From NCBI RefSeq assembly GCF_000143415.4, contig NW_003314360.1, positions 426,595 through 490,594 on the forward strand: 64,000 bases of DNA. The letters are read 5' to 3'. The notes beneath the pieces are model-generated. The model was not told the DNA's origin, searched no databases, and was given only the letters and a program-made list of their open reading frames with translations. A program made the position numbers and the translations under genes. Below, in pieces: positions 1-64,000 of this stretch. The DNA is from Selaginella moellendorffii (taxonomy: Eukaryota > Plantae > Lycopodiophyta). The stretch's first letter is position 1, and every line of letters begins with the position of its first letter.

Positions 1-2630
1 TTGAGGGGGATGAGGAGCCAGAGAAAGATAATGAGCAGGAAGAGCAGAGGGCGGAAGAGGAGGACAAAGAAGAGGAGGACGAATACCTGTGGATTGTTCG
101 TCCTGGCAACTGTAATTATATGCTCCATTGAAGTCACCTCTTCAATGGAGTTTGTCACCGCAACACACGGGACACCCTTGAGTAGTGCGGCTTGAAAGAA
201 TAGTCCGCCGCAGTTGTACTCGACAACGCATTTGCCCTTGGAGTCGTGAGCAGGTGACCCACCCGCTATTGCGTTGAAGACCCAGCTGAGCATTTCCCAT
301 GCTGCACCTGGAGCTTTCTCTGGATTCGAAAGCTCCATAGCCATCTTCAGTTCCTCAGGCACGGGTAAATTGACCTCCCTCAGATCAATTCGATCGGCCT
401 TGTCGAACGAAGCTGGGAAGTCACTCCAGTCCCACTCTGCTGCAGGACCAATAACAAGGGCGAGTGTGAAGATGCGGACATTCGTCGGTATCTTCTTCTT
501 AGCCATTATCCCATGGATCTCCCGCATCTCCTTGCCTTTCAACTGAGCCTTCACCTCATTCAAGGCCTTCCAGAACTTGTGATAGGATTCGGAGTTGTAG
601 ATCATATAGTGGACTGAAGATTCCACCTCCGCAAGTCCCACCATTAAGTCAATGATGGAGCTGACTTCGTCTGCATGAGTGATCTCCTCGTTTGTGAAGT
701 CTATCACACAAAAGATGTTCTTGACCTGCTCATCTCTGTGAGAAACGATGCTCCTCCACCTTTGATCCTCATCTGAATTCACGTATACCCGGTAAGGTTC
801 TCGATAGGCCTCTGCTGCGGGGTCGAGCTGTTTCTGAAGCCGGCGGTCGACATCCCTCTTAATGAAATTTGGATACTGATCCAAGTTCTCAGCTTTACTT
901 TTCGTGGCATCCCGCAGCAGATCGATGAACTTGGGGGCCCCCTTCACGTACTCGTCGATGTCTTCATTTGACAACTCCAGCTCTTCCATCATCTCTTGCG
1001 TGGTGTCGATGCTCACCCTCTCCACGGCCACTTGCTCGAAGATCCAATCCTTCAATAGCGCACGAGCTCTCAGAGTCATGCACAAGTCCTCGTATGTCAC
1101 AATATGGCCGGGAGTCATTTTGGTCTTGTTGAAGACTACCTCATCACGTAGAAGAGCATTAGCCACTGTCAGAAGGTCGTCGTCGTCTAGAGACCGCGAG
1201 AAACGCAAGGTGTTGAGCTTCAAATCATTGGGTTTCCGGCCGTCCTCCACACCCATTGAGTTTAGCAACTCCCCGTCATGGTACCTCCTCAGCACATCTA
1301 CCCATTTGTCAAAAACAACTTTTGTCGCGAGTAGAATGTTATGGATGCTGAGTGTGTCATTGACCCCCAGTGTTTTCGAGAGAAGACTCGAGAATTCCTG
1401 CAATGGAAATGGCGTGAGGCCACATGCTATGCCACATGCAACGAGGCTTACCTGCCAGGCGCTAGTTGCTAGTGCACGTCCTTGTCCTGGTTTTTGTGGC
1501 TTCTTCAGTTGAACCCAGAGCTTCCGTGTTCGTGCCAATGTCTCGTGCAGACCCGATTTGTAGCACGTTTCTTGCTTGACATTCTGCGCGTGGGAGATGT
1601 ATATGATAGATCGGAGGGGCGAGTTGCCTTTTATCAGGCGGACAACTCTTGTCTTGAAGACTTTCTTCACCTCCTCGCCCACCATAATATCCACAACTAT
1701 CTCTTGCATCGCCAAGCTAGAATGCTGCCCGGAGACGGCATAGAACCGGATTTTCTGATCGTCCAACACCTTCCTATTGATCAAGTCTGGAAACCTCGTC
1801 TCGCCCTTCATTGTTCGGTAGTAGGGGATCACGTCTGCAATGTCGGGTGTTACTGGACTTGCCAGCATCTTCTGCTTCAGTTTCTCCACCCACTCATCAG
1901 ATACTAGCATGTGGTTGTATTTGCTTTAGATGTCGATACGGCTCACGTCGATTGTATATACTTTGTTGGAATAGTAACAAGTACTATTATCTGCGACGAT
2001 TTTTGCTGCCTCTTCTTGCTCTTTCTGCTCTTTGCGGCTCTTCTTTTTGGTGGGTGTAATGTTCGAACCCGAGGCAATGGCATCACCGAGTAGCTTCTTT
2101 TTTGGAGCAGGAGAGTCGGACGTCGGCTTGAGCTTGACCACCCTTTTCTGCTTCGGGGTAGTTTCCAGATCGACCCCCTTCCCCTTCGCTTCGCGAACTG
2201 GAGGCACTCTCAACGGCTCAATGTTGGAATATAGTTTTTGAACATCGCCGTAGGTGAGGTCCATGGATTCCATATGATCTTCATAGACCCGCAGCGTCTT
2301 TGAAATTGTGGGCTTCCTGGACAACCTCTCCCTAGCTCCCTCTAGGAATTCCTCATAGCCGCTGCCCCCCTCCGGGAAGCCGCTAGGATGTGCAAGGTGG
2401 ATCTTGAAGGCGAATGCTGTCTCTACCACAAGTGCCAGTCCATATTCTTGCATGGAACTGCATGGAGTGTCTGTCACTTGGATGAGGATCCCCATGCATT
2501 CTTTTCTCCCACCATCTGTGTTGTACAGCCTCAGATCCTCGCCTTCCATCCCGATAGTCCAACTGGTGAGCTCCTCCCCCTTCTCTGCATCCACATTGAC
2601 AGTGGCTGGAAGAAGAACGCAATTCCTCGC
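1..2630 (-). pseudogene. Large disrupted gene: ParB/Srx-like domain plus degenerate beta-class N4/N6 DNA-methyltransferase-like C-terminal region; runs off the left edge
   Basis: ORF 1926-2651 continues in the same frame past one TAA (1926-1928) for more than 600 codons to the window edge, which is why it is missing from the ORF track. Motifs: YTIDVSRIDI*SKYNHMLVSDEWVEKLKQKM...RFYAVSGQHSSLAM (ParB/DGQHR-like) and NPEKAPGAAWEMLSWVF...GKCVVEYNCGGLFFQAALLKGVPCVAV (MTase motif X/I-like). Probable in-frame GT-AG intron at 1398-1451, a donor at 86 and an acceptor near 2631. Confidence 0.55.
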
Positions 2631-2742
2631 CTGTTCAGAAATGCACAACAATTAGAGCTGACAGATGAAAAACTAGTAGCTGGAAATAACATGAGGCCAC
2701 ACGCCATTCACCACTGCATCAGATGTCTTGAGGCTACATAGA

Positions 2743-3150
2743 TCACTCCGTAATCTATGTACCTCCGTAGATGGAAGGGCGATTTGTTGGTTGTGTCGAG
2801 GCACTTGTCGAGTCTATGGGGACAGTGTTGAGTGTGGCATCATGGACACTGGCTGCTGCTGTCAGTGGGACATGGTGGGCCTGAATCAGACAGACCGCAG
2901 AGCAGAGCCAAGCACAAAGGTGACGGTGGCTGCTGCGCTGGGCCAGGTCCTGGAGAGCATTAAGGCAAGAGGGCTCGCTGCTCTGTTCCAGTGGCAGGGG
3001 CTGGCCTGGGTGGCGATTGCATAGGATTTCTCCCTCCTCCATAGCCACAAGAAACAAAAAATCCAAGTGCTGGGACTTAGAATTTTTTGCGCTCAGTGTT
3101 TGAGCGTTGTGGGCCGCTAGATCAAGAGGATCTGACGGTGGAGGATAAGC
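2743..3150 (-). mobile_element. Truncated copy of the Penelope-like element found at 19920-20920
   Basis: Near-identical reverse complement of 19920-20320. It includes RRYIDYG (degenerate YIDD) and then breaks off at ~2743. Confidence 0.65.
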
Positions 3151-3945
3151 AGGAGCTTCCCATAGCTACCAGAGCGGAGAGTTAGCCCTGAAAGGAGGGG
3201 GCTTTTCAACAAGCCCGAATCTTCCGCGTCCTCGAAGCTCCGGTCTGCTCCAGCGCTCAGCGCCTCGGAGCAGGCTTTCTGGACACCGACCCAAGGGCAG
3301 ATGGGCGCTTGCAGATGGGCGCCTAGAAGGAGTGCCTCGCACGGCGCCTAATCCCGGTGGAAACCCTGAGACCCAGAACTGGACGAGGGGCGAGGAGAGA
3401 AGACTAGGTCTACTTCTGAGAGGACTAGGTCTACTGCCGAGGGATCCCAAAGCCCATTCAGGAGCCCCCAGCCGTTGCCGCGCCATCGCCGACTCCATCG
3501 CCATGTCGGGAGCGAGGCAAACCCCTGTTGCTGTTCAGCTGGAACCTCCCCTGCGCCTTACCGCCGCAGATCTGGCTCCCCCGAACGCGCTGCCCCCGGA
3601 TGCCGCCTTACCTGTCATGCTAGGGTTGTATTACCCATTACATGTTTGTTTGTGACATGAGTTGTTGTTTATATATGGAGTAAAGGCTAGAGTTTAATTG
3701 AGCAGTTGCGGCCTTCATGATTCAGTGCTTTCTCTAGCAACAAAAATCCGGGAAACAATCTCACTTGATGTTTACAACTGTGTTGTGAATAGATGTCATA
3801 AACGTCAACTGAGAATGTCTCCATGGCATTTGTCGCTGGATAAAGCAATGAACGAAAGTTCACAACTTCTCAATTAGATTCTAATAAACATGTAGTTCTT
3901 GTTATAAAGACATTTTGAAATGGAAAGTATTTTTCGCTTATTATT

Positions 3946-4087
3946 NNNNNNNNNNNNNNNNNNNNNNNNNNNNNNNNNNNNNNNNNNNNNNNNNNNNNNN
4001 NNNNNNNNNNNNNNNNNNNNNNNNNNNNNNNNNNNNNNNNNNNNNNNNNNNNNNNNNNNNNNNNNNNNNNNNNNNNNNNNNNNNNNN
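3946..4087. other. Assembly gap (142 N)
   Basis: Run of N. Its flanks match the reverse complement of 18982 and 19124 in the right arm. Confidence 0.99.
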
Positions 4088-4255
4088 AGAGGGCTGAGAC
4101 TTATTTAAACCCCCCCACCCAGAGGGATAGCATTGTAAACTGAAGATCCTCTGCACTGCCTCTGCGAGGCTCAAAAGCAAAGCATGAAGTCTTATCTCTA
4201 ATTGTCTTTCGTTTCCAATCTCTGGATTTTGTAGCAGGGGCCTAGATTGAGCAGA

Positions 4256-4885
4256 ATGGGCATGGTTGCGCTAGGTTTTGGGGCGTCTTGTTCATCGACA
4301 GGTGAGCTGTGGAGCTCGGTGAGTACAGCGAGGGGTGCAGCCGGCGGGGGAGGCCCCGGATTCGGAAGAAGGAGGAGACTGTGGAGAAGGTGAAGCAGCA
4401 GCTGGAGGATTGCTACCTGGTTGCAGGGGTTCAGTACAAGAACCTGACGGTGCAGCAGATGCAGAACCTGCGTCGGAGCCTGCCGGAGAAGACGAAGCTG
4501 ATGGTGGCCAAGAACACACTGGTGGGTAAGGCGATTGAAGGCACCAAGTGGGAGGCTCTCAAGCCTTGTCTCAAAGGGATGAACGTGTGGCTGTTTGTGC
4601 ACACGGAGGAGATCCCGGTGGCGCTCAAGCCTTACAGAGCGTTTCAGAAGGAGCTGAAGCTGGAGGACAGTGACTTCACGGGGGCTGTGTTTGAGGGGAA
4701 GTTTTACGCACCGTTCAACCAGCTGGAGACGATGCCGAGCCGGGCGGACGTGTATTGGAAGCTGCTGGGGGCTCTCAAGGCGCCGTCGGCTAGAGTGGTG
4801 GGGGTGCTTCAGGCTCCGGCCACGAATCTGCTGCTCACCGCTCAAGGCGTATGTTGCGAAGCTGGAGGAGGAGAGTCGCTCTTGA
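4256..4885 (+). pseudogene. RPL10: Plastid-type 50S ribosomal protein L10, frameshifted copy
   Basis: KKEETVEKVKQQLEDCYLVAG...LTVQQMQNLRRSLP...VAKNTLVGKAIEGTKW...GMNVWLFVHTEEIP...FTGAVFEGKFY. The C-terminal LKAYVAKLEEE is in another frame (extra base near 4840). The ATG and transit-like leader (4256) are out of frame with the core. Confidence 0.88.
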
Positions 4886-5420
4886 CTGTTTTGCATGGAG
4901 CAGGAACGACATTGTAGTTTTTCAACCTTGCTCTGTATCTTAACAGTATTGACAGTGTTCACACACCGATTCGAACCCGGGGTAAAGTGATCATATAATT
5001 AAATAATAATACATACAAAAATTCAACAGTCAAAAGGGAAACTTTGTTACATCCGTGGAATCAAATGAAAGTACTGCTTGTAAATAATCAAACAGAAGAG
5101 AAGGAAACGTTTTAAGAGAGACAGGCTAAATATATGAGGTAGTCTCTGAATATATGGATTTACTATATATAACTATACATGAATTTAAAATAACTGAAAT
5201 AATAATAATTATGACTTTTTAAACTAAATTTCTTAAATAAACTTAAATATGGATTGTTGTGCGCTCAACGTCGTCAACACATTATCTATGCCGTTTCCCT
5301 TACTGTCACCGATAGAGAATCCAGTCACCTACCAAAGGAAAACCAGAATCGTAAGACTCGCTTTGTATCAAAGTCTTGAATCGCACCTGGAAAGCCTCCT
5401 TTACCACTAAATACTGGTGA

Positions 5421-8070
5421 TCACATCTTTCTCGGACGCTTTTCGGTATGCCTTACAGCTGCAATCTGCTCGATCATACCAAAATTGGAGCCGATAATAA
5501 CACTCGAGGCGTATATATCCATCGGATTAGACTTTTGATATGAGAGAGCTGATGAATTGTCCTTGTCCGAGAAAAATACGTATCCAAAGTTCGTTCGAGC
5601 ATACTCTACAGAAGACAAAAATTAAAAATAAACGAAAAACGTATAACGTATGGACTTACTTTCATCGCCAGGCTGCTCATTGTTCTTGATAGCAATCAGT
5701 CTTCGGACGTCACTCTTAAGATTTCGAACGACTTCCGACCAATCCGCAATGGCTGGCTTAAGAGGGTCTCCAGAGCACTTGCTTTGGATGTACAAAAGAA
5801 AAGGCTCCAAATCCATGTCTTTTACTTCCTTGAGTATCAGGAAGGTATCAGCCCCGCTGTTCCGAGGTCCACAGATGGCCCAAGTCCCTGACCTTTGAAC
5901 CTCCTTTTTTGAGCCTGGACTACTGTGTTTGATCCGAAACCAAAAAACTAAAAACAAGAACATACCTGGACTCAGTTGCTTGATTGAAACTGGAAAAGTG
6001 GGGAACCTGAACTTTCGGTTCTTCAGATTGTCAGGGATGTACCAATCGCAAGGCAACACATCCGCCAGCATGAAGGTGTCTGAACCCCCCGATAGTAACT
6101 GCAAATAACAACATGTTAGTAACCGAGACTATGAAAGACTATGAACGTAGAATTCACATACCTTATGAATGTAGATGCTGAAGATCAGAGACAACAAATC
6201 GTTGTCTTCCTTCTGCTTCCAATCATCCGTTGACATTGTTGTCAAATCAAAAGTTGTAGAGCCAAAAAGGTCCTCCCGCTGGAGTGTTAGCTTATGCAGT
6301 AACACAGGTGAAAACTCCACCAGAGCCTTTTCTTCGTCAAGATTGGGAACGTCCACCACAGCCACTACTCCACAACTCTCCAGAGCTTCCCATGTCAAAA
6401 CATTCTCTCTTGGAAAGGCCTGCAGCAGAACCGGTTCCTTCCTTGAGACATGCTCACGAAGCATCGATGCTTGAATTGCTCGTAAGAGATAAGGAAATCT
6501 CTCATCCCCGGCAAAGCCATTGTAATACTCGAATCTTGTGCATAGGCTCCACACACGATCCAGAATCCGCCTTACTTTGTCTCTCAGGAAGGGCTCCTGA
6601 ATTCTCAGCGCAAGGTTGTCAATGTCAAGGGCCATGTCTGGGTCATCTGAAGCCAAAGCCTGAACCATGAAGGTAATCAACCTCGGATTCCCTCCGCTCA
6701 GCTTGCACAACAGCCGCATGCCATCATTTAAAGCGTGAAGTTCTTCACGGTTTGAAGTCCTCAGCACCTTGTTAAAGACTTGCAACACCAGCTTCTCCCG
6801 ATCGCTGCTGCTGAGAGGGTTGACAGGAATATAAATCACTTTAGATGATCCAGTGTCACCGCTCTCTCTCAAAGATGCCGCTGTGAAAAGGTTGGTCGCT
6901 CCGAGCATAGTGACAAACGTTTTGCCACCCGCGTTCCTGTGCTTCCAAACTATGAACTCCCGAAACAGTTTCTGAACAAGGACGTTGTTCCTCCCAATCT
7001 CATCAAAGAAGAACGACAGGTAAATGTTTTGGTCTCCGAGCTCGCAGACTTCTCGCAACAAAGCTATCACGTCATCAAACAGGAGGAACTTCTTCAAATC
7101 AGGTGCTTCGGCATCAACAACAGCGACAAGCTCTTGGTAAGGAAAGCGCGTCCAAGTCCCAGTATCTTTTCTGATGTTATCTTGGCCATCTGCTCTAGAA
7201 ACAGCTGCATGCAAAGTCCTCAGGGCCAAAACCTGAGCATCACCCAGCCCGGCCTCGCCATGAAAAGTTGAAATAAAATCATGGTACATGAGCACGTCGA
7301 GATGTTCAACGGTGCTCATCATGGCCTCCCACGGTCGCACCTCATCGGTTGATGTATCGAAAATCGAGGCAAGTTCTTGAATCCTTAGCCCTGGATCACT
7401 CCGTTGCCTTCTCATCTCAATGAGTATTTGTGGGAGTGCCTTGCCAAGGGATGTTTTTCCCGCACCCGGGAATCCAACCACACCCATTATATGGTGGAGG
7501 CGCCTAAACATCCCAGTCTGTGTGTTGACTGCTCATGAATTGCTTGTACAACAGCCAGTTACCCCTGAGCAAAGCATACACAGTATTCTCTCGTCCAACA
7601 ATGGGAAACTGCTGCCCGATGTCCTTCAGAGACAAGCCAGTTGGCAAAGAAGATAATGAATCCCTTTCAAGGCATTTTCTGTACGTGCGGGCATGCTTAA
7701 GACGAGGTCCAAAGAGCTCCTTCAGCTTGGCAATCCGATCACGGGCGTTTGACCAAACAACTCCACTAGAGGGAATGAGCTGCTGACGGAGCTGCTTCTC
7801 CTTCTCACGGAGCTGCTTCTTCTCATCACGGAGCTGCTTCTTCTCATCCATCCAGTGCTTCTGAAGCTCACCCTGCGTGGAATCCACCTTCTGCTCAACC
7901 TGCTCAATCGCTTGTTGCACGGCCCTGATCTCCGATTCCACTTCCTCAATCTGCTGCTGAATCGATCGCTCAGGCCCATCCGCCCTTTGCCGCTTCCCAG
8001 CCCTGATATCTGATTCCAATTCCTCCCCATCCGCCCTTGGCCGCTTCCCATGAGACTGCTCTCGCACCAT
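5421..8070 (-). pseudogene. Crinkler/RHS-type protein: coiled-coil header, P-loop NTPase and PD-(D/E)xK-type nuclease-like C-terminus; one frameshift at ~7505
   Basis: EKKQLRD/E heptads, IVGRE, Walker A GFPGAGKT, Walker B FFFDE, SGGNPR and C-terminal NSGADTFL...LYIQSK. Three short GT-AG introns join ORFs 6129-7511, 5622-6104 and 5421-5618. Confidence 0.7.
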
Positions 8071-8169
8071 GGCGGAACCCTAACCTAGGTACTCTCTTTT
8101 TTAGGGTTCTAGCCGTAGAATGGAAGACTGGAGTAGGTTCACGTAGAAAAGAACTAATGTTGACTCGGC

Positions 8170-9720
8170 AGTGAGTATATGGCAGGACAGCTTCAGGCTT
8201 ATGGCCATCTCGGACTCTCCTCAGAGAGATCTTTGGCTGATCAACACGTAAGTTCAGTATCAAAAGGAAGAATCTTAAGCTGGATCAATTGTTGCTGCTG
8301 TTTTATTCGCAGGTGTACTGTGAAAGCTCCGACAATGGAAACACTGATACGTAAAGGCAAAGCGGCCTCTATTCCCTTGGTGGATAGCTGGATGCGTTCT
8401 TCAGGGTTTAAAAGATCTCAAAGCCGTCAGCGTCATCGGAGTGCAGCAAATACAGCGGGGGAGACTTTGAAAGGCCACGAGGCCTAGCTGCTTCGACGGG
8501 ATGCTTTACCGTCTCTTGATTTGCCAAAAGTTTATAATCTCTTTTGCTGTTGTGTTTTCAGGTTCGTAAGAACAAGTTTGTCGAGATCATTCCTATCAAC
8601 GTTGGCTGCTTGGGTGCTTGCACATACTGCAAGACGAAGCATGCTCGCGGGCATCTTGGCAGCTACACAGTAGACGCACTAGTAAGGACCTTCGCCAGTT
8701 TCTTTTCTCTGTTACTGAGCTTTATCTACAGGTGCAAAGATTGAAAACCGTGGTGTCTGAAGGTGTGAAGGAGATATGGCGACACTGGAGCTTACGGTTA
8801 TGGTTATCTGTTTCAAGCTAGCATTTTTTATTTACTTTTTTCTTTCTTTGCACTACAGGACGAGATATTGGAGCAAATATACCAGCGCTTCTACGTGCTT
8901 TAGTTGCCGCGCTTCCTCATAGACAGAAGTACAATGCTCCGAATCTACATCTTACAGCATCTGGAGGAAATGGCTGTCACCCCTGCGTGTATTCGTTCCT
9001 TCATGTTCTGGTTCAATCTGGAAGGGACTCGGTGTTGGAGGTACTGATGTTCTGGGTGATTGTTTTGTCTCTGTAAGCCGTTTTCTGTGTTCTTCAGGGC
9101 ATGAAGAGGGAGTACACGTTTTCCGAGTTTAGAAAAATTGTGGATACTCTCACAAGACTAGTCCCGGAGATTCATATCGCTACAGATATTATCTGTGGAT
9201 TTCCAGGTACACTCGCATGCATGAAAAAGATTGTATCTTATTGAGCTTTTATCCTTGTCAGGAGAAACATCAGAGGATTTTGACAGGATCATGGAACTAA
9301 TACGAGAGTACACGTTCCCACAGGTCCACATATCACAGTTTTACCCTCGACCAGGTAGGTAATCTCTGTACATGCTACTGAATGGTTCTCTCTGTCACTA
9401 GTGTTTATCCTGTCAATATCCTTAGACAGGAACACCGGCGGCTCTAATGAAACGGGTTCCAACGCTCGAAGTGAAGAAACGAAGCCGTTCCTTGACAAGT
9501 CTGTTCGAATCGTTCACTCCTTACGCAGGAATGGAGGTGAAACGTACCGAGTCTGGGTCACCAACACTGCTGCTGATGGAATTCATCTGGTATTCTTTCT
9601 TTTGTTCTACGTCTCTGCAGGTTGGCCTGTGTACAAGTTCTACTTCCAGCTGTACCGGGCCTTCTTGGAAGCAAGTTAATGTGAAGATTACGTCTGTCGG
9701 AAGATGGTCTGTGACTGGCG
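8170..9720 (+). pseudogene. CDKAL1: CDKAL1/MtaB tRNA methylthiotransferase (radical SAM), 5'-truncated and decayed
   Basis: [43 protein letters not shown] (CxxxCxxC), [38 protein letters not shown]. Multiple small introns, deletions and frameshifts. Confidence 0.85.
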
Positions 9721-9939
9721 AGTGGCGAACCAGATTCCACTCCTGGAGACGATGCTGAGAAAGTCGGACGCGAGCAGCGGTAAGGAATGCGATCCTCGGG
9801 GAGTTCCTGAGAAAGAGATCCCGAGTCCAGGCATCACATTTTCGTTTGTTGAAATTCACCAGGATCAGAAGCGGCCGGCTCTGTGGTCACTCTTGTGGCT
9901 TTCTTTACACACTCCAGAAGAAAACAAGCTCAAGGACGA

Positions 9940-10562
9940 GTCTGTGCAACGCTCGCACAAACTCGACTGGGCACAACTGGGAGCTCCAACCAGAGTCCAA
10001 TCTCCGCTATCCCAGACGAGGTGTCTTTACGTCAATGACGGCGAGAGACTTATCTTCATCAAGACAAGTTTGCAAGCACTGGTACGCTCTGTGTTCATCA
10101 GACTGTCTGTGGGAGAAATTCGTCGGCTCAAGTCAAGCCAACTTACCAAGGTACGTGCCTCCTGACTATACTATTTTCTGGAAATTTTGTTTTCCTTGCT
10201 TAAACGTTGAATTTTGCAGATGGCTGGTGCATAAGCACAGCACGCTACTGTCGTCTCGAAGCACTCGCGTTTTATATTTCACGAACAGATACACGTTTCT
10301 GATTCAAGCCTTGGATGCATGGTGGGAACACGGGATTTACAGCTCCTCTAAGCTGTGTCCTCTTATATGAGAGCTTATGCTGCGCGACTGGTGCGTATTC
10401 TATGAAGTGCTAAGCTCCGCTTTTGCGAATCATGCAGATTTCCTATCTGCCTCACTTCTGCCAAAGCTTCACGGCAGATTGAATCTGTACGACCTGGAAG
10501 GTGTGTGTTTGAATGACGGAGTCACTGGGATGAAAATCTGGAAGGTGCTGCGTGACCTCTGA
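9940..10562 (+). pseudogene. F-box-containing gene fragment
   Basis: VFTSMTARDLSSSRQVCKHWYALCSSDCLWEKF matches the F-box consensus. Downstream exons are fragmentary. Confidence 0.5.
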
Positions 10563-10659
10563 CAGCGTTATATCTCATGGGTGAAAGTTTGCCTTCACTG
10601 CTCGGACCTGAATTATGCAGTCCGACTCGAGAGAGTCCGGTAAGTGGCATTCCCGCTGG

Positions 10660-12410
10660 CTGTTGGATCCTCCACCGTTGGATCGTACAGATCTAACAGC
10701 TCAAACGCTCAGCCTTTGAGTTGCCAGAAATTTCTAAGTCCTAGCACTTGGTTTTTGGCAATGGAGAGGAAGCTACGTGAGCATGGCAGCTACGCCTTGA
10801 GCACGCCACGGCCCAGGTCACCACAGCCAGCTGCTCCAGCAGCAGCAGCAGCAGCCGCCGACGCAGGCAGCGCCAGCCACTGCAACAGCCCGCGGCCTGC
10901 CAACACCAGCAGCTGCTGCAGCTGCTGCTCCAGCCGGCCAGCCAGCCGTGCCACGGCCGGCCTCCAGCGACTGCCACAGCGAGCACTTGGGCCAGCACTC
11001 GCCGCCCAAAGCGCCTGCCCTGTGGCTCGTCGTGGCCCAGCCCGTTAGCACTGCGTCCCGGCCAGCCGCTGCCCAGCAGCACCACCAGCGCTGCCCAGCA
11101 GTGGCCAGCTGCGCCAGGCACCACCGCACGACGCTACGTGCTGCCCAGCAGCACCAAGCACCGCCACACGCCTTTCAGGGCCGCCACACGCCGCCCAGAG
11201 CCGCTGCGCCCTGCCTAGCGCCCCCCCGCACCGCCTGGTGCCAACAGCAAACCAAGACAACTCCATACGTGACTTTGGGACAGGAGAAGCCAGCCATGAT
11301 GCCCCTTACTCCCTGCACACGGGTCTGGCACAGCAAGTCCCCAGGCCGGGCATTTCCGTAGGTCCCTGTGTGCGCTGCACCTCACAGCCAGGACGCCACA
11401 GAAATCCCTGCCTGGAGCTGCTAACCGCCACTAAGAGTCTGGGAGCTAGCTCGGCCTCTCCACACAACAGCTTTTCTGGCGTCTAGTGCGGCCCAACTCC
11501 CCTAACTCAAGTCTGGCACAGCAAATGCCCCACAAAGGCTTTTTGGCCCCCCTTGGTTGCTGCCTCAGCACCACCAAGGGATCTCCAAAAATGCTATGGG
11601 GATTGCTCCCTGCTGTTGAGAGCACCCACACCACCCAGACATCACCACAAAGCTGCTGTGATCCACCAGAATCTGCCGTGGGAGACACAATTGCAACCGC
11701 AATTGCAAATGCCCGCCTCTGCTTCTCCAGCATCCTCTCCACCGTCAAATCTCCCGATCCAACGGTCCACATGGCCCAAGCCTAGGCTATGGAGGAGAAA
11801 GATGCAAGGAGCAGTCATGACAGGGCATTCTGTCTTGACCACACCACAACATCAAGCCAACGGCAAGCCAGGACAACTCCAAGCATGGTTCTGGATTCAG
11901 AGAAACCAGCCATGCTGCCCCTCTCTCGTCTGGCACAGCAAGTCTCCAAGCCATGCATTTGCATTGGCCCCTGTGTGCTGCACCTCGCTGCCACAGTGCC
12001 ACAAAAAATCCCTGCCTGGAGATGCTCATTGCCACTAAGAGTCCGCCACAGGGCAGGCGCTTTGGGCGGCGAGTGCTGGCCCAAGTGCTCGCTGTGGCAG
12101 TCGCTGGAGGCCGGCCGTGGCACGGCTGGCTGGCCGGCTGGAGCAGCAGCTGCAGCAGCTGCTGGTGTTGGCAGGCCGCGGGCTGTTGCAGTGGCTGGCG
12201 CTGCCTGCGTCGGCGGCTGCTGCTGCTGCTGCTGGAGCAGCTGGCTGTGGTGACCTGGGCCGTGGCGTGCTCAAGGCGTAGCTGCCATGCTCACGTAGCT
12301 TCCTCTCCATTGCCAAAAACCAAGTGCTAGGACTTAGAAATTTCTGGCAACTCAAAGGCTGAGCGTTTGAGCTGTTAGATCTGTACGATCCAACGGTGGA
12401 GGATCCAACA
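10660..12410. mobile_element. GC-rich repeat-family sequence spanning the palindrome centre; its ends are related to 3030-3150 and 19920-20040
   Basis: cctccaccgt...gatct...aacgctca...ttctaagtcc(c/t)agcacttgg occurs at 10668-10751 (mirrored near 12320-12403) and at 19921-20002 (mirrored near 3064-3145). There is an internal ~200 bp direct repeat, 11240-11439 and 11856-12043. Confidence 0.55.
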
Positions 12411-12508
12411 GCCAGCGGGAATGCCACTTACCGGACTCTCTCGAGTCGGACTGCATAATTCAGGTCCGAGCAGTGAAGGCAAACTTTCACCCATGAGATA
12501 TAACGCTG

Positions 12509-13131
12509 TCAGAGGTCACGCAGCACCTTCCAGATTTTCATCCCAGTGACTCCGTCATTCAAACACACACCTTCCAGGTCGTACAGATTCAATCTGCCGT
12601 GAAGCTTTGGCAGAAGTGAGGCAGATAGGAAATCTGCATGATTCGCAAAAGCGGAGCTTAGCACTTCATAGAATACGCACCAGTCGCGCAGCATAAGCTC
12701 TCATATAAGAGGACACAGCTTAGAGGAGCTGTAAATCCCGTGTTCCCACCATGCATCCAAGGCTTGAATCAGAAACGTGTATCTGTTCGTGAAATATAAA
12801 ACGCGAGTGCTTCGAGACGACAGTAGCGTGCTGTGCTTATGCACCAGCCATCTGCAAAATTCAACGTTTAAGCAAGGAAAACAAAATTTCCAGAAAATAG
12901 TATAGTCAGGAGGCACGTACCTTGGTAAGTTGGCTTGACTTGAGCCGACGAATTTCTCCCACAGACAGTCTGATGAACACAGAGCGTACCAGTGCTTGCA
13001 AACTTGTCTTGATGAAGATAAGTCTCTCGCCGTCATTGACGTAAAGACACCTCGTCTGGGATAGCGGAGATTGGACTCTGGTTGGAGCTCCCAGTTGTGC
13101 CCAGTCGAGTTTGTGCGAGCGTTGCACAGAC
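12509..13131 (-). pseudogene. F-box gene fragment (palindrome copy)
   Basis: Mirror of 9940-10562. Confidence 0.5.
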
Positions 13132-13350
13132 TCGTCCTTGAGCTTGTTTTCTTCTGGAGTGTGTAAAGAAAGCCACAAGAGTGACCACAGAGCCGGCCGC
13201 TTCTGATCCTGGTGAATTTCAACAAACGAAAATGTGATGCCTGGACTCGGGATCTCTTTCTCAGGAACTCCCCGAGGATCGCATTCCTTACCGCTGCTCG
13301 CGTCCGACTTTCTCAGCATCGTCTCCAGGAGTGGAATCTGGTTCGCCACT

Positions 13351-14901
13351 CGCCAGTCACAGACCATCTTCCGACAGACGTAATCTTCACATTAACTTGC
13401 TTCCAAGAAGGCCCGGTACAGCTGGAAGTAGAACTTGTACACAGGCCAACCTGCAGAGACGTAGAACAAAAGAAAGAATACCAGATGAATTCCATCAGCA
13501 GCAGTGTTGGTGACCCAGACTCGGTACGTTTCACCTCCATTCCTGCGTAAGGAGTGAACGATTCGAACAGACTTGTCAAGGAACGGCTTCGTTTCTTCAC
13601 TTCGAGCGTTGGAACCCGTTTCATTAGAGCCGCCGGTGTTCCTGTCTAAGGATATTGACAGGATAAACACTAGTGACAGAGAGAACCATTCAGTAGCATG
13701 TACAGAGATTACCTACCTGGTCGAGGGTAAAACTGTGATATGTGGACCTGTGGGAACGTGTACTCTCGTATTAGTTCCATGATCCTGTCAAAATCCTCTG
13801 ATGTTTCTCCTGACAAGGATAAAAGCTCAATAAGATACAATCTTTTTCATGCATGCGAGTGTACCTGGAAATCCACAGATAATATCTGTAGCGATATGAA
13901 TCTCCGGGACTAGTCTTGTGAGAGTATCCACAATTTTTCTAAACTCGGAAAACGTGTACTCCCTCTTCATGCCCTGAAGAACACAGAAAACGGCTTACAG
14001 AGACAAAACAATCACCCAGAACATCAGTACCTCCAACACCGAGTCCCTTCCAGATTGAACCAGAACATGAAGGAACGAATACACGCAGGGGTGACAGCCA
14101 TTTCCTCCAGATGCTGTAAGATGTAGATTCGGAGCATTGTACTTCTGTCTATGAGGAAGCGCGGCAACTAAAGCACGTAGAAGCGCTGGTATATTTGCTC
14201 CAATATCTCGTCCTGTAGTGCAAAGAAAGAAAAAAGTAAATAAAAAATGCTAGCTTGAAACAGATAACCATAACCGTAAGCTCCAGTGTCGCCATATCTC
14301 CTTCACACCTTCAGACACCACGGTTTTCAATCTTTGCACCTGTAGATAAAGCTCAGTAACAGAGAAAAGAAACTGGCGAAGGTCCTTACTAGTGCGTCTA
14401 CTGTGTAGCTGCCAAGATGCCCGCGAGCATGCTTCGTCTTGCAGTATGTGCAAGCACCCAAGCAGCCAACGTTGATAGGAATGATCTCGACAAACTTGTT
14501 CTTACGAACCTGAAAACACAACAGCAAAAGAGATTATAAACTTTTGGCAAATCAAGAGACGGTAAAGCATCCCGTCGAAGCAGCTAGGCCTCGTGGCCTT
14601 TCAAAGTCTCCCCCGCTGTATTTGCTGCACTCCGATGACGCTGACGGCTTTGAGATCTTTTAAACCCTGAAGAACGCATCCAGCTATCCACCAAGGGAAT
14701 AGAGGCCGCTTTGCCTTTACGTATCAGTGTTTCCATTGTCGGAGCTTTCACAGTACACCTGCGAATAAAACAGCAGCAACAATTGATCCAGCTTAAGATT
14801 CTTCCTTTTGATACTGAACTTACGTGTTGATCAGCCAAAGATCTCTCTGAGGAGAGTCCGAGATGGCCATAAGCCTGAAGCTGTCCTGCCATATACTCAC
14901 T
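13351..14901 (-). pseudogene. CDKAL1: CDKAL1/MtaB pseudogene (palindrome copy)
   Basis: Mirror of 8170-9720. Confidence 0.85.
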
Positions 14902-15000
14902 GCCGAGTCAACATTAGTTCTTTTCTACGTGAACCTACTCCAGTCTTCCATTCTACGGCTAGAACCCTAAAAAAGAGAGTACCTAGGTTAGGGTTCCGCC

Positions 15001-17649
15001 ATGGTGCGAGAGCAGTCTCATGGGAAGCGGCCAAGGGCGGATGGGGAGGAATTGGAATCAGATATCAGGGCTGGGAAGCGGCAAAGGGCGGATGGGCCTG
15101 AGCGATCGATTCAGCAGCAGATTGAGGAAGTGGAATCGGAGATCAGGGCCGTGCAACAAGCGATTGAGCAGGTTGAGCAGAAGGTGGATTCCACGCAGGG
15201 TGAGCTTCAGAAGCACTGGATGGATGAGAAGAAGCAGCTCCGTGATGAGAAGAAGCAGCTCCGTGAGAAGGAGAAGCAGCTCCGTCAGCAGCTCATTCCC
15301 TCTAGTGGAGTTGTTTGGTCAAACGCCCGTGATCGGATTGCCAAGCTGAAGGAGCTCTTTGGACCTCGTCTTAAGCATGCCCGCACGTACAGAAAATGCC
15401 TTGAAAGGGATTCATTATCTTCTTTGCCAACTGGCTTGTCTCTGAAGGACATCGGGCAGCAGTTTCCCATTGTTGGACGAGAGAATACTGTGTATGCTTT
15501 GCTCAGGGGTAACTGGCTGTTGTACAAGCAATTCATGAGCAGTCAACACACAGACTGGGATGTTTAGGCGCCTCCACCATATAATGGGTGTGGTTGGATT
15601 CCCGGGTGCGGGAAAAACATCCCTTGGCAAGGCACTCCCACAAATACTCATTGAGATGAGAAGGCAACGGAGTGATCCAGGGCTAAGGATTCAAGAACTT
15701 GCCTCGATTTTCGATACATCAACCGATGAGGTGCGACCGTGGGAGGCCATGATGAGCACCGTTGAACATCTCGACGTGCTCATGTACCATGATTTTATTT
15801 CAACTTTTCATGGCGAGGCCGGGCTGGGTGATGCTCAGGTTTTGGCCCTGAGGACTTTGCATGCAGCTGTTTCTAGAGCAGATGGCCAAGATAACATCAG
15901 AAAAGATACTGGGACTTGGACGCGCTTTCCTTACCAAGAGCTTGTCGCTGTTGTTGATGCCGAAGCACCTGATTTGAAGAAGTTCCTCCTGTTTGATGAC
16001 GTGATAGCTTTGTTGCGAGAAGTCTGCGAGCTCGGAGACCAAAACATTTACCTGTCGTTCTTCTTTGATGAGATTGGGAGGAACAACGTCCTTGTTCAGA
16101 AACTGTTTCGGGAGTTCATAGTTTGGAAGCACAGGAACGCGGGTGGCAAAACGTTTGTCACTATGCTCGGAGCGACCAACCTTTTCACAGCGGCATCTTT
16201 GAGAGAGAGCGGTGACACTGGATCATCTAAAGTGATTTATATTCCTGTCAACCCTCTCAGCAGCAGCGATCGGGAGAAGCTGGTGTTGCAAGTCTTTAAC
16301 AAGGTGCTGAGGACTTCAAACCGTGAAGAACTTCACGCTTTAAATGATGGCATGCGGCTGTTGTGCAAGCTGAGCGGAGGGAATCCGAGGTTGATTACCT
16401 TCATGGTTCAGGCTTTGGCTTCAGATGACCCAGACATGGCCCTTGACATTGACAACCTTGCGCTGAGAATTCAGGAGCCCTTCCTGAGAGACAAAGTAAG
16501 GCGGATTCTGGATCGTGTGTGGAGCCTATGCACAAGATTCGAGTATTACAATGGCTTTGCCGGGGATGAGAGATTTCCTTATCTCTTACGAGCAATTCAA
16601 GCATCGATGCTTCGTGAGCATGTCTCAAGGAAGGAACCGGTTCTGCTGCAGGCCTTTCCAAGAGAGAATGTTTTGACATGGGAAGCTCTGGAGAGTTGTG
16701 GAGTATGGCTGTGGTGGACGTTCCCAATCTTGACGAAGAAAAGGCTCTGGTGGAGTTTTCACCTGTGTTACTGCATAAGCTAACACTCCAGCGGGAGGAC
16801 CTTTTTGGCTCTACAACTTTTGATTTGACAACAATGTCAACGGATGATTGGAAGCAGAAGGAAGACAACGATTTGTTGTCTCTGATCTTCAGCATCTACA
16901 TTCATAAGGTATGTGAATTCTACGTTCATAGTCTTTCATAGTCTCGGTTACTAACATGTTGTTATTTGCAGTTACTATCGGGGGGTTCAGACACCTTCAT
17001 GCTGGCGGATGTGTTGCCTTGCGATTGGTACATCCCTGACAATCTGAAGAACCGAAAGTTCAGGTTCCCCACTTTTCCAGTTTCAATCAAGCAACTGAGT
17101 CCAGGTATGTTCTTGTTTTTAGTTTTTTGGTTTCGGATCAAACACAGTAGTCCAGGCTCAAAAAAGGAGGTTCAAAGGTCAGGGACTTGGGCCATCTGTG
17201 GACCTCGGAACAGCGGGGCTGATACCTTCCTGATACTCAAGGAAGTAAAAGACATGGATTTGGAGCCTTTTCTTTTGTACATCCAAAGCAAGTGCTCTGG
17301 AGACCCTCTTAAGCCAGCCATTGCGGATTGGTCGGAAGTCGTTCGAAATCTTAAGAGTGACGTCCGAAGACTGATTGCTATCAAGAACAATGAGCAGCCT
17401 GGCGATGAAAGTAAGTCCATACGTTATACGTTTTTCGTTTATTTTTAATTTTTGTTTTTTGTAGAGTATGCTCGAACGAACTTTGGATACGTATTTTTCT
17501 CGGACAAGGACAATTCATCAGCTCTCTCATATCAAAAGTCTAATCCGATGGATATATACGCCTCGAGTGTTATTATCGGCTCCAATTTTGGTATGATCGA
17601 GCAGATTGCAGCTGTAAGGCATACCGAAAAGCGTCCGAGAAAGATGTGA
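15001..17649 (+). pseudogene. Crinkler/RHS-type NTPase+REase gene (palindrome copy, with an extra frameshift at ~16705)
   Basis: Mirror of 5421-8070. Introns at about 16909-16971, 17105-17155 and 17411-17464. Reads gagtatggct versus gagtagtggct in the left arm. Confidence 0.7.
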
Positions 17650-18184
17650 TCACCAGTATTTAGTGGTAAAGGAGGCTTTCCAGGTGCGATTCAAGACTTT
17701 GATACAAAGCGAGTCTTACGATTCTGGTTTTCCTTTGGTAGGTGACTGGATTCTCTATCGGTGACAGTAAGGGAAACGGCATAGATAATGTGTTGACGAC
17801 GTTGAGCGCACAACAATCCATATTTAAGTTTATTTAAGAAATTTAGTTTAAAAAGTCATAATTATTATTATTTCAGTTATTTTAAATTCATGTATAGTTA
17901 TATATAGTAAATCCATATATTCAGAGACTACCTCATATATTTAGCCTGTCTCTCTTAAAACGTTTCCTTCTCTTCTGTTTGATTATTTACAAGCAGTACT
18001 TTCATTTGATTCCACGGATGTAACAAAGTTTCCCTTTTGACTGTTGAATTTTTGTATGTATTATTATTTAATTATATGATCACTTTACCCCGGGTTCGAA
18101 TCGGTGTGTGAACACTGTCAATACTGTTAAGATACAGAGCAAGGTTGAAAAACTACAATGTCGTTCCTGCTCCATGCAAAACAG

Positions 18185-18814
18185 TCAAGAGCGACTCTCC
18201 TCCTCCAGCTTCGCAACATACGCCTTGAGCGGTGAGCAGCAGATTCGTGGCCGGAGCCTGAAGCACCCCCACCACTCTAGCCGACGGCGCCTTGAGAGCC
18301 CCCAGCAGCTTCCAATACACGTCCGCCCGGCTCGGCATCGTCTCCAGCTGGTTGAACGGTGCGTAAAACTTCCCCTCAAACACAGCCCCCGTGAAGTCAC
18401 TGTCCTCCAGCTTCAGCTCCTTCTGAAACGCTCTGTAAGGCTTGAGCGCCACCGGGATCTCCTCCGTGTGCACAAACAGCCACACGTTCATCCCTTTGAG
18501 ACAAGGCTTGAGAGCCTCCCACTTGGTGCCTTCAATCGCCTTACCCACCAGTGTGTTCTTGGCCACCATCAGCTTCGTCTTCTCCGGCAGGCTCCGACGC
18601 AGGTTCTGCATCTGCTGCACCGTCAGGTTCTTGTACTGAACCCCTGCAACCAGGTAGCAATCCTCCAGCTGCTGCTTCACCTTCTCCACAGTCTCCTCCT
18701 TCTTCCGAATCCGGGGCCTCCCCCGCCGGCTGCACCCCTCGCTGTACTCACCGAGCTCCACAGCTCACCTGTCGATGAACAAGACGCCCCAAAACCTAGC
18801 GCAACCATGCCCAT
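18185..18814 (-). pseudogene. RPL10: Plastid RPL10 frameshifted copy (palindrome copy)
   Basis: Mirror of 4256-4885. Confidence 0.88.
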
Positions 18815-19919
18815 TCTGCTCAATCTAGGCCCCTGCTACAAAATCCAGAGATTGGAAACGAAAGACAATTAGAGATAAGACTTCATGCTTTGCTTTTGAG
18901 CCTCGCAGAGGCAGTGCAGAGGATCTTCAGTTTACAATGCTATCCCTCTGGGTGGGGGGGTTTAAATAAGTCTCAGCCCTCTCATGTGCAGGAAATTGAA
19001 GGCTATTCTTGTAAAAGTGAGACGATTAGTAGTCTCATATTTTAATAATTATAATTAGCTGTCTAATATTAATTACCAATTACTCATCATTTACTAATTA
19101 TGATTAACAATAACTTTACTCTTAATAATAAGCGAAAAATACTTTCCATTTCAAAATGTCTTTATAACAGAACTACATGTTTATTAGAATCTAATTGAGA
19201 AGTTGTGAACTTTCGTTCATTGCTTTATCCAGCGACAAATGCCATGGAGACATTCTCAGTTGACGTTTATGACATCTATTCACAACACAGTTGTAAACAT
19301 CAAGTGAGATTGTTTCCCGGATTTTTGTTGCTAGAGAAAGCACTGAATCATGAAGGCCGCAACTGCTCAATTAAACTCTAGCCTTTACTCCATATATAAA
19401 CAACAACTCATGTCACAAACAAACATGTAATGGGTAATACAACCCTAGCATGACAGGTAAGGCGGCATCCGGGGGCAGCGCGTTCGGGGGAGCCAGATCT
19501 GCGGCGGTAAGGCGCAGGGGAGGTTCCAGCTGAACAGCAACAGGGGTTTGCCTCGCTCCCGACATGGCGATGGAGTCGGCGATGGCGCGGCAACGGCTGG
19601 GGGCTCCTGAATGGGCTTTGGGATCCCTCGGCAGTAGACCTAGTCCTCTCAGAAGTAGACCTAGTCTTCTCTCCTCGCCCCTCGTCCAGTTCTGGGTCTC
19701 AGGGTTTCCACCGGGATTAGGCGCCGTGCGAGGCCGCGCCCTCACTCCTTCTGCAAGCGCCCATCTGCCCTTGGGTCGGTGTCCAGAAAGCCTGCTCCGA
19801 GGCGCTGAGCGCTGGACCAGACCGGAGCTTTGAGGACGCGGAAGATTCGGGCTTGTTGAAAAGCCCCCTCCTTTCAGGGCTAACTCTCCGCTCTGGTAGC
19901 TATGGGAAGCTCCTGCTTA

Positions 19920-20920
19920 TCCTCCACCGTCAGATCCTCTTGATCTAGCGGCCCACAACGCTCAAACACTGAGCGCAAAAAATTCTAAGTCCCAGCACTT
20001 GGATTTTTTGTTTCTTGTGGCTATGGAGGAGGGAGAAATCCTATGCAATCGCCACCCAGGCCAGCCCCTGCCACTGGAACAGAGCAGCGAGCCCTCTTGC
20101 CTTAATGCTCTCCAGGACCTGGCCCAGCGCAGCAGCCACCGTCACCTTTGTGCTTGGCTCTGCTCTGCGGTCTGTCCGATTCAGGCCCACCATGTCCCAC
20201 TGACAGCAGCAGCCAGTGTCCATGATGCCACACTCAACAGTCCCCACAGACTCGACAAGTGCCTCGACACAACCAACAAATCGCCCTTCCATCTACGGAG
20301 GTACATAGATTATGGAGTGAGCACTTGGACAGGTACACAAGCAAGCCTCAATCGATGGCTCCGAGGATATGGCACGTTATGTCCCTTGATCAAGATCATC
20401 CCGGTGATCTCGCTCGAGGAGTTGGATTTCCTCAATATCCATTTCTTCAAAGGCCCTCACCTTGAAGAAACAGGCTGCCTTGACTCGTCCATGTTCCAGA
20501 AGCCCCTCAATGCCTACCAGTACCTCCCCTGGCCGTTGGTTCACCCATGGCACTAGAAAGTGGCATTCATCCGCAGTGAGCTCCGGAGATACCTCCTCTG
20601 CGAGAGCACGGCCGATGGATTCTATGCAATGCGCACGTGGTTCTACCACTGCCTCCGTGCCTGGGGATACTCAATGTCATTCCTCCAAACTGCTTCTCCT
20701 GCATTTCCCACGACCAGTGACATCAAGCTCTCCTCGCACGTTTGTGCTGCACTAGTGGCGTTTGTCAACAGGCCCCCCTCGCCTTTAAGCTGCCCTACAC
20801 ATTTCAAGGTTTGGGGGACATCCTAAACCCTAAACAGGTGATGGATGAAGCTCCCGCAGATGCACTCCCTTGAGTGATCACGTGCTGGAGATGTCTCCCG
20901 AACCCCATTCGTTCCTGGTC
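19920..20920 (+). mobile_element. Penelope-like retroelement remnant: RT motif C and thumb; RT N-terminal part missing; no GIY-YIG seen
   Basis: RRYIDYGVSTWTG (YIDD>YIDY), LDFLNIHFFK, FQKPLNAYQYLPW..HPWH*KVAFIRSELRRY...FYHCLRAWGY, then AFKLPY...ITCWRCLPN. These are characteristic PLE RT C-terminal/thumb motifs. Confidence 0.85.
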
Positions 20921-21074
20921 AGGGCTAAACTCGCTTTGCAAGCTTAGTCACGTCTTCTATTGCGCTTTGCAAGAGACAGAAGGATACATTTGCATCCTTT
21001 TCCGTGTAACCGCTGACCTTCAGTGTCTGGCCGATGGACTCTAGGTATGTCCCAGTCACCTCAGGCCGTTCCCC

Positions 21075-21475
21075 ACCGGTCAACGACCGGTCAACGCTCA
21101 GTCTACTGTCAAAACCGGAATATTTCCGAATATTCCCTGACAGTCAGATGGTTGACCGAGTCAACAAGGCCTACACCATTTGATTTTGCACCTCTCTCCA
21201 AGGGTGACTACGTTGGTCTCATCTCCTTACGATGAACACCACACCTTGGAAACTTTGTGAATCTTATAATGGTGCCATCGACGTGATGTCAACATGTCAA
21301 CGTCACGTTGCAGGCAAAGGGACCTTGGGTACGTACCAGTCACGTTCGAGTCAACGCACGGTCAACGAAACGTCAACGGTCAGAATGGAATGTTCCTGAA
21401 TATTCCCTGACAGTCTTTTGTTGACCGGGTTTAGGGTTTAGGGATCAACGGTCAACGACAGAATATTCCCTGCAA
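21075..21475. repeat. Short direct/inverted repeats (ggtcaacg, gaatattccctgacagtc) with an embedded TTTAGGG x2
   Basis: gaatattccctgacagtc at ~21128 and ~21398, repeated cggtcaacg, and gggtttagggtttaggg at 21427-21443. Confidence 0.6.
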
Positions 21476-21553
21476 CGTTTTTCGTCTCCAGGTATGTACA
21501 AATGACACAAGCATTGTGGACGTAATGCATGCATCATATCATGCCGCGTTTAA

Positions 21554-21992
21554 AAGTTATCTTGTGTCAAAGGTACATCACCTGCCGGACGAACGCTTAC
21601 TGTCTTCGGCAATCCGCCGAAGTCATTCTCCGTGACTACCACTGCTGCTGAGTAATGCACTCCAACTTGCTACGTTCGCACCTTCGCGAGCTAATGCTGC
21701 CACACCACCTCACATGGCCGCCACACGGACTCGCACCAAGTAAGAGAGCCAGAATATAAGTAGAGTCGACACCGAGCTAGGGTTAAGGTAAACGCTAGAC
21801 GACTACACCCGGCTGATGAGTCCCAAAAAGGATGAAACTTGTTTTGGGTTGTCTCTTGTCCTCTCCCTCGCTCACGAATGAATGAAAATTCATTCCCTTG
21901 CCTCCTCTACTTGCTCTTGATCATGCTGTCTCAACAACGGCACACGGAGAATGAGGATTGCACAAAGTGGTGCCGTGATCTTGCCGGATTGC
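21554..21992 (+). mobile_element. Penelope-like pLTR copy 1 (hammerhead-bearing)
   Basis: Clearly alignable (diverged) reverse complement of 23311-23749. It is in the same sense as the upstream RT and is followed by A11-CCCTAA. Confidence 0.75.
21807..21849 (+). ncRNA. Minimal type I hammerhead ribozyme (degenerate copy, GUU site)
   Basis: ACCCGG-CTGATGA-GTCC-caaaaa-GGAT-GAAA-C-tt-GTT-TTGGGT: conserved core, stem II and stem I pairing. Confidence 0.8.
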
Positions 21993-23211
21993 GCCGGAAT
22001 TAAAAAAAAAAACCCTAATGTTGGACTATTTTTGGGGAGGCAGTGGTGGAAGGCGCCCAGTACCATGGCTGCTGTGATCGGAGGCACAGCCAGAGGTAGA
22101 AGAGTGCTTAGAGGAGAGCGTGCAATTTCCCCACACTTGCTACCGTCAACGGGGGCATCTGCCGTGAGATCCAGGGAAGCTTCGTTCCCCTATTTTTGCT
22201 TTTGCTGTGTACTCACTCTCATGTCAATAGCATGGAGAACAGCTGCAAGGGAGTCACAGCATCCACGCCCATCAATCTAAGCTCCCATGGTTGTGGAGTG
22301 TGAGGTAGGGGCCTCAGCATTCGGCTCCCACGAAAAGGACTGTTACAAGGTCGGGGGTCTGGAACATGCACGGCAGCAAGCCAGGATGGGAAAGGGCCCT
22401 CTGTATCTATGGCCAGAACACTGCTGTGCAAGGCAGCAAGTGAGCCACGCAAAGCAGCAGCCCAACAGGATAAGAACCGTGGGATAGAAGTGGTGGACGT
22501 TTCTAGGTTGGGAGATGGCCAGGTCCTGGAAAAAGCTGGAAGTGTAAGCCATGCTAGAGGCAAAGTGTCCACTGAGAGTGGAGAAGAGGACGAAGCTACC
22601 TCCCCTCACCCACTTGCTTGGTCATTGGCTGGAGTGCAAGAACTTCGTGAGAGTCTTAGGCCAGTCACAAGTCAGGAAGGCTTGCAGGGAATCATCCCAA
22701 GCACTTTTGCAGCTGAGGAGGTTCACAAGGATGGATGTCTCATAGAAGTGCAGGAGCGGTGCACCAGGGTCAGGTCAGGAGTCACCACTAGAGCAGCAGC
22801 ACGTGCAGCAGCAGCAGAGCTAGGGCATGGGACAGGAGAACTCAAGTCTGCCCCACCTAGAACGACCAAAAACAGAGAGGAATAGGGCCCTAGTGTGGAT
22901 GCACTTATGTCCTACAGGATCAACATGGAGGCCTCACTAGAAGGTGAGTTCACAATCCTTCACTTAGAGACACAATCAAGCCAGGAGCTCTCCAGGGAGA
23001 CTGACTGTTCAGCCGTGGCCTCAGGGTTGAACAAGGAACAGCCACTCTGGACACTAAAGTTTGCCCATAGATGCTTGTTGGACTTGATGAACAAGCCCAA
23101 AGCTTCACTTCCATCTTCACCAGCTTGTTCCTGAAGTGTGAGGTCCTGATCCAGCTCACAGCCCCTAGTGGTGAGGGTCTACACTGACTCAAGACAGGTT
23201 GGAGACAGCTA

Positions 23212-23289
23212 GGTTTAGGGTTTAGGGTTTAGGCGCATTTAGGGTTTAGGCTTTAGGGTTTAGGATTTAGGTGCATTTAGGCATTTAGG
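23212..23289 (+). repeat. Interstitial degenerate plant telomeric repeat array (TTTAGGG)n
   Basis: ggtttagggtttagggtttaggcgcatttagggtttaggctttagggtttaggatttagg... Confidence 0.9.
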
Positions 23290-23310
23290 TCAAAGACACC
23301 CCGTGCTGCT

Positions 23311-23749
23311 GCAATCCAGCAAAATCACAGTGCCACTTTGTGCAATCCACATTCTCTATGTGTCGTTGTCAAGACAGCGTGATCGAGAGCAAGTAGAGGA
23401 GGCAAGGGAATGAATTTTCATTCATTCGTGAGCAAGGGAGAGGACAAGAGACAACCCGAGACCAGTTTCATCCTTTTTGGGACTCATCAGCCGGGTGTAG
23501 TCGTCTAGTGTCTACCCTAACCCTAGCTCGGCATCAACTCTACTTATGTCTGGCTCTCTTACTTGGTGTGAGTCCATGTGGCGGCCATGCAAAGTGGTGT
23601 GGCAGTGTTGACTCGCGAGGATGCGAACATAGCAAAGCTGGAGTTGGTTACTCAGCAGCAGTGGTAGTCACGGAGAATGACTTCGGCAAATTGCCGAAGA
23701 CAGTAAGCATTCGTCCGACAGGTGATGTACCTTTGACGCAAGATAACTT
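23311..23749 (-). mobile_element. Penelope-like pLTR copy 2, inverted
   Basis: Reverse complement of 21554-21992. On the minus strand it is followed by CCCTAAA repeats. Confidence 0.75.
23454..23496 (-). ncRNA. Minimal type I hammerhead ribozyme (GUC cleavage site)
   Basis: Minus strand reads ACCCGG-CTGATGA-GTCC-caaaaa-GGAT-GAAA-C-tg-GTC-TCGGGT. Stem I is ACCCGG/TCGGGT, stem II is 4 bp, stem III is minimal. Confidence 0.88.
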
Positions 23750-23759
23750 ATAATTTTGT

Positions 23760-24220
23760 ACAAAAGACTCCTTGTTTAAGTTCCGTTGAAGCTAACTTCT
23801 TCAATACATGTCTAATGTCTTTTCCCTGTGTCTATTTCTTTTTGGTCCTGATTAGTATTTCTTCCTCTTCATCATCCGAGTCATCATTAACATGAGAAGA
23901 TTCACCTTTAGTGAACTGCTTATGTTTTAAGATTCCTTGAGACAGTGAATCAACACTTTCTTCATCTGGTGTATTAGCCAATGTGATCATGTTACAATAG
24001 GCTTCTCATAATCCTTGTATATAAGACAAACTCTTGCCTTTGTCGGTGATGAGATCTTTACATTTCTTTGCATGTAATTTGAATCGTCTAGTATAGTCTT
24101 GAATTCCTTCCTTTGGTCGCTGTTTTATATTCTTAATGTGCTTATAATGCTCCTTTGGTGTTCCTCCAGCTGGGAATTGTTCTTTGACACCAGTGCACCA
24201 ACATGTATTTAAAACATGCT
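23760..24220 (-). mobile_element. Retrotransposon gag fragment
   Basis: Minus-strand translation KNIKQRPKEGIQDYTRRFKLHAKKC...YIQGL resembles the gag QxxxExxxxYxxRF motif. Stops are present. Confidence 0.55.
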
Positions 24221-25593
24221 ATAGGTCACAGCTTAGGAACTTAGTTCCTCCGCACTGCCAAGTCCTCTCGCTTGGCAAGTCGGTGATCATACATGGACTC
24301 CTCCATGCTCGGCCCCATGGGCCACCCTTTTTGAAGTTAGCACCTTCAACTAGGGGATTTGTTCCCTTGACTTGCCAATCTCGCTTAGCAAGTCATTCGG
24401 CCAACGTAACATGGTTCATGCATAAGTGTGAAAGTCCTTAACCATCGACTTTCGTTCAAAGCCCTCTCTTTGAACACTCGGGAACTACTTCCCCAACCTT
24501 GATAGCTTCGCCTCATAGCCAGCTTCAAGACCACGCTTCTGCTGCACCATTTTAATTTCGCGCACTCTATGAACCATTTACACTTAGCTTTCTAGGTACT
24601 TATCTACCTAGAATTGTCTTCGGGAACCTTCAAGGAACTCTGTTCCTTAGCTTGCTAAGGTTTCTCCTTTGCAAGCTCCCTACCCACCATATGGTCTAAC
24701 ATGGATAATTCCACATTTTAGACTCTCCATGGCACCCTGGTCGGTAGTAACAACGTGCTTGAGCACCCACTTGATTCTCCACCCCTAACTTACATAACAA
24801 CCTTTGGTCATGCCTGTCAATTCCTATAATTTGGTTCTATCTTTTTACTACTTGCCTTTTGACCCCATACATTTCCTTCGGTCATTCTCCTCCAGACTAA
24901 GAAGATAGCTTTGCACTTTTTATCATGCCTTAGCAAGTGTTCATAAGGATGAACCTATCTAACAGCCTAGAGAGTGGTTCCTCAATTTGGGTTTGCTTAC
25001 TTTGTAATCCCACACATTGGGCTTACCATTGCTATTTAAGGGCATTTGTATGTCTATCACTAACCTTGCCAAAATCCCTTTTTGGCTTTGTCCAATTTGG
25101 GTAGACGGACTTTTCCCGTCTCCACAACCTTGGACATTTAGATAACACTTTTTATCCATCATTCGTTAAAGACTTAGTCCCTTGGGCCTTATCTATTGCC
25201 CTATACTAAACACCACCTCTTGATGTTCTAGAGTGTTTAGGTGTCCCAATGATGGCCTCTTTGACAATGAGCATTTCTTTTTATGACATTGACTCACTAT
25301 TTCGCAATATAAACAATTTATCCCCGATAAAGGTATATCTAACTTCTTTATGCTATTAAGAAGTTTTGGGTAGTTACCTTCTACCTATTTAACCAATTAC
25401 CTTGCACCTCTTGCTTAGTTGCCTTATAGTTGTCATGTTTTACAACTCATTGCTAGTGCTTCCACACCTTTATCATTATCCGGGTCACCACACTCTACCA
25501 CATGCCTTCTAACTTAGCCTATTCCATTCCCATTTCCATTGGGATTCCCTTGGAAGGGGTTCTCATAAACTCGCCAACTTAACCTCAAGGCAA

Positions 25594-28373
25594 CATGCCT
25601 TGCTACATTCGGTGTTTCCACACCATCGACTCCATGAGCTTACCTCTATGACACTTTTTATTTGTGTTTAGGTCTTTACTAAGACCAATACAATGGTCTC
25701 TTATGCCAACTATCCATTAACACTACACCATAGAATTTATGCACAACTTTGTGTTAAAGTTGTTTTCTTCCGAGAAACTCTTTCCCATGACTTTAGTATG
25801 GCACATTCTGCCACTCATGAGATACCCACTATTCTCATACTTAAACCTTACGATCCTCCTCGTCCTTTGTGGGGCACCATACACTTTAGCCCAAATGCTT
25901 TTTCCAATCCATTAGAACCATTCCTTGACTCTTCTTGAGTCATCTAGTATTTTTGGACTTTGGTAAACCAACGACCCCTAAGGTCCTATTTTTGAGATGC
26001 CAGCTCACTGGAATACAACTTCATGTATTCATGTTCTACTCATAAGGACCATCTTGCAAGTGTTACTCCAACACTTTATTATTTTCCGTTCTTTGTGGGC
26101 TACTTTTGCCCCTTAGGACTATCCGTCCCCATGATGAGAATATCGACTCATCCTTTGAGCACACCCCTGGGTTTGTTCCAGCATTTATAAATGGTAGCCC
26201 CGGCTACCATTTCAAGGACTCATGTCCTCATCCATACTTGACCTCTCACGGTCATCAATTCCGATCTCAATTTCATGAGTACCAGCCTCAACTATGCAAA
26301 GATAATTTTGTGACTCCTTTATTGTTTTGGAGTCTCTATCTTCCCCGTGATCCCAACTATAGTTGTTTACCACAACTACATTAGCCAGTTTGTTAAGTCA
26401 AATGCTCATCTGGATCACATCCTCAACTCAATGAGGAAAACTTTGCACTGTTCCCAAGATCCCAAAGTCGTTCCATTATTGGCCCTTTTCTATCCACCAC
26501 CTCACCTACACGTTCACACATGAACTGTAGTGGAGAGCCATGTCTTCCCGACTTGTTATTCCTCACGGATAGGCTCACTCCTAGGACCTTCCAATACCAA
26601 TATTAGTGGTGATATACTTGAGCACCAATAAAAGTCGGACCAAGGAATAGCTCCGATACTAAGTTGTAAGCGACTAAATTTTTCATTCTACTTTAGTCAC
26701 TTAACCACACCTCCGACCACTTGGAAGAGTCTCATTCACAACCTCCATAAGTCCTATTTTAGACTTAGGGACTTGCTAGCCCCAAGAATGGCATCCATAC
26801 CACTCAACCATTGTACTTGGTCCAAGTGCTCCATGTGTTCGATCCAATGACTGACACCCCAAGGTACTACCGACAGATCGGCCCGTTACACTAAGGCCAT
26901 GCCCATTCACCTTGGTCACACCGGTGGTCTGACACCACCTCCATCACAGTCCCGTCTCTCAAAGACTGGGCCATTCGTCCATGAGCGATCATCCTAGATT
27001 GACTCCTTAGCATCCTTAGGATGCCCACAGACATGGGGAATAGCCTTCCTCAATATCGCTTTTCTAGTCCCAACCAAGTCCCTTTCTGCTCATGGCCGTG
27101 TTCGCCAACATTGCCACTGGATCGAGGCCCACCGGCCAGACCACTAAGTCCCACAGTCTTCTGGGACTTCCTCACCACCTGACTGTATCTTTGGTCACTA
27201 CACCAGAGGATTGCTCTTCTTCCTTTCCACAGTCTGGGCCTTTGGGACAACATTTCGGAACACCGTGGCCTTACGCGAGCCTCATGGGTACTCTCCCCAC
27301 CTTCTACCTTTGGGTGCTCTAGCCATGGGCTTAGAGCAAGGTTTCGTTGAGCCACAACAAGTATCCAAGTAGGTAGTGCCACCCACACTTGGACTGGGAG
27401 CATCGGCTAGTCGATCTCCCGGGGGAATTAGAACCAGCTCTTGAACACTTCACCAAACTACCCCGCTTGTCAGTCCATGTTCACTCTAGTTTTGGACTTC
27501 CCAATGGGCAGCTCCTCACCCAACACTGGGTATAGGCTTCCTGGGCCAAACAGGCCTTTCCTGGCCAAACTGGCTCCACTGCAATCCTCCCCCTTACTAT
27601 ACTTTTGGAGCTCACCAAACCCCCTAGGGTTTGGGAGATGAACGCTTGGGCTTTCACCCTCGCAGACTCAAACTCAAACTCGGACTCGGATTAGGACTCG
27701 GACTTGGGCTTGAGCTTGGGCTCAGCCTCGGTCTTGGCCTCTGCCTCGGTCTCGGTCTCGGTCCCGATCTCGGTCTCGGTCTCGGTCCCGATCTCAGTCT
27801 CGGTCTCGGTCCTAGTCTCAATCTTGGTCCCGGTCTCGGTCTCGACCTCGGACTCCATCTCGGGTCCTTCTCGGATTCCATCTTAGATTCCATCTTGGGT
27901 CCATCTCCGACTCTAACTCGGACTCTGTCTCGGTCCATCTCAGACTCCATCTCGGACTCCATCTTGGGTCCATCTCAGACTCCATCTCGGGTCCACCTCG
28001 GACTCTAACTCGGGTCCATCTCGGACTCCATCTTGGACTCCATCTCGGACTCCACCTCGGGTCCATCTCAGATTCCATCTCGGACTCCAACTCGGGTCCA
28101 TCTCGAACTCCATCTCGGACTCCATCTCGGGTCCATTTCGGACACTTCCACATGTCATGTGTTGGTCCTTTTGGGTCCTTTTTTGGAGCTTTGCTTATTG
28201 CTCGTTTCATGCTCGTTCCTCAAGCACTTTGTTAGGAGTTCCACTCCCGCTCTCGACCTTTCAAGTCAGAGCTTTTAGTCCAAATGTGTTACGCTCATTT
28301 GGCTTTCGCTGCGGCCACTACCACGTGGTGCTCTTTTGGCTCCACTTTGGGCCTTAGGGATTTGTGTTTCACA
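25594..28373 (-). mobile_element. LTR retrotransposon remnant, unit 1: internal segment, PBS and LTR (26665-28373, TG...CA)
   Basis: gctccgatacta (26650-26661) is a degenerate reverse complement of the tRNA-Met PBS tggtatcagagc and lies next to tgtaagcg. The unit is repeated at 28376-30763. Confidence 0.7.
27660..28145. repeat. 6/12-bp minisatellite (ctcggt / ctcggactccat / ctcgggtccat) inside LTR 1
   Basis: Directly visible tandem units. A shorter homologous array lies at ~30330-30620 in LTR 2. Confidence 0.92.
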
Positions 28374-28375
28374 AT

Positions 28376-30763
28376 CATGCCTTGACACATTTAGTGTTTC
28401 CACACCATCAGCTCCACGAGACTACATTTATGATACTTTTTACTTGTGTCTAGGTCCTTGCCAAGACCAATATAGTTCTTTCTCATGCCAATTATATGTT
28501 AGCATTGCACTATAGAGTTTACACACAACTTTGTATCAAAGTTGTTTTCTTCTAGGAACACATTTCCCACGACTTTAATATGGCACATTTTGCCATCAAT
28601 GAGATACCCACTATTCTCATACTTGGATATTATGATCTTCCCCATCCTCCGTGGGGCACAACACACCTCTGTCCAAATGTTTTTACCAATCTCTTAGGAC
28701 CATTTATTGACTCTACTTAAGTCATCTAATATTTTTGGACTTTGTTAATCTAATGATCCGCCAGGTCTTATTTTTGAGATGCCAGCTCGTAGGAATACAA
28801 CTTCGTGTATTAATGTCCTACTCATAAAGTCCATCTTTGCAAGTGTTACTCAAACACTTAATTATTTTCTGTTCTCTATTAACTACTTTTACCCGTTATG
28901 ACTATCTGTCCCTATGATGAGAATACTAACTCATTCTCTAAATACACCCCCAACTCCTTCGGTTTATTCCAACATTTATAAAAAGGTAGCTTTGGCTACC
29001 ATTTCAAGGATTCATGTCCTCATCTGTATTTCACCTTTTATGGTTATTATTTTTGGTCTAAAATTCATGAGCACTAGCTTCAACTATATGAGAATAATCT
29101 TGTGACTCCTTTATTGTTTTGGAGTCCTTATCTTTTCCGTGATCCCAACTATAGCTGTTTACCACAACTACATTAGCAAATTTACTATATCAAATGCTTA
29201 TTTAGATCACATCCTCAACTAAGGAAAACTTTATACTTTTCCCAAGATTCCAAAGTCATTCCCTTACTAACCCTTTTCCATCCACCACCTTACCTACACC
29301 CACACATGAACTGTAGTGGAGAGCCATGTCTTCCTGACTTGCTACTCCCCAAGGATAAGCCCACTCCTAGGACCTTCTGATGCAAACACTAGTGGTGATA
29401 TATTTGAGTACCAATAAAAGTCAAATTAAGGAACAGTTCTAATATCAAATTGTAAACGACTAATTTTTCCATTCTACTTTAGTCATTTAACCACACCTTC
29501 GACCACTTGGAAGAGTCTTACTCATAACCTCCATAAGTCCTATTTTAGACTTGGGGCTTGCTATCCTCGAGAATGGCATCCATACCACTCAACCTTTGCA
29601 CTTAGTCCAAGTGCTCTATGTGTCTGATTTTATGCTCGACACCCCAAGGTGCCACCAACATATCAACCCATTACGCTAAGGCCATGCCCCTTCACCTTGG
29701 TCATACCGGTGGTCTAACACCACCTGCATCACAGTCCCATCTCTCAAAGACTGAGCCATCCATCCATGAGTGATCATCCCAAATCCACTCTTTAAGATGC
29801 CCACAAACATGGGGAATAGCCTTCCCCAATATCCCTTTTCCCGTCCCTACCAAGTCCCTTTCTGTCCATGGCCATGTTCGTCAACACTGCCATAGGCTCG
29901 TCCACTAAGTCACATGGTCTTTTGAGACTTCTTCACCATATGACCATATCCTTGGTCACTATATCAGAGGACTACTCCTCTTCTTTTCCATAGTTTAGGA
30001 CTTGGGACAATGATTCGAAATATTGTGGCCCTACGTAAGCCTTATGGGTGCTCTCCCTGCCTTTTGCCTTTGGGTGCTTTAGCCATGGGCTTAGAGGGAG
30101 GTTCTGTTGAGCCACACCAGATATCCAAGTAGGTAGTGCCACCCATGCTTAGATTGGGAGCATTGACCATTTGATCTCCTTGGAGAACTAGAGTTGGCTC
30201 TTGAACACTTTACCAAGCTACCCCGTTTATCGGTTCATATTCACTCTAGCCTTGGACTTCCCAATGGTCATCCCATCACGCAATAGTTGGGTATAGCTTT
30301 CACCCAACAACTTGTATCAGTATTCAGATTCGGATTTAGACTCGGACTCGGACCCGGACTCGGTCTCAGTCTCGGCTGCAGAGTTGGACTCGGTCTCAGT
30401 CTCGGTCTCAATTCCATCTTGGACTCCATCTTAGACCCTATCTTGGGTCCATCTCGGACTCTATATTGGTCTCCACCTCGGGTCCATCTCGGACTCCATC
30501 TTGGGTCCATCTCGGGTCTATATTGGACTCCATCTCAGGTCCATCTTGGACTCCATCTCAGTCTCCACTCTAACTTGGGTCCATCTCAAACTTCATATTA
30601 GACTCTATCTCGGGTCCTTTGTTGGGAGTTCCACTCCCGCTCTCATCTTTTCAAGTTGAAGCTTTTAGTCCAAATGTCTTCTACTCATTTGGCTTTCGTT
30701 TCAACCACTACCATGTGGCACCCTTTTAGCTCCACTTTGGGACTTTGGGATTTATGTCTCACA
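28376..30763 (-). mobile_element. LTR retrotransposon remnant, unit 2 (tandem, diverged): LTR 29451-30763
   Basis: Aligns with 25594-28373. The LTR starts tgtaaacgac and ends tcaca. Confidence 0.7.
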
Positions 30764-31189
30764 CCATGCTAACTAATGGAGTACCTATATCCACTCTTTA
30801 ACCCATTAGTATGCTAAAAGAGCATTACTCTATTTAGCTCCATTTTATATGTTGGTTCTAGCATTGTGATGTTAGATGCTCTAGAACTATTTTTATGTCA
30901 TTCTGTGCTCTTGTACTTTTTCTCCTTGGGTTAAACACTCAAAAGTCACTTCAAGCTTCAATTTCTTATTATTGCTACTTAAACTTATCTTAGATCTTTT
31001 ATGAGTTCTTCATGTAATACCCTTTACTTTATTATTTTAAAAAGTTTTCCAAGCTTACATTATGGAGAAAAATAATTACTAGAATTTTTACATTATTTCT
31101 TAGAATATAGAGTTTCATCTTTAATATTTATTCAATTAATATTTTATATAGTTATGAGTGCTTGGAATATGGAAAGGAAATATGGAAAA

Positions 31190-34100
31190 TGTGCATATCA
31201 ATTAGCCCAAAAACCCTAGCTTATATACAAGAGCGAGTGGTTCAGATTGAAACCAATCCAATGGCTACCAAAATTCAACTACGCTAATATTAGTATACAG
31301 CATCATAGCCGTACACTTAGCCTTCACATCATCCCCTCCTCTCGGAATAATGGAAGACCATCAGGGTTCTCTTGTAGAGGGGTTGGGATCTGGAGGAACA
31401 TCAGGAGGAGGCATTGGCAGATTTGTAATGGGTATTAACTGCTCTTGATCCCTTTGTATGAAGCGTTTTAACCGTTGCACATGTACAATCTCTGGAGGAT
31501 CAGTGTGCTGGACATCATTCCAAACTTCATAAACTTGCAATCGAACTTGCCACAACATCCGATAAAGTCCTTTCCATTGAGCAAGGAGCCCCTTAGATAA
31601 ACCACGTATCATAAGATGGGGAAAACAGACTAACACCAAGTCATCCACTTTGTATTCTGCAGGTGGACGATGATGGGAGTTATAGTGCCATTGTTATCCC
31701 ACTTGTATGCGGCATAAGTGTTTGACAGACTCTACTCGGACAAGTGGAAGAATGCTAGTCAAATATTGATCCCAAGACCTAACATCGGCAGCTCATGGCA
31801 ATCGTGAAGGTAAACCCAGCTCTGTTGGTAATTTTGGATCATGACCATATAGGAGTTTATATGGTGAAGTATCAACAGAACTCTGCACCCCGGTGACATA
31901 TGCATAATGAAGAGACAACAAATAACCATCCCAATCCAAATGCTAAAAGTTTAAATATTTCATGATCATTCTTTGAACATTCGAATAAGCCATTCCACCA
32001 GACCGTTTGATTGTGGATGATAAACACTCATGAAAATGTGGCGTATCCCTGACTGAGACGTCAAAATATGAAATGCCTCAACCATAAATGTGGGACCATT
32101 ATCCAAAAGAATCCACTTTGGACAAAAATGCTGGAACACCACTCAATTGAGGAGGAAATATCCAATAGCAATTGCAGAGGCACTAGCAAGAGCACCAACT
32201 TCCACCCAACAAGTCAAGTAGTTAGAAGCAATAATAACATATTTATTGCCAGTAGTTGACCGTGGAAAAGGTCCCATAAGATCAAACACCACCAACTCAA
32301 ATAGACAGAAAACTGCAATTGACTCCAACCGTCCTTCCATAGCACAACAAGGAGTATTATGAGTTTGGCACCAAATGTAGCTACGCATATACCAGATAAC
32401 ATGACGTCACATTTCCGGACAATAGAAAGACATGTGCAGCTTCTCAGCCACACGATGATGTCCCATATTCCTGCTTAGAACAAGAGAATCGTGGTAGGCA
32501 TGGAGAAACCGCAAAAAAAAGACAGAAGGCACCACTAGCCATAAATGATCATCAGGATCCATCCCCACAAAATAAAGAAGGCCATCTTCAATGCGATAGT
32601 AAGAATGTAAATGCCGGAATCGCAAGTCATCAGCAAGTGATGCAAGATTCTCAAACCCATCTTGAAACCTTTGTATCCATATCTCAAGTTCTTGAGCCTC
32701 ATGAACCTCATCAAGAGAAGGTAGATCCTACTTTGCACCTTGCAGACACTAAACATCAAGTATAGCAACCGCCGATGGCATAGAATCCTCATCTAGAAAA
32801 TCCACAGATGCCAAAACAACAGGCTCATCAAAAACATGAGAAGAGAATGGAGAAGGAATAGGAGCTCAAAAAAGGGTATCAGCAGCAGCTATAAAACTCC
32901 CAGAGCGATGAATAACATCAAAATCATATATTTAAAGCTTCAAAGCCCACCGAGCAATACGACCAACCAGGTTCTTTTGCTTCAATAATGAAGTAACAAG
33001 CAATATGACCACTTTCAAGTAATGTCCGAGAACCATGTAAATATGCATAAAGTTTTTCGAAACCCCAAACTGCTACTAAACACTTGTTCCCTGTCGTGGA
33101 GTAGTTCACCTCTGCTAATTGTAACATACGGCTTATATATACAATGGGATAATGCTAACTAAACACACTTGGGCTCTTTTGCATCAACACACCTCCAAGA
33201 TTAATATCAAAAGCATCCATGCATAAAATAAAAGGTCAAGTGTAGTCAAAATATGCCAAAACTAGAGAAGTCATCAATAACTCTTTGAGATCCACAAATG
33301 CCTGCTCATAATCCAGAGACCAAATGAAAGATGACGTTGATAACTTTAGCAACGCTCGTAATGGTGCAGTGCGATCAGAAAAATGATCCATAAAACAACC
33401 GAGATACTGCACCTTGCCCAAGAAGTGTTGTACATCATTCACACACTTCAGAGCAGGGAACTTTAGAACAGCCACAAGTTTATCAGGATCAACTTGCAAA
33501 CCTTCACAAAAAATACGGTACCCAAGATAAGTCATGTTCTTGGACCTAAACACGCACTTCGACCGCTTCAGCTTTAAACTAACATCCTGTAGCCGATCCA
33601 ACACTTTACAAACATCACAGATGTGCTCCTCTCACATCGCTTCCGAGTGAATCAAGACATCATCAATGAAGTCAACAGTCACTTTTATCATATCACAAAG
33701 AATCTCATCCATCATCCATTAAAAAGTTGTTGAAGCATTGTTCAAACCAAATAGCATAAACTCATATAAACTAAACAGTATACAAAAAGCAGTCTTAGGA
33801 ATATCTTCTTTGGCCATTGGTATTTGCCAGTACCTAGAAGCAAGATTTAGCTTGGTGAACCAATGACTTCGCCCCAAACGATCCAAAAGATCAATAATGT
33901 GAGGAAGAGGGTACACATCCGGGATCGTCACTTTGTTTAACAAATAATACTCAATGCAAAAATGAATACTCCCATCAGGTTTTGTCACAAGATGAGGTTC
34001 ATATGCCCAAGGATTCCGTGACTTCTGAATAACACCCTTTTCCAACATCTTCTTGACGTTTACATGTAAAAATTTTAATCTCTTTGGGTGACCAACGATG

Positions 34101-35625
34101 AACAAAAACCTTGATTGGACGCACATCCCCGGTTGGAATAGGATGACGTGTGGCAATCTTGGCTCCAGACGATATGTCAAATTCAAAGAGATCAAAATAC
34201 TCCTTCATGAGCCGATCAACCACTACAACACAAAGATTGTCAGAGGGGTTGAAAAAAGGAAGAGCAAAGCAAGATGAAAATATAGAAGGAAAGAGTGGGG
34301 AGACAAAAGTAATGAAAGCAGAGGTACAAGTAAAGGGATAAAGAGGTACTGAAGTGAGAGGAATGGATGAAATATAAGGTAGTATGAGACAAGGGGGAAA
34401 AGCCTCAAAGTCACACTTAGCATGATTGTGCTATAACCAATCTATACTAAGGATGAGGTCAAAAGCTTGACTCAGCACCACCCGCAATGACTGCAACCCA
34501 AGCTCAAGATCACCCACATGCACAACCAGGTTTGCCTCATCCTGTGCACATGCATGTGTATGGCCATTGCCATAAAGAATAAAAGCTGACACAAATGTAG
34601 ATGGCAACATATAGCAACAGGTCAAGCAATAAAAGATAAACTCAAACCTGTATCAGCAAACATGAAGAGAATAATAGAAAACCTCTTGTTATAAAAATGA
34701 AATTGGAAAGTAAACATTGGATGAACCGGTGCCAAATGAACCCCTTGATAATACTCTCGAAAGAAAGATAGAGGGGTCACTGACTTATTCGCGCAAAATC
34801 CCTCCATTACTCATGCGACTCCTCATTTCCCGGATGGACCTCGATGTCCAGAGCTTCCACTGTAGCAACACCAACAGGACTTGTTGACACCAAGGTCTCC
34901 ACCCAGGAAATGGAGGTCACCAATCCGGAAAACGTTGACAACACCGATAAATGTGACCAACATCATCACATGCCCAATAACGAACATCACGGCCACGACC
35001 ACATCCTCGCCTTTGTTCTTGGACTCAAGCAGTAGCAGCATCAACCTCCATTGGAATAGGACCATCACCCATAGGAAGTGGAGCGAAAAGATGTGTAGCA
35101 AGAAGTGGAAAAGGCGACATTTTATAATGTTGTGCCAAATGAAAAGCATTGTCAAGGGTGCCTAGAGCAAGTGCATACACAAGTCCAACAAGATCTTGAT
35201 GAAGTGCTAATCACAAAATTCTTAACTTGATCCGCTCCGACATATTTGGCTCCACACGAAGTAAGAAGCTTTGGACCAAATTGCATCACCAACTCAGATG
35301 GCCCTTGACAAAGACAATGCAATTGCTAGAAGGCATCATCACAATCGTCAACATGTCCAAATGCATATTTAAAGACGTTTGGGAGAACACTCCAATCCCC
35401 ACAAGTGGCTACGCTCAAACCATTGTACCACTACAGCGCTGTCCCTTAGAGACACATGGGAAACTCATGCAAATATCGAGCATCATCCCAAAAATGATGT
35501 GTGGCAATCACCGTGAAGTGATCAAACCAATGGTACACATCATCCCCAAGATTCCCGCGAAAGAATTTCGGTTGAATATGAGGATTGGCACCAAGAGCAG
35601 AAGGAGCTATACCTTGTCAGGAGGT
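31190..35625 (-). mobile_element. Degenerate Ty3/gypsy retrotransposon (gag-pol with many stops and frameshifts)
   Basis: RT: NPWAYEPHLVTKPDGSIHFCIEY..LNKVTIPDVYPLPHI..LLDRL...YWQIPM...KTAF. RNase H region present. Integrase: DLMGPFPRSTTGNKYVIIASNYLTCWVEV and LLAQWKGLY. PPT gaggaggggatga followed by TG at 31343-31327. Confidence 0.9.
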
Positions 35626-36376
35626 GTTATGCTTATCAAATAAATGTAAATTGTCTTAATTCAAACCTATTGACAAATGTTGCAATGAGGAAAGTAGTCT
35701 CTATAAAAGACCCATGGGAGGGTCACGAAGTTGGGCCGTGGATAGAGCCCATAGCAGAAGATGCTAAAGAGACGTACTAGGGGTGAACATCCTCTGGACT
35801 TGGCAAAGAAGAGTCTTTGCTATGGAACCGAAACAATACCTCAAGGAGGGAGGTAGAGATTTAGTGTTGCTTGGTGCAACAATCAACGGATAGGAGCAAA
35901 AGATGAGTGGCCAAGATAGGGCCGTGGAATCCCTTGGAAGGAATCCAAGTGACAAAGTTAGGCGAGGAACACTAATGTGTTGGACGCTAACAAGTTGCGG
36001 GAAAGGAAGTGTGTTTCCAAGGAGGGATTCCGAAATGCTCCGATTTGGCGAAAGTGGAAGCTCCAAGGGAGGGAGCGGTAAGGTAGCCAAATGATAGGGC
36101 CATGAACAGCCCTAGCACAAAGTATGATAACTGGAACTTTGGCACGAAATAGAAGAGAGGATGATGGTGCCCTCGAGTAGAGAACTTCCTAGGATGGGAA
36201 GTGGAGTTGCACAAAAGGTGCAAGGCAAGAGGAGTTTGATATTATATTCTAATGTAGTATAATATAGATGGATATATCAGATAATTGTTTTTAAGCTGGT
36301 TTGATTGTCCTCAATAGTGGTTATCAATAAGTTATCATTGCCCACTTTTAGTAAATCTTAAAATCTTCAGCTTGTT

Positions 36377-36432
<56 letters not shown>

Positions 36433-38782
36433 TTAATACACTAATTACAATAATATAATATAATTCATAAATCATGCATTTAAAACCGAATCTAAACCCA
36501 ATTTAATATACCTATTTCTATATCCCCAATAGCATTTCTATATTGGTGGAGATAAAGGGCATTGCAAGTTGTGTTTGGAGGGCAAACTTTGGTAGTGTTT
36601 TTCTCTAGTGTTTAGAATTGTATTTTTATTTATTGGTTCCCTTATTCTTTAGATCTAAATCTATTATAACTTTTTGCCAGATCTTGGATTTTAGCTATCA
36701 AATTTATTCTTTCTTCTAATCTTCATTGCATTCCTTTTTTTTACCACATCCCATTGTCATTGATTAAGGAGTGTATATTTTATGTTATTATCTAGCAAAA
36801 ATTGCTTTTGCTAATATACCATATGTTAATCAAGTATTTAAGACATGATCTTGTTGATGCTACTCCAATCTTTAGTGTGTTGCCATCACTAGTTTATCCA
36901 ACACTTAGTTACCAATTATTTCATATGAGCTATCTTTGTCCTTTAGAACTATCCTGGCATGTAATATATGATCACAGAACTTTTGTTCTTGGTGTTTTAA
37001 TATCTTTTGCTAACATGAAGTGTGATCATCACATTGAATGAAAAGTTATAGATAATGCAATTTAGTTCTTAGAGGATATTCAAGAATTGAGTTTGTGAAG
37101 ACTTTTGTTATAAGTTTGAATGAATTCCTACTAATAAGGAATCTAAATACTCTAAGAATAACTTTCAAGACAAATTGAAGATTTTATGAATACTCCTTTT
37201 TTTACCTTTTATTTTTTTCTAGCTATTTCTTATTTCTTAATATAGTGCCCTTATATAGTGCATGTGATTATAGGATAAGATTTAGATATACTATCATCAT
37301 AGATCCTTAAAACCTTAGGGATAAATAAGGATATAATAATCATTAAAGGCTCTTTTTCCAGTTGGTTTAAGGGGAAAAAGATAAAGTGTATTTCATATAG
37401 TATTGAAGCAAATGGCATAGGTTTGATTCTCATTGGTTAGTGGCTATTTAAAATACAATATACCCTTGATTAAGGTATATTCCTACCCTTAAATTTGAAA
37501 TTATATGTGTTAGGCATCTATACATATGTTCTTCCTTTTGTGGAGTATCCACAAATGAAAGTATTTACTATGGAACTATGGTACACTAGAATAACTAATC
37601 TACAATAGAAAGATTGGTAGATTCAATATAGGGTTGTTAATCAATAGTCAATAAAGACATTGACATCTCTGAAAAATATAATCATAGGATGAGATTTAGA
37701 TATATTGTCACCATAGATTCTTAGAACCTCATTAAGCAATTGCCCCTTTTCCAATTGGCTTAAGGGGAGAAAGATAAAGTACATTATATATTACTCTTAC
37801 TATGATATACAAGACATATCCTTTCCCTTTTATAAAATATTGCTTATACTAAATCTTGGATAAAATATCCATAAAATTAGTAGCAAGCCTCAAATTAGGT
37901 TAAATGAAGAGCTAAGCCCCAAAGTTGATCTGTCCATAGGTTTTTAAAGGGCAGTGTTGTTGTCTTCATTGGGCTGATATAATTTTCCTATTGTTTATCT
38001 GAGTGGTGCTTGGTAGATGATGAGAGAGTAAGGTTTTGCACTTCAAATACAAGCTGCTTTATATTGTTGCTAGAGGCATTGTTAACACTAGGGTAATAAT
38101 TACTTGATACCATACTTTAGTCACACCTCCTCAAAGTATTGGAAGGAGCTTATGATGTGAGAGGTGCTCATGATCACAGAATACTCACCCTCAATAACAT
38201 GCCACCAATACCAGTTCAAGGATATTAAAAGTGCTATTAAGTACCAGTACAAGTCAGCTTTCATCTTCTATGTTGGTGAGGTTAGTTGCCATCAAAGACA
38301 CAAAAGACTACACACTGAGAAAAAGGTTGGATCATATCTCAAACAAAAACGTTTTAGTTCACAAATAATACAAAGATCAAGTTCTAAAACCATGTAGATT
38401 GTGGTTGTCACTTGTCAAGAAGAGACTTTGAGAGGATAAGAAACACTAGTTAGTTTTGTTTGTTCACTCTAGAGAAAAAGCTTAACAAGATAGATTGCTT
38501 AACATGAGGTAACAATTGATGCCAAATGTCAACACAATGACATTATGAATGGAGTTAGGCTGACACCAAAACTTGAATGATTGACAATTGTAATAAACTT
38601 TTTATTGAAGATATGTATTTTGTGGAGTGAAAGATAATTGAATGAAACTCATTGTTGAACCCTTTTTGCAATAAAGCAGGACCTAAAACAAATAAAATAT
38701 AAATTCATATTATTTAGATGGATGTTGAGATGAATGTGAACTTCAAAAGTCCTTTGAGTAGTAGAAACCAGACACAAAGGAT
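35626..38782 (+). repeat. AT-rich direct duplication, copy 1 (with a ~540 bp insertion at 35688-36228)
   Basis: Aligns with 40196-42307, e.g. gtcttaattcaaacct.ttgacaaatgttgcaatg, gttatcattgcccacttttagtaaat and accagacaca. Contains (AT)n at 36383-36430. Confidence 0.85.
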
Positions 38783-39579
38783 TCATTATTTATTTAATAA
38801 ATATTTTATATAGTTAATTTCTTTTTAATTTTGAAAAGCACAATTATATCTAAATGAGTTTTGAGATTAGTTACAATCACCAAAATTTATTGCTAGTTTA
38901 TTTTCTGAATTATTTATTAAATTTATTTTTGTTGCATAACTTAACTATTCATGTGTGATATTTATAATTTAGGGTTTTCAAGAAAAATTAAGTGTGATAT
39001 AAAATTTTTTATCTCTTGAATTTCAGTTTACAACTCAATAGAGCTTAATGATGAAGCAGAATTAAAGCAGCTTAATTTTTAACTTTTACATTAGTAATAA
39101 TCCCCTTCTAATGTTATGGCTATAGAATGAATAGCTCTTGAACTCTTGGGTTTCACATCATATATATAGAATAATCTTGAGTTCTAATTAGAGATAATCA
39201 AGTTATAATTTAAACTATAAACTACTAATAAACTTAAAATTACCATTTTGCATGAAATATTCTATCCATTCTATCTATCCCTTCCCTCTTATAGATTATT
39301 TCTTACTATATCTTTAATAAGTAATGGCACTATACTAAGAAATAAGATGCACATCTAAGTAGAGATAATCAAGTTATAATTTAAACTATAAACTACTCAG
39401 GTTAACTTATAATTACCACTTATAACTTATAATTACCATTTTGTATGCCATGCTTAACATTATTTTGAGTCGTGAAGTTGATAAAGTACATCTAAAGTTT
39501 TTATTTATGGTTGAAATTTCAAAGTTTTCTTACAAATATTACTTTTAACTATTGTAAGACATGATATTGATACTATTAA

Positions 39580-40023
39580 CTAATAATCACAAGTTGAAAA
39601 TAGAAGTATTGATAAGTTTGTAAGTGAGTTTGTTAATAAAAGCTCATCCCTATGCTCTATCCGTAAACTCATTGATCTATTATCTAGTATAACTTGACCT
39701 CCTGGATAAAACATATTAAGGCAATTGGTTCCTATATAATAGACAGCTTCTTTGAAGTCTTCATATGATAATGCATGGTAGACTGCAATACTAAGAAAAC
39801 AACCTAAAGAGCCAACTCGACCACTATACACCCCTGGTATATAACCATTAGTAGCAAAATTATTCCATGCTCTAGATGCACACCTACAAAACTCTTCTGT
39901 ATTAGTTCCAGTATGAAATGTTCCAATACAGCTTTCAAAGGCTCTAGTGCTGTAAGATTGTGTCATTGTATAACATGCAAAAACAATCATAATGATAGCA
40001 AAAGAGGATTTCCAGAATTCCAT
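39580..40023 (-). CDS. Orphan intronless small secreted Cys-containing protein (147 aa)
   Basis: Uninterrupted 147-codon ORF in very AT-rich DNA. Hydrophobic N-terminal signal peptide, several Cys and an internal HRDEL. Confidence 0.6.
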   Translation of the reverse strand: MEFWKSSFAIIMIVFACYTMTQSYSTRAFESCIGTFHTGTNTEEFCRCASRAWNNFATNGYIPGVYSGRVGSLGCFLSIAVYHALSYEDFKEAVYYIGTNCLNMFYPGGQVILDNRSMSLRIEHRDELLLTNSLTNLSILLFSTCDY

Positions 40024-40195
40024 AGATATATTGTAAAGAAATTTATGTGAGACAATGTTATTGGTTTATAAAAATAAAAGATAATTCAATCCTAGTTCTC
40101 TTCAATGGGATGAGTTGATAAGAAAAAAGTCTTCTATAATGATCAATAGTAAAACTACAAAAAGTCATACTCATGCATTCTAAGACAAGACTGAT

Positions 40196-40455
40196 GCTAT
40201 GCCTGTCAAATAATTGTAAATGGTCTTAATTCAAACCTGTTGACAAATGTTGCAATGCATAATATTTTAATTTTATTAGTTGAGGAGTTTGGTATTATAT
40301 ATTTTAATGTTTTTACATAATATAGTAACAGATGGATACATTAGGTAATTGTTTTTAAGTTGGTTTGGTTGTCCTCAATAGTGGTCATCAATAAGTTATC
40401 ATTGCCCACTTTTAGTAAATCCTAAAATCTTCAGCTTGTTTATTTCATATATCAA

Positions 40456-40533
<78 letters not shown>

Positions 40534-42307
40534 GTTAATACACTAATTATAATAATATAGTTATATAGATCATGCATTTAAAACTGAATCTAAACCAAAA
40601 TTAAAATACCTATTTCTATATCCCAAATAGTCATATTGATGGAGATAAAGGGCATTTCAAGTTGTGTTTGGAGGGCAAAATTTAGTAGTTTTTTGCTCTA
40701 GTGTTTAGAATTGTGTTTTTATTTATTGATTCCCTTATTTTTTAGATCTAGATATATTCTAGCTTTTTGCCAGATCTTGGATTTTTAGCTATCAAATTTA
40801 CTCTTTTTTCTAATCTTCATTATATTCCTTTTTTTTGCCAGATCCTACTGTCATAAATTGAGGAGTGTATGTTTTAGGCCATGTTGTTATGTTATTCTCA
40901 ACCAACAAAAATTGTTTTTGCTAATATGCTATATGTTAATCAAGTTTTTAGTATTGTAAGATGATCTTATTGATCCTACTCCAATCCTTAGTGTGTTGCC
41001 ATCATTAGTTTATCCAACATTTGATTACCTAACTTTGCCCCTTAAAACTATCCTGCCATGTAGTACATGATTACAAAACTTTTGTTCTTGGTGTTTTGCT
41101 TTCTCTTGCTAATGTGGAGTGTGATCATCATATCGAATGAAAAGATATAAATGATGCAATTCAGTTCTTAGAGGATATTTGAGGATTGAGTTTGTGATGA
41201 CATTGTTTACAAGTTTGAGTGAATTCCTACTAACAAAGAATTTATTTACTGAAAGGATAACTTTAGAAATAAATTAAAGATTTTATGAGGTAATTTTACC
41301 TTTAACTTACCAATATTCTTTTTTTTTACCTTTCTTTCTTTCCTTGCTATTTCTTATTTCTTAGTATATTACTTATTAAAGATTTAGTAAGCAATAATCT
41401 ATAAGAGGGAAGGGATATGTCTTGCATAGATAGAATGGATAGAATATCATGCCTCAAGTTAGTTAAGCCCTAAGGCTGATCTGTCCAAAGGTTTTTAAAG
41501 GGTTCATTATTTTTCCTATTGTTTATTTGGGTGGTGCTTGGTAGATGGTGTGAGAGTAAGGTTTTGCACTTTAGGTACAAACTGCTCTACATTGTTTCTA
41601 GAGACATTGTTAACACTTATAGCAATAGGGTAGTAGTTACTTGATACCATGCTTTAGTCACACCTCCTCAAAGTATTGGAAGGATGTGAGAGGTGCTCAT
41701 GATCATAGAATACTTCACCCTCAATAACATGCCACCAATGCCAAAGTTCTAGGATATTGAAAATGCTATTAAGTACCATTACATCAGCTTTCCTCTTCTA
41801 TGTTGGTGAGGTTAGTTGCCATCAAAGACACAAAAGACTACACACTAAGAAAAGGTTGGATCACATCTCAAACAAAAATGTTTTAGTTCACAAATAATAC
41901 AAAGATCAAGTTCTAAAACCATGTAGATTGTGGTTGTCACTTGTCAAGAAGAGACTTTAAGAGAATGAGAAACACTAATTAGTTTTGTTTGTTTACTCTA
42001 GAGAAAAAGCTTAACAACATAAATTGCTTAACATGAGGTAACAATTGATGCCAAATGCTAACACAATGATGTTATGAATGGAGTTAAGCTAACTGAAACT
42101 TGAATGATTGATAATTGTAATAAACTTTTTATTGCAAATATGTATTTTGTGGAGTGAAAGATAATTGAATGAAGCTCATTGTTAAACCCTTTTTGCAATA
42201 AAGCAGGACCTAAAACAAATAGAATATAAATTCATATTGTTTAGATGGATGTTGAAATGAATGCTTCAAAAGCCCTTTGAACAGTAGAAAACCAGACACA
42301 AAGGGAT
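40196..42307 (+). repeat. AT-rich direct duplication, copy 2
   Basis: Aligns with 35626-38782. It has a compound (CTAT)n(AT)n(GT)n microsatellite at ~40457-40510 where copy 1 has (AT)n. Confidence 0.85.
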
Positions 42308-42479
42308 ATTTAATCTATCCAGAAAATAAAAAAGTTATAATATAGTGATCTAGTACATCACTTTCATTATAAAATATATACACACAAAAACATGAAATGA
42401 AGAGAGTCATCTTTCTTAGAAACAAAAACAAATGTAATACAATAATGAGCTAACCTACACCCCTTCTAATGCTATTTAA

Positions 42480-42785
42480 GGGCTGGGCAATTCACCAAGT
42501 TAGAAACAAGGAAGATTACAAGTTCATATTCTTAGTTCACTCACTTCCTACATTTCTCAACACCATAACAAAACTACATATCACACAGATAATCATATAT
42601 ACTCATAATATGGGAACAAGAACAAAAACAATGCATAGGCAAGACAATCTTCAACAAATATGAAGAGAAGGATGCAAAATACAAAGCATCCATTGTAAAA
42701 CTTGCACACCAGTCTCACCAAAATATAATATATATAGACCTTGTAATCTTCCTTATTTCCAGCTGGGAGAATTGCCTGGATGCAG
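42480..42785. mobile_element. Possible MITE with imperfect ~50 bp terminal inverted repeats
   Basis: ggcaattcaccaagttagaaacaaggaagattacaag (~42486) versus the reverse complement of cttgtaatcttccttatttccagctgggagaattgcc (~42740-42776). Confidence 0.45.
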
Positions 42786-43031
42786 TGCATCCTTAATTGT
42801 CATTTTAGTGTGAAAAACATAGTGTTAGCTTGTGCATTTTAAAGACTATTATGTTGTCCCGATGTAAACGCGAGCTAGAACTCCAAACTCACCTCATTTA
42901 GCCAAGTGTCTTGTAGAGCTAGAATTGTAGCTCAAAGTTGCTCTCGATCAGGGGTTCTAAGGTTATCTTTCATACGAGGTGGCGAGACTAGCAAACTTAT
43001 ATAATTGTACGTGTGAACCACATAGGATTGG

Positions 43032-43819
43032 TCACTGCGACTTGATTCTTGGTTCCCAGGTCTTAAGAATCTTGCAAATGGACTCCACGGCCACTTTCTT
43101 AAACACCTAGTAACGAGGAGCGAGCATTTCGCAAAAGCCATGCCTGGAATATGATAGAAAAACGTACCAGATCTTCGTGCACCCGCCGGAACGCTTGGCA
43201 GAAACGTTCCGCCCCTTCCTTTCCTAGCTGTGTGGAGACGACGAAGATTGAGAGTTTGCAAACATGCTGGTACTCACTATCCACAGACCTTTGGCTCCGC
43301 CAGAGTTTTCACCTTCACCCAGAATGCTCCTGTCAAACTGGTGTTAAGAGAAAAGAAGAAGAAGAAGCAGAAGCTCACCGTGTGTAGTTCCCTGTGTTCC
43401 ATTCTCATCCTTGTCCTTGGATCAAGTAAGATATACTGAACTGAAATGCTTCCTTGTTTCCACATACCTTGTCCAGAGATTGCGTCGAGAGTGGCCGATC
43501 TTCTTCCTGCCAGAACAATCATAAAAATGCTAGGAAAGATGAGATATCTAGAGCAAGAGCTTTCAAGTCTCACAATGATAGAGCTGACACTTCGTGAGCA
43601 GCAAAGCGTCGCTAAAGCATGAGACATCCAATCAAGCAAGTCTCTCGACATGTCAGCAAATGCATAGCACAATGCGCGACTGCGCCCAATCCAATCGCCA
43701 AATGAGAGAAAGTGAAAGGGGGAGATCGAGATGGAGCTTACGCAGTAGTCACGGGAGCGCACGACTGGAAAGATCTGGAGAAGGCGCTGGAACTGATGAT
43801 CCTGTATCTCCTTCGCCAT
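43032..43819 (-). CDS. Conserved uncharacterised small plant protein (multi-exon)
   Basis: MAKEIQDHQFQRLLQIFPVVRSRDY ... AERFCQAFRRVHEDL|VFKKV...SQ* with GT-AG introns. Confidence 0.6.
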
Positions 43820-43895
43820 TTCTTAGGGCTACGTGACACACCCGCGGTTCGATTCCCTTCCGCGACGAACAAAGAAACTTAGGGCATCGGCGCCA

Positions 43896-45294
43896 ATGGA
43901 GGAGCTCGTGAGCGCCTATCGAGCAATGGAGGCGCCTTCGGTGATCGTATCCCTGGCCAGGTGATCCTTCTCGCGCGATAATCCATTCCAATGGGGTGAT
44001 GCTTCTCAGGGGATTTGGCGGCGGATGCTTGTCAGAGCAAGTCCAACAAGTTTTTATGGATCGGTGTGTCAAAGACGAGGTATGCGTGATCGCATTTAAT
44101 GTATGCCATGACTAAGCTCCCCTGTGTGAAAGATTTGCAGGATTTTTCCTCCAAGTTCTTCTTACATAAGAAACTGTCTTAAGCAATTTATTCTTGCTGT
44201 GGAAGCCGAGTCGAGCTGCGCTTTGGATAGCCTTTACGACGAACACGCTGCGTTGCTGTTAAGGTGAAGCAAATCGAAAACTCCATTTCATCCTTTCGTT
44301 TTTCTCATATGGTTTCTCGTGACTTTCAGGATAGAAGACGGAAACAGCATGGCCTACAAGACGTTCTCTTATGCAGTACCGGGCGAGGATAAGCGCAGTG
44401 GAACCGTGACTCTTCGCCTGTCTCTTAACATGCTCGAAGGAGGCACGGGGTTTGTCCAATGGTTTTTTCTTGAGATTTTGTTTGATCATCTGTTTCTTTA
44501 AGGTGCTTTTGCTGGCCTGCCGGAGTTTATCTGGCAGAGCTCGTTCTTTCGTATCCATGGCTGATCAAAGGCAAACGTTGTTTGGAGGTAATCCAATTTT
44601 CTAATAGTTTTGATAGATCTTTTGGAGATTCTATGTGGTATTAGCTGGGGTCCGGAGCGGGACTGGTTGGTGTCTGTCTAGCTAGGCAACAACCTTTTGA
44701 GGTTTGTGCTGTCAAATCTTCTCTCACGTTCAAACTTCAAAATCAGTTGTGCAGCTTGTTTTGACGGATGGTGACCTCTCGACCTTCGCAAATCTCAGGC
44801 ACAATCTTGAAATCAACGGAATCGTGTTGGATACAGACGAACAAGAAAAGGTTGCGCTCTTGTCTTCTTGTTTTTGTAACTTATTGTTCTAGACACAGGT
44901 CAAGTGTCGTCGCTTGGAGTGGGAGGACGCGTGTTCTACGGAACTTTATAAAGCTGATATCATGTAAGTGGTATTATAATGAGTAGTTTTCCTCGTGTTG
45001 ATTGATGGCTCCAACAGTTTGGGCGCAGATATCATCTATGACACTGCTTGTATACCACACCTTGTAAAAGTTCTTGCGCTTTTACTTCAGGCAGATGCTG
45101 GCACCGAGGCAATTCTCGCAACCGTGAAACGAAATCCCGTTACCATATCGTCATTCTGTGATGCTGCCACCCAAGCTGGTCTCGAGGTTTCGGATGTATC
45201 AAGGACAATGGTACCTCTGAAATGCTTTCAGGGCCTGGTCTCGTTTGACAATTCGGACATGCTGCTTCACAAGGTTGTTGCCAAGCCAGTTTAG
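43896..45294 (+). CDS. EEF2KMT/FAM86-like protein-lysine methyltransferase (family 16, multi-exon)
   Basis: LSLNMLEGGTG, WPAG, LGSGAGLVG (motif I), VLTDGD...NLRHNLEIN, LEW, GADIIYD. Confidence 0.85.
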
Positions 45295-45688
45295 AGCGTG
45301 ATCCCGCTTGAAAAACAAATTTTTATTCTAAAAGAGAATGAGGAAACATGAAGGTGGAAGGTACTGCAGAAGTTCCTCGCTGATCTTGTTTCTAACTCAG
45401 ACCGTAATTGCTACAGACTAAACTCATCGCAAGAACTCCGGCTCGTGCAAAGATCGTCGGGCCCAAAAGCCAGGTTTGTCATGTCAGTGGGATCCAAGTT
45501 AAGACGAAGCTAACGATTCCGTGCGTGTGTAGGTGTGTCACATATGCGTCATGAGTTCGCAGCGCCGAATGGTCACACGTCCTTGCTCGCAGTTGATCTT
45601 TGCGTTTCAGCCGACTATAAAAGCTCGTCGCTGCGATCCGACAGCAGAAGCTATTTTTCTTCCTTTTCTGACAGTCTCGAGAGAAAGG

Positions 45689-46015
45689 ATGGAGTCAGGT
45701 GCAGCTCGCGTGTCCGCACTCCTGGTGCTGCTGTTGGTGCTCGTCTCGTGGCGTGGCTCCGAATCGTGCGACGACAGCAACGCACTTGCGCAGCTCAGCG
45801 ACTGTGCCGATTACGTTCACACCGGCTCGACGACCGCCAATCCCCCGGCAGCCTGCTGCCAGGAGCTCAAAGGCATCGATATAACGTGCATGTGTGCCGC
45901 GGTCCGCAGTGGCGCTGGCGGGACTCCTCCTTCGGGACTCAACGTCACGAGGGTGCTGCTGCTTCCGTCGCAATGCGGCTTGACGCCCGTGGATTGCTCC
46001 ACCCCCAGCAACTGA
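45689..46015 (+). CDS. Non-specific lipid transfer protein (8-Cys motif)
   Basis: Signal peptide then C..C..CC..CxC..C..C (PPAACCQEL, TCMC, LPSQCGL..DC). TATAAAA at ~45616. Confidence 0.9.
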   Translation: MESGAARVSALLVLLLVLVSWRGSESCDDSNALAQLSDCADYVHTGSTTANPPAACCQELKGIDITCMCAAVRSGAGGTPPSGLNVTRVLLLPSQCGLTPVDCSTPSN

Positions 46016-47642
46016 TCGAGGTAGCAAAGTTTGTTTTTTTTTTTTTTTTTCCTTTCTGCTTTGCTCACTTACGAGTTTCACCGTGTTGGTTCTTTCTCCA
46101 GATCACACACTTGAAATAAGTGTCTTCTCCTGAAAATAAGCTCAGCAGCAGCACTTGTCCACGGGAGAGACCAAAATCCATACGTGAATCAAGTAAGAGA
46201 CATTTGCTTTTTAGAAATCTAGCGCTTTGTGTGTGTCGTCGCGTCTCGTCTCGTCTCTCTTTGTCGCTTATCATTCTTCGCATTCTTCTTCTCACTCTCA
46301 TTCGCTCGCTCGACGATTGCATCCCAATCCATGTTTGTGTGTCTGTTGCTTTCTCTCACTCTCTCTCTCTCTCTCGCTCTCGCTCTCACACTCTCTCTCA
46401 CACACTCGCTCGCTCTCTTCCATGCACGCTCTAGTCTGCTCTCGGCCAGTTATAAAAAATCTTTGTCCCTTTGACTTCATGGCGAGAGCAACAATTTCAA
46501 TGCACGAACGGCGGTGATGATCGCGCTTTGACTTTGCAACTCTGGCGCGGTGGAGCCATGGTCAACACATCCCAAAACTCTCTGTTGTTTTGGATAGAAA
46601 TCGATGCGTAGCATTTGACTTTGCAATGGCGTGGAAGGTGGCGGTGGTGACAAACTTGGAGAACCCTAGTGTGCGGCGCTAGCGCCTAGGCTTTTTCACA
46701 AGCACCCAAAAGAATCTTTAGGCATTGACTCTTCCCTTTGATTCAATCGATTCAATCAAACAAAAGTATTTTCTCGCTATCTTTCAGTTCTAAGTATGGG
46801 GAAAAGGTGGTGAGTCGTGAGTGAGTTCTCATAAGTTCTGTGTTATGAGATCTTTGTTTTTGATCGACACAAAGCAAACCATACAAACTATGTAGGTAGT
46901 AAAAGAAGAGTTCTTTATTTTTGCATCGCGAGACGTAAACAACGCCGCACGAGCGTGGAATTTTGTCTAAACCGCCAGCATTTATAACCCCGCGCCATTA
47001 AATCCTGGCCGTCACCTCCTTAATCTCCACACATCCTGCGGTTGCAACCACCCCACGTGGGTGTTATTCCCTTTACCCCCTTGTATTATCACTTTATTGA
47101 CGTGCACGACGAGCCATCGCGCCCGTCAAGCCCGTCTCCCTCTTCTCTCTTTTCTTTTGCCATCGCCATTGCCATAGCCGGAAGGAAAGCAGTGAAAGAA
47201 AAGAATTAACGCCGCGGTCTTGTGCCCAAAGCTCACTCACAGCTGTGGAGCATTTGTTGGAGCGCGCTGTCTCGCGACAGATCTCTCGGATCTTTGTCCC
47301 AATTCTCCATCCCGGTCGCGTTTTCCAGCGGCGTTTCGGAGGGCGGCGCGGGAGCTCTCAAATCGGCGGGCATTCCTCTCATCTCACAGGTTCTTGTCTT
47401 CGCTAGCCTTGCTCGCCCAGAATCAAGGAAAGCGAAGAAGCTGGGAGGAGCGAATTGGGTCTATCCATGAAAACAGGCACCAGGGGGAATCTGGCTTGGG
47501 TGGTCGGCTGCTAGGAGGTGTTTGTCAAGTGGGTTGTGGCCGGAATTGGAGATGGAGCTCCCAGATCGCAGGAGAGATTGATAGGTCGGCCAAAGTGGAG
47601 GTGGGTTTTCGCGGCTTGGTTGCTTGGCTCCACACAGACCCT

Positions 47643-49627
47643 ATGCCTGGGGTTATGGCCAACACTGACAACCAAGGCAATGTGGTGCCACAGCGAGACC
47701 CTTCGCCCGAGCTCCAGGTACTTTCACCCTTTCACTGGATAGAACTTAGAACAAAGAAAAAAGAAAAAAGTTTGCTCTTCGTGCGCTCGCTCGAGTGAAA
47801 GTGGAGAGTGTGAGAGTAGAGTGGAGTGAAGCAAGCATCGGTTTCTTAGTGCTAGATTTTGTTTTGTGGCTGCGTGCTTTCTTCAAGGCGAGCGAGCGTT
47901 ACTGAATCGCGATAGAAAAGAATAGTTTAAGCTGGTTCTCTAGCGGAACGAGAAGAACTTACACTCGTTTTTTTTCGTGTTCTTGTTCTTCGCAGCGGCA
48001 GCGAGGGAAGTGCTGGGGGAAATTCTGGTGCCTCGGCTCCTCCCGGAAGCGAGGAATGCGAATTTGCCCCGCGAGACAAGAAGGCCCGGCGTCGGCCACC
48101 AATGCATGGACAAACGGAGCTTCGTCCTCCACCGCCGCCAACCAGTTCGTCGGCCTCTCGCCATCGCTGCTAGCACCGCCATCCTCCCCGGCGTCCTTCG
48201 CAAACTCGGGGAATCCTTCCACGGTGCAGTCCCCCGCCAGCTTCACCGTCTCGCTCTGCGTCCCCGCCGCCAGCTCCTGCTCCCCGGCCTTCGACTCCAC
48301 CGCCACCATGTTTACCATCGGACCATACGCTCACGAGACGACGCTCGTCACCCCGCCAGCTTTCTCGGCCTTCACCACCGCGCCGTCCACCGCTCCATTC
48401 ACGCCGCCGCCGGAGCTCGCGCACCTCACCACCCCGTCCTCGCCCGACGTTCCATTCGCGCAGCTCTTGACGTCGCTCAAGAACAAAGGCGCGGTGGCGG
48501 GAGGAGCGGCGCCGCCATACTCGGCCTCGCCGTTTGCGTCACCCGACTACGTGTCCCGGGGCGACATGCAACCGTCGTATCACTTGTATCCCGAGAGCCC
48601 GCTCACCAGCCTCATCTCTCCGGCCTCCGGGGTGTCCGAGTCGGGGCCTCCATCGCCGCTACCCGAGCTCGAGTTCCCGGCAGCCATCACTGCGGCCAAG
48701 GCGGCCAAGGCCACCAGCGTCCGCTTGGCTGTGAGCTTGTGCGACCGGCGAGCTGTGAGACTGGGACACGAGACGCCACGGTCGCTGGACTCCAACAATC
48801 ACTCGAGGGAGCTGGAGCCAATCAAGATCTTGAGTCCTCCGAGGGGGCAGTACGAGGAGAGGTGGTGCTCCAGGACGCTCGACTCGTGCTCCACGTCGAG
48901 TAACGCTGTTGCTGCTACCAAGTCGATGGAGGAGTTGCCGCGGCGGAGTCATTCGTGTGGTGGGATCGATGAAGTGGAGCTCAAGAGATCGCTGTCACAA
49001 GTTGGAGCTCTTCCGCGAGGTGGAGACGATGACGATCGGGCTGACGCAGATGTAGATACGATGGTGGTGGAGGATTCGCAGCAGCCGACGTCGGCTTTGC
49101 TCAGGGGTGGCGACGATGATATCTCGGACTCTCTCCGGGACGAAGAAGGAAGAACAGAGAAGAACAACGACCTTGCTGCTACTGCTACTGCTGAGACAAC
49201 AACGCATTCTCGGCCTATCGAAGAAGATGGAGTTGGAGTTTGCTCGTCTTCTTCATCGTCTTCTTGTTTGGACAAGTCGGGTGATGTGGAAGGAGAACCG
49301 AAGAGATACGAAGAACAGGCACTCGAGTCGCCTCGAAGCGACTGTGGGATCGTTCTGGAAGTGGAGATCACTCCGGACGATCTCGTCAAGGTGAACATCA
49401 CAGGTGCCAAGAACAAGAAGAATGGCATCGTCACCAAGAAGAATGGCTTCCACCACCACCACCACCACCACCACCACAACCATAACCATCGAAATGGTTT
49501 TGTGGCGAGCTCCAAGTCGAGCTGGGAAGACTTGGACGCCATGTCTGTGGATTGCATGGAGCTCAACCTGGCCGATAACACCATCAAATCGCCTCTCAAG
49601 TCTTCTCCCACCATGGATTCATGCTAA
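47643..49627 (+). CDS. At1g76660-like Pro/Ser-rich protein (exons 47643-47717 and 47996-49627)
   Basis: LLAPPSSPASF, MFTIGPYAHETTLVTPPAFSAFTTAPSTAPFTPPPE...TTPSSPDVPFA, YPESP...LISP. Phase-0 intron. Confidence 0.85.
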
Positions 49628-50653
49628 AGTTTGTGCTTGTGGTAAGCTCTCTCTCTTTTCTACGTTTTCCTTTCTTCTTTCAAACAAGACATCTTGGAGC
49701 TCGCAAGCTAAGTAGATTGGCGCTGTTGATTCCAGCCCCTCCTGTTAATTATTTTCACAGAAGCAACTAAGTTTTTTTTTTCTTCCTCCATCCAACTCTT
49801 GCGTTGTGAGTGGTGAGTCGAGAGGAAGGAGAAAAGGAACAAAGAGTGCTAGAACGTCATGATCTGGTGAAGCACAGGACAGTGATGTAAAAAGCACAGC
49901 ATAACGTATGGAGGGGATTGGGAAGAACACGCATGATCTTGTCAAGGTACTCAACAAATCGACCGAGAACACTCTTCTGACCTGGTAGAGCCGGAGGAGG
50001 AGGGGGAGGAGGCGCGAGTAAATTCTCCGAGCTTCTTCTCACGTAGAGCACGACTCCTCGTCGTTCCAATTCACACGACAAGCTGGTGTAGTCACTGCTA
50101 CTACTCTTAGCATCACTTTCGAGTGTAATTGCCAAGGCCATTGAATGATCTCGCTCGCTCGAAGCAAAGAAAACGAATCCTGGAAACAATTGAGCACTCA
50201 AGAGCTTTCCTTTTGGTTCTTCTCGATCGCGAGGAGGAGCAAAATGTTATCCTCAAGAATCTGAGCAGAGAGAAATGTAGCTATAAGATGGCTCTGATTG
50301 ATTGATTGATTGCCTTTGCAAAACATGGGACCCTCTCTTGATGTCCGAGTCGAAAGGAAAAGGAGAAAAAAGAGACACTTTCGGCAAGGAACGATGTGAT
50401 ACTCTACTCTTCCAGAAAAGAAAGAAGGAAACAAAAAAATGTATGTACAGTTGCTTGCGTGATGCGAGAAAAGGAGGAAGTTTCATGTCGAAGATCACCT
50501 AGAAACGTGAGTGGATCAATGAATGCTAGAAGAAAGAAGAAAGGAAGGAAAAATTCTCGTACCTTTTCTCCTCTCTTTTCGAGCAGCGTGTTAATCCGTG
50601 CTGATCGAGCGAGCTCTCGAAATCTCTAGAAACCTTTAGTGGAAGTGAGAGAT

Positions 50654-51143
50654 TCAAATCTGTGTCGCAGTTCTCCTGCCCGGGCTGACGACGATACACT
50701 TTTCGGGATTGGCAACGTCCACTCCACCGGCGTGCTCCACAAACTCCTTGGCACTCATGTGTCGTCCATGGCAGGCACACACAATCTTCACCTCGCCCTT
50801 CTTGTATGCGAACAAAACTCCCGTCACCGTCTTGCCATTGGGTCCCGTTCCAGTCGTCGTCACCCACGGCAGATCGCTCACCACACTGCTGCTGCTGGAT
50901 CGTGCCACCATCGCTGCTGCCTGGCTCGACCTCTCCGGATCTTCCCAGCCTACTGCGCCGTCAACTTGCTGTTCTTGCTGCGGCTTCTTGGGGCTCCGGA
51001 ACGCCGAGCTCGTGCTGCTTCGCCTGCTCCAGCTATCCACGGACGAGCCCATGCTTGATCGCATAGCAGCGCCCTCCGACAAAGTTCTCATCAACGACCT
51101 GTTGCATCGAACCGGGCTTGGAGCGCGGAGGGTGCTGCTTCTT

Positions 51144-51174
<31 letters not shown>

Positions 51175-52533
51175 GGAGATACCCCTGGCGGAGGTTTGCT
51201 CCAAGAGAAGACGAGCGCAGGAGAGATGGAGGTGGCGGCGGGGTCAGAGGTGGCGGAGGTGCCGGCGGCGGAAGCCTTACGTCGCCATCTGCAAAGACCA
51301 AATGCAACGGTGGTCATACCATGGCTCGAGGACCATCATACCTTCGCGAGAAGATATGACCACCTTTTGCTCCATCGAAGACGGGCAGGCAAACGATCCG
51401 GATGCCATCACCATGGCTACCGAGGAAGAGCCTGCGCTGCTCGACTGAGAAGAACCCATGGCTCGAGGAGGAACTGGTAGCTGGTCATCCGGAAGAGTGG
51501 CCTCTTCGCCACCATCATCCGGCCTTACCATCTTGCGCATCTCCAAGAACTTGTCAATCCACTCTGTCTTGGGCTCGTGCACAGCGCTGGGCCGTATCAC
51601 ACCGCTAAAGCTCGTAGAAGTACCCGCGGTCGTACACGTATTTAGAGCCCTGGCGGTAGCGTCTGTAGCTTCAGCTTTAACGTTTCCGGCGGAGGAGGAG
51701 TCGAGGGTGGCCGCGGAGGAATCCAAGCTCCTCCTGGACTTCCTGATAGCATGGCTATGGCCGCGGCCCGGTCTCGTGGCCTTGTTCTCGGTGGGACGAT
51801 CCTCCATGTCCGCCTCATCCTTGACGACTGGCTTCTTCCTGGGGTGATGGTGAGAGTGCGAGGACGTGGTTCCAGAGCCGGAGCTCTTCCGCCGCTGCTG
51901 CTTCTGCTCCTCGATGAGAATCCTGCGCTTCTTGCGCGCCTCCTGCCGCTTCTGGCACTGCACCTCGCGCTTGAGCCGCTGCTGCTCCAACACTCTCCAG
52001 TTCACGGGCAGGGAATCCGACCGAGCCAGCGATGGCTGCCTTGCGCTTCCTACATTTACGCTTGCAACACCCGAGCTCCCTGCCGGGGCGAGCACACGAT
52101 CGTCGCACTGCTGCTCCTCGTCTCGCAGGGGAGAAGGAGGACACGATGAAACTCCCGAGTGGGCGAAGGACGAGAGGCCGAGGCTGAGCTCCAGGCCACT
52201 CTCAAGATGCCTTCCTCCAGCTCCTCCCTGCTGCGTCGTGGGAGAAGGATCTTGGTGGTGGCGGTGTTGCTGGTGGCGCGGAGGAGTGATGCAGAGATGG
52301 GGCAGCAGCGGCTGGAGTTTGAGCAGCAAATCCTGCGTCCCAGCAGCAGTGGCAGTGGCGGCGGCGGCGGCGGCAGCACAAATTGTGGAGGAGGACGCTG
52401 AGGAGGACGAGGAGGAGAGTGTAGCAGCAGTGGGACTGGCAGTGGGAGCGGGAGCTTCGATGTCTACCTTTACGGTCATGGTAAAGTGGACGCGATTGCT
52501 GCTGCTCGTGGATGCGCCCTCGCTGCTCATCAT
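50654..52533 (-). CDS. NINJA/AFP-family protein (intron 51289-51341)
   Basis: EAR motif LELSLGLS, B domain REVQCQKRQEARKKR, C domain LPWVTTTGTGPNGKTVTG...IVCACHG..MSAKEFVEHAGG. Confidence 0.92.
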
Positions 52534-52655
52534 GCTGATCCGCCGCTCACTTCGCCGCCGCGCAAGATCTCTCTCTCGCTCTCTCTCTCTCTTCCCTCCC
52601 CTCTCTCTCTCTCTTCCCCTCAATCCTCGCTAAACCTAGCGGTCTGTCCACGCAG

Positions 52656-52850
52656 CACGTGGCAAATCAGCACGTGGCGGCTGCTCCACGTGTCGGGCTT
52701 CACGGTTTTTAGGGAATAAAAGGATATTTTATGGCGATTAAAAAACTCTGTAAAAACCAGGGCACTACACCTGTAGGAGGTGGCATTGGGTGGACAAAGC
52801 CGCCCCATCGCTGGAAACGCGACACGTGGTGTGGTGCAAAATGGCACGTG
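52656..52850. promoter_or_regulatory. Cluster of five G-box/ABRE motifs (CACGTG) upstream of the NINJA/AFP gene
   Basis: CACGTG at 52656, 52671, 52687, 52823 and 52845, mostly as CACGTGGC or CACGTGTC. Confidence 0.75.
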
Positions 52851-52912
52851 GCATGTGCTCTAGGATCGGTTCCAAAGATTTTTATCACATCCAATGGTCG
52901 AATACATGGCAA

Positions 52913-55156
52913 TCACGATGTGGATGTTTGGGCGGCACAAAAATCTGGAGTAAGATACATGTTTGATAGCATCACATATGGGGAAGCATTATTTACGTCA
53001 AGCTGGATCATCTCTTTGATCACTCGCATTCCACGGTTGAAATCGTGGTGCATCCTACAACCATTCAACAATGTCGTCCAAGCCACCAGTTTTGCGTCTG
53101 GCGTATATTTCGGCACCAATTCTATTGTTTTCTCTGCGTCATCCAGCTTGCCTACTCGCCCTAACACGTCTACCATGCAAATGTAATGGTCCACAATTGG
53201 CGTAATCCCATAGTCTCCAAGCATTGTGCCAAAGTAGCAAATGCCGCAGTGCTCCAAGATGCCGCCGTGACTACACGCAGACAAGATCCCAACGAATGTA
53301 ACCTCGTCCACGTCGACGCCCTGGAGCTGCATGGCTCGCCACAGCTCCAGCGATTGGACCTCGCGACCACCCTGGGCATATGCCGTGATCATGGAGTTCC
53401 ACGTCCACGTGTCCTTGCCCCCCATTTCGTCGAATAGCAGCCGTGCGGTGTCCAACACTCCACACCTGCCGTACATGGTCACCAGCGCGTTGCCCAGAGC
53501 CATCTCGGTTTCGAGTCCCCTCGCCACCACCTCCTCATGGACGAGCTCGCCCACTCGCAAATCGGCCACGCTCCCGCAGACGTCGATCACGCTCACAAAG
53601 GTGATATCGTCGGCTGGGGTGCCCTCCACGTCCATCTCCTGGAAGAGACGAATGGCCTCGCCGCCCACCCCGTTCTGTCCGTACGCCGCAATCATTGCGT
53701 TCCACGTCACCGCGCTCCTGATTGGCATGTCGTCAAACATTCGCCGCGCGTCCGCCACGTACCCCGCCTGGGCATATGCCGACAGCATCGCATTCCTGGC
53801 CACCACATCCCAGCGTGGCATTCCATCGAATATCCTCCTGGCCTCATCAATGTGACCGCTCTCCGCGTACGCCACAAGCAGATTGGTCCACGACAAAAGC
53901 GACTTGTACGGCATGCAGTCAAAAATGGCTTTTGCGGCCAGTAGGTGCCCGTTCTGGACATACGCGGTCACCATCGCATTCCACGTCACCCCGTCCCGCC
54001 GCGTCATCTCGTCGAATAGCTGCCTGGCCTCGTCCACGTCACCGTTTAGCCCGTAGCCGGTGATCATGGCATTCCACGCTGTAACGTTGCGCTGCTTCCC
54101 CAATCCATCGAAGATTTTGCGGGCTTCTCGTACGTCCCAAGCCCTGGCATATCCACTTATCATGGTGCTCCACGTCGCCGCGTCCCTCTCATCCATGCGG
54201 TCGTACAGCTCCCGCGCAGCGTCCATGTCACCGTGTGACGCGTAGGCAGCCAGCATGGCGTTGCAAGTCACCGTGTTCCTCTCTGGCATTTTAGCAAACA
54301 ATGACGTGGCTCTTGCAAGATGGCCGTTCTGGGCATATGCGGTTACCAGGGCAGTCCAAGAAACAACGTTTGGATTCGGAATCTTGTCAAAGAGATTCTT
54401 TGCCTCGACAACACTTCCTCGTTTTGCATACGCTGTGACTAACGCATTATACGAAGCTTCATCCCTCCCTGGCATATTGTCAAAGAGCGCCTTGGCTTCC
54501 TCCAGATGCCCATTGTTGGCATACGCGGCGAGCATGGCATTCCACGCAACTACATTTTTCCGAGTCATCTTATCAAACAAAGCTTTTGCCTCGCGCACGT
54601 CCTGGTTTTGAGAGTAAGCCGTGATCATAACTGTCCAGGAGAACTCGTTTCTATCTGGCATCTTGTCGAAGAGCTTCCGAGCCTCACGAAGATGCCCTTT
54701 TTGGGCATATGCAGCCACGATAGCGGTCCACGAAACAACGGTCGGATCCGGCATGGCATCGAACAGCGTTCGAGCATCCTCCAGATTCCCATTCGATGCA
54801 TACGACGTGATAAGACAGTTCCAGGTGACGGAATTGGGACGGGGCATCTTCTCAAACATGGTCTTGGCGTCGTCAAGATGCCCATTCTTGGCATATGCTG
54901 AGATGACCAGGTTCCACGAGTAGGCGTTGGGGCGTGAGATGCCGTCAAACACCCGGCGAGCGTCATCCACACTGCCACACTTTCCAAACATTTCCAGGAA
55001 AAGATTTGACAGGAACCTGTCGCCGGTGTGCTCGCTCGCCAGGAATTGCTCGTGGAGACGCTTTCCAGCTCGCAAATCCTTCGCGTTTCCGCAAGCACGG
55101 ATCTTCTCGGCGCAAGCGGATGCATCCAACCCATCAATCGAGGCCAAAGACCACAT
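52913..55156 (-). CDS. PLS-class PPR protein with E domain (no DYW)
   Basis: Tandem ~31-aa repeats (VSWTAIVAAYAQKGHLREARKLFDKMP), FVGILSACSHGG, HYICMVDVLGRVG, YVMLSNMY. Confidence 0.93.
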   Translation of the reverse strand: MWSLASIDGLDASACAEKIRACGNAKDLRAGKRLHEQFLASEHTGDRFLSNLFLEMFGKCGSVDDARRVFDGISRPNAYSWNLVISAYAKNGHLDDAKTMFEKMPRPNSVTWNCLITSYASNGNLEDARTLFDAMPDPTVVSWTAIVAAYAQKGHLREARKLFDKMPDRNEFSWTVMITAYSQNQDVREAKALFDKMTRKNVVAWNAMLAAYANNGHLEEAKALFDNMPGRDEASYNALVTAYAKRGSVVEAKNLFDKIPNPNVVSWTALVTAYAQNGHLARATSLFAKMPERNTVTCNAMLAAYASHGDMDAARELYDRMDERDAATWSTMISGYARAWDVREARKIFDGLGKQRNVTAWNAMITGYGLNGDVDEARQLFDEMTRRDGVTWNAMVTAYVQNGHLLAAKAIFDCMPYKSLLSWTNLLVAYAESGHIDEARRIFDGMPRWDVVARNAMLSAYAQAGYVADARRMFDDMPIRSAVTWNAMIAAYGQNGVGGEAIRLFQEMDVEGTPADDITFVSVIDVCGSVADLRVGELVHEEVVARGLETEMALGNALVTMYGRCGVLDTARLLFDEMGGKDTWTWNSMITAYAQGGREVQSLELWRAMQLQGVDVDEVTFVGILSACSHGGILEHCGICYFGTMLGDYGITPIVDHYICMVDVLGRVGKLDDAEKTIELVPKYTPDAKLVAWTTLLNGCRMHHDFNRGMRVIKEMIQLDVNNASPYVMLSNMYLTPDFCAAQTSTS

Positions 55157-55163
55157 CTCGTCT

Positions 55164-57680
55164 TCATCGATTCGGGGTGTTCCTTCTGGATCCCTGAATC
55201 TCCGTGTAGAGATTGGAGAGCAGTGTCAAGGAGGAGGAATCGGTGGAATCCCTGGACATGATCTCGTTGACAGCCGCAATCGCACCACGTCCTACATTTC
55301 CATGGACTCTACACGCTCCCAGAAAGCTCGACCACAAAACACTATCAGGCTCGAAGGGCATGGATGCCACAAGGCCATCGGCGGCGGCGAGCTCCCCGGC
55401 GCGCCCAAGAACATCGATGAAGCACGCGTAGTGATCCACAGTAGCTTCGATTCCAAAATCCGTCCACATTCCAACGAAGTAGCTCCTTCCCAATTCGACA
55501 TCGCCCTTGTGGCTACACGCCGCAAGAACACTGACGAAGCTCACCTCGCTGGGCGTGAATCCCGCCTGGGCCATGCGACCGAAGAACTCTAGTGTTTCAT
55601 CGCCAGAGCACACTGCGAGCATCGAATTCCAGGACACTACGCCGCGATGCTCCATCCGCGAGAAGATCTTGTGGGAATCGGCGACGCTGCCGCAGCGCCT
55701 AAACATCGCAATGAGCGCATTCGAGAGCATTGGATCGTCGCGTTCCAATCCTCGCACCGATACCTCGAACTGGATCTCGCGGCAGAGGGCCTCGATCCCT
55801 AGGGCAGCGCAGGCGGCAATGGCGGCCATGAATGTGATGTTGGTGAATTCCAGCCCTAGAACGTCCATGCCACACAGCACAGCCAACGCTTCTTTGCCAT
55901 GCCCACACTGAGCATATGCTGATGCCATGGCTGTCCACGTTACCACGTCCTTCTCAGGCATAGTATCGAAGAGCTCTTGTGCTTCTCGCATGTAACCTAA
56001 TTGCGCGTATCCTACCAGGAGGCTTGTGTAGGTGATAATGTTTCTTTGTGTCATAGAATCAAACACACTCTTAGCCACGTCAAGATGCCCGCATTGGGCA
56101 TATCCAGCGATTAATGCGTTCCCACTTACAACGTTAGAATGAGGATTTTGGTCATAGAGAATCTTGGCATGGGAAAGTTGATGTTGTGAGCAGTAACCAG
56201 TGATCATGGTGTTCCAGGAGGCAGAATCTGGATTTGGGATCTGGTCGAAGAATTGCCGAGCTCGATGAACATCCCCTCCCTGGGCATATCCCGCAAGCAT
56301 CGCATTCCAGGAGACGATGTTCTTCCGCGGGGCTGGAATCTGATCAAAAACGTTTCTGGCCTTTACGAGATTGTTGCTCTGCGTGTAGCCCGAAACGATC
56401 GAAGCCCAAGACACCGTATCTCTCTCCAGCATAGAATCAAACAACTCTTTCGCCTCGCGCACACAGCCATTTTGATTGTAAGCGATGATCATCGCATTGC
56501 AGGATCCAATCCCCGGGCTGGGGCCGATGGAATCAAAGAGGCGCCTCGAGGCATCGAGCTGCCCGTACTGACCGTACGCGGAGATCATCGCGTTCCATGT
56601 AGCCTCCGTCCGATCGGGTACGGCGTCAAACAGCCAACGGGCGAGATGGAGCCGACCGTGCTGACCGTACATCGCGATCATGGTCGTCCACGTGACCACA
56701 TCGCTGCCCGGCATCTCGTCAAACAGGGCTTGGGCTTCCAGTAAATGCCCTGCCCGGGCATTTGCCGCGAGAAGAATATTCCATGATATAACGTCTCTCT
56801 CGGGCATCTGGTGAAACAAGGCAAGGCATTCGCGGACATTGCCATCGTGGAAATAGGCGGAGAGGATGAGGTTCCAGGAGATTAGGTTTTCTCGATTCGC
56901 CACGCGATCGAAGAGCTCCCTCGCGCGATCGATGCTCTCGCCGTGTTGCGCGAGGCCGGCGAGGATGGAATTCGTCGATAGGTCGTCTCTTTCCGGCATC
57001 CGATCGAAGATTTCCTGTGCCTGGTCGACGCGGCCGTGGTGGGAGTAAGCAGCCAGGAGCGCGTTGTAGGAAACGAGGTTGCGCTGGGGCATGGCGGTGA
57101 AAATCTGCTCGGCATCGCCAAGATTTCCAAGCCGGGCGTGTGCCGTGAGCATGGAATTCCAGGACACCAGATCCTTGTCCGGCATTCCATCGAACAGATC
57201 TCTGGCTTCTTGGAGCTTCCCCGATCGCGAGCACGCGGCGATCAAGATATTCCAGGCCATCTCGTTCCTCTCCGGCATGCAGTGATCGAAGAAGGATTTG
57301 GCGTGGAGGATGTGGCCGTTGTGCGCGTAGGCGGCGAGCACGGAGGTCCAAGAGACGACATTGGTGAGAGGCATGCGATCCAGCGCGATCTTGGCGTCAC
57401 TGGCGCTGCCGCGGCGGGCGTGGGTGGAGAGCACGATGTTCCAGGAGAAGAGATTGGGGTGAGGCATCTGGGAGAAGACGAGGAGCGCGCGGTCGAGATG
57501 GCCGCAGTTGCGATACATCTCCATGACGAGATTGCACAGGAAGACATTGTGGCGGTGATCGGAGGCAAGGATCTGAGCGTGCAGCGCCTGGCCCTGTGCC
57601 ACATTCTTGGATCTGGATGCCTGCTTGAGCAGCGCCGCGTAGCGATCGCGATCCGTGTGGTCGTGGATCTGGGCCAACAT
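55164..57680 (-). CDS. PLS-class PPR protein with E domain (no DYW); first in-frame ATG at 57680
   Basis: Tandem PPR repeats, FVSVLAACSHKG, HYACFIDVLGRAG, LWSSFLGACRVHG, LLSNLY. Confidence 0.92.
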   Translation of the reverse strand: MLAQIHDHTDRDRYAALLKQASRSKNVAQGQALHAQILASDHRHNVFLCNLVMEMYRNCGHLDRALLVFSQMPHPNLFSWNIVLSTHARRGSASDAKIALDRMPLTNVVSWTSVLAAYAHNGHILHAKSFFDHCMPERNEMAWNILIAACSRSGKLQEARDLFDGMPDKDLVSWNSMLTAHARLGNLGDAEQIFTAMPQRNLVSYNALLAAYSHHGRVDQAQEIFDRMPERDDLSTNSILAGLAQHGESIDRARELFDRVANRENLISWNLILSAYFHDGNVRECLALFHQMPERDVISWNILLAANARAGHLLEAQALFDEMPGSDVVTWTTMIAMYGQHGRLHLARWLFDAVPDRTEATWNAMISAYGQYGQLDASRRLFDSIGPSPGIGSCNAMIIAYNQNGCVREAKELFDSMLERDTVSWASIVSGYTQSNNLVKARNVFDQIPAPRKNIVSWNAMLAGYAQGGDVHRARQFFDQIPNPDSASWNTMITGYCSQHQLSHAKILYDQNPHSNVVSGNALIAGYAQCGHLDVAKSVFDSMTQRNIITYTSLLVGYAQLGYMREAQELFDTMPEKDVVTWTAMASAYAQCGHGKEALAVLCGMDVLGLEFTNITFMAAIAACAALGIEALCREIQFEVSVRGLERDDPMLSNALIAMFRRCGSVADSHKIFSRMEHRGVVSWNSMLAVCSGDETLEFFGRMAQAGFTPSEVSFVSVLAACSHKGDVELGRSYFVGMWTDFGIEATVDHYACFIDVLGRAGELAAADGLVASMPFEPDSVLWSSFLGACRVHGNVGRGAIAAVNEIMSRDSTDSSSLTLLSNLYTEIQGSRRNTPNR

Positions 57681-57721
57681 AGACTTGGGAGTTTTAGGGT
57701 TCTTGGAGGAAGCTTTGAGCG

Positions 57722-59214
57722 ATGGCGGAGGAGCTGGATGAGCTCTTGATGTTCCTTTCTTCGCCAGCGCCAAACGTAAGAGTTTGTTTCCATTTCATTG
57801 CGCCTGACAAGAGCTCCTTTCGCAGCTTAGAAAGGCCGCGGTAGACATCATCGAAGGCTTGACTGGAAGCGACGAGGGGATTGCCAAGCTCAGCACCAAG
57901 CTCTCGATTCTCCTCCCGGCTCTCGTACAGCTCCTTGCTGGTAACAAGGCAAGAAGCGGATCCATGTCTAGTGCCTAAAAGCCTGTGAATGATCTTACGT
58001 CCAGCTCGTTGCGAAGCCAGCGGCAGGAGCTCTGGTCAATCTGTCACAGGATCAGGAAGTCGGAGAGATGCTGCTTGAACTGGGAGCTGTTGCAGGCGCC
58101 ATGGATCAGATAGGCAAGCAAGGCCAGGACGTGGATAAGCTCATGGTGATGCTCCTCGTGAACTTGACGACTCTAGAGCCTGGTGCTCGGCTGCTATGCG
58201 AGGTGTGATGCTTGCTCTCCTTCGCCATCTCCAAATCTCTCTTACAATTTTCTTGCTAGGAGGGCGATGAGAAGCTCAAAGGACTACATATGAGTCGTCT
58301 CGTGAGATTGTTCTCGCGGACCCCAGAAGAAGGTATGATGAAAAAGCTGTTCTTGTACACTACCTGTGTGTGTTGCGTAGGTGACGATGCGTACGAGCAC
58401 GTTGGAGCAATTCTTGTCAACGTATCGCGAACGGACTTGGGACGCAAGCTCATGCTGGACACCAAGCGGGGCCTCTTGAAACAGGTTCTACGCCAATGCG
58501 ACTCCAAGAGTCTTGTTCGCAGGCGAGGAGTAAGTTGATGAAAAAATCTGTTTCGTTAGATAAGTTTTGCGACTTTCTCATCTCTGTTCTTCGTGCGCAG
58601 GTGATTGGCACCATCCGCAACTGTTGTTTTGAAGCTCCGTCCCATCTGCCGAGCTTGCTTTCCCTGTCCGAGCTTCTGTGGCCATGTCTCATCCTTCCAG
58701 CCGCAGGAAGCAAGGTCTTACTCAATTGTTGCACCATTGCGGGAATTCAGCTAAGCCCTCTCTCGTCGACGTGATGCCGCAGATCTATAGCGAAGAGGAG
58801 CGATCCAAGATGCCCCCGGAGCTGGCGGTTCCATTGTCCATAGAACGCCAGGCGGAACCAGACTCCCAGATCCGTCGCGAAGCCTTGGATGCTCTCTATC
58901 TGCTCATAAAGCAGGTGAAGTGAAGCGCTAGACTTTCTAGATCCGATCGCCAGGACTGATTTTGTGGTCGTGTTCCAGGAGGCTGGATTTAGAGCGTTTT
59001 GGGAGCTCGGTGGAGCCGACGTTCTCAAGTCCGGCTACGAGAACGAAGAAGATCCCGAAGTCATGGACAAGTACGAGCAGTTGGGGTCACTGGTAAGAAC
59101 TGACACACACGCACTTCTTTTTTTCTCCCTGCATGCGCGTACGTATCAAACTCAAACACATTCTTCTACGCGTGCGCGTCACAGATCATCGCGCAGAGTG
59201 GCAGCAGCTCTTGA
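57722..59214 (+). CDS. HGH1: HGH1 homologue (eEF2 chaperone; multi-exon)
   Basis: MAEELDELLMFLSSP..|LRKAAVDIIEGLTGS, ALVNLSQD, MLLVNLT, ILVNVSR, RRRG|VIGTIRNCCFE, MPPEL...E.EPDSQIR. Confidence 0.88.
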
Positions 59215-59408
59215 CCGCAGTGATGGACGATCGATTCGGTTTGACAAATTGTTAGCGAGAAACTGGAGAAAAGTTTGTGTCAAGCACACTCACACCGGAA
59301 AAGTGCTTGAATATTCGCTCCTTCTACACACGCCTACTAGTCAACGGAGGTTTTTGCGTGCTTCGCTCTTCTCGTACAAAGAGAAGAAAACAAAAGCCAA
59401 AGGTTTTT

Positions 59409-59441
<33 letters not shown>

Positions 59442-59503
59442 CTGGAGAGAGAGAGAGAGACCTAAGCGGTGGGCGCGGCGTGGGTGAGAGGAATCTGGCG
59501 AGG

Positions 59504-60046
59504 ATGTCGAAGATTATGGCCTACTCCGAGCTCGCCGAGCACAACAATCGCAAGGATTGCTGGCTTCTCATCTCCGGAAAGGTATCTTCTACCCTGATCT
59601 GCCGGATCTAATAGGGCTCCCTCGATCTGTGGAATGCCAAATTTTTCTTAACTCTCTCTCTCTCGTGGGCAGATTTACGACGTGACCAAGTTCCTAGAGG
59701 ACCATCCCGGCGGCGATGAAGTCATCCTCTCCGCCACAGGTAAGTGACAACTTCCGGTGCCAAGGAGCGCGAGATCACTCTTTTTTCTCCTCCAGGGAAG
59801 GATGCCACGGACGATTTCGAGGACGTCGGGCACAGCAGCAGCGCTCGCGACATGATGCACAGCTATTACATTGGCGAGGTGGATTCGGCAACTCTGCCGG
59901 CCAAGCCCACATTCAAGCTGGCGACCCAGGACGCGTATAATCCCGACAAGACCTCGCAGTTCCTCATCAAGATCTTGCAGTTCTTGGTACCCCTGGCCAT
60001 CCTCGGGCTGGCGGTTGCCGTGAGATTTTTTACCAAACAATCCTGA
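59504..60046 (+). CDS. CYB5: Cytochrome b5 (3 exons, C-terminal membrane anchor)
   Basis: HNNRKDCWLLISGK|IYDVTKFLEDHPGGDEV..|GKDATDDFEDVGHS, then a hydrophobic tail ILQFLVPLAILGLAVAV. Confidence 0.96.
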
Positions 60047-60521
60047 AAGGTTTGAGCAAGTCTTCCTCCTCCTCCACATTCGTGATCGTTCGTTCTACTC
60101 TTCTCTTTCTCTTTTCTCCCCAGGAAATAGGAAAGAACAAAAAAAGTTCCAGGGAAATAATTCTCCTCTCTTTTTTTCCAGAAACCTTGCCAACCAACCA
60201 AGTGCTTAGATATTGAAATCGAAGATTGGCTTTTGCTTTGTTTCTTCGTCCCCCCAGGGCTTTATTTCTCGCGATTGACCGACCTGGAAGAAGATTAGTT
60301 CCCAGTAATGCAAGTTTAGTTTTGTTTGACAGGTGGTTGTTTCTAAGTCACAAACGTTGGAAAAAAAAAGAGAGGAGTAGATTTAATATATAAAAGTCTT
60401 ACTTTTCTCTCCGACTCCGACTCAAATAATTACATCATCGTCTCTTGCTCTTGATTGCTTAAAAAGTGTTCCTGTCTCTCGAGAATCCTTTGGTTGGTCT
60501 AACAAAGCTGTGCTCCTCTGC

Positions 60522-61662
60522 TCATAGCTCCAGATCAAACTTTCGCTGCTTCTTTGGCACCGGGAAGTCCATGATCACGGAGCTCCCACACTTGGGACAC
60601 CTGGGATCCAACTGCGAGATCATCACGTACATGAGGCACCGCTTGCAACCAGTGAGGGTGACCTTGGCCGGTTGGCTTGGCGGAGGCGATGGAGACGACC
60701 GGGGAGACGATGCGGCGGGCGGGAGCAGGCAGAGGCACTCGGAGGAGGTGGTGGTGACGACGCTGCTGGCATCCTCCTCCTGATTGCTCGACAGATTGAG
60801 CTTGAGGTCGAGACCACCACTCTCGCTCTCGTTCTCCCTGTCCTCCTTGTAAATCGGGTTTGGATGATCCGCATTAGCAGCAGCATCGTCGCCGTCGTCG
60901 CCTTGCTTTTTCCTCCTCCACAGCTGTGTGGCTTCGCCACCATTCTTTCTCTTGACCGCCGCCGCCTGCTTTCCAAGTTCGGATTGCAGTAGCTCCAGCG
61001 ACATGTGACAGGAGGCTGCTGGAGGCGATTCAAACGGTGGCTCTGCGGGTGAGCAAGAGTGGCCTTCGCGAGGATCATTGCAGGTGGTCTTGCCGGTGTT
61101 CCAATTGATGAAAAAGACCGTTCCAGACTGCACAAAAAAATATCGGTTTAATCAATCGGCTCGGCCTGTTGCACCACTTCAAAAATACAGACAAAAAACA
61201 ATCAAGGCACACTCAATTACCAAGAACGAATCTTGGCCAAAATGGCAAACAAAAAAACGAAGAAAGCAAAAAACAAAAACAACGAGAAGGCTAAACAACA
61301 ACGTGAAAAAAGCGTGAAAGAAAACATCAAATCTTTTTGCTACGATCCACCCAGAAAGAAACCGGACATACCTTCAAGTCGAGTCTTTTCTCCCATCCTT
61401 TCGGAAGCGGAACATCCTGGCCGAGCTCCAAAAAATCCGATTGTTGTTCTTCACCATCCGTTGTCATGGTAGTATTCGAAGCCCCTCGTCCACCTAGCAG
61501 GTCCAAAGTGTGGTGCCTTCCGACGCCGGATTCATCAAAGGGCTTCCCCAGCATCATCTCCAGCAGCTTCTGTTGATCATCGCCCCAAGCTCGCTTCTTG
61601 CTCATGCGAGCAATCCCACCGAGCTCACCACTGCCCCACCCGACTTCCAGTGCCACAGCCAT
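60522..61662 (-). CDS. CURLY FLAG LEAF1-like WW-domain protein with EAR motif and C-terminal zinc ribbon
   Basis: PLPKGWEKRLDLK|SGTVFFINWNT (WW), LDLKLNL, GCKRCLMYVMI...PRCPKC. The start codon is uncertain (61662 or 61605). Confidence 0.85.
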
Positions 61663-64000
61663 CACCTCTCAATGCAATTTCACGAGCTTCTTCTCCCCTG
61701 CCTCTATAGCAATACAGCAGCAGCAGCGGCGGCGGCGGCGGCGGCAAAAAGAGTGGGAATTTTACCGAGCAAACTTTAGCAGCGCAAGGAAAGAATGGAA
61801 GAAGAAGCGGCTTTACCCCGGAGAAGAAGCAAAGCAATACTAGCGGCGCAGCAGCGGCGGATGATGGATGAAGAGGTCTGTCTGTCAATGGAAGTGGTAG
61901 TAGAAGAAGAGGAGGCTTCCATTGGCATTGAATGCTGCCATCTCCTTCACGCTACGCACAGGGGCCCCAGGCTCTTAACTTCCACATTTACTGGCTTGAT
62001 GGGATGCACCTCCTCCCTCTTTCAAACATTCGTCTCGTCTCGTCTTCTTCTTCGATCCAATCTCTCCTCACTCAACTCCGCTCGCTCAACTTGACTTGGC
62101 TTCTTCAACTTGCTGCTCAGCTGAGTATAAGATGAAACTGAGTTGAGTAACCGGACAGTCGGCTGGAGCCCGAGCCCGAGCTATCTATCTATCGCAAGCC
62201 CTTCTCTCTCCCTGTCTCCCCCTCCCCCTGTTAGAGCTATTATATAGACTGTGCCCGGCCAAATACGATTACCGTCATCACCTTTAAGGTACTATACTAG
62301 TCTCTAGCCTGACTTTCCTTTTATACTAATTCTATGATATGATATGAAATGATCGCATATCTATCTATATCAATACTACTGCTCCGTCCGAAACTCACCT
62401 GAGGAAAACTTAAAACTATCCTACTACCCCTGTGATTCTCTAGCCTCTACGGGCACGTATACTACTGCCCACCTTCCTTGAATCCTTACCTTACCACCGC
62501 TACCAGCGATGATATATTAGATTCCTTCCAGTGTTCCGAGCCGACTAGACTGAACACACATGCCCCTTGGTGTTGCATGGCAAAGATCCCATCTTTCACG
62601 CTAAGAACCGGCCTGTTGTCTAAATTACCAGCGAAGGTATTAGCTGAGCATGCATGGGTGGAATTGAAATCAACAGAGGATACTTATCTGGAGGAGGCTG
62701 CACACAGTTGATGGCACAAGTATGATTGCCAGCTGCCCCTGGCTATTGGGTTTGATGACCCTTTAGTGCTTGCCTTGAATGGCCTCTCTCCAAATTTCCA
62801 GGCGCCACTAAATGCACACCTCTCGTCGCCGTTAGTTTAGTCATCATGTCCGGTAATCTGCCCGCTAATGCCTTCAATAATGCTTCTCCAAATCCCGCCC
62901 GAGCCGGGTCGGGTCGGGTCTCTCACTCGACTGCAACAACTGAAAACCAAGTCAGTGCCGGATATTTCCCTCAGACTTTGAGCAGCATTGTCTTACCTTC
63001 TTTCTACGTTGCAATCAAAACCCCGACCACCTAAATGTGTGAGAGATTTGAAAAAATCGCAAGATAAATGCACAGGGAGTAAATTCGAGTCACCTAACAC
63101 AAAGGACCGGTGGCTGACAATGGCAATGGCAATTGGGAGAGATCAATCTTTCCTCTTTGTCCACAAAAATATATACCACCCAGAAAACAATGCGGCAAGG
63201 GATGCGATGCGTTGCGATGCTATGCATAGAAAAAAAGAAAGAAATGTTATCTTACTCTTTTTACAAACCTTTGAATTTGAACCTTTCAGGCTCTGTTGTT
63301 GTTTGCGACTGGCCGTGTCGAATCTTTTGTTGGGAGCGGGAGAGAAGCGGTAGGTGAATGTTTAGTTGTCTACGTGTGATTCTTCGCGCATTTATGCAAT
63401 TGCAACACCTTGTGCGTCAGCTCAAGCTCATCGTCTAGTAACTTGAGCATTTTTTTCTTCGACTGCAATACGCGAGAAAGAATAAGAAGTTATAAGAAAA
63501 TAAAAGTCATAAAAAGATACACTAAGCTTGGGCATTGATGCGGTTGAATGCGCGATAGCAACCCGCAAAAGGAAAAGCAAAAAAGATATTCACGAAATCA
63601 AAGCAAGACCGAGAAAGATAAGATAATCTCCGCTCAGGCAAACTCAGGCAGTTAAAACATGTGACATGTTTAGCGCACTGCATGTCCTTTGACACCACTC
63701 AATGCAAAATAATGCCTGTGATCTCCCGATAAATCATTTTCCCAGCAGCCTATTACATGCAAAGCAGTAGTACTGCAAAGATGAAGTACACTTTCAAACC
63801 AGTCTTCCTCACTCGCCATTTGAGCCAGCCAATGCAGAAGAAAGATAAGATGGTAATAACACGGACAGAAGCTACGAACCCAGTTATCCAGGCCTAAATG
63901 TGTAGGCAAAGACTTGTGCTCCACTTTATGACAATGCAAATGCAATGCAAGAACAGACGCATCGCATCCCACCACCATGTCAATCACCAAACCCAACTCA

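Follow-up and report, generated by a model that had tools for sequence, protein, structure and literature searches.

A probable relic of retroelements inserted upon retroelements, now interstitial, in Selaginella moellendorffii

We analysed a 64-kb stretch of Selaginella moellendorffii DNA, referred to here as the window, which contains two inverted repeat arms on either side of a 1.2-kb insert (Table 1). The locus lies ~208 kb from the end of scaffold GL377664.1. The arms, at 21550-21992 on the plus strand and 23311-23753 on the minus strand, are 89% identical over 444 nt, and the core CTGATGAGTCCCAAAAAGGATGAAAC of the type I hammerhead present in both occurs exactly twice, against 0 occurrences expected by chance. 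The original prediction of two ~440 bp inverted repeats with type I hammerheads is thus borne out. Self-blast of the arms, insert and flanks against the window returned zero further copies, including no third copy of the arms.

Table 1. Features of the locus, with positions counted from the first letter of the window.
Feature	Position	Strand	Remarks
Old Penelope-like element (PLE) fragment	20038-21992	+	blastn to L001/L002/L008, protein match to XP_024523476.1
Reverse-transcriptase C-terminal remnant	~20249-20826	+	in-frame stop at 20554-20556
CCTAAACCCTAAAC motif, end of reverse-transcriptase ORF	20821-20834	+	same motif and context at L001 11616-11629
Left hammerhead, decayed	21807-21849	+	RF00163 30.6 bits, below gathering score of 34; E 5e-5 in local scan
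Inner hairpin, LINE target and duplication site, 17 nt, TGATCTTGCCGGATTGC	21976-21992	+	canonical copy CGATCTCGCCGGATTGC
5'-junction filler GCCGGAATT and A11	21993-22012	+	partial re-copy of the target's last bases, then A's
L1-type LINE, 5' 1.2 kb (5' UTR and ORF1 start)	22013-23209	+	5' end full-length, CCCTAATGTTGG; 3'-truncated at 23209
Telomere-type repeats and very short second partial tail copy	23210-23257	-	plus strand: TAGG (TTTAGGG)2 TTTAGG-CGCA-TTTAGGG TTTAGG C TTTAGG; read directly, direct-repeat family
Canonical templated 3' tail of right PLE module	23258-23289	-	sense CCTAAATGCCTAAATGCACCTAAATCCTAAAC; CpG-to-TpG decay
Right PLE 3' module, 5'-truncated, hairpin and tail junction intact	23290-23753	-	88-89% to L001, L002, L008 modules; hairpin fold
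Right hammerhead, type I, minimal helix III	23454-23496	-	Rfam RF00163 (Hammerhead_1) 35.3 bits, gathering score 34
AT-rich flank	23754-24186		no match in the 10 loci or the rest of the window

In the left hammerhead the cleavage triplet has changed from GUC to GUU, helix I contains G-U pairs, and the helix III palindrome ACCGGU reads ACUUGU. Module copies in telomeric positions reach 40.5 bits with RF00163, and related loci gave 11 hammerhead hits. Because the hammerheads of the two arms are on opposite strands, one transcript could not be cleaved at both. Both PLE copies are decayed, with CpG-to-TpG changes predominating, and nothing at the locus looks active at present. The arms also have 9 non-CpG derived changes in common, which would fit descent from one old subfamily and are still compatible with some duplication history.

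For comparison we used ten PLE- and LINE-rich loci (L001 to L010, ~190 kb in total). The left arm is the final 443 nt of a longer, putatively endonuclease-less PLE fragment that consists of a C-terminal reverse-transcriptase remnant and ~1.1 kb of 3' UTR, up to the terminal hairpin. A 118-aa piece encoded by 20200-20553 is 58% identical (122 bits) to S. moellendorffii XP_024523476.1. By blastn, 20038-21283 resembles L002 6406-7601 (84%), 20807-21283 resembles L001 3303-3781 (90%), and 21550-21992 resembles modules of L001, L002 and L008 (88-90%). Over 443 nt both arms are 88-90% identical to L001 4343-4782, to L002 1370-1813 and 8158-8601, and to the L008 modules. These similarities support the predicted identity of the arms as hammerhead-bearing PLE ends and their assignment to the telomere-associated PLE family of S. 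moellendorffii. In Pfam a putative PLE reverse transcriptase of 580 aa (P0001) matches RVT_1 weakly and shows no endonuclease domain; the window itself holds the C-terminal remnant only.

The two ends of the left arm have different origins. Copies in L001, L002, L008 and L010 run uninterrupted across the position equivalent to 21550, and so this edge of the repeat is set solely by the 5'-truncation point of the right copy. A preferred PLE 5' end at 21550 was rejected, since other modules extend upstream and truncated ones begin elsewhere. We also rejected the CCTAAACCCTAAAC motif at the end of the reverse-transcriptase ORF as a junction, its counterpart in L001 identifying it as a fixed internal PLE motif. 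At its other end the left PLE is cut at 21992, at the base of the hairpin and directly after GGATTGC, and is without both the 3' half of the outer stem and the tail.

Beyond the cut and the filler, the insert (22013-23209) is 85-91% identical to L004 7776-8969, L005 7719-8752, L006/L007 9631-10801, L009 5944-7143 and L010 5782-6978. The family extends into a 6.8 kb LINE at L008 10043-16852, whose ORF2 (12223-16743) contains Exo_endo_phos (4.6e-14), RVT_1 (4.7e-26) and zf-RVT (3.5e-8) domains. It is this family member that carries the AP endonuclease and reverse transcriptase; the copy in the window comprises the 5' 1.2 kb only, and its ORFs gave no Pfam domains. All six LINE copies with a full-length start (6/6, the window's included) begin with CCCTAATGTTGG after a variable filler, which reads ATTGCGCGCAAAAAA in L004, AGCACATATCTGGCGGTGAA in L006, CAGATTGTGCGCGCG in L010 and ends in AAAAA in L009. 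The A11 and CCCTAA at 22002-22018 had been taken for a telomeric end of the left arm; the supposed telomere unit is explained by the LINE itself, because its 5' terminus starts with CCCTAA.

The point of entry is equally regular. LINE insertions directly after (G/A)ATTG(C/T) of the 17-nt site occur at six places in five other loci (L004, L006, L008, L010 twice, and a non-coding partner in L001 and L004). The canonical hairpin sequence CGATCTCGCCGGATTGC stands on both sides of the LINE in L008 and also flanks the non-coding partner in L001, so that a 17-bp target duplication is visible in both, and in the predicted fold of the canonical PLE 3' end the 17-nt site forms a stem-loop. The orientation of the LINE relative to its host PLE is the same in the window as in L004, L006, L008 and L010. 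The LINE copies of L005 and L009 sit in non-PLE flanks, and the loci compared include nested cases of a LINE within a LINE duplication. Comparison with these copies shows the insert to be an L1-type LINE that landed in a PLE at its habitual hairpin site. The middle segment, originally pictured as a tiny linear chromosome or healed fragment, is thus the 5' 1.2 kb of a multi-copy LINE.

The right side of the locus is built differently. At 23209 the LINE breaks off: four other copies read ...GGAGATAGC followed by ACAGATTGTC, and the window reads ...GGAGACAGC followed by TAGGTTTAGGG. A telomere-type tract of (TTTAGGG)-like units on the plus strand (23210-23289) is joined directly to this non-telomeric LINE sequence, and begins with TAGG(TTTAGGG)2 and a mini-tail before leading into the element's own templated tail and a 5'-truncated, inverted PLE end; beyond the module lies ordinary DNA and no terminus. 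The order of break, perfect repeats, mini-tail, repeats, canonical tail and module is that of the chains in the terminal arrays L001, L002 and L008, in which 5'-truncated modules come after telomere repeats. Mini-tails likewise alternate with repeats at L001 6480-6630, L002 9140-9300 and L008 from 6061. These three loci are near scaffold ends and have the expected polarity, with the 5' end toward the terminus. No other join of LINE to telomere repeats to module was present among ~20 other modules and 7 other LINE copies sampled.

Part of the tract belongs to the element. The segment 23258-23289 matches ...GACCCTAAACGCCTAAACGCGCCTAAA(C/T)CCTAAAC in 16 tails of L001, L002, L003 and L008, and is also found at L002 1830-1870, where non-telomeric DNA follows. 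Contigs of another copy from public runs match 23258-23450 and then diverge into the same non-telomeric DNA as L002 from 1870. One of the grounds on which the original prediction would be refuted, a telomeric tract that belongs permanently to an element, therefore holds in part, for these ~32 nt of templated 3' end. The original prediction that each arm runs at its 3' end into telomere sequence stands for the right arm (23210-23289) and fails for the left. We rejected a local inverted duplication as the source of the arms: the LINE cost the left arm a hairpin half and its tail, and both are retained in the right module, which therefore cannot have been copied from the left arm after the LINE landed.

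The surroundings of the locus are repetitive and rearranged. A 17.6 kb near-perfect palindrome overlaps the 5' part of the PLE fragment, and from 24187 onward lies a truncated, very high-copy, non-coding LTR-like element that matches L004 from 12900 and L001 from 18096 and stands out by a contrast of depth in contigs. The truncated 5' end of the right module (23753/23754) shows neither a telomeric repeat nor a target sequence that we could recognise. At this locus the data from four public runs consist of contigs covering small shares of the stretch, none of which bridges 21992/21993, 23209/23210 or 23753/23754. Insert and flanks are multi-copy in these contigs, the other copies ceasing to match at 21992 and 23258. 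We found no independent allele, the sole close relative of the neighbouring gene being on the same scaffold. A search for other copies of the insert with the same PLE flanks, which the original prediction had suggested, yielded no second copy of the whole composite in the window or in the ten loci. Judged by its sequence, the locus is a decayed, one-off interstitial relic that is unique among the sampled loci.

We consider it probable that the locus records, in three layers, the insertion of retroelements upon one another. Comparison with related copies shows the first two layers, a PLE and then a LINE at its hairpin, and we infer the third, on the right side, from the anatomy of the junction. 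A putatively endonuclease-less PLE copy was resident in plus orientation when a full-length L1-type LINE entered by target-primed reverse transcription at the base of the 17-nt hairpin, after GGATTGC, leaving the filler GCCGGAATT and A11 ahead of its own start CCCTAATGTTGG. The LINE would later have been broken 1,197 bp from its start, and the exposed plus-strand 3' end lengthened by telomere-type repeats. A PLE RNA may then have annealed via its C-strand-like tail and been primed tail-first on the free 3' end, and reverse transcription of ~500 nt would have produced the inverted, 5'-truncated right module. Its far end would have been fused to unrelated DNA, with loss of the remaining LINE sequence and of the tail that the left PLE once had. 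Because the locus is so far from the scaffold end, the free end must be postulated. The telomere-primed attachment originally proposed for both arms is kept for the right one, whose tail-first join through telomere-type repeats is what priming on a G-strand-like 3' end should produce, and abandoned for the tailless left one. Further points against the reading are the bare 23753/23754 edge, the absence of the other side of the break from the window, its being a single case, the lack of bridging contigs, and the 9 non-CpG changes common to both arms.

The strongest competitor is an ordinary DNA rearrangement at the right junction with no local reverse transcription, which we regard as unlikely while giving it real weight. 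End-joining, inversion or ectopic exchange would have fused the broken LINE either to part of an existing PLE array, telomeric or subtelomeric, or to an interstitial telomere tract with a module already in place. The segment 23210-23289 does resemble a slice of a terminal array, with mini-tails amid repeats; the palindrome and the truncated LTR-like element testify to a heavily rearranged neighbourhood; and the right arm and the terminal array at this scaffold's end share one polarity. Against this, blastn and tblastn searches with the L008 LINE found the missing part of the LINE nowhere in the 64-kb window in either orientation, which leaves a local inversion unsupported. Moreover, the module is 5'-truncated and then followed by non-telomeric DNA, whereas truncated modules within an array slice have repeats on both sides. 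A bolder version of the third layer, which we find doubtful, would make the right junction a fossil chromosome end: the chromosome would have broken within the LINE, telomere repeats and added endonuclease-less PLEs would have healed the end, and ~200 kb added distally would later have made it internal.

An assembly artefact, in which reads of a LINE copy and of a telomeric array were joined into a chimera, is improbable. None of the three junctions is crossed by a public-run contig, assemblers are known to struggle with PLE structures (PMC8557442), and the adjoining palindrome is suspiciously perfect; yet all the pieces are old copies in their own right, at 85-91% identity to every other copy sampled, the identity switch expected of a chimera is not seen, and the 23209 join falls in a unique sequence context outside any shared repeat. 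Very improbable is a linear fragment or healed break, telomeric at both ends, to each of which a PLE copy was added by telomere-primed reverse transcription. The tail-to-tail geometry, the CCCTAA at the left edge and the (TTTAGGG)n at the right suggest it, but the CCCTAA on the left is the conserved start of the LINE family; the left PLE ends at the letter habitually used by the LINE, without the outer-stem 3' half and tail needed for priming; and the fragment itself comes from the 5' end of a multi-copy LINE, oriented to its PLE as in four other loci. It is scarcely credible that the 2.2 kb block is a mobile composite, either a retrozyme-like non-autonomous element mobilised in trans, as also proposed originally, or a foldback-type transposon whose terminal inverted repeats would be 443 bp long: the two hammerheads and long inverted ends invite the idea, but no second copy exists in the window or the ten loci, the left repeat edge is not an element end, no target-site duplication is convincing (GTTTAA left, ATAATT right), the hammerheads occupy opposite strands, what lies between the arms has been identified as a LINE fragment, and the arms derive from separate copies, the left one within a longer PLE remnant that includes a reverse-transcriptase remnant. 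We also rejected a pair of pseudo-LTRs of one PLE insertion, as the arms are inverted, flank a LINE fragment and not a PLE ORF, and differ at their 3' ends.

Much of this anatomy has precedents. Endonuclease-less PLEs attached to telomeres were described in S. moellendorffii and other eukaryotes (Gladyshev & Arkhipova 2007, as cited in PMC8557442 and PMC12477314), and hammerheads in the pseudo-LTRs of such PLEs by Cervera & De la Pena 2014 (PMC4209133); publications already cover hammerhead-bearing telomeric PLEs of this species. The locus resembles them in the 88-90% identity of its arms to modules beside PLE reverse-transcriptase genes and in terminal arrays, in the type I hammerhead of both arms, in the reverse-complement telomere repeats of the right arm's 3' tail and in 5'-truncated copies. 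Unlike them, it is interstitial, its copies are inverted tail-to-tail, one is LINE-cut and tailless, and both are decayed. Athena/Terminon chains at bdelloid rotifer telomeres (Arkhipova et al. 2017), in the account given in PMC6431247, are similarly head-to-tail 5'-truncated units with short telomeric stretches, a hammerhead near the 3' end and a proposed attachment to G-rich 3' ends. In that account the rotifer C-rich stretch directly follows the hammerhead, whereas here a ~125 nt spacer and a stem-loop separate hammerhead and tail; organism and telomere unit also differ, and here there is a single join that is not at an end. In a typical PLE arrangement outlined in PMC8557442, a 5'-truncated inverted copy abuts an upstream pseudo-LTR, and there too two opposite PLE copies form an inverted repeat. 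As we interpret that outline, the two copies meet at their truncated 5' ends, with their 3' ends facing outward. The structure in the window is not of this type, because its 3' ends point inward and a LINE fragment lies between them.

Sequence-specific non-LTR retrotransposons inhabit other repeats, as R1/R2 do in rDNA, TRAS/SART in telomere repeats and Tx1 in another transposon. Like them, the LINE family described here is an AP-endonuclease LINE that recurs at exactly the same position in a multi-copy host sequence, with a target duplication of fixed length, 5' truncations and a non-coding partner with a common 3' end; unlike them, its target is the terminal hairpin of a telomeric PLE. A literature search found no published description of a LINE with this target. 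For the proposed right junction, Morrish and colleagues reportedly described, in 2002 and 2007, endonuclease-independent LINE-1 insertion at double-strand breaks and dysfunctional telomeres. The parallels are a free 3' end that primes, a 5'-truncated copy, no target duplication and loss of neighbouring DNA; the differences are that the retroelement here is a PLE with a telomere-complementary tail and that the event would be read from one fossil junction.

An apparent double-telomere mini-chromosome resolves, then, to known parts. For annotation of the S. moellendorffii genome, a lone CCCTAA beside a PLE end indicates the 5' terminus of the hairpin-specific LINE and not a telomere. The locus adds one independent LINE insertion at the same letter, and the compared loci add several more; together they strengthen the case for a host-parasite relation between two classes of retroelement, for which we found no publication. 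With its telomere-tailed PLE joined to broken internal sequence, the right junction offers a rare interstitial case and is relevant to whether any free 3' end will serve endonuclease-less PLEs, a question that one decayed case cannot settle. If the junction were indeed a fossil chromosome end, it would provide a plant example of PLEs in break healing and would reveal a two-way arms race at one spot, with a LINE parasitising the PLE hairpin and a PLE capping the broken LINE.

The arms, at 21550-21992 (+) and 23311-23753 (-), are inverted and 89% identical across 444 nt by repeat search and blastn, and blastn finds no further copy of arms or insert in the 64 kb window. A 26-nt hammerhead core occurs exactly twice in the window, once per arm, against none expected by chance, which essentially bears out the predicted pair of hammerhead-bearing inverted repeats. 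The left ribozyme has GUU in place of GUC at the cleavage triplet, and its helices I and III are weakened. The window covers about 426.6-490.6 kb of the 658.5 kb scaffold GL377664.1, placing the pair ~208 kb from the scaffold end, where this element family also forms a terminal array (locus L002). PPR genes occur at 52913-57773.

We assign the arms to an endonuclease-less Penelope-like element (PLE). A 118-aa reverse-transcriptase-like remnant (20200-20553) is 58% identical to S. moellendorffii XP_024523476.1 (580 aa), whose gene and two paralogues are loci L001-L003, and the entire stretch 20038-21992 is collinear with units in loci of this family. Because other PLE copies are uninterrupted at the position equivalent to 21550, the left arm is the final 443 nt of a longer PLE fragment; the inverted-repeat edge is set by the 5'-truncation point of the right copy. 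CCTAAACCCTAAAC (20821-20834) is a fixed internal PLE motif that recurs at L001 11616, and 9 of 11 Rfam hammerhead matches in related loci score 40.5 bits. Passages of PMC8557442 and PMC12477314 credit endonuclease-less PLEs at S. moellendorffii telomeres to Gladyshev & Arkhipova 2007, and type I hammerheads are described in the pseudo-LTRs of these elements (PMC4209133); arm identity and hammerheads match this picture. Within the tandem-repeat part of the left PLE 3' UTR, (TTTAGGG)2 occurs without mismatch in the G-strand sense (21430-21443); the L001, L002 and L010 copies lack it. Zero-mismatch, adapter-ended contigs of a small public run, tentatively taken as RNA, cover parts of the left PLE (20300-20860, 21221-21490 and 21580-21781) and are confined to this fragment, whose transcription is possible.

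Features of the window and of related S. moellendorffii loci (L-numbers; plain coordinates refer to the window)
Feature	Coordinates	Strand	Detail
Left hammerhead	21807-21849	+	Rfam Hammerhead_1, 30.6 bits
Right hammerhead	23454-23496	-	Rfam Hammerhead_1, 35.3 bits, slightly above gathering score 34
PLE fragment	20038-21283		L002 6406-7601, 84% identity
PLE fragment	20807-21283		L001 3303-3781, 90% identity
PLE module	21550-21992	+	Modules of L001, L002, L008 and L010, 88-90% identity
Insert copy	L004 7776-8969		85% identity across 22007-23209
Insert copy	L005 7719-8752		91% identity
Filler before CCCTAATGTTGG	window		GCCGGAATT + A11
Filler before CCCTAATGTTGG	L004		ATTGCGCGCAAAAAA
Filler before CCCTAATGTTGG	L006		AGCACATATCTGGCGGTGAA
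Filler before CCCTAATGTTGG	L010		CAGATTGTGCGCGCG
Partner copies	L001 4783-6416 and 12233-13875; L004 6069-7759; L002 8726-8962
Serial nesting	L004 5816-9503; L010 1771-12130; L006 8667-11332

Sixteen PLE 3'-terminal telomere-like stretches (tails) in L001, L002, L003 and L008 read ...GTGCCGCGATCTCGCCGGATTGC-A(G/A)CACC(G/A)CGGGGTGTCTTTGA-CCCTAAACGCCTAAACGCGCCTAAA(C/T)CCTAAAC, usually followed by (CCCTAAA)n and often by more, extremely 5'-truncated, tail copies. Since the tail at L002 1830-1870 is kept directly before non-telomeric DNA, a copy also visible in public-run contigs, this imperfect 32-nt stretch is templated by the PLE itself. The right arm has the complete end: hairpin, GGGGTGTCTTTGA and a tail at 23258-23289 with CpG-to-TpG changes. 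The left arm ends ...CCGGATTGC at 21992, without the outer-stem half and the tail.

The insert's 158-aa ORF matches two S. moellendorffii proteins, both of whose loci contain further insert copies; L006/L007, L008, L009 and L010 were found with a longer ORF from L004. The family extends kilobases past the equivalent of 23209 and overlaps a 6.8 kb L1-type element (LINE; L008 10043-16852), whose 1506-aa ORF2 carries Exo_endo_phos, RVT_1 and zf-RVT domains. The L008 LINE lies inside a PLE module, flanked on both sides by CGATCTCGCCGGATTGC, a 17-bp duplication of the inner stem-loop of the PLE 3' end. In the window, L004, L006/L007, L008 and, twice, L010, the upstream junction of this LINE family follows (G/A)ATTG(C/T), and a non-coding partner element is inserted at the identical letter in L001 and L004; two LINE copies (L005, L009) have non-PLE flanks. 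Each of the six copies that retain a full-length start, among them the one in the window, opens with CCCTAATGTTGG behind variable filler. The A11-CCCTAA at 22002-22018, taken in the original prediction for telomere, is therefore the LINE 5' junction, and 22013-23209 is the LINE's first 1.2 kb in its usual orientation relative to the host PLE. The fillers repeat the final target bases and then run into A, with GCCGGAATT after GCCGGATTGC in the window (21993-22001) and ATTGC after GGATTGC at L004 7767-7771, which suggests slippage or template jumping during cDNA joining. Our literature search found no published description of a PLE-hairpin-targeting LINE.

The partner (~1.64 kb) starts CCCTAAGTTG and ends ...GTACATATATGTTTAG, its 3' end close to that of the LINE. 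The L002 copy is 5'-truncated and sits between telomere repeats and the 17-nt site plus PLE tail, so the partner also travels in terminal chains. In L004, L006 and L010 insertions are serially nested, the downstream 17-bp duplication from one serving as target for the next LINE or partner.

At the right breakpoint, four other LINE copies read ...GGAGATAGC followed by ACAGATTGTCTACAC. The window reads ...GGAGACAGC, then TAGG TTTAGGG TTTAGGG TTTAGG-CGCA-TTTAGGG TTTAGG C, then canonical tail and module, antisense; 23210-23289 is made up of telomere-type units (TTTAGGG and variants), and the remainder of the LINE is absent from both strands of the window. The order of break, perfect repeats, mini-tail, repeats, full tail and module is the terminal-array layout and would be the expected trace of PLE RNA primed on a G-strand-like 3' end. 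Because of this fit, our preferred reading is that the PLE was added tail-first onto a free 3' end at the LINE break, during break repair or end healing. The predicted telomere-primed addition survives on the right only; on the left, CCCTAA is the LINE start and the tail is absent. The main rival is plain rearrangement that joined the broken LINE to part of a pre-existing array. No contig of four public runs spans any of the junctions, which leaves assembly error there a low probability. The idea of a fragment bounded by telomeres on both sides is not supported, the insert being the start of a multi-copy LINE. Nor is a retrozyme-like unit mobilised in trans, as the hammerheads lie on opposite strands and no second composite turned up in the window and ten loci.

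Compared with the telomeric copies, each arm shows 88-90% identity; those copies are 95-99.8% identical among themselves. The arms have 20 derived changes in common, 9 of them non-CpG, and 23 and 29 private changes, many CpG-to-TpG; both appear to come from one old subfamily, and both are long inactive. The right arm was not copied from the left after the LINE landed, because it retains the hairpin half and tail that the left lost.

Past the module's truncated 5' end (23753), the next 433 bp are AT-rich and unplaced; a truncated LTR-like element follows. This non-coding element (24187-30617; also L004 9507-16265 and L001 14590-21466) has ~880 bp terminal repeats, which begin TGTAAGCG, as well as tandem repeats in its interior, and the window's copy starts abruptly at an internal position; its depth in a low-coverage DNA run is ~100x that of its neighbours, indicating very high copy number. 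A 17.6 kb near-perfect palindrome (arms 98-100% identical), an inverted duplication or assembly artefact, is younger than the PLE, because the first ~280 bp of the PLE fragment lie in both its arms (at 2743-3027 and 20038-20320). The palindrome arms also carry, at 5421-8070 and 15001-16783, a gene that weakly matches AAA/Mg-chelatase-like proteins (annotated product LOC9637151, 640 aa).

Published work already covers the PLE family with its hammerheads, and the locus is one more instance of a PLE-hairpin-targeting LINE. We infer that its right junction is a single putative fossil in which a PLE capped the broken end of a LINE.
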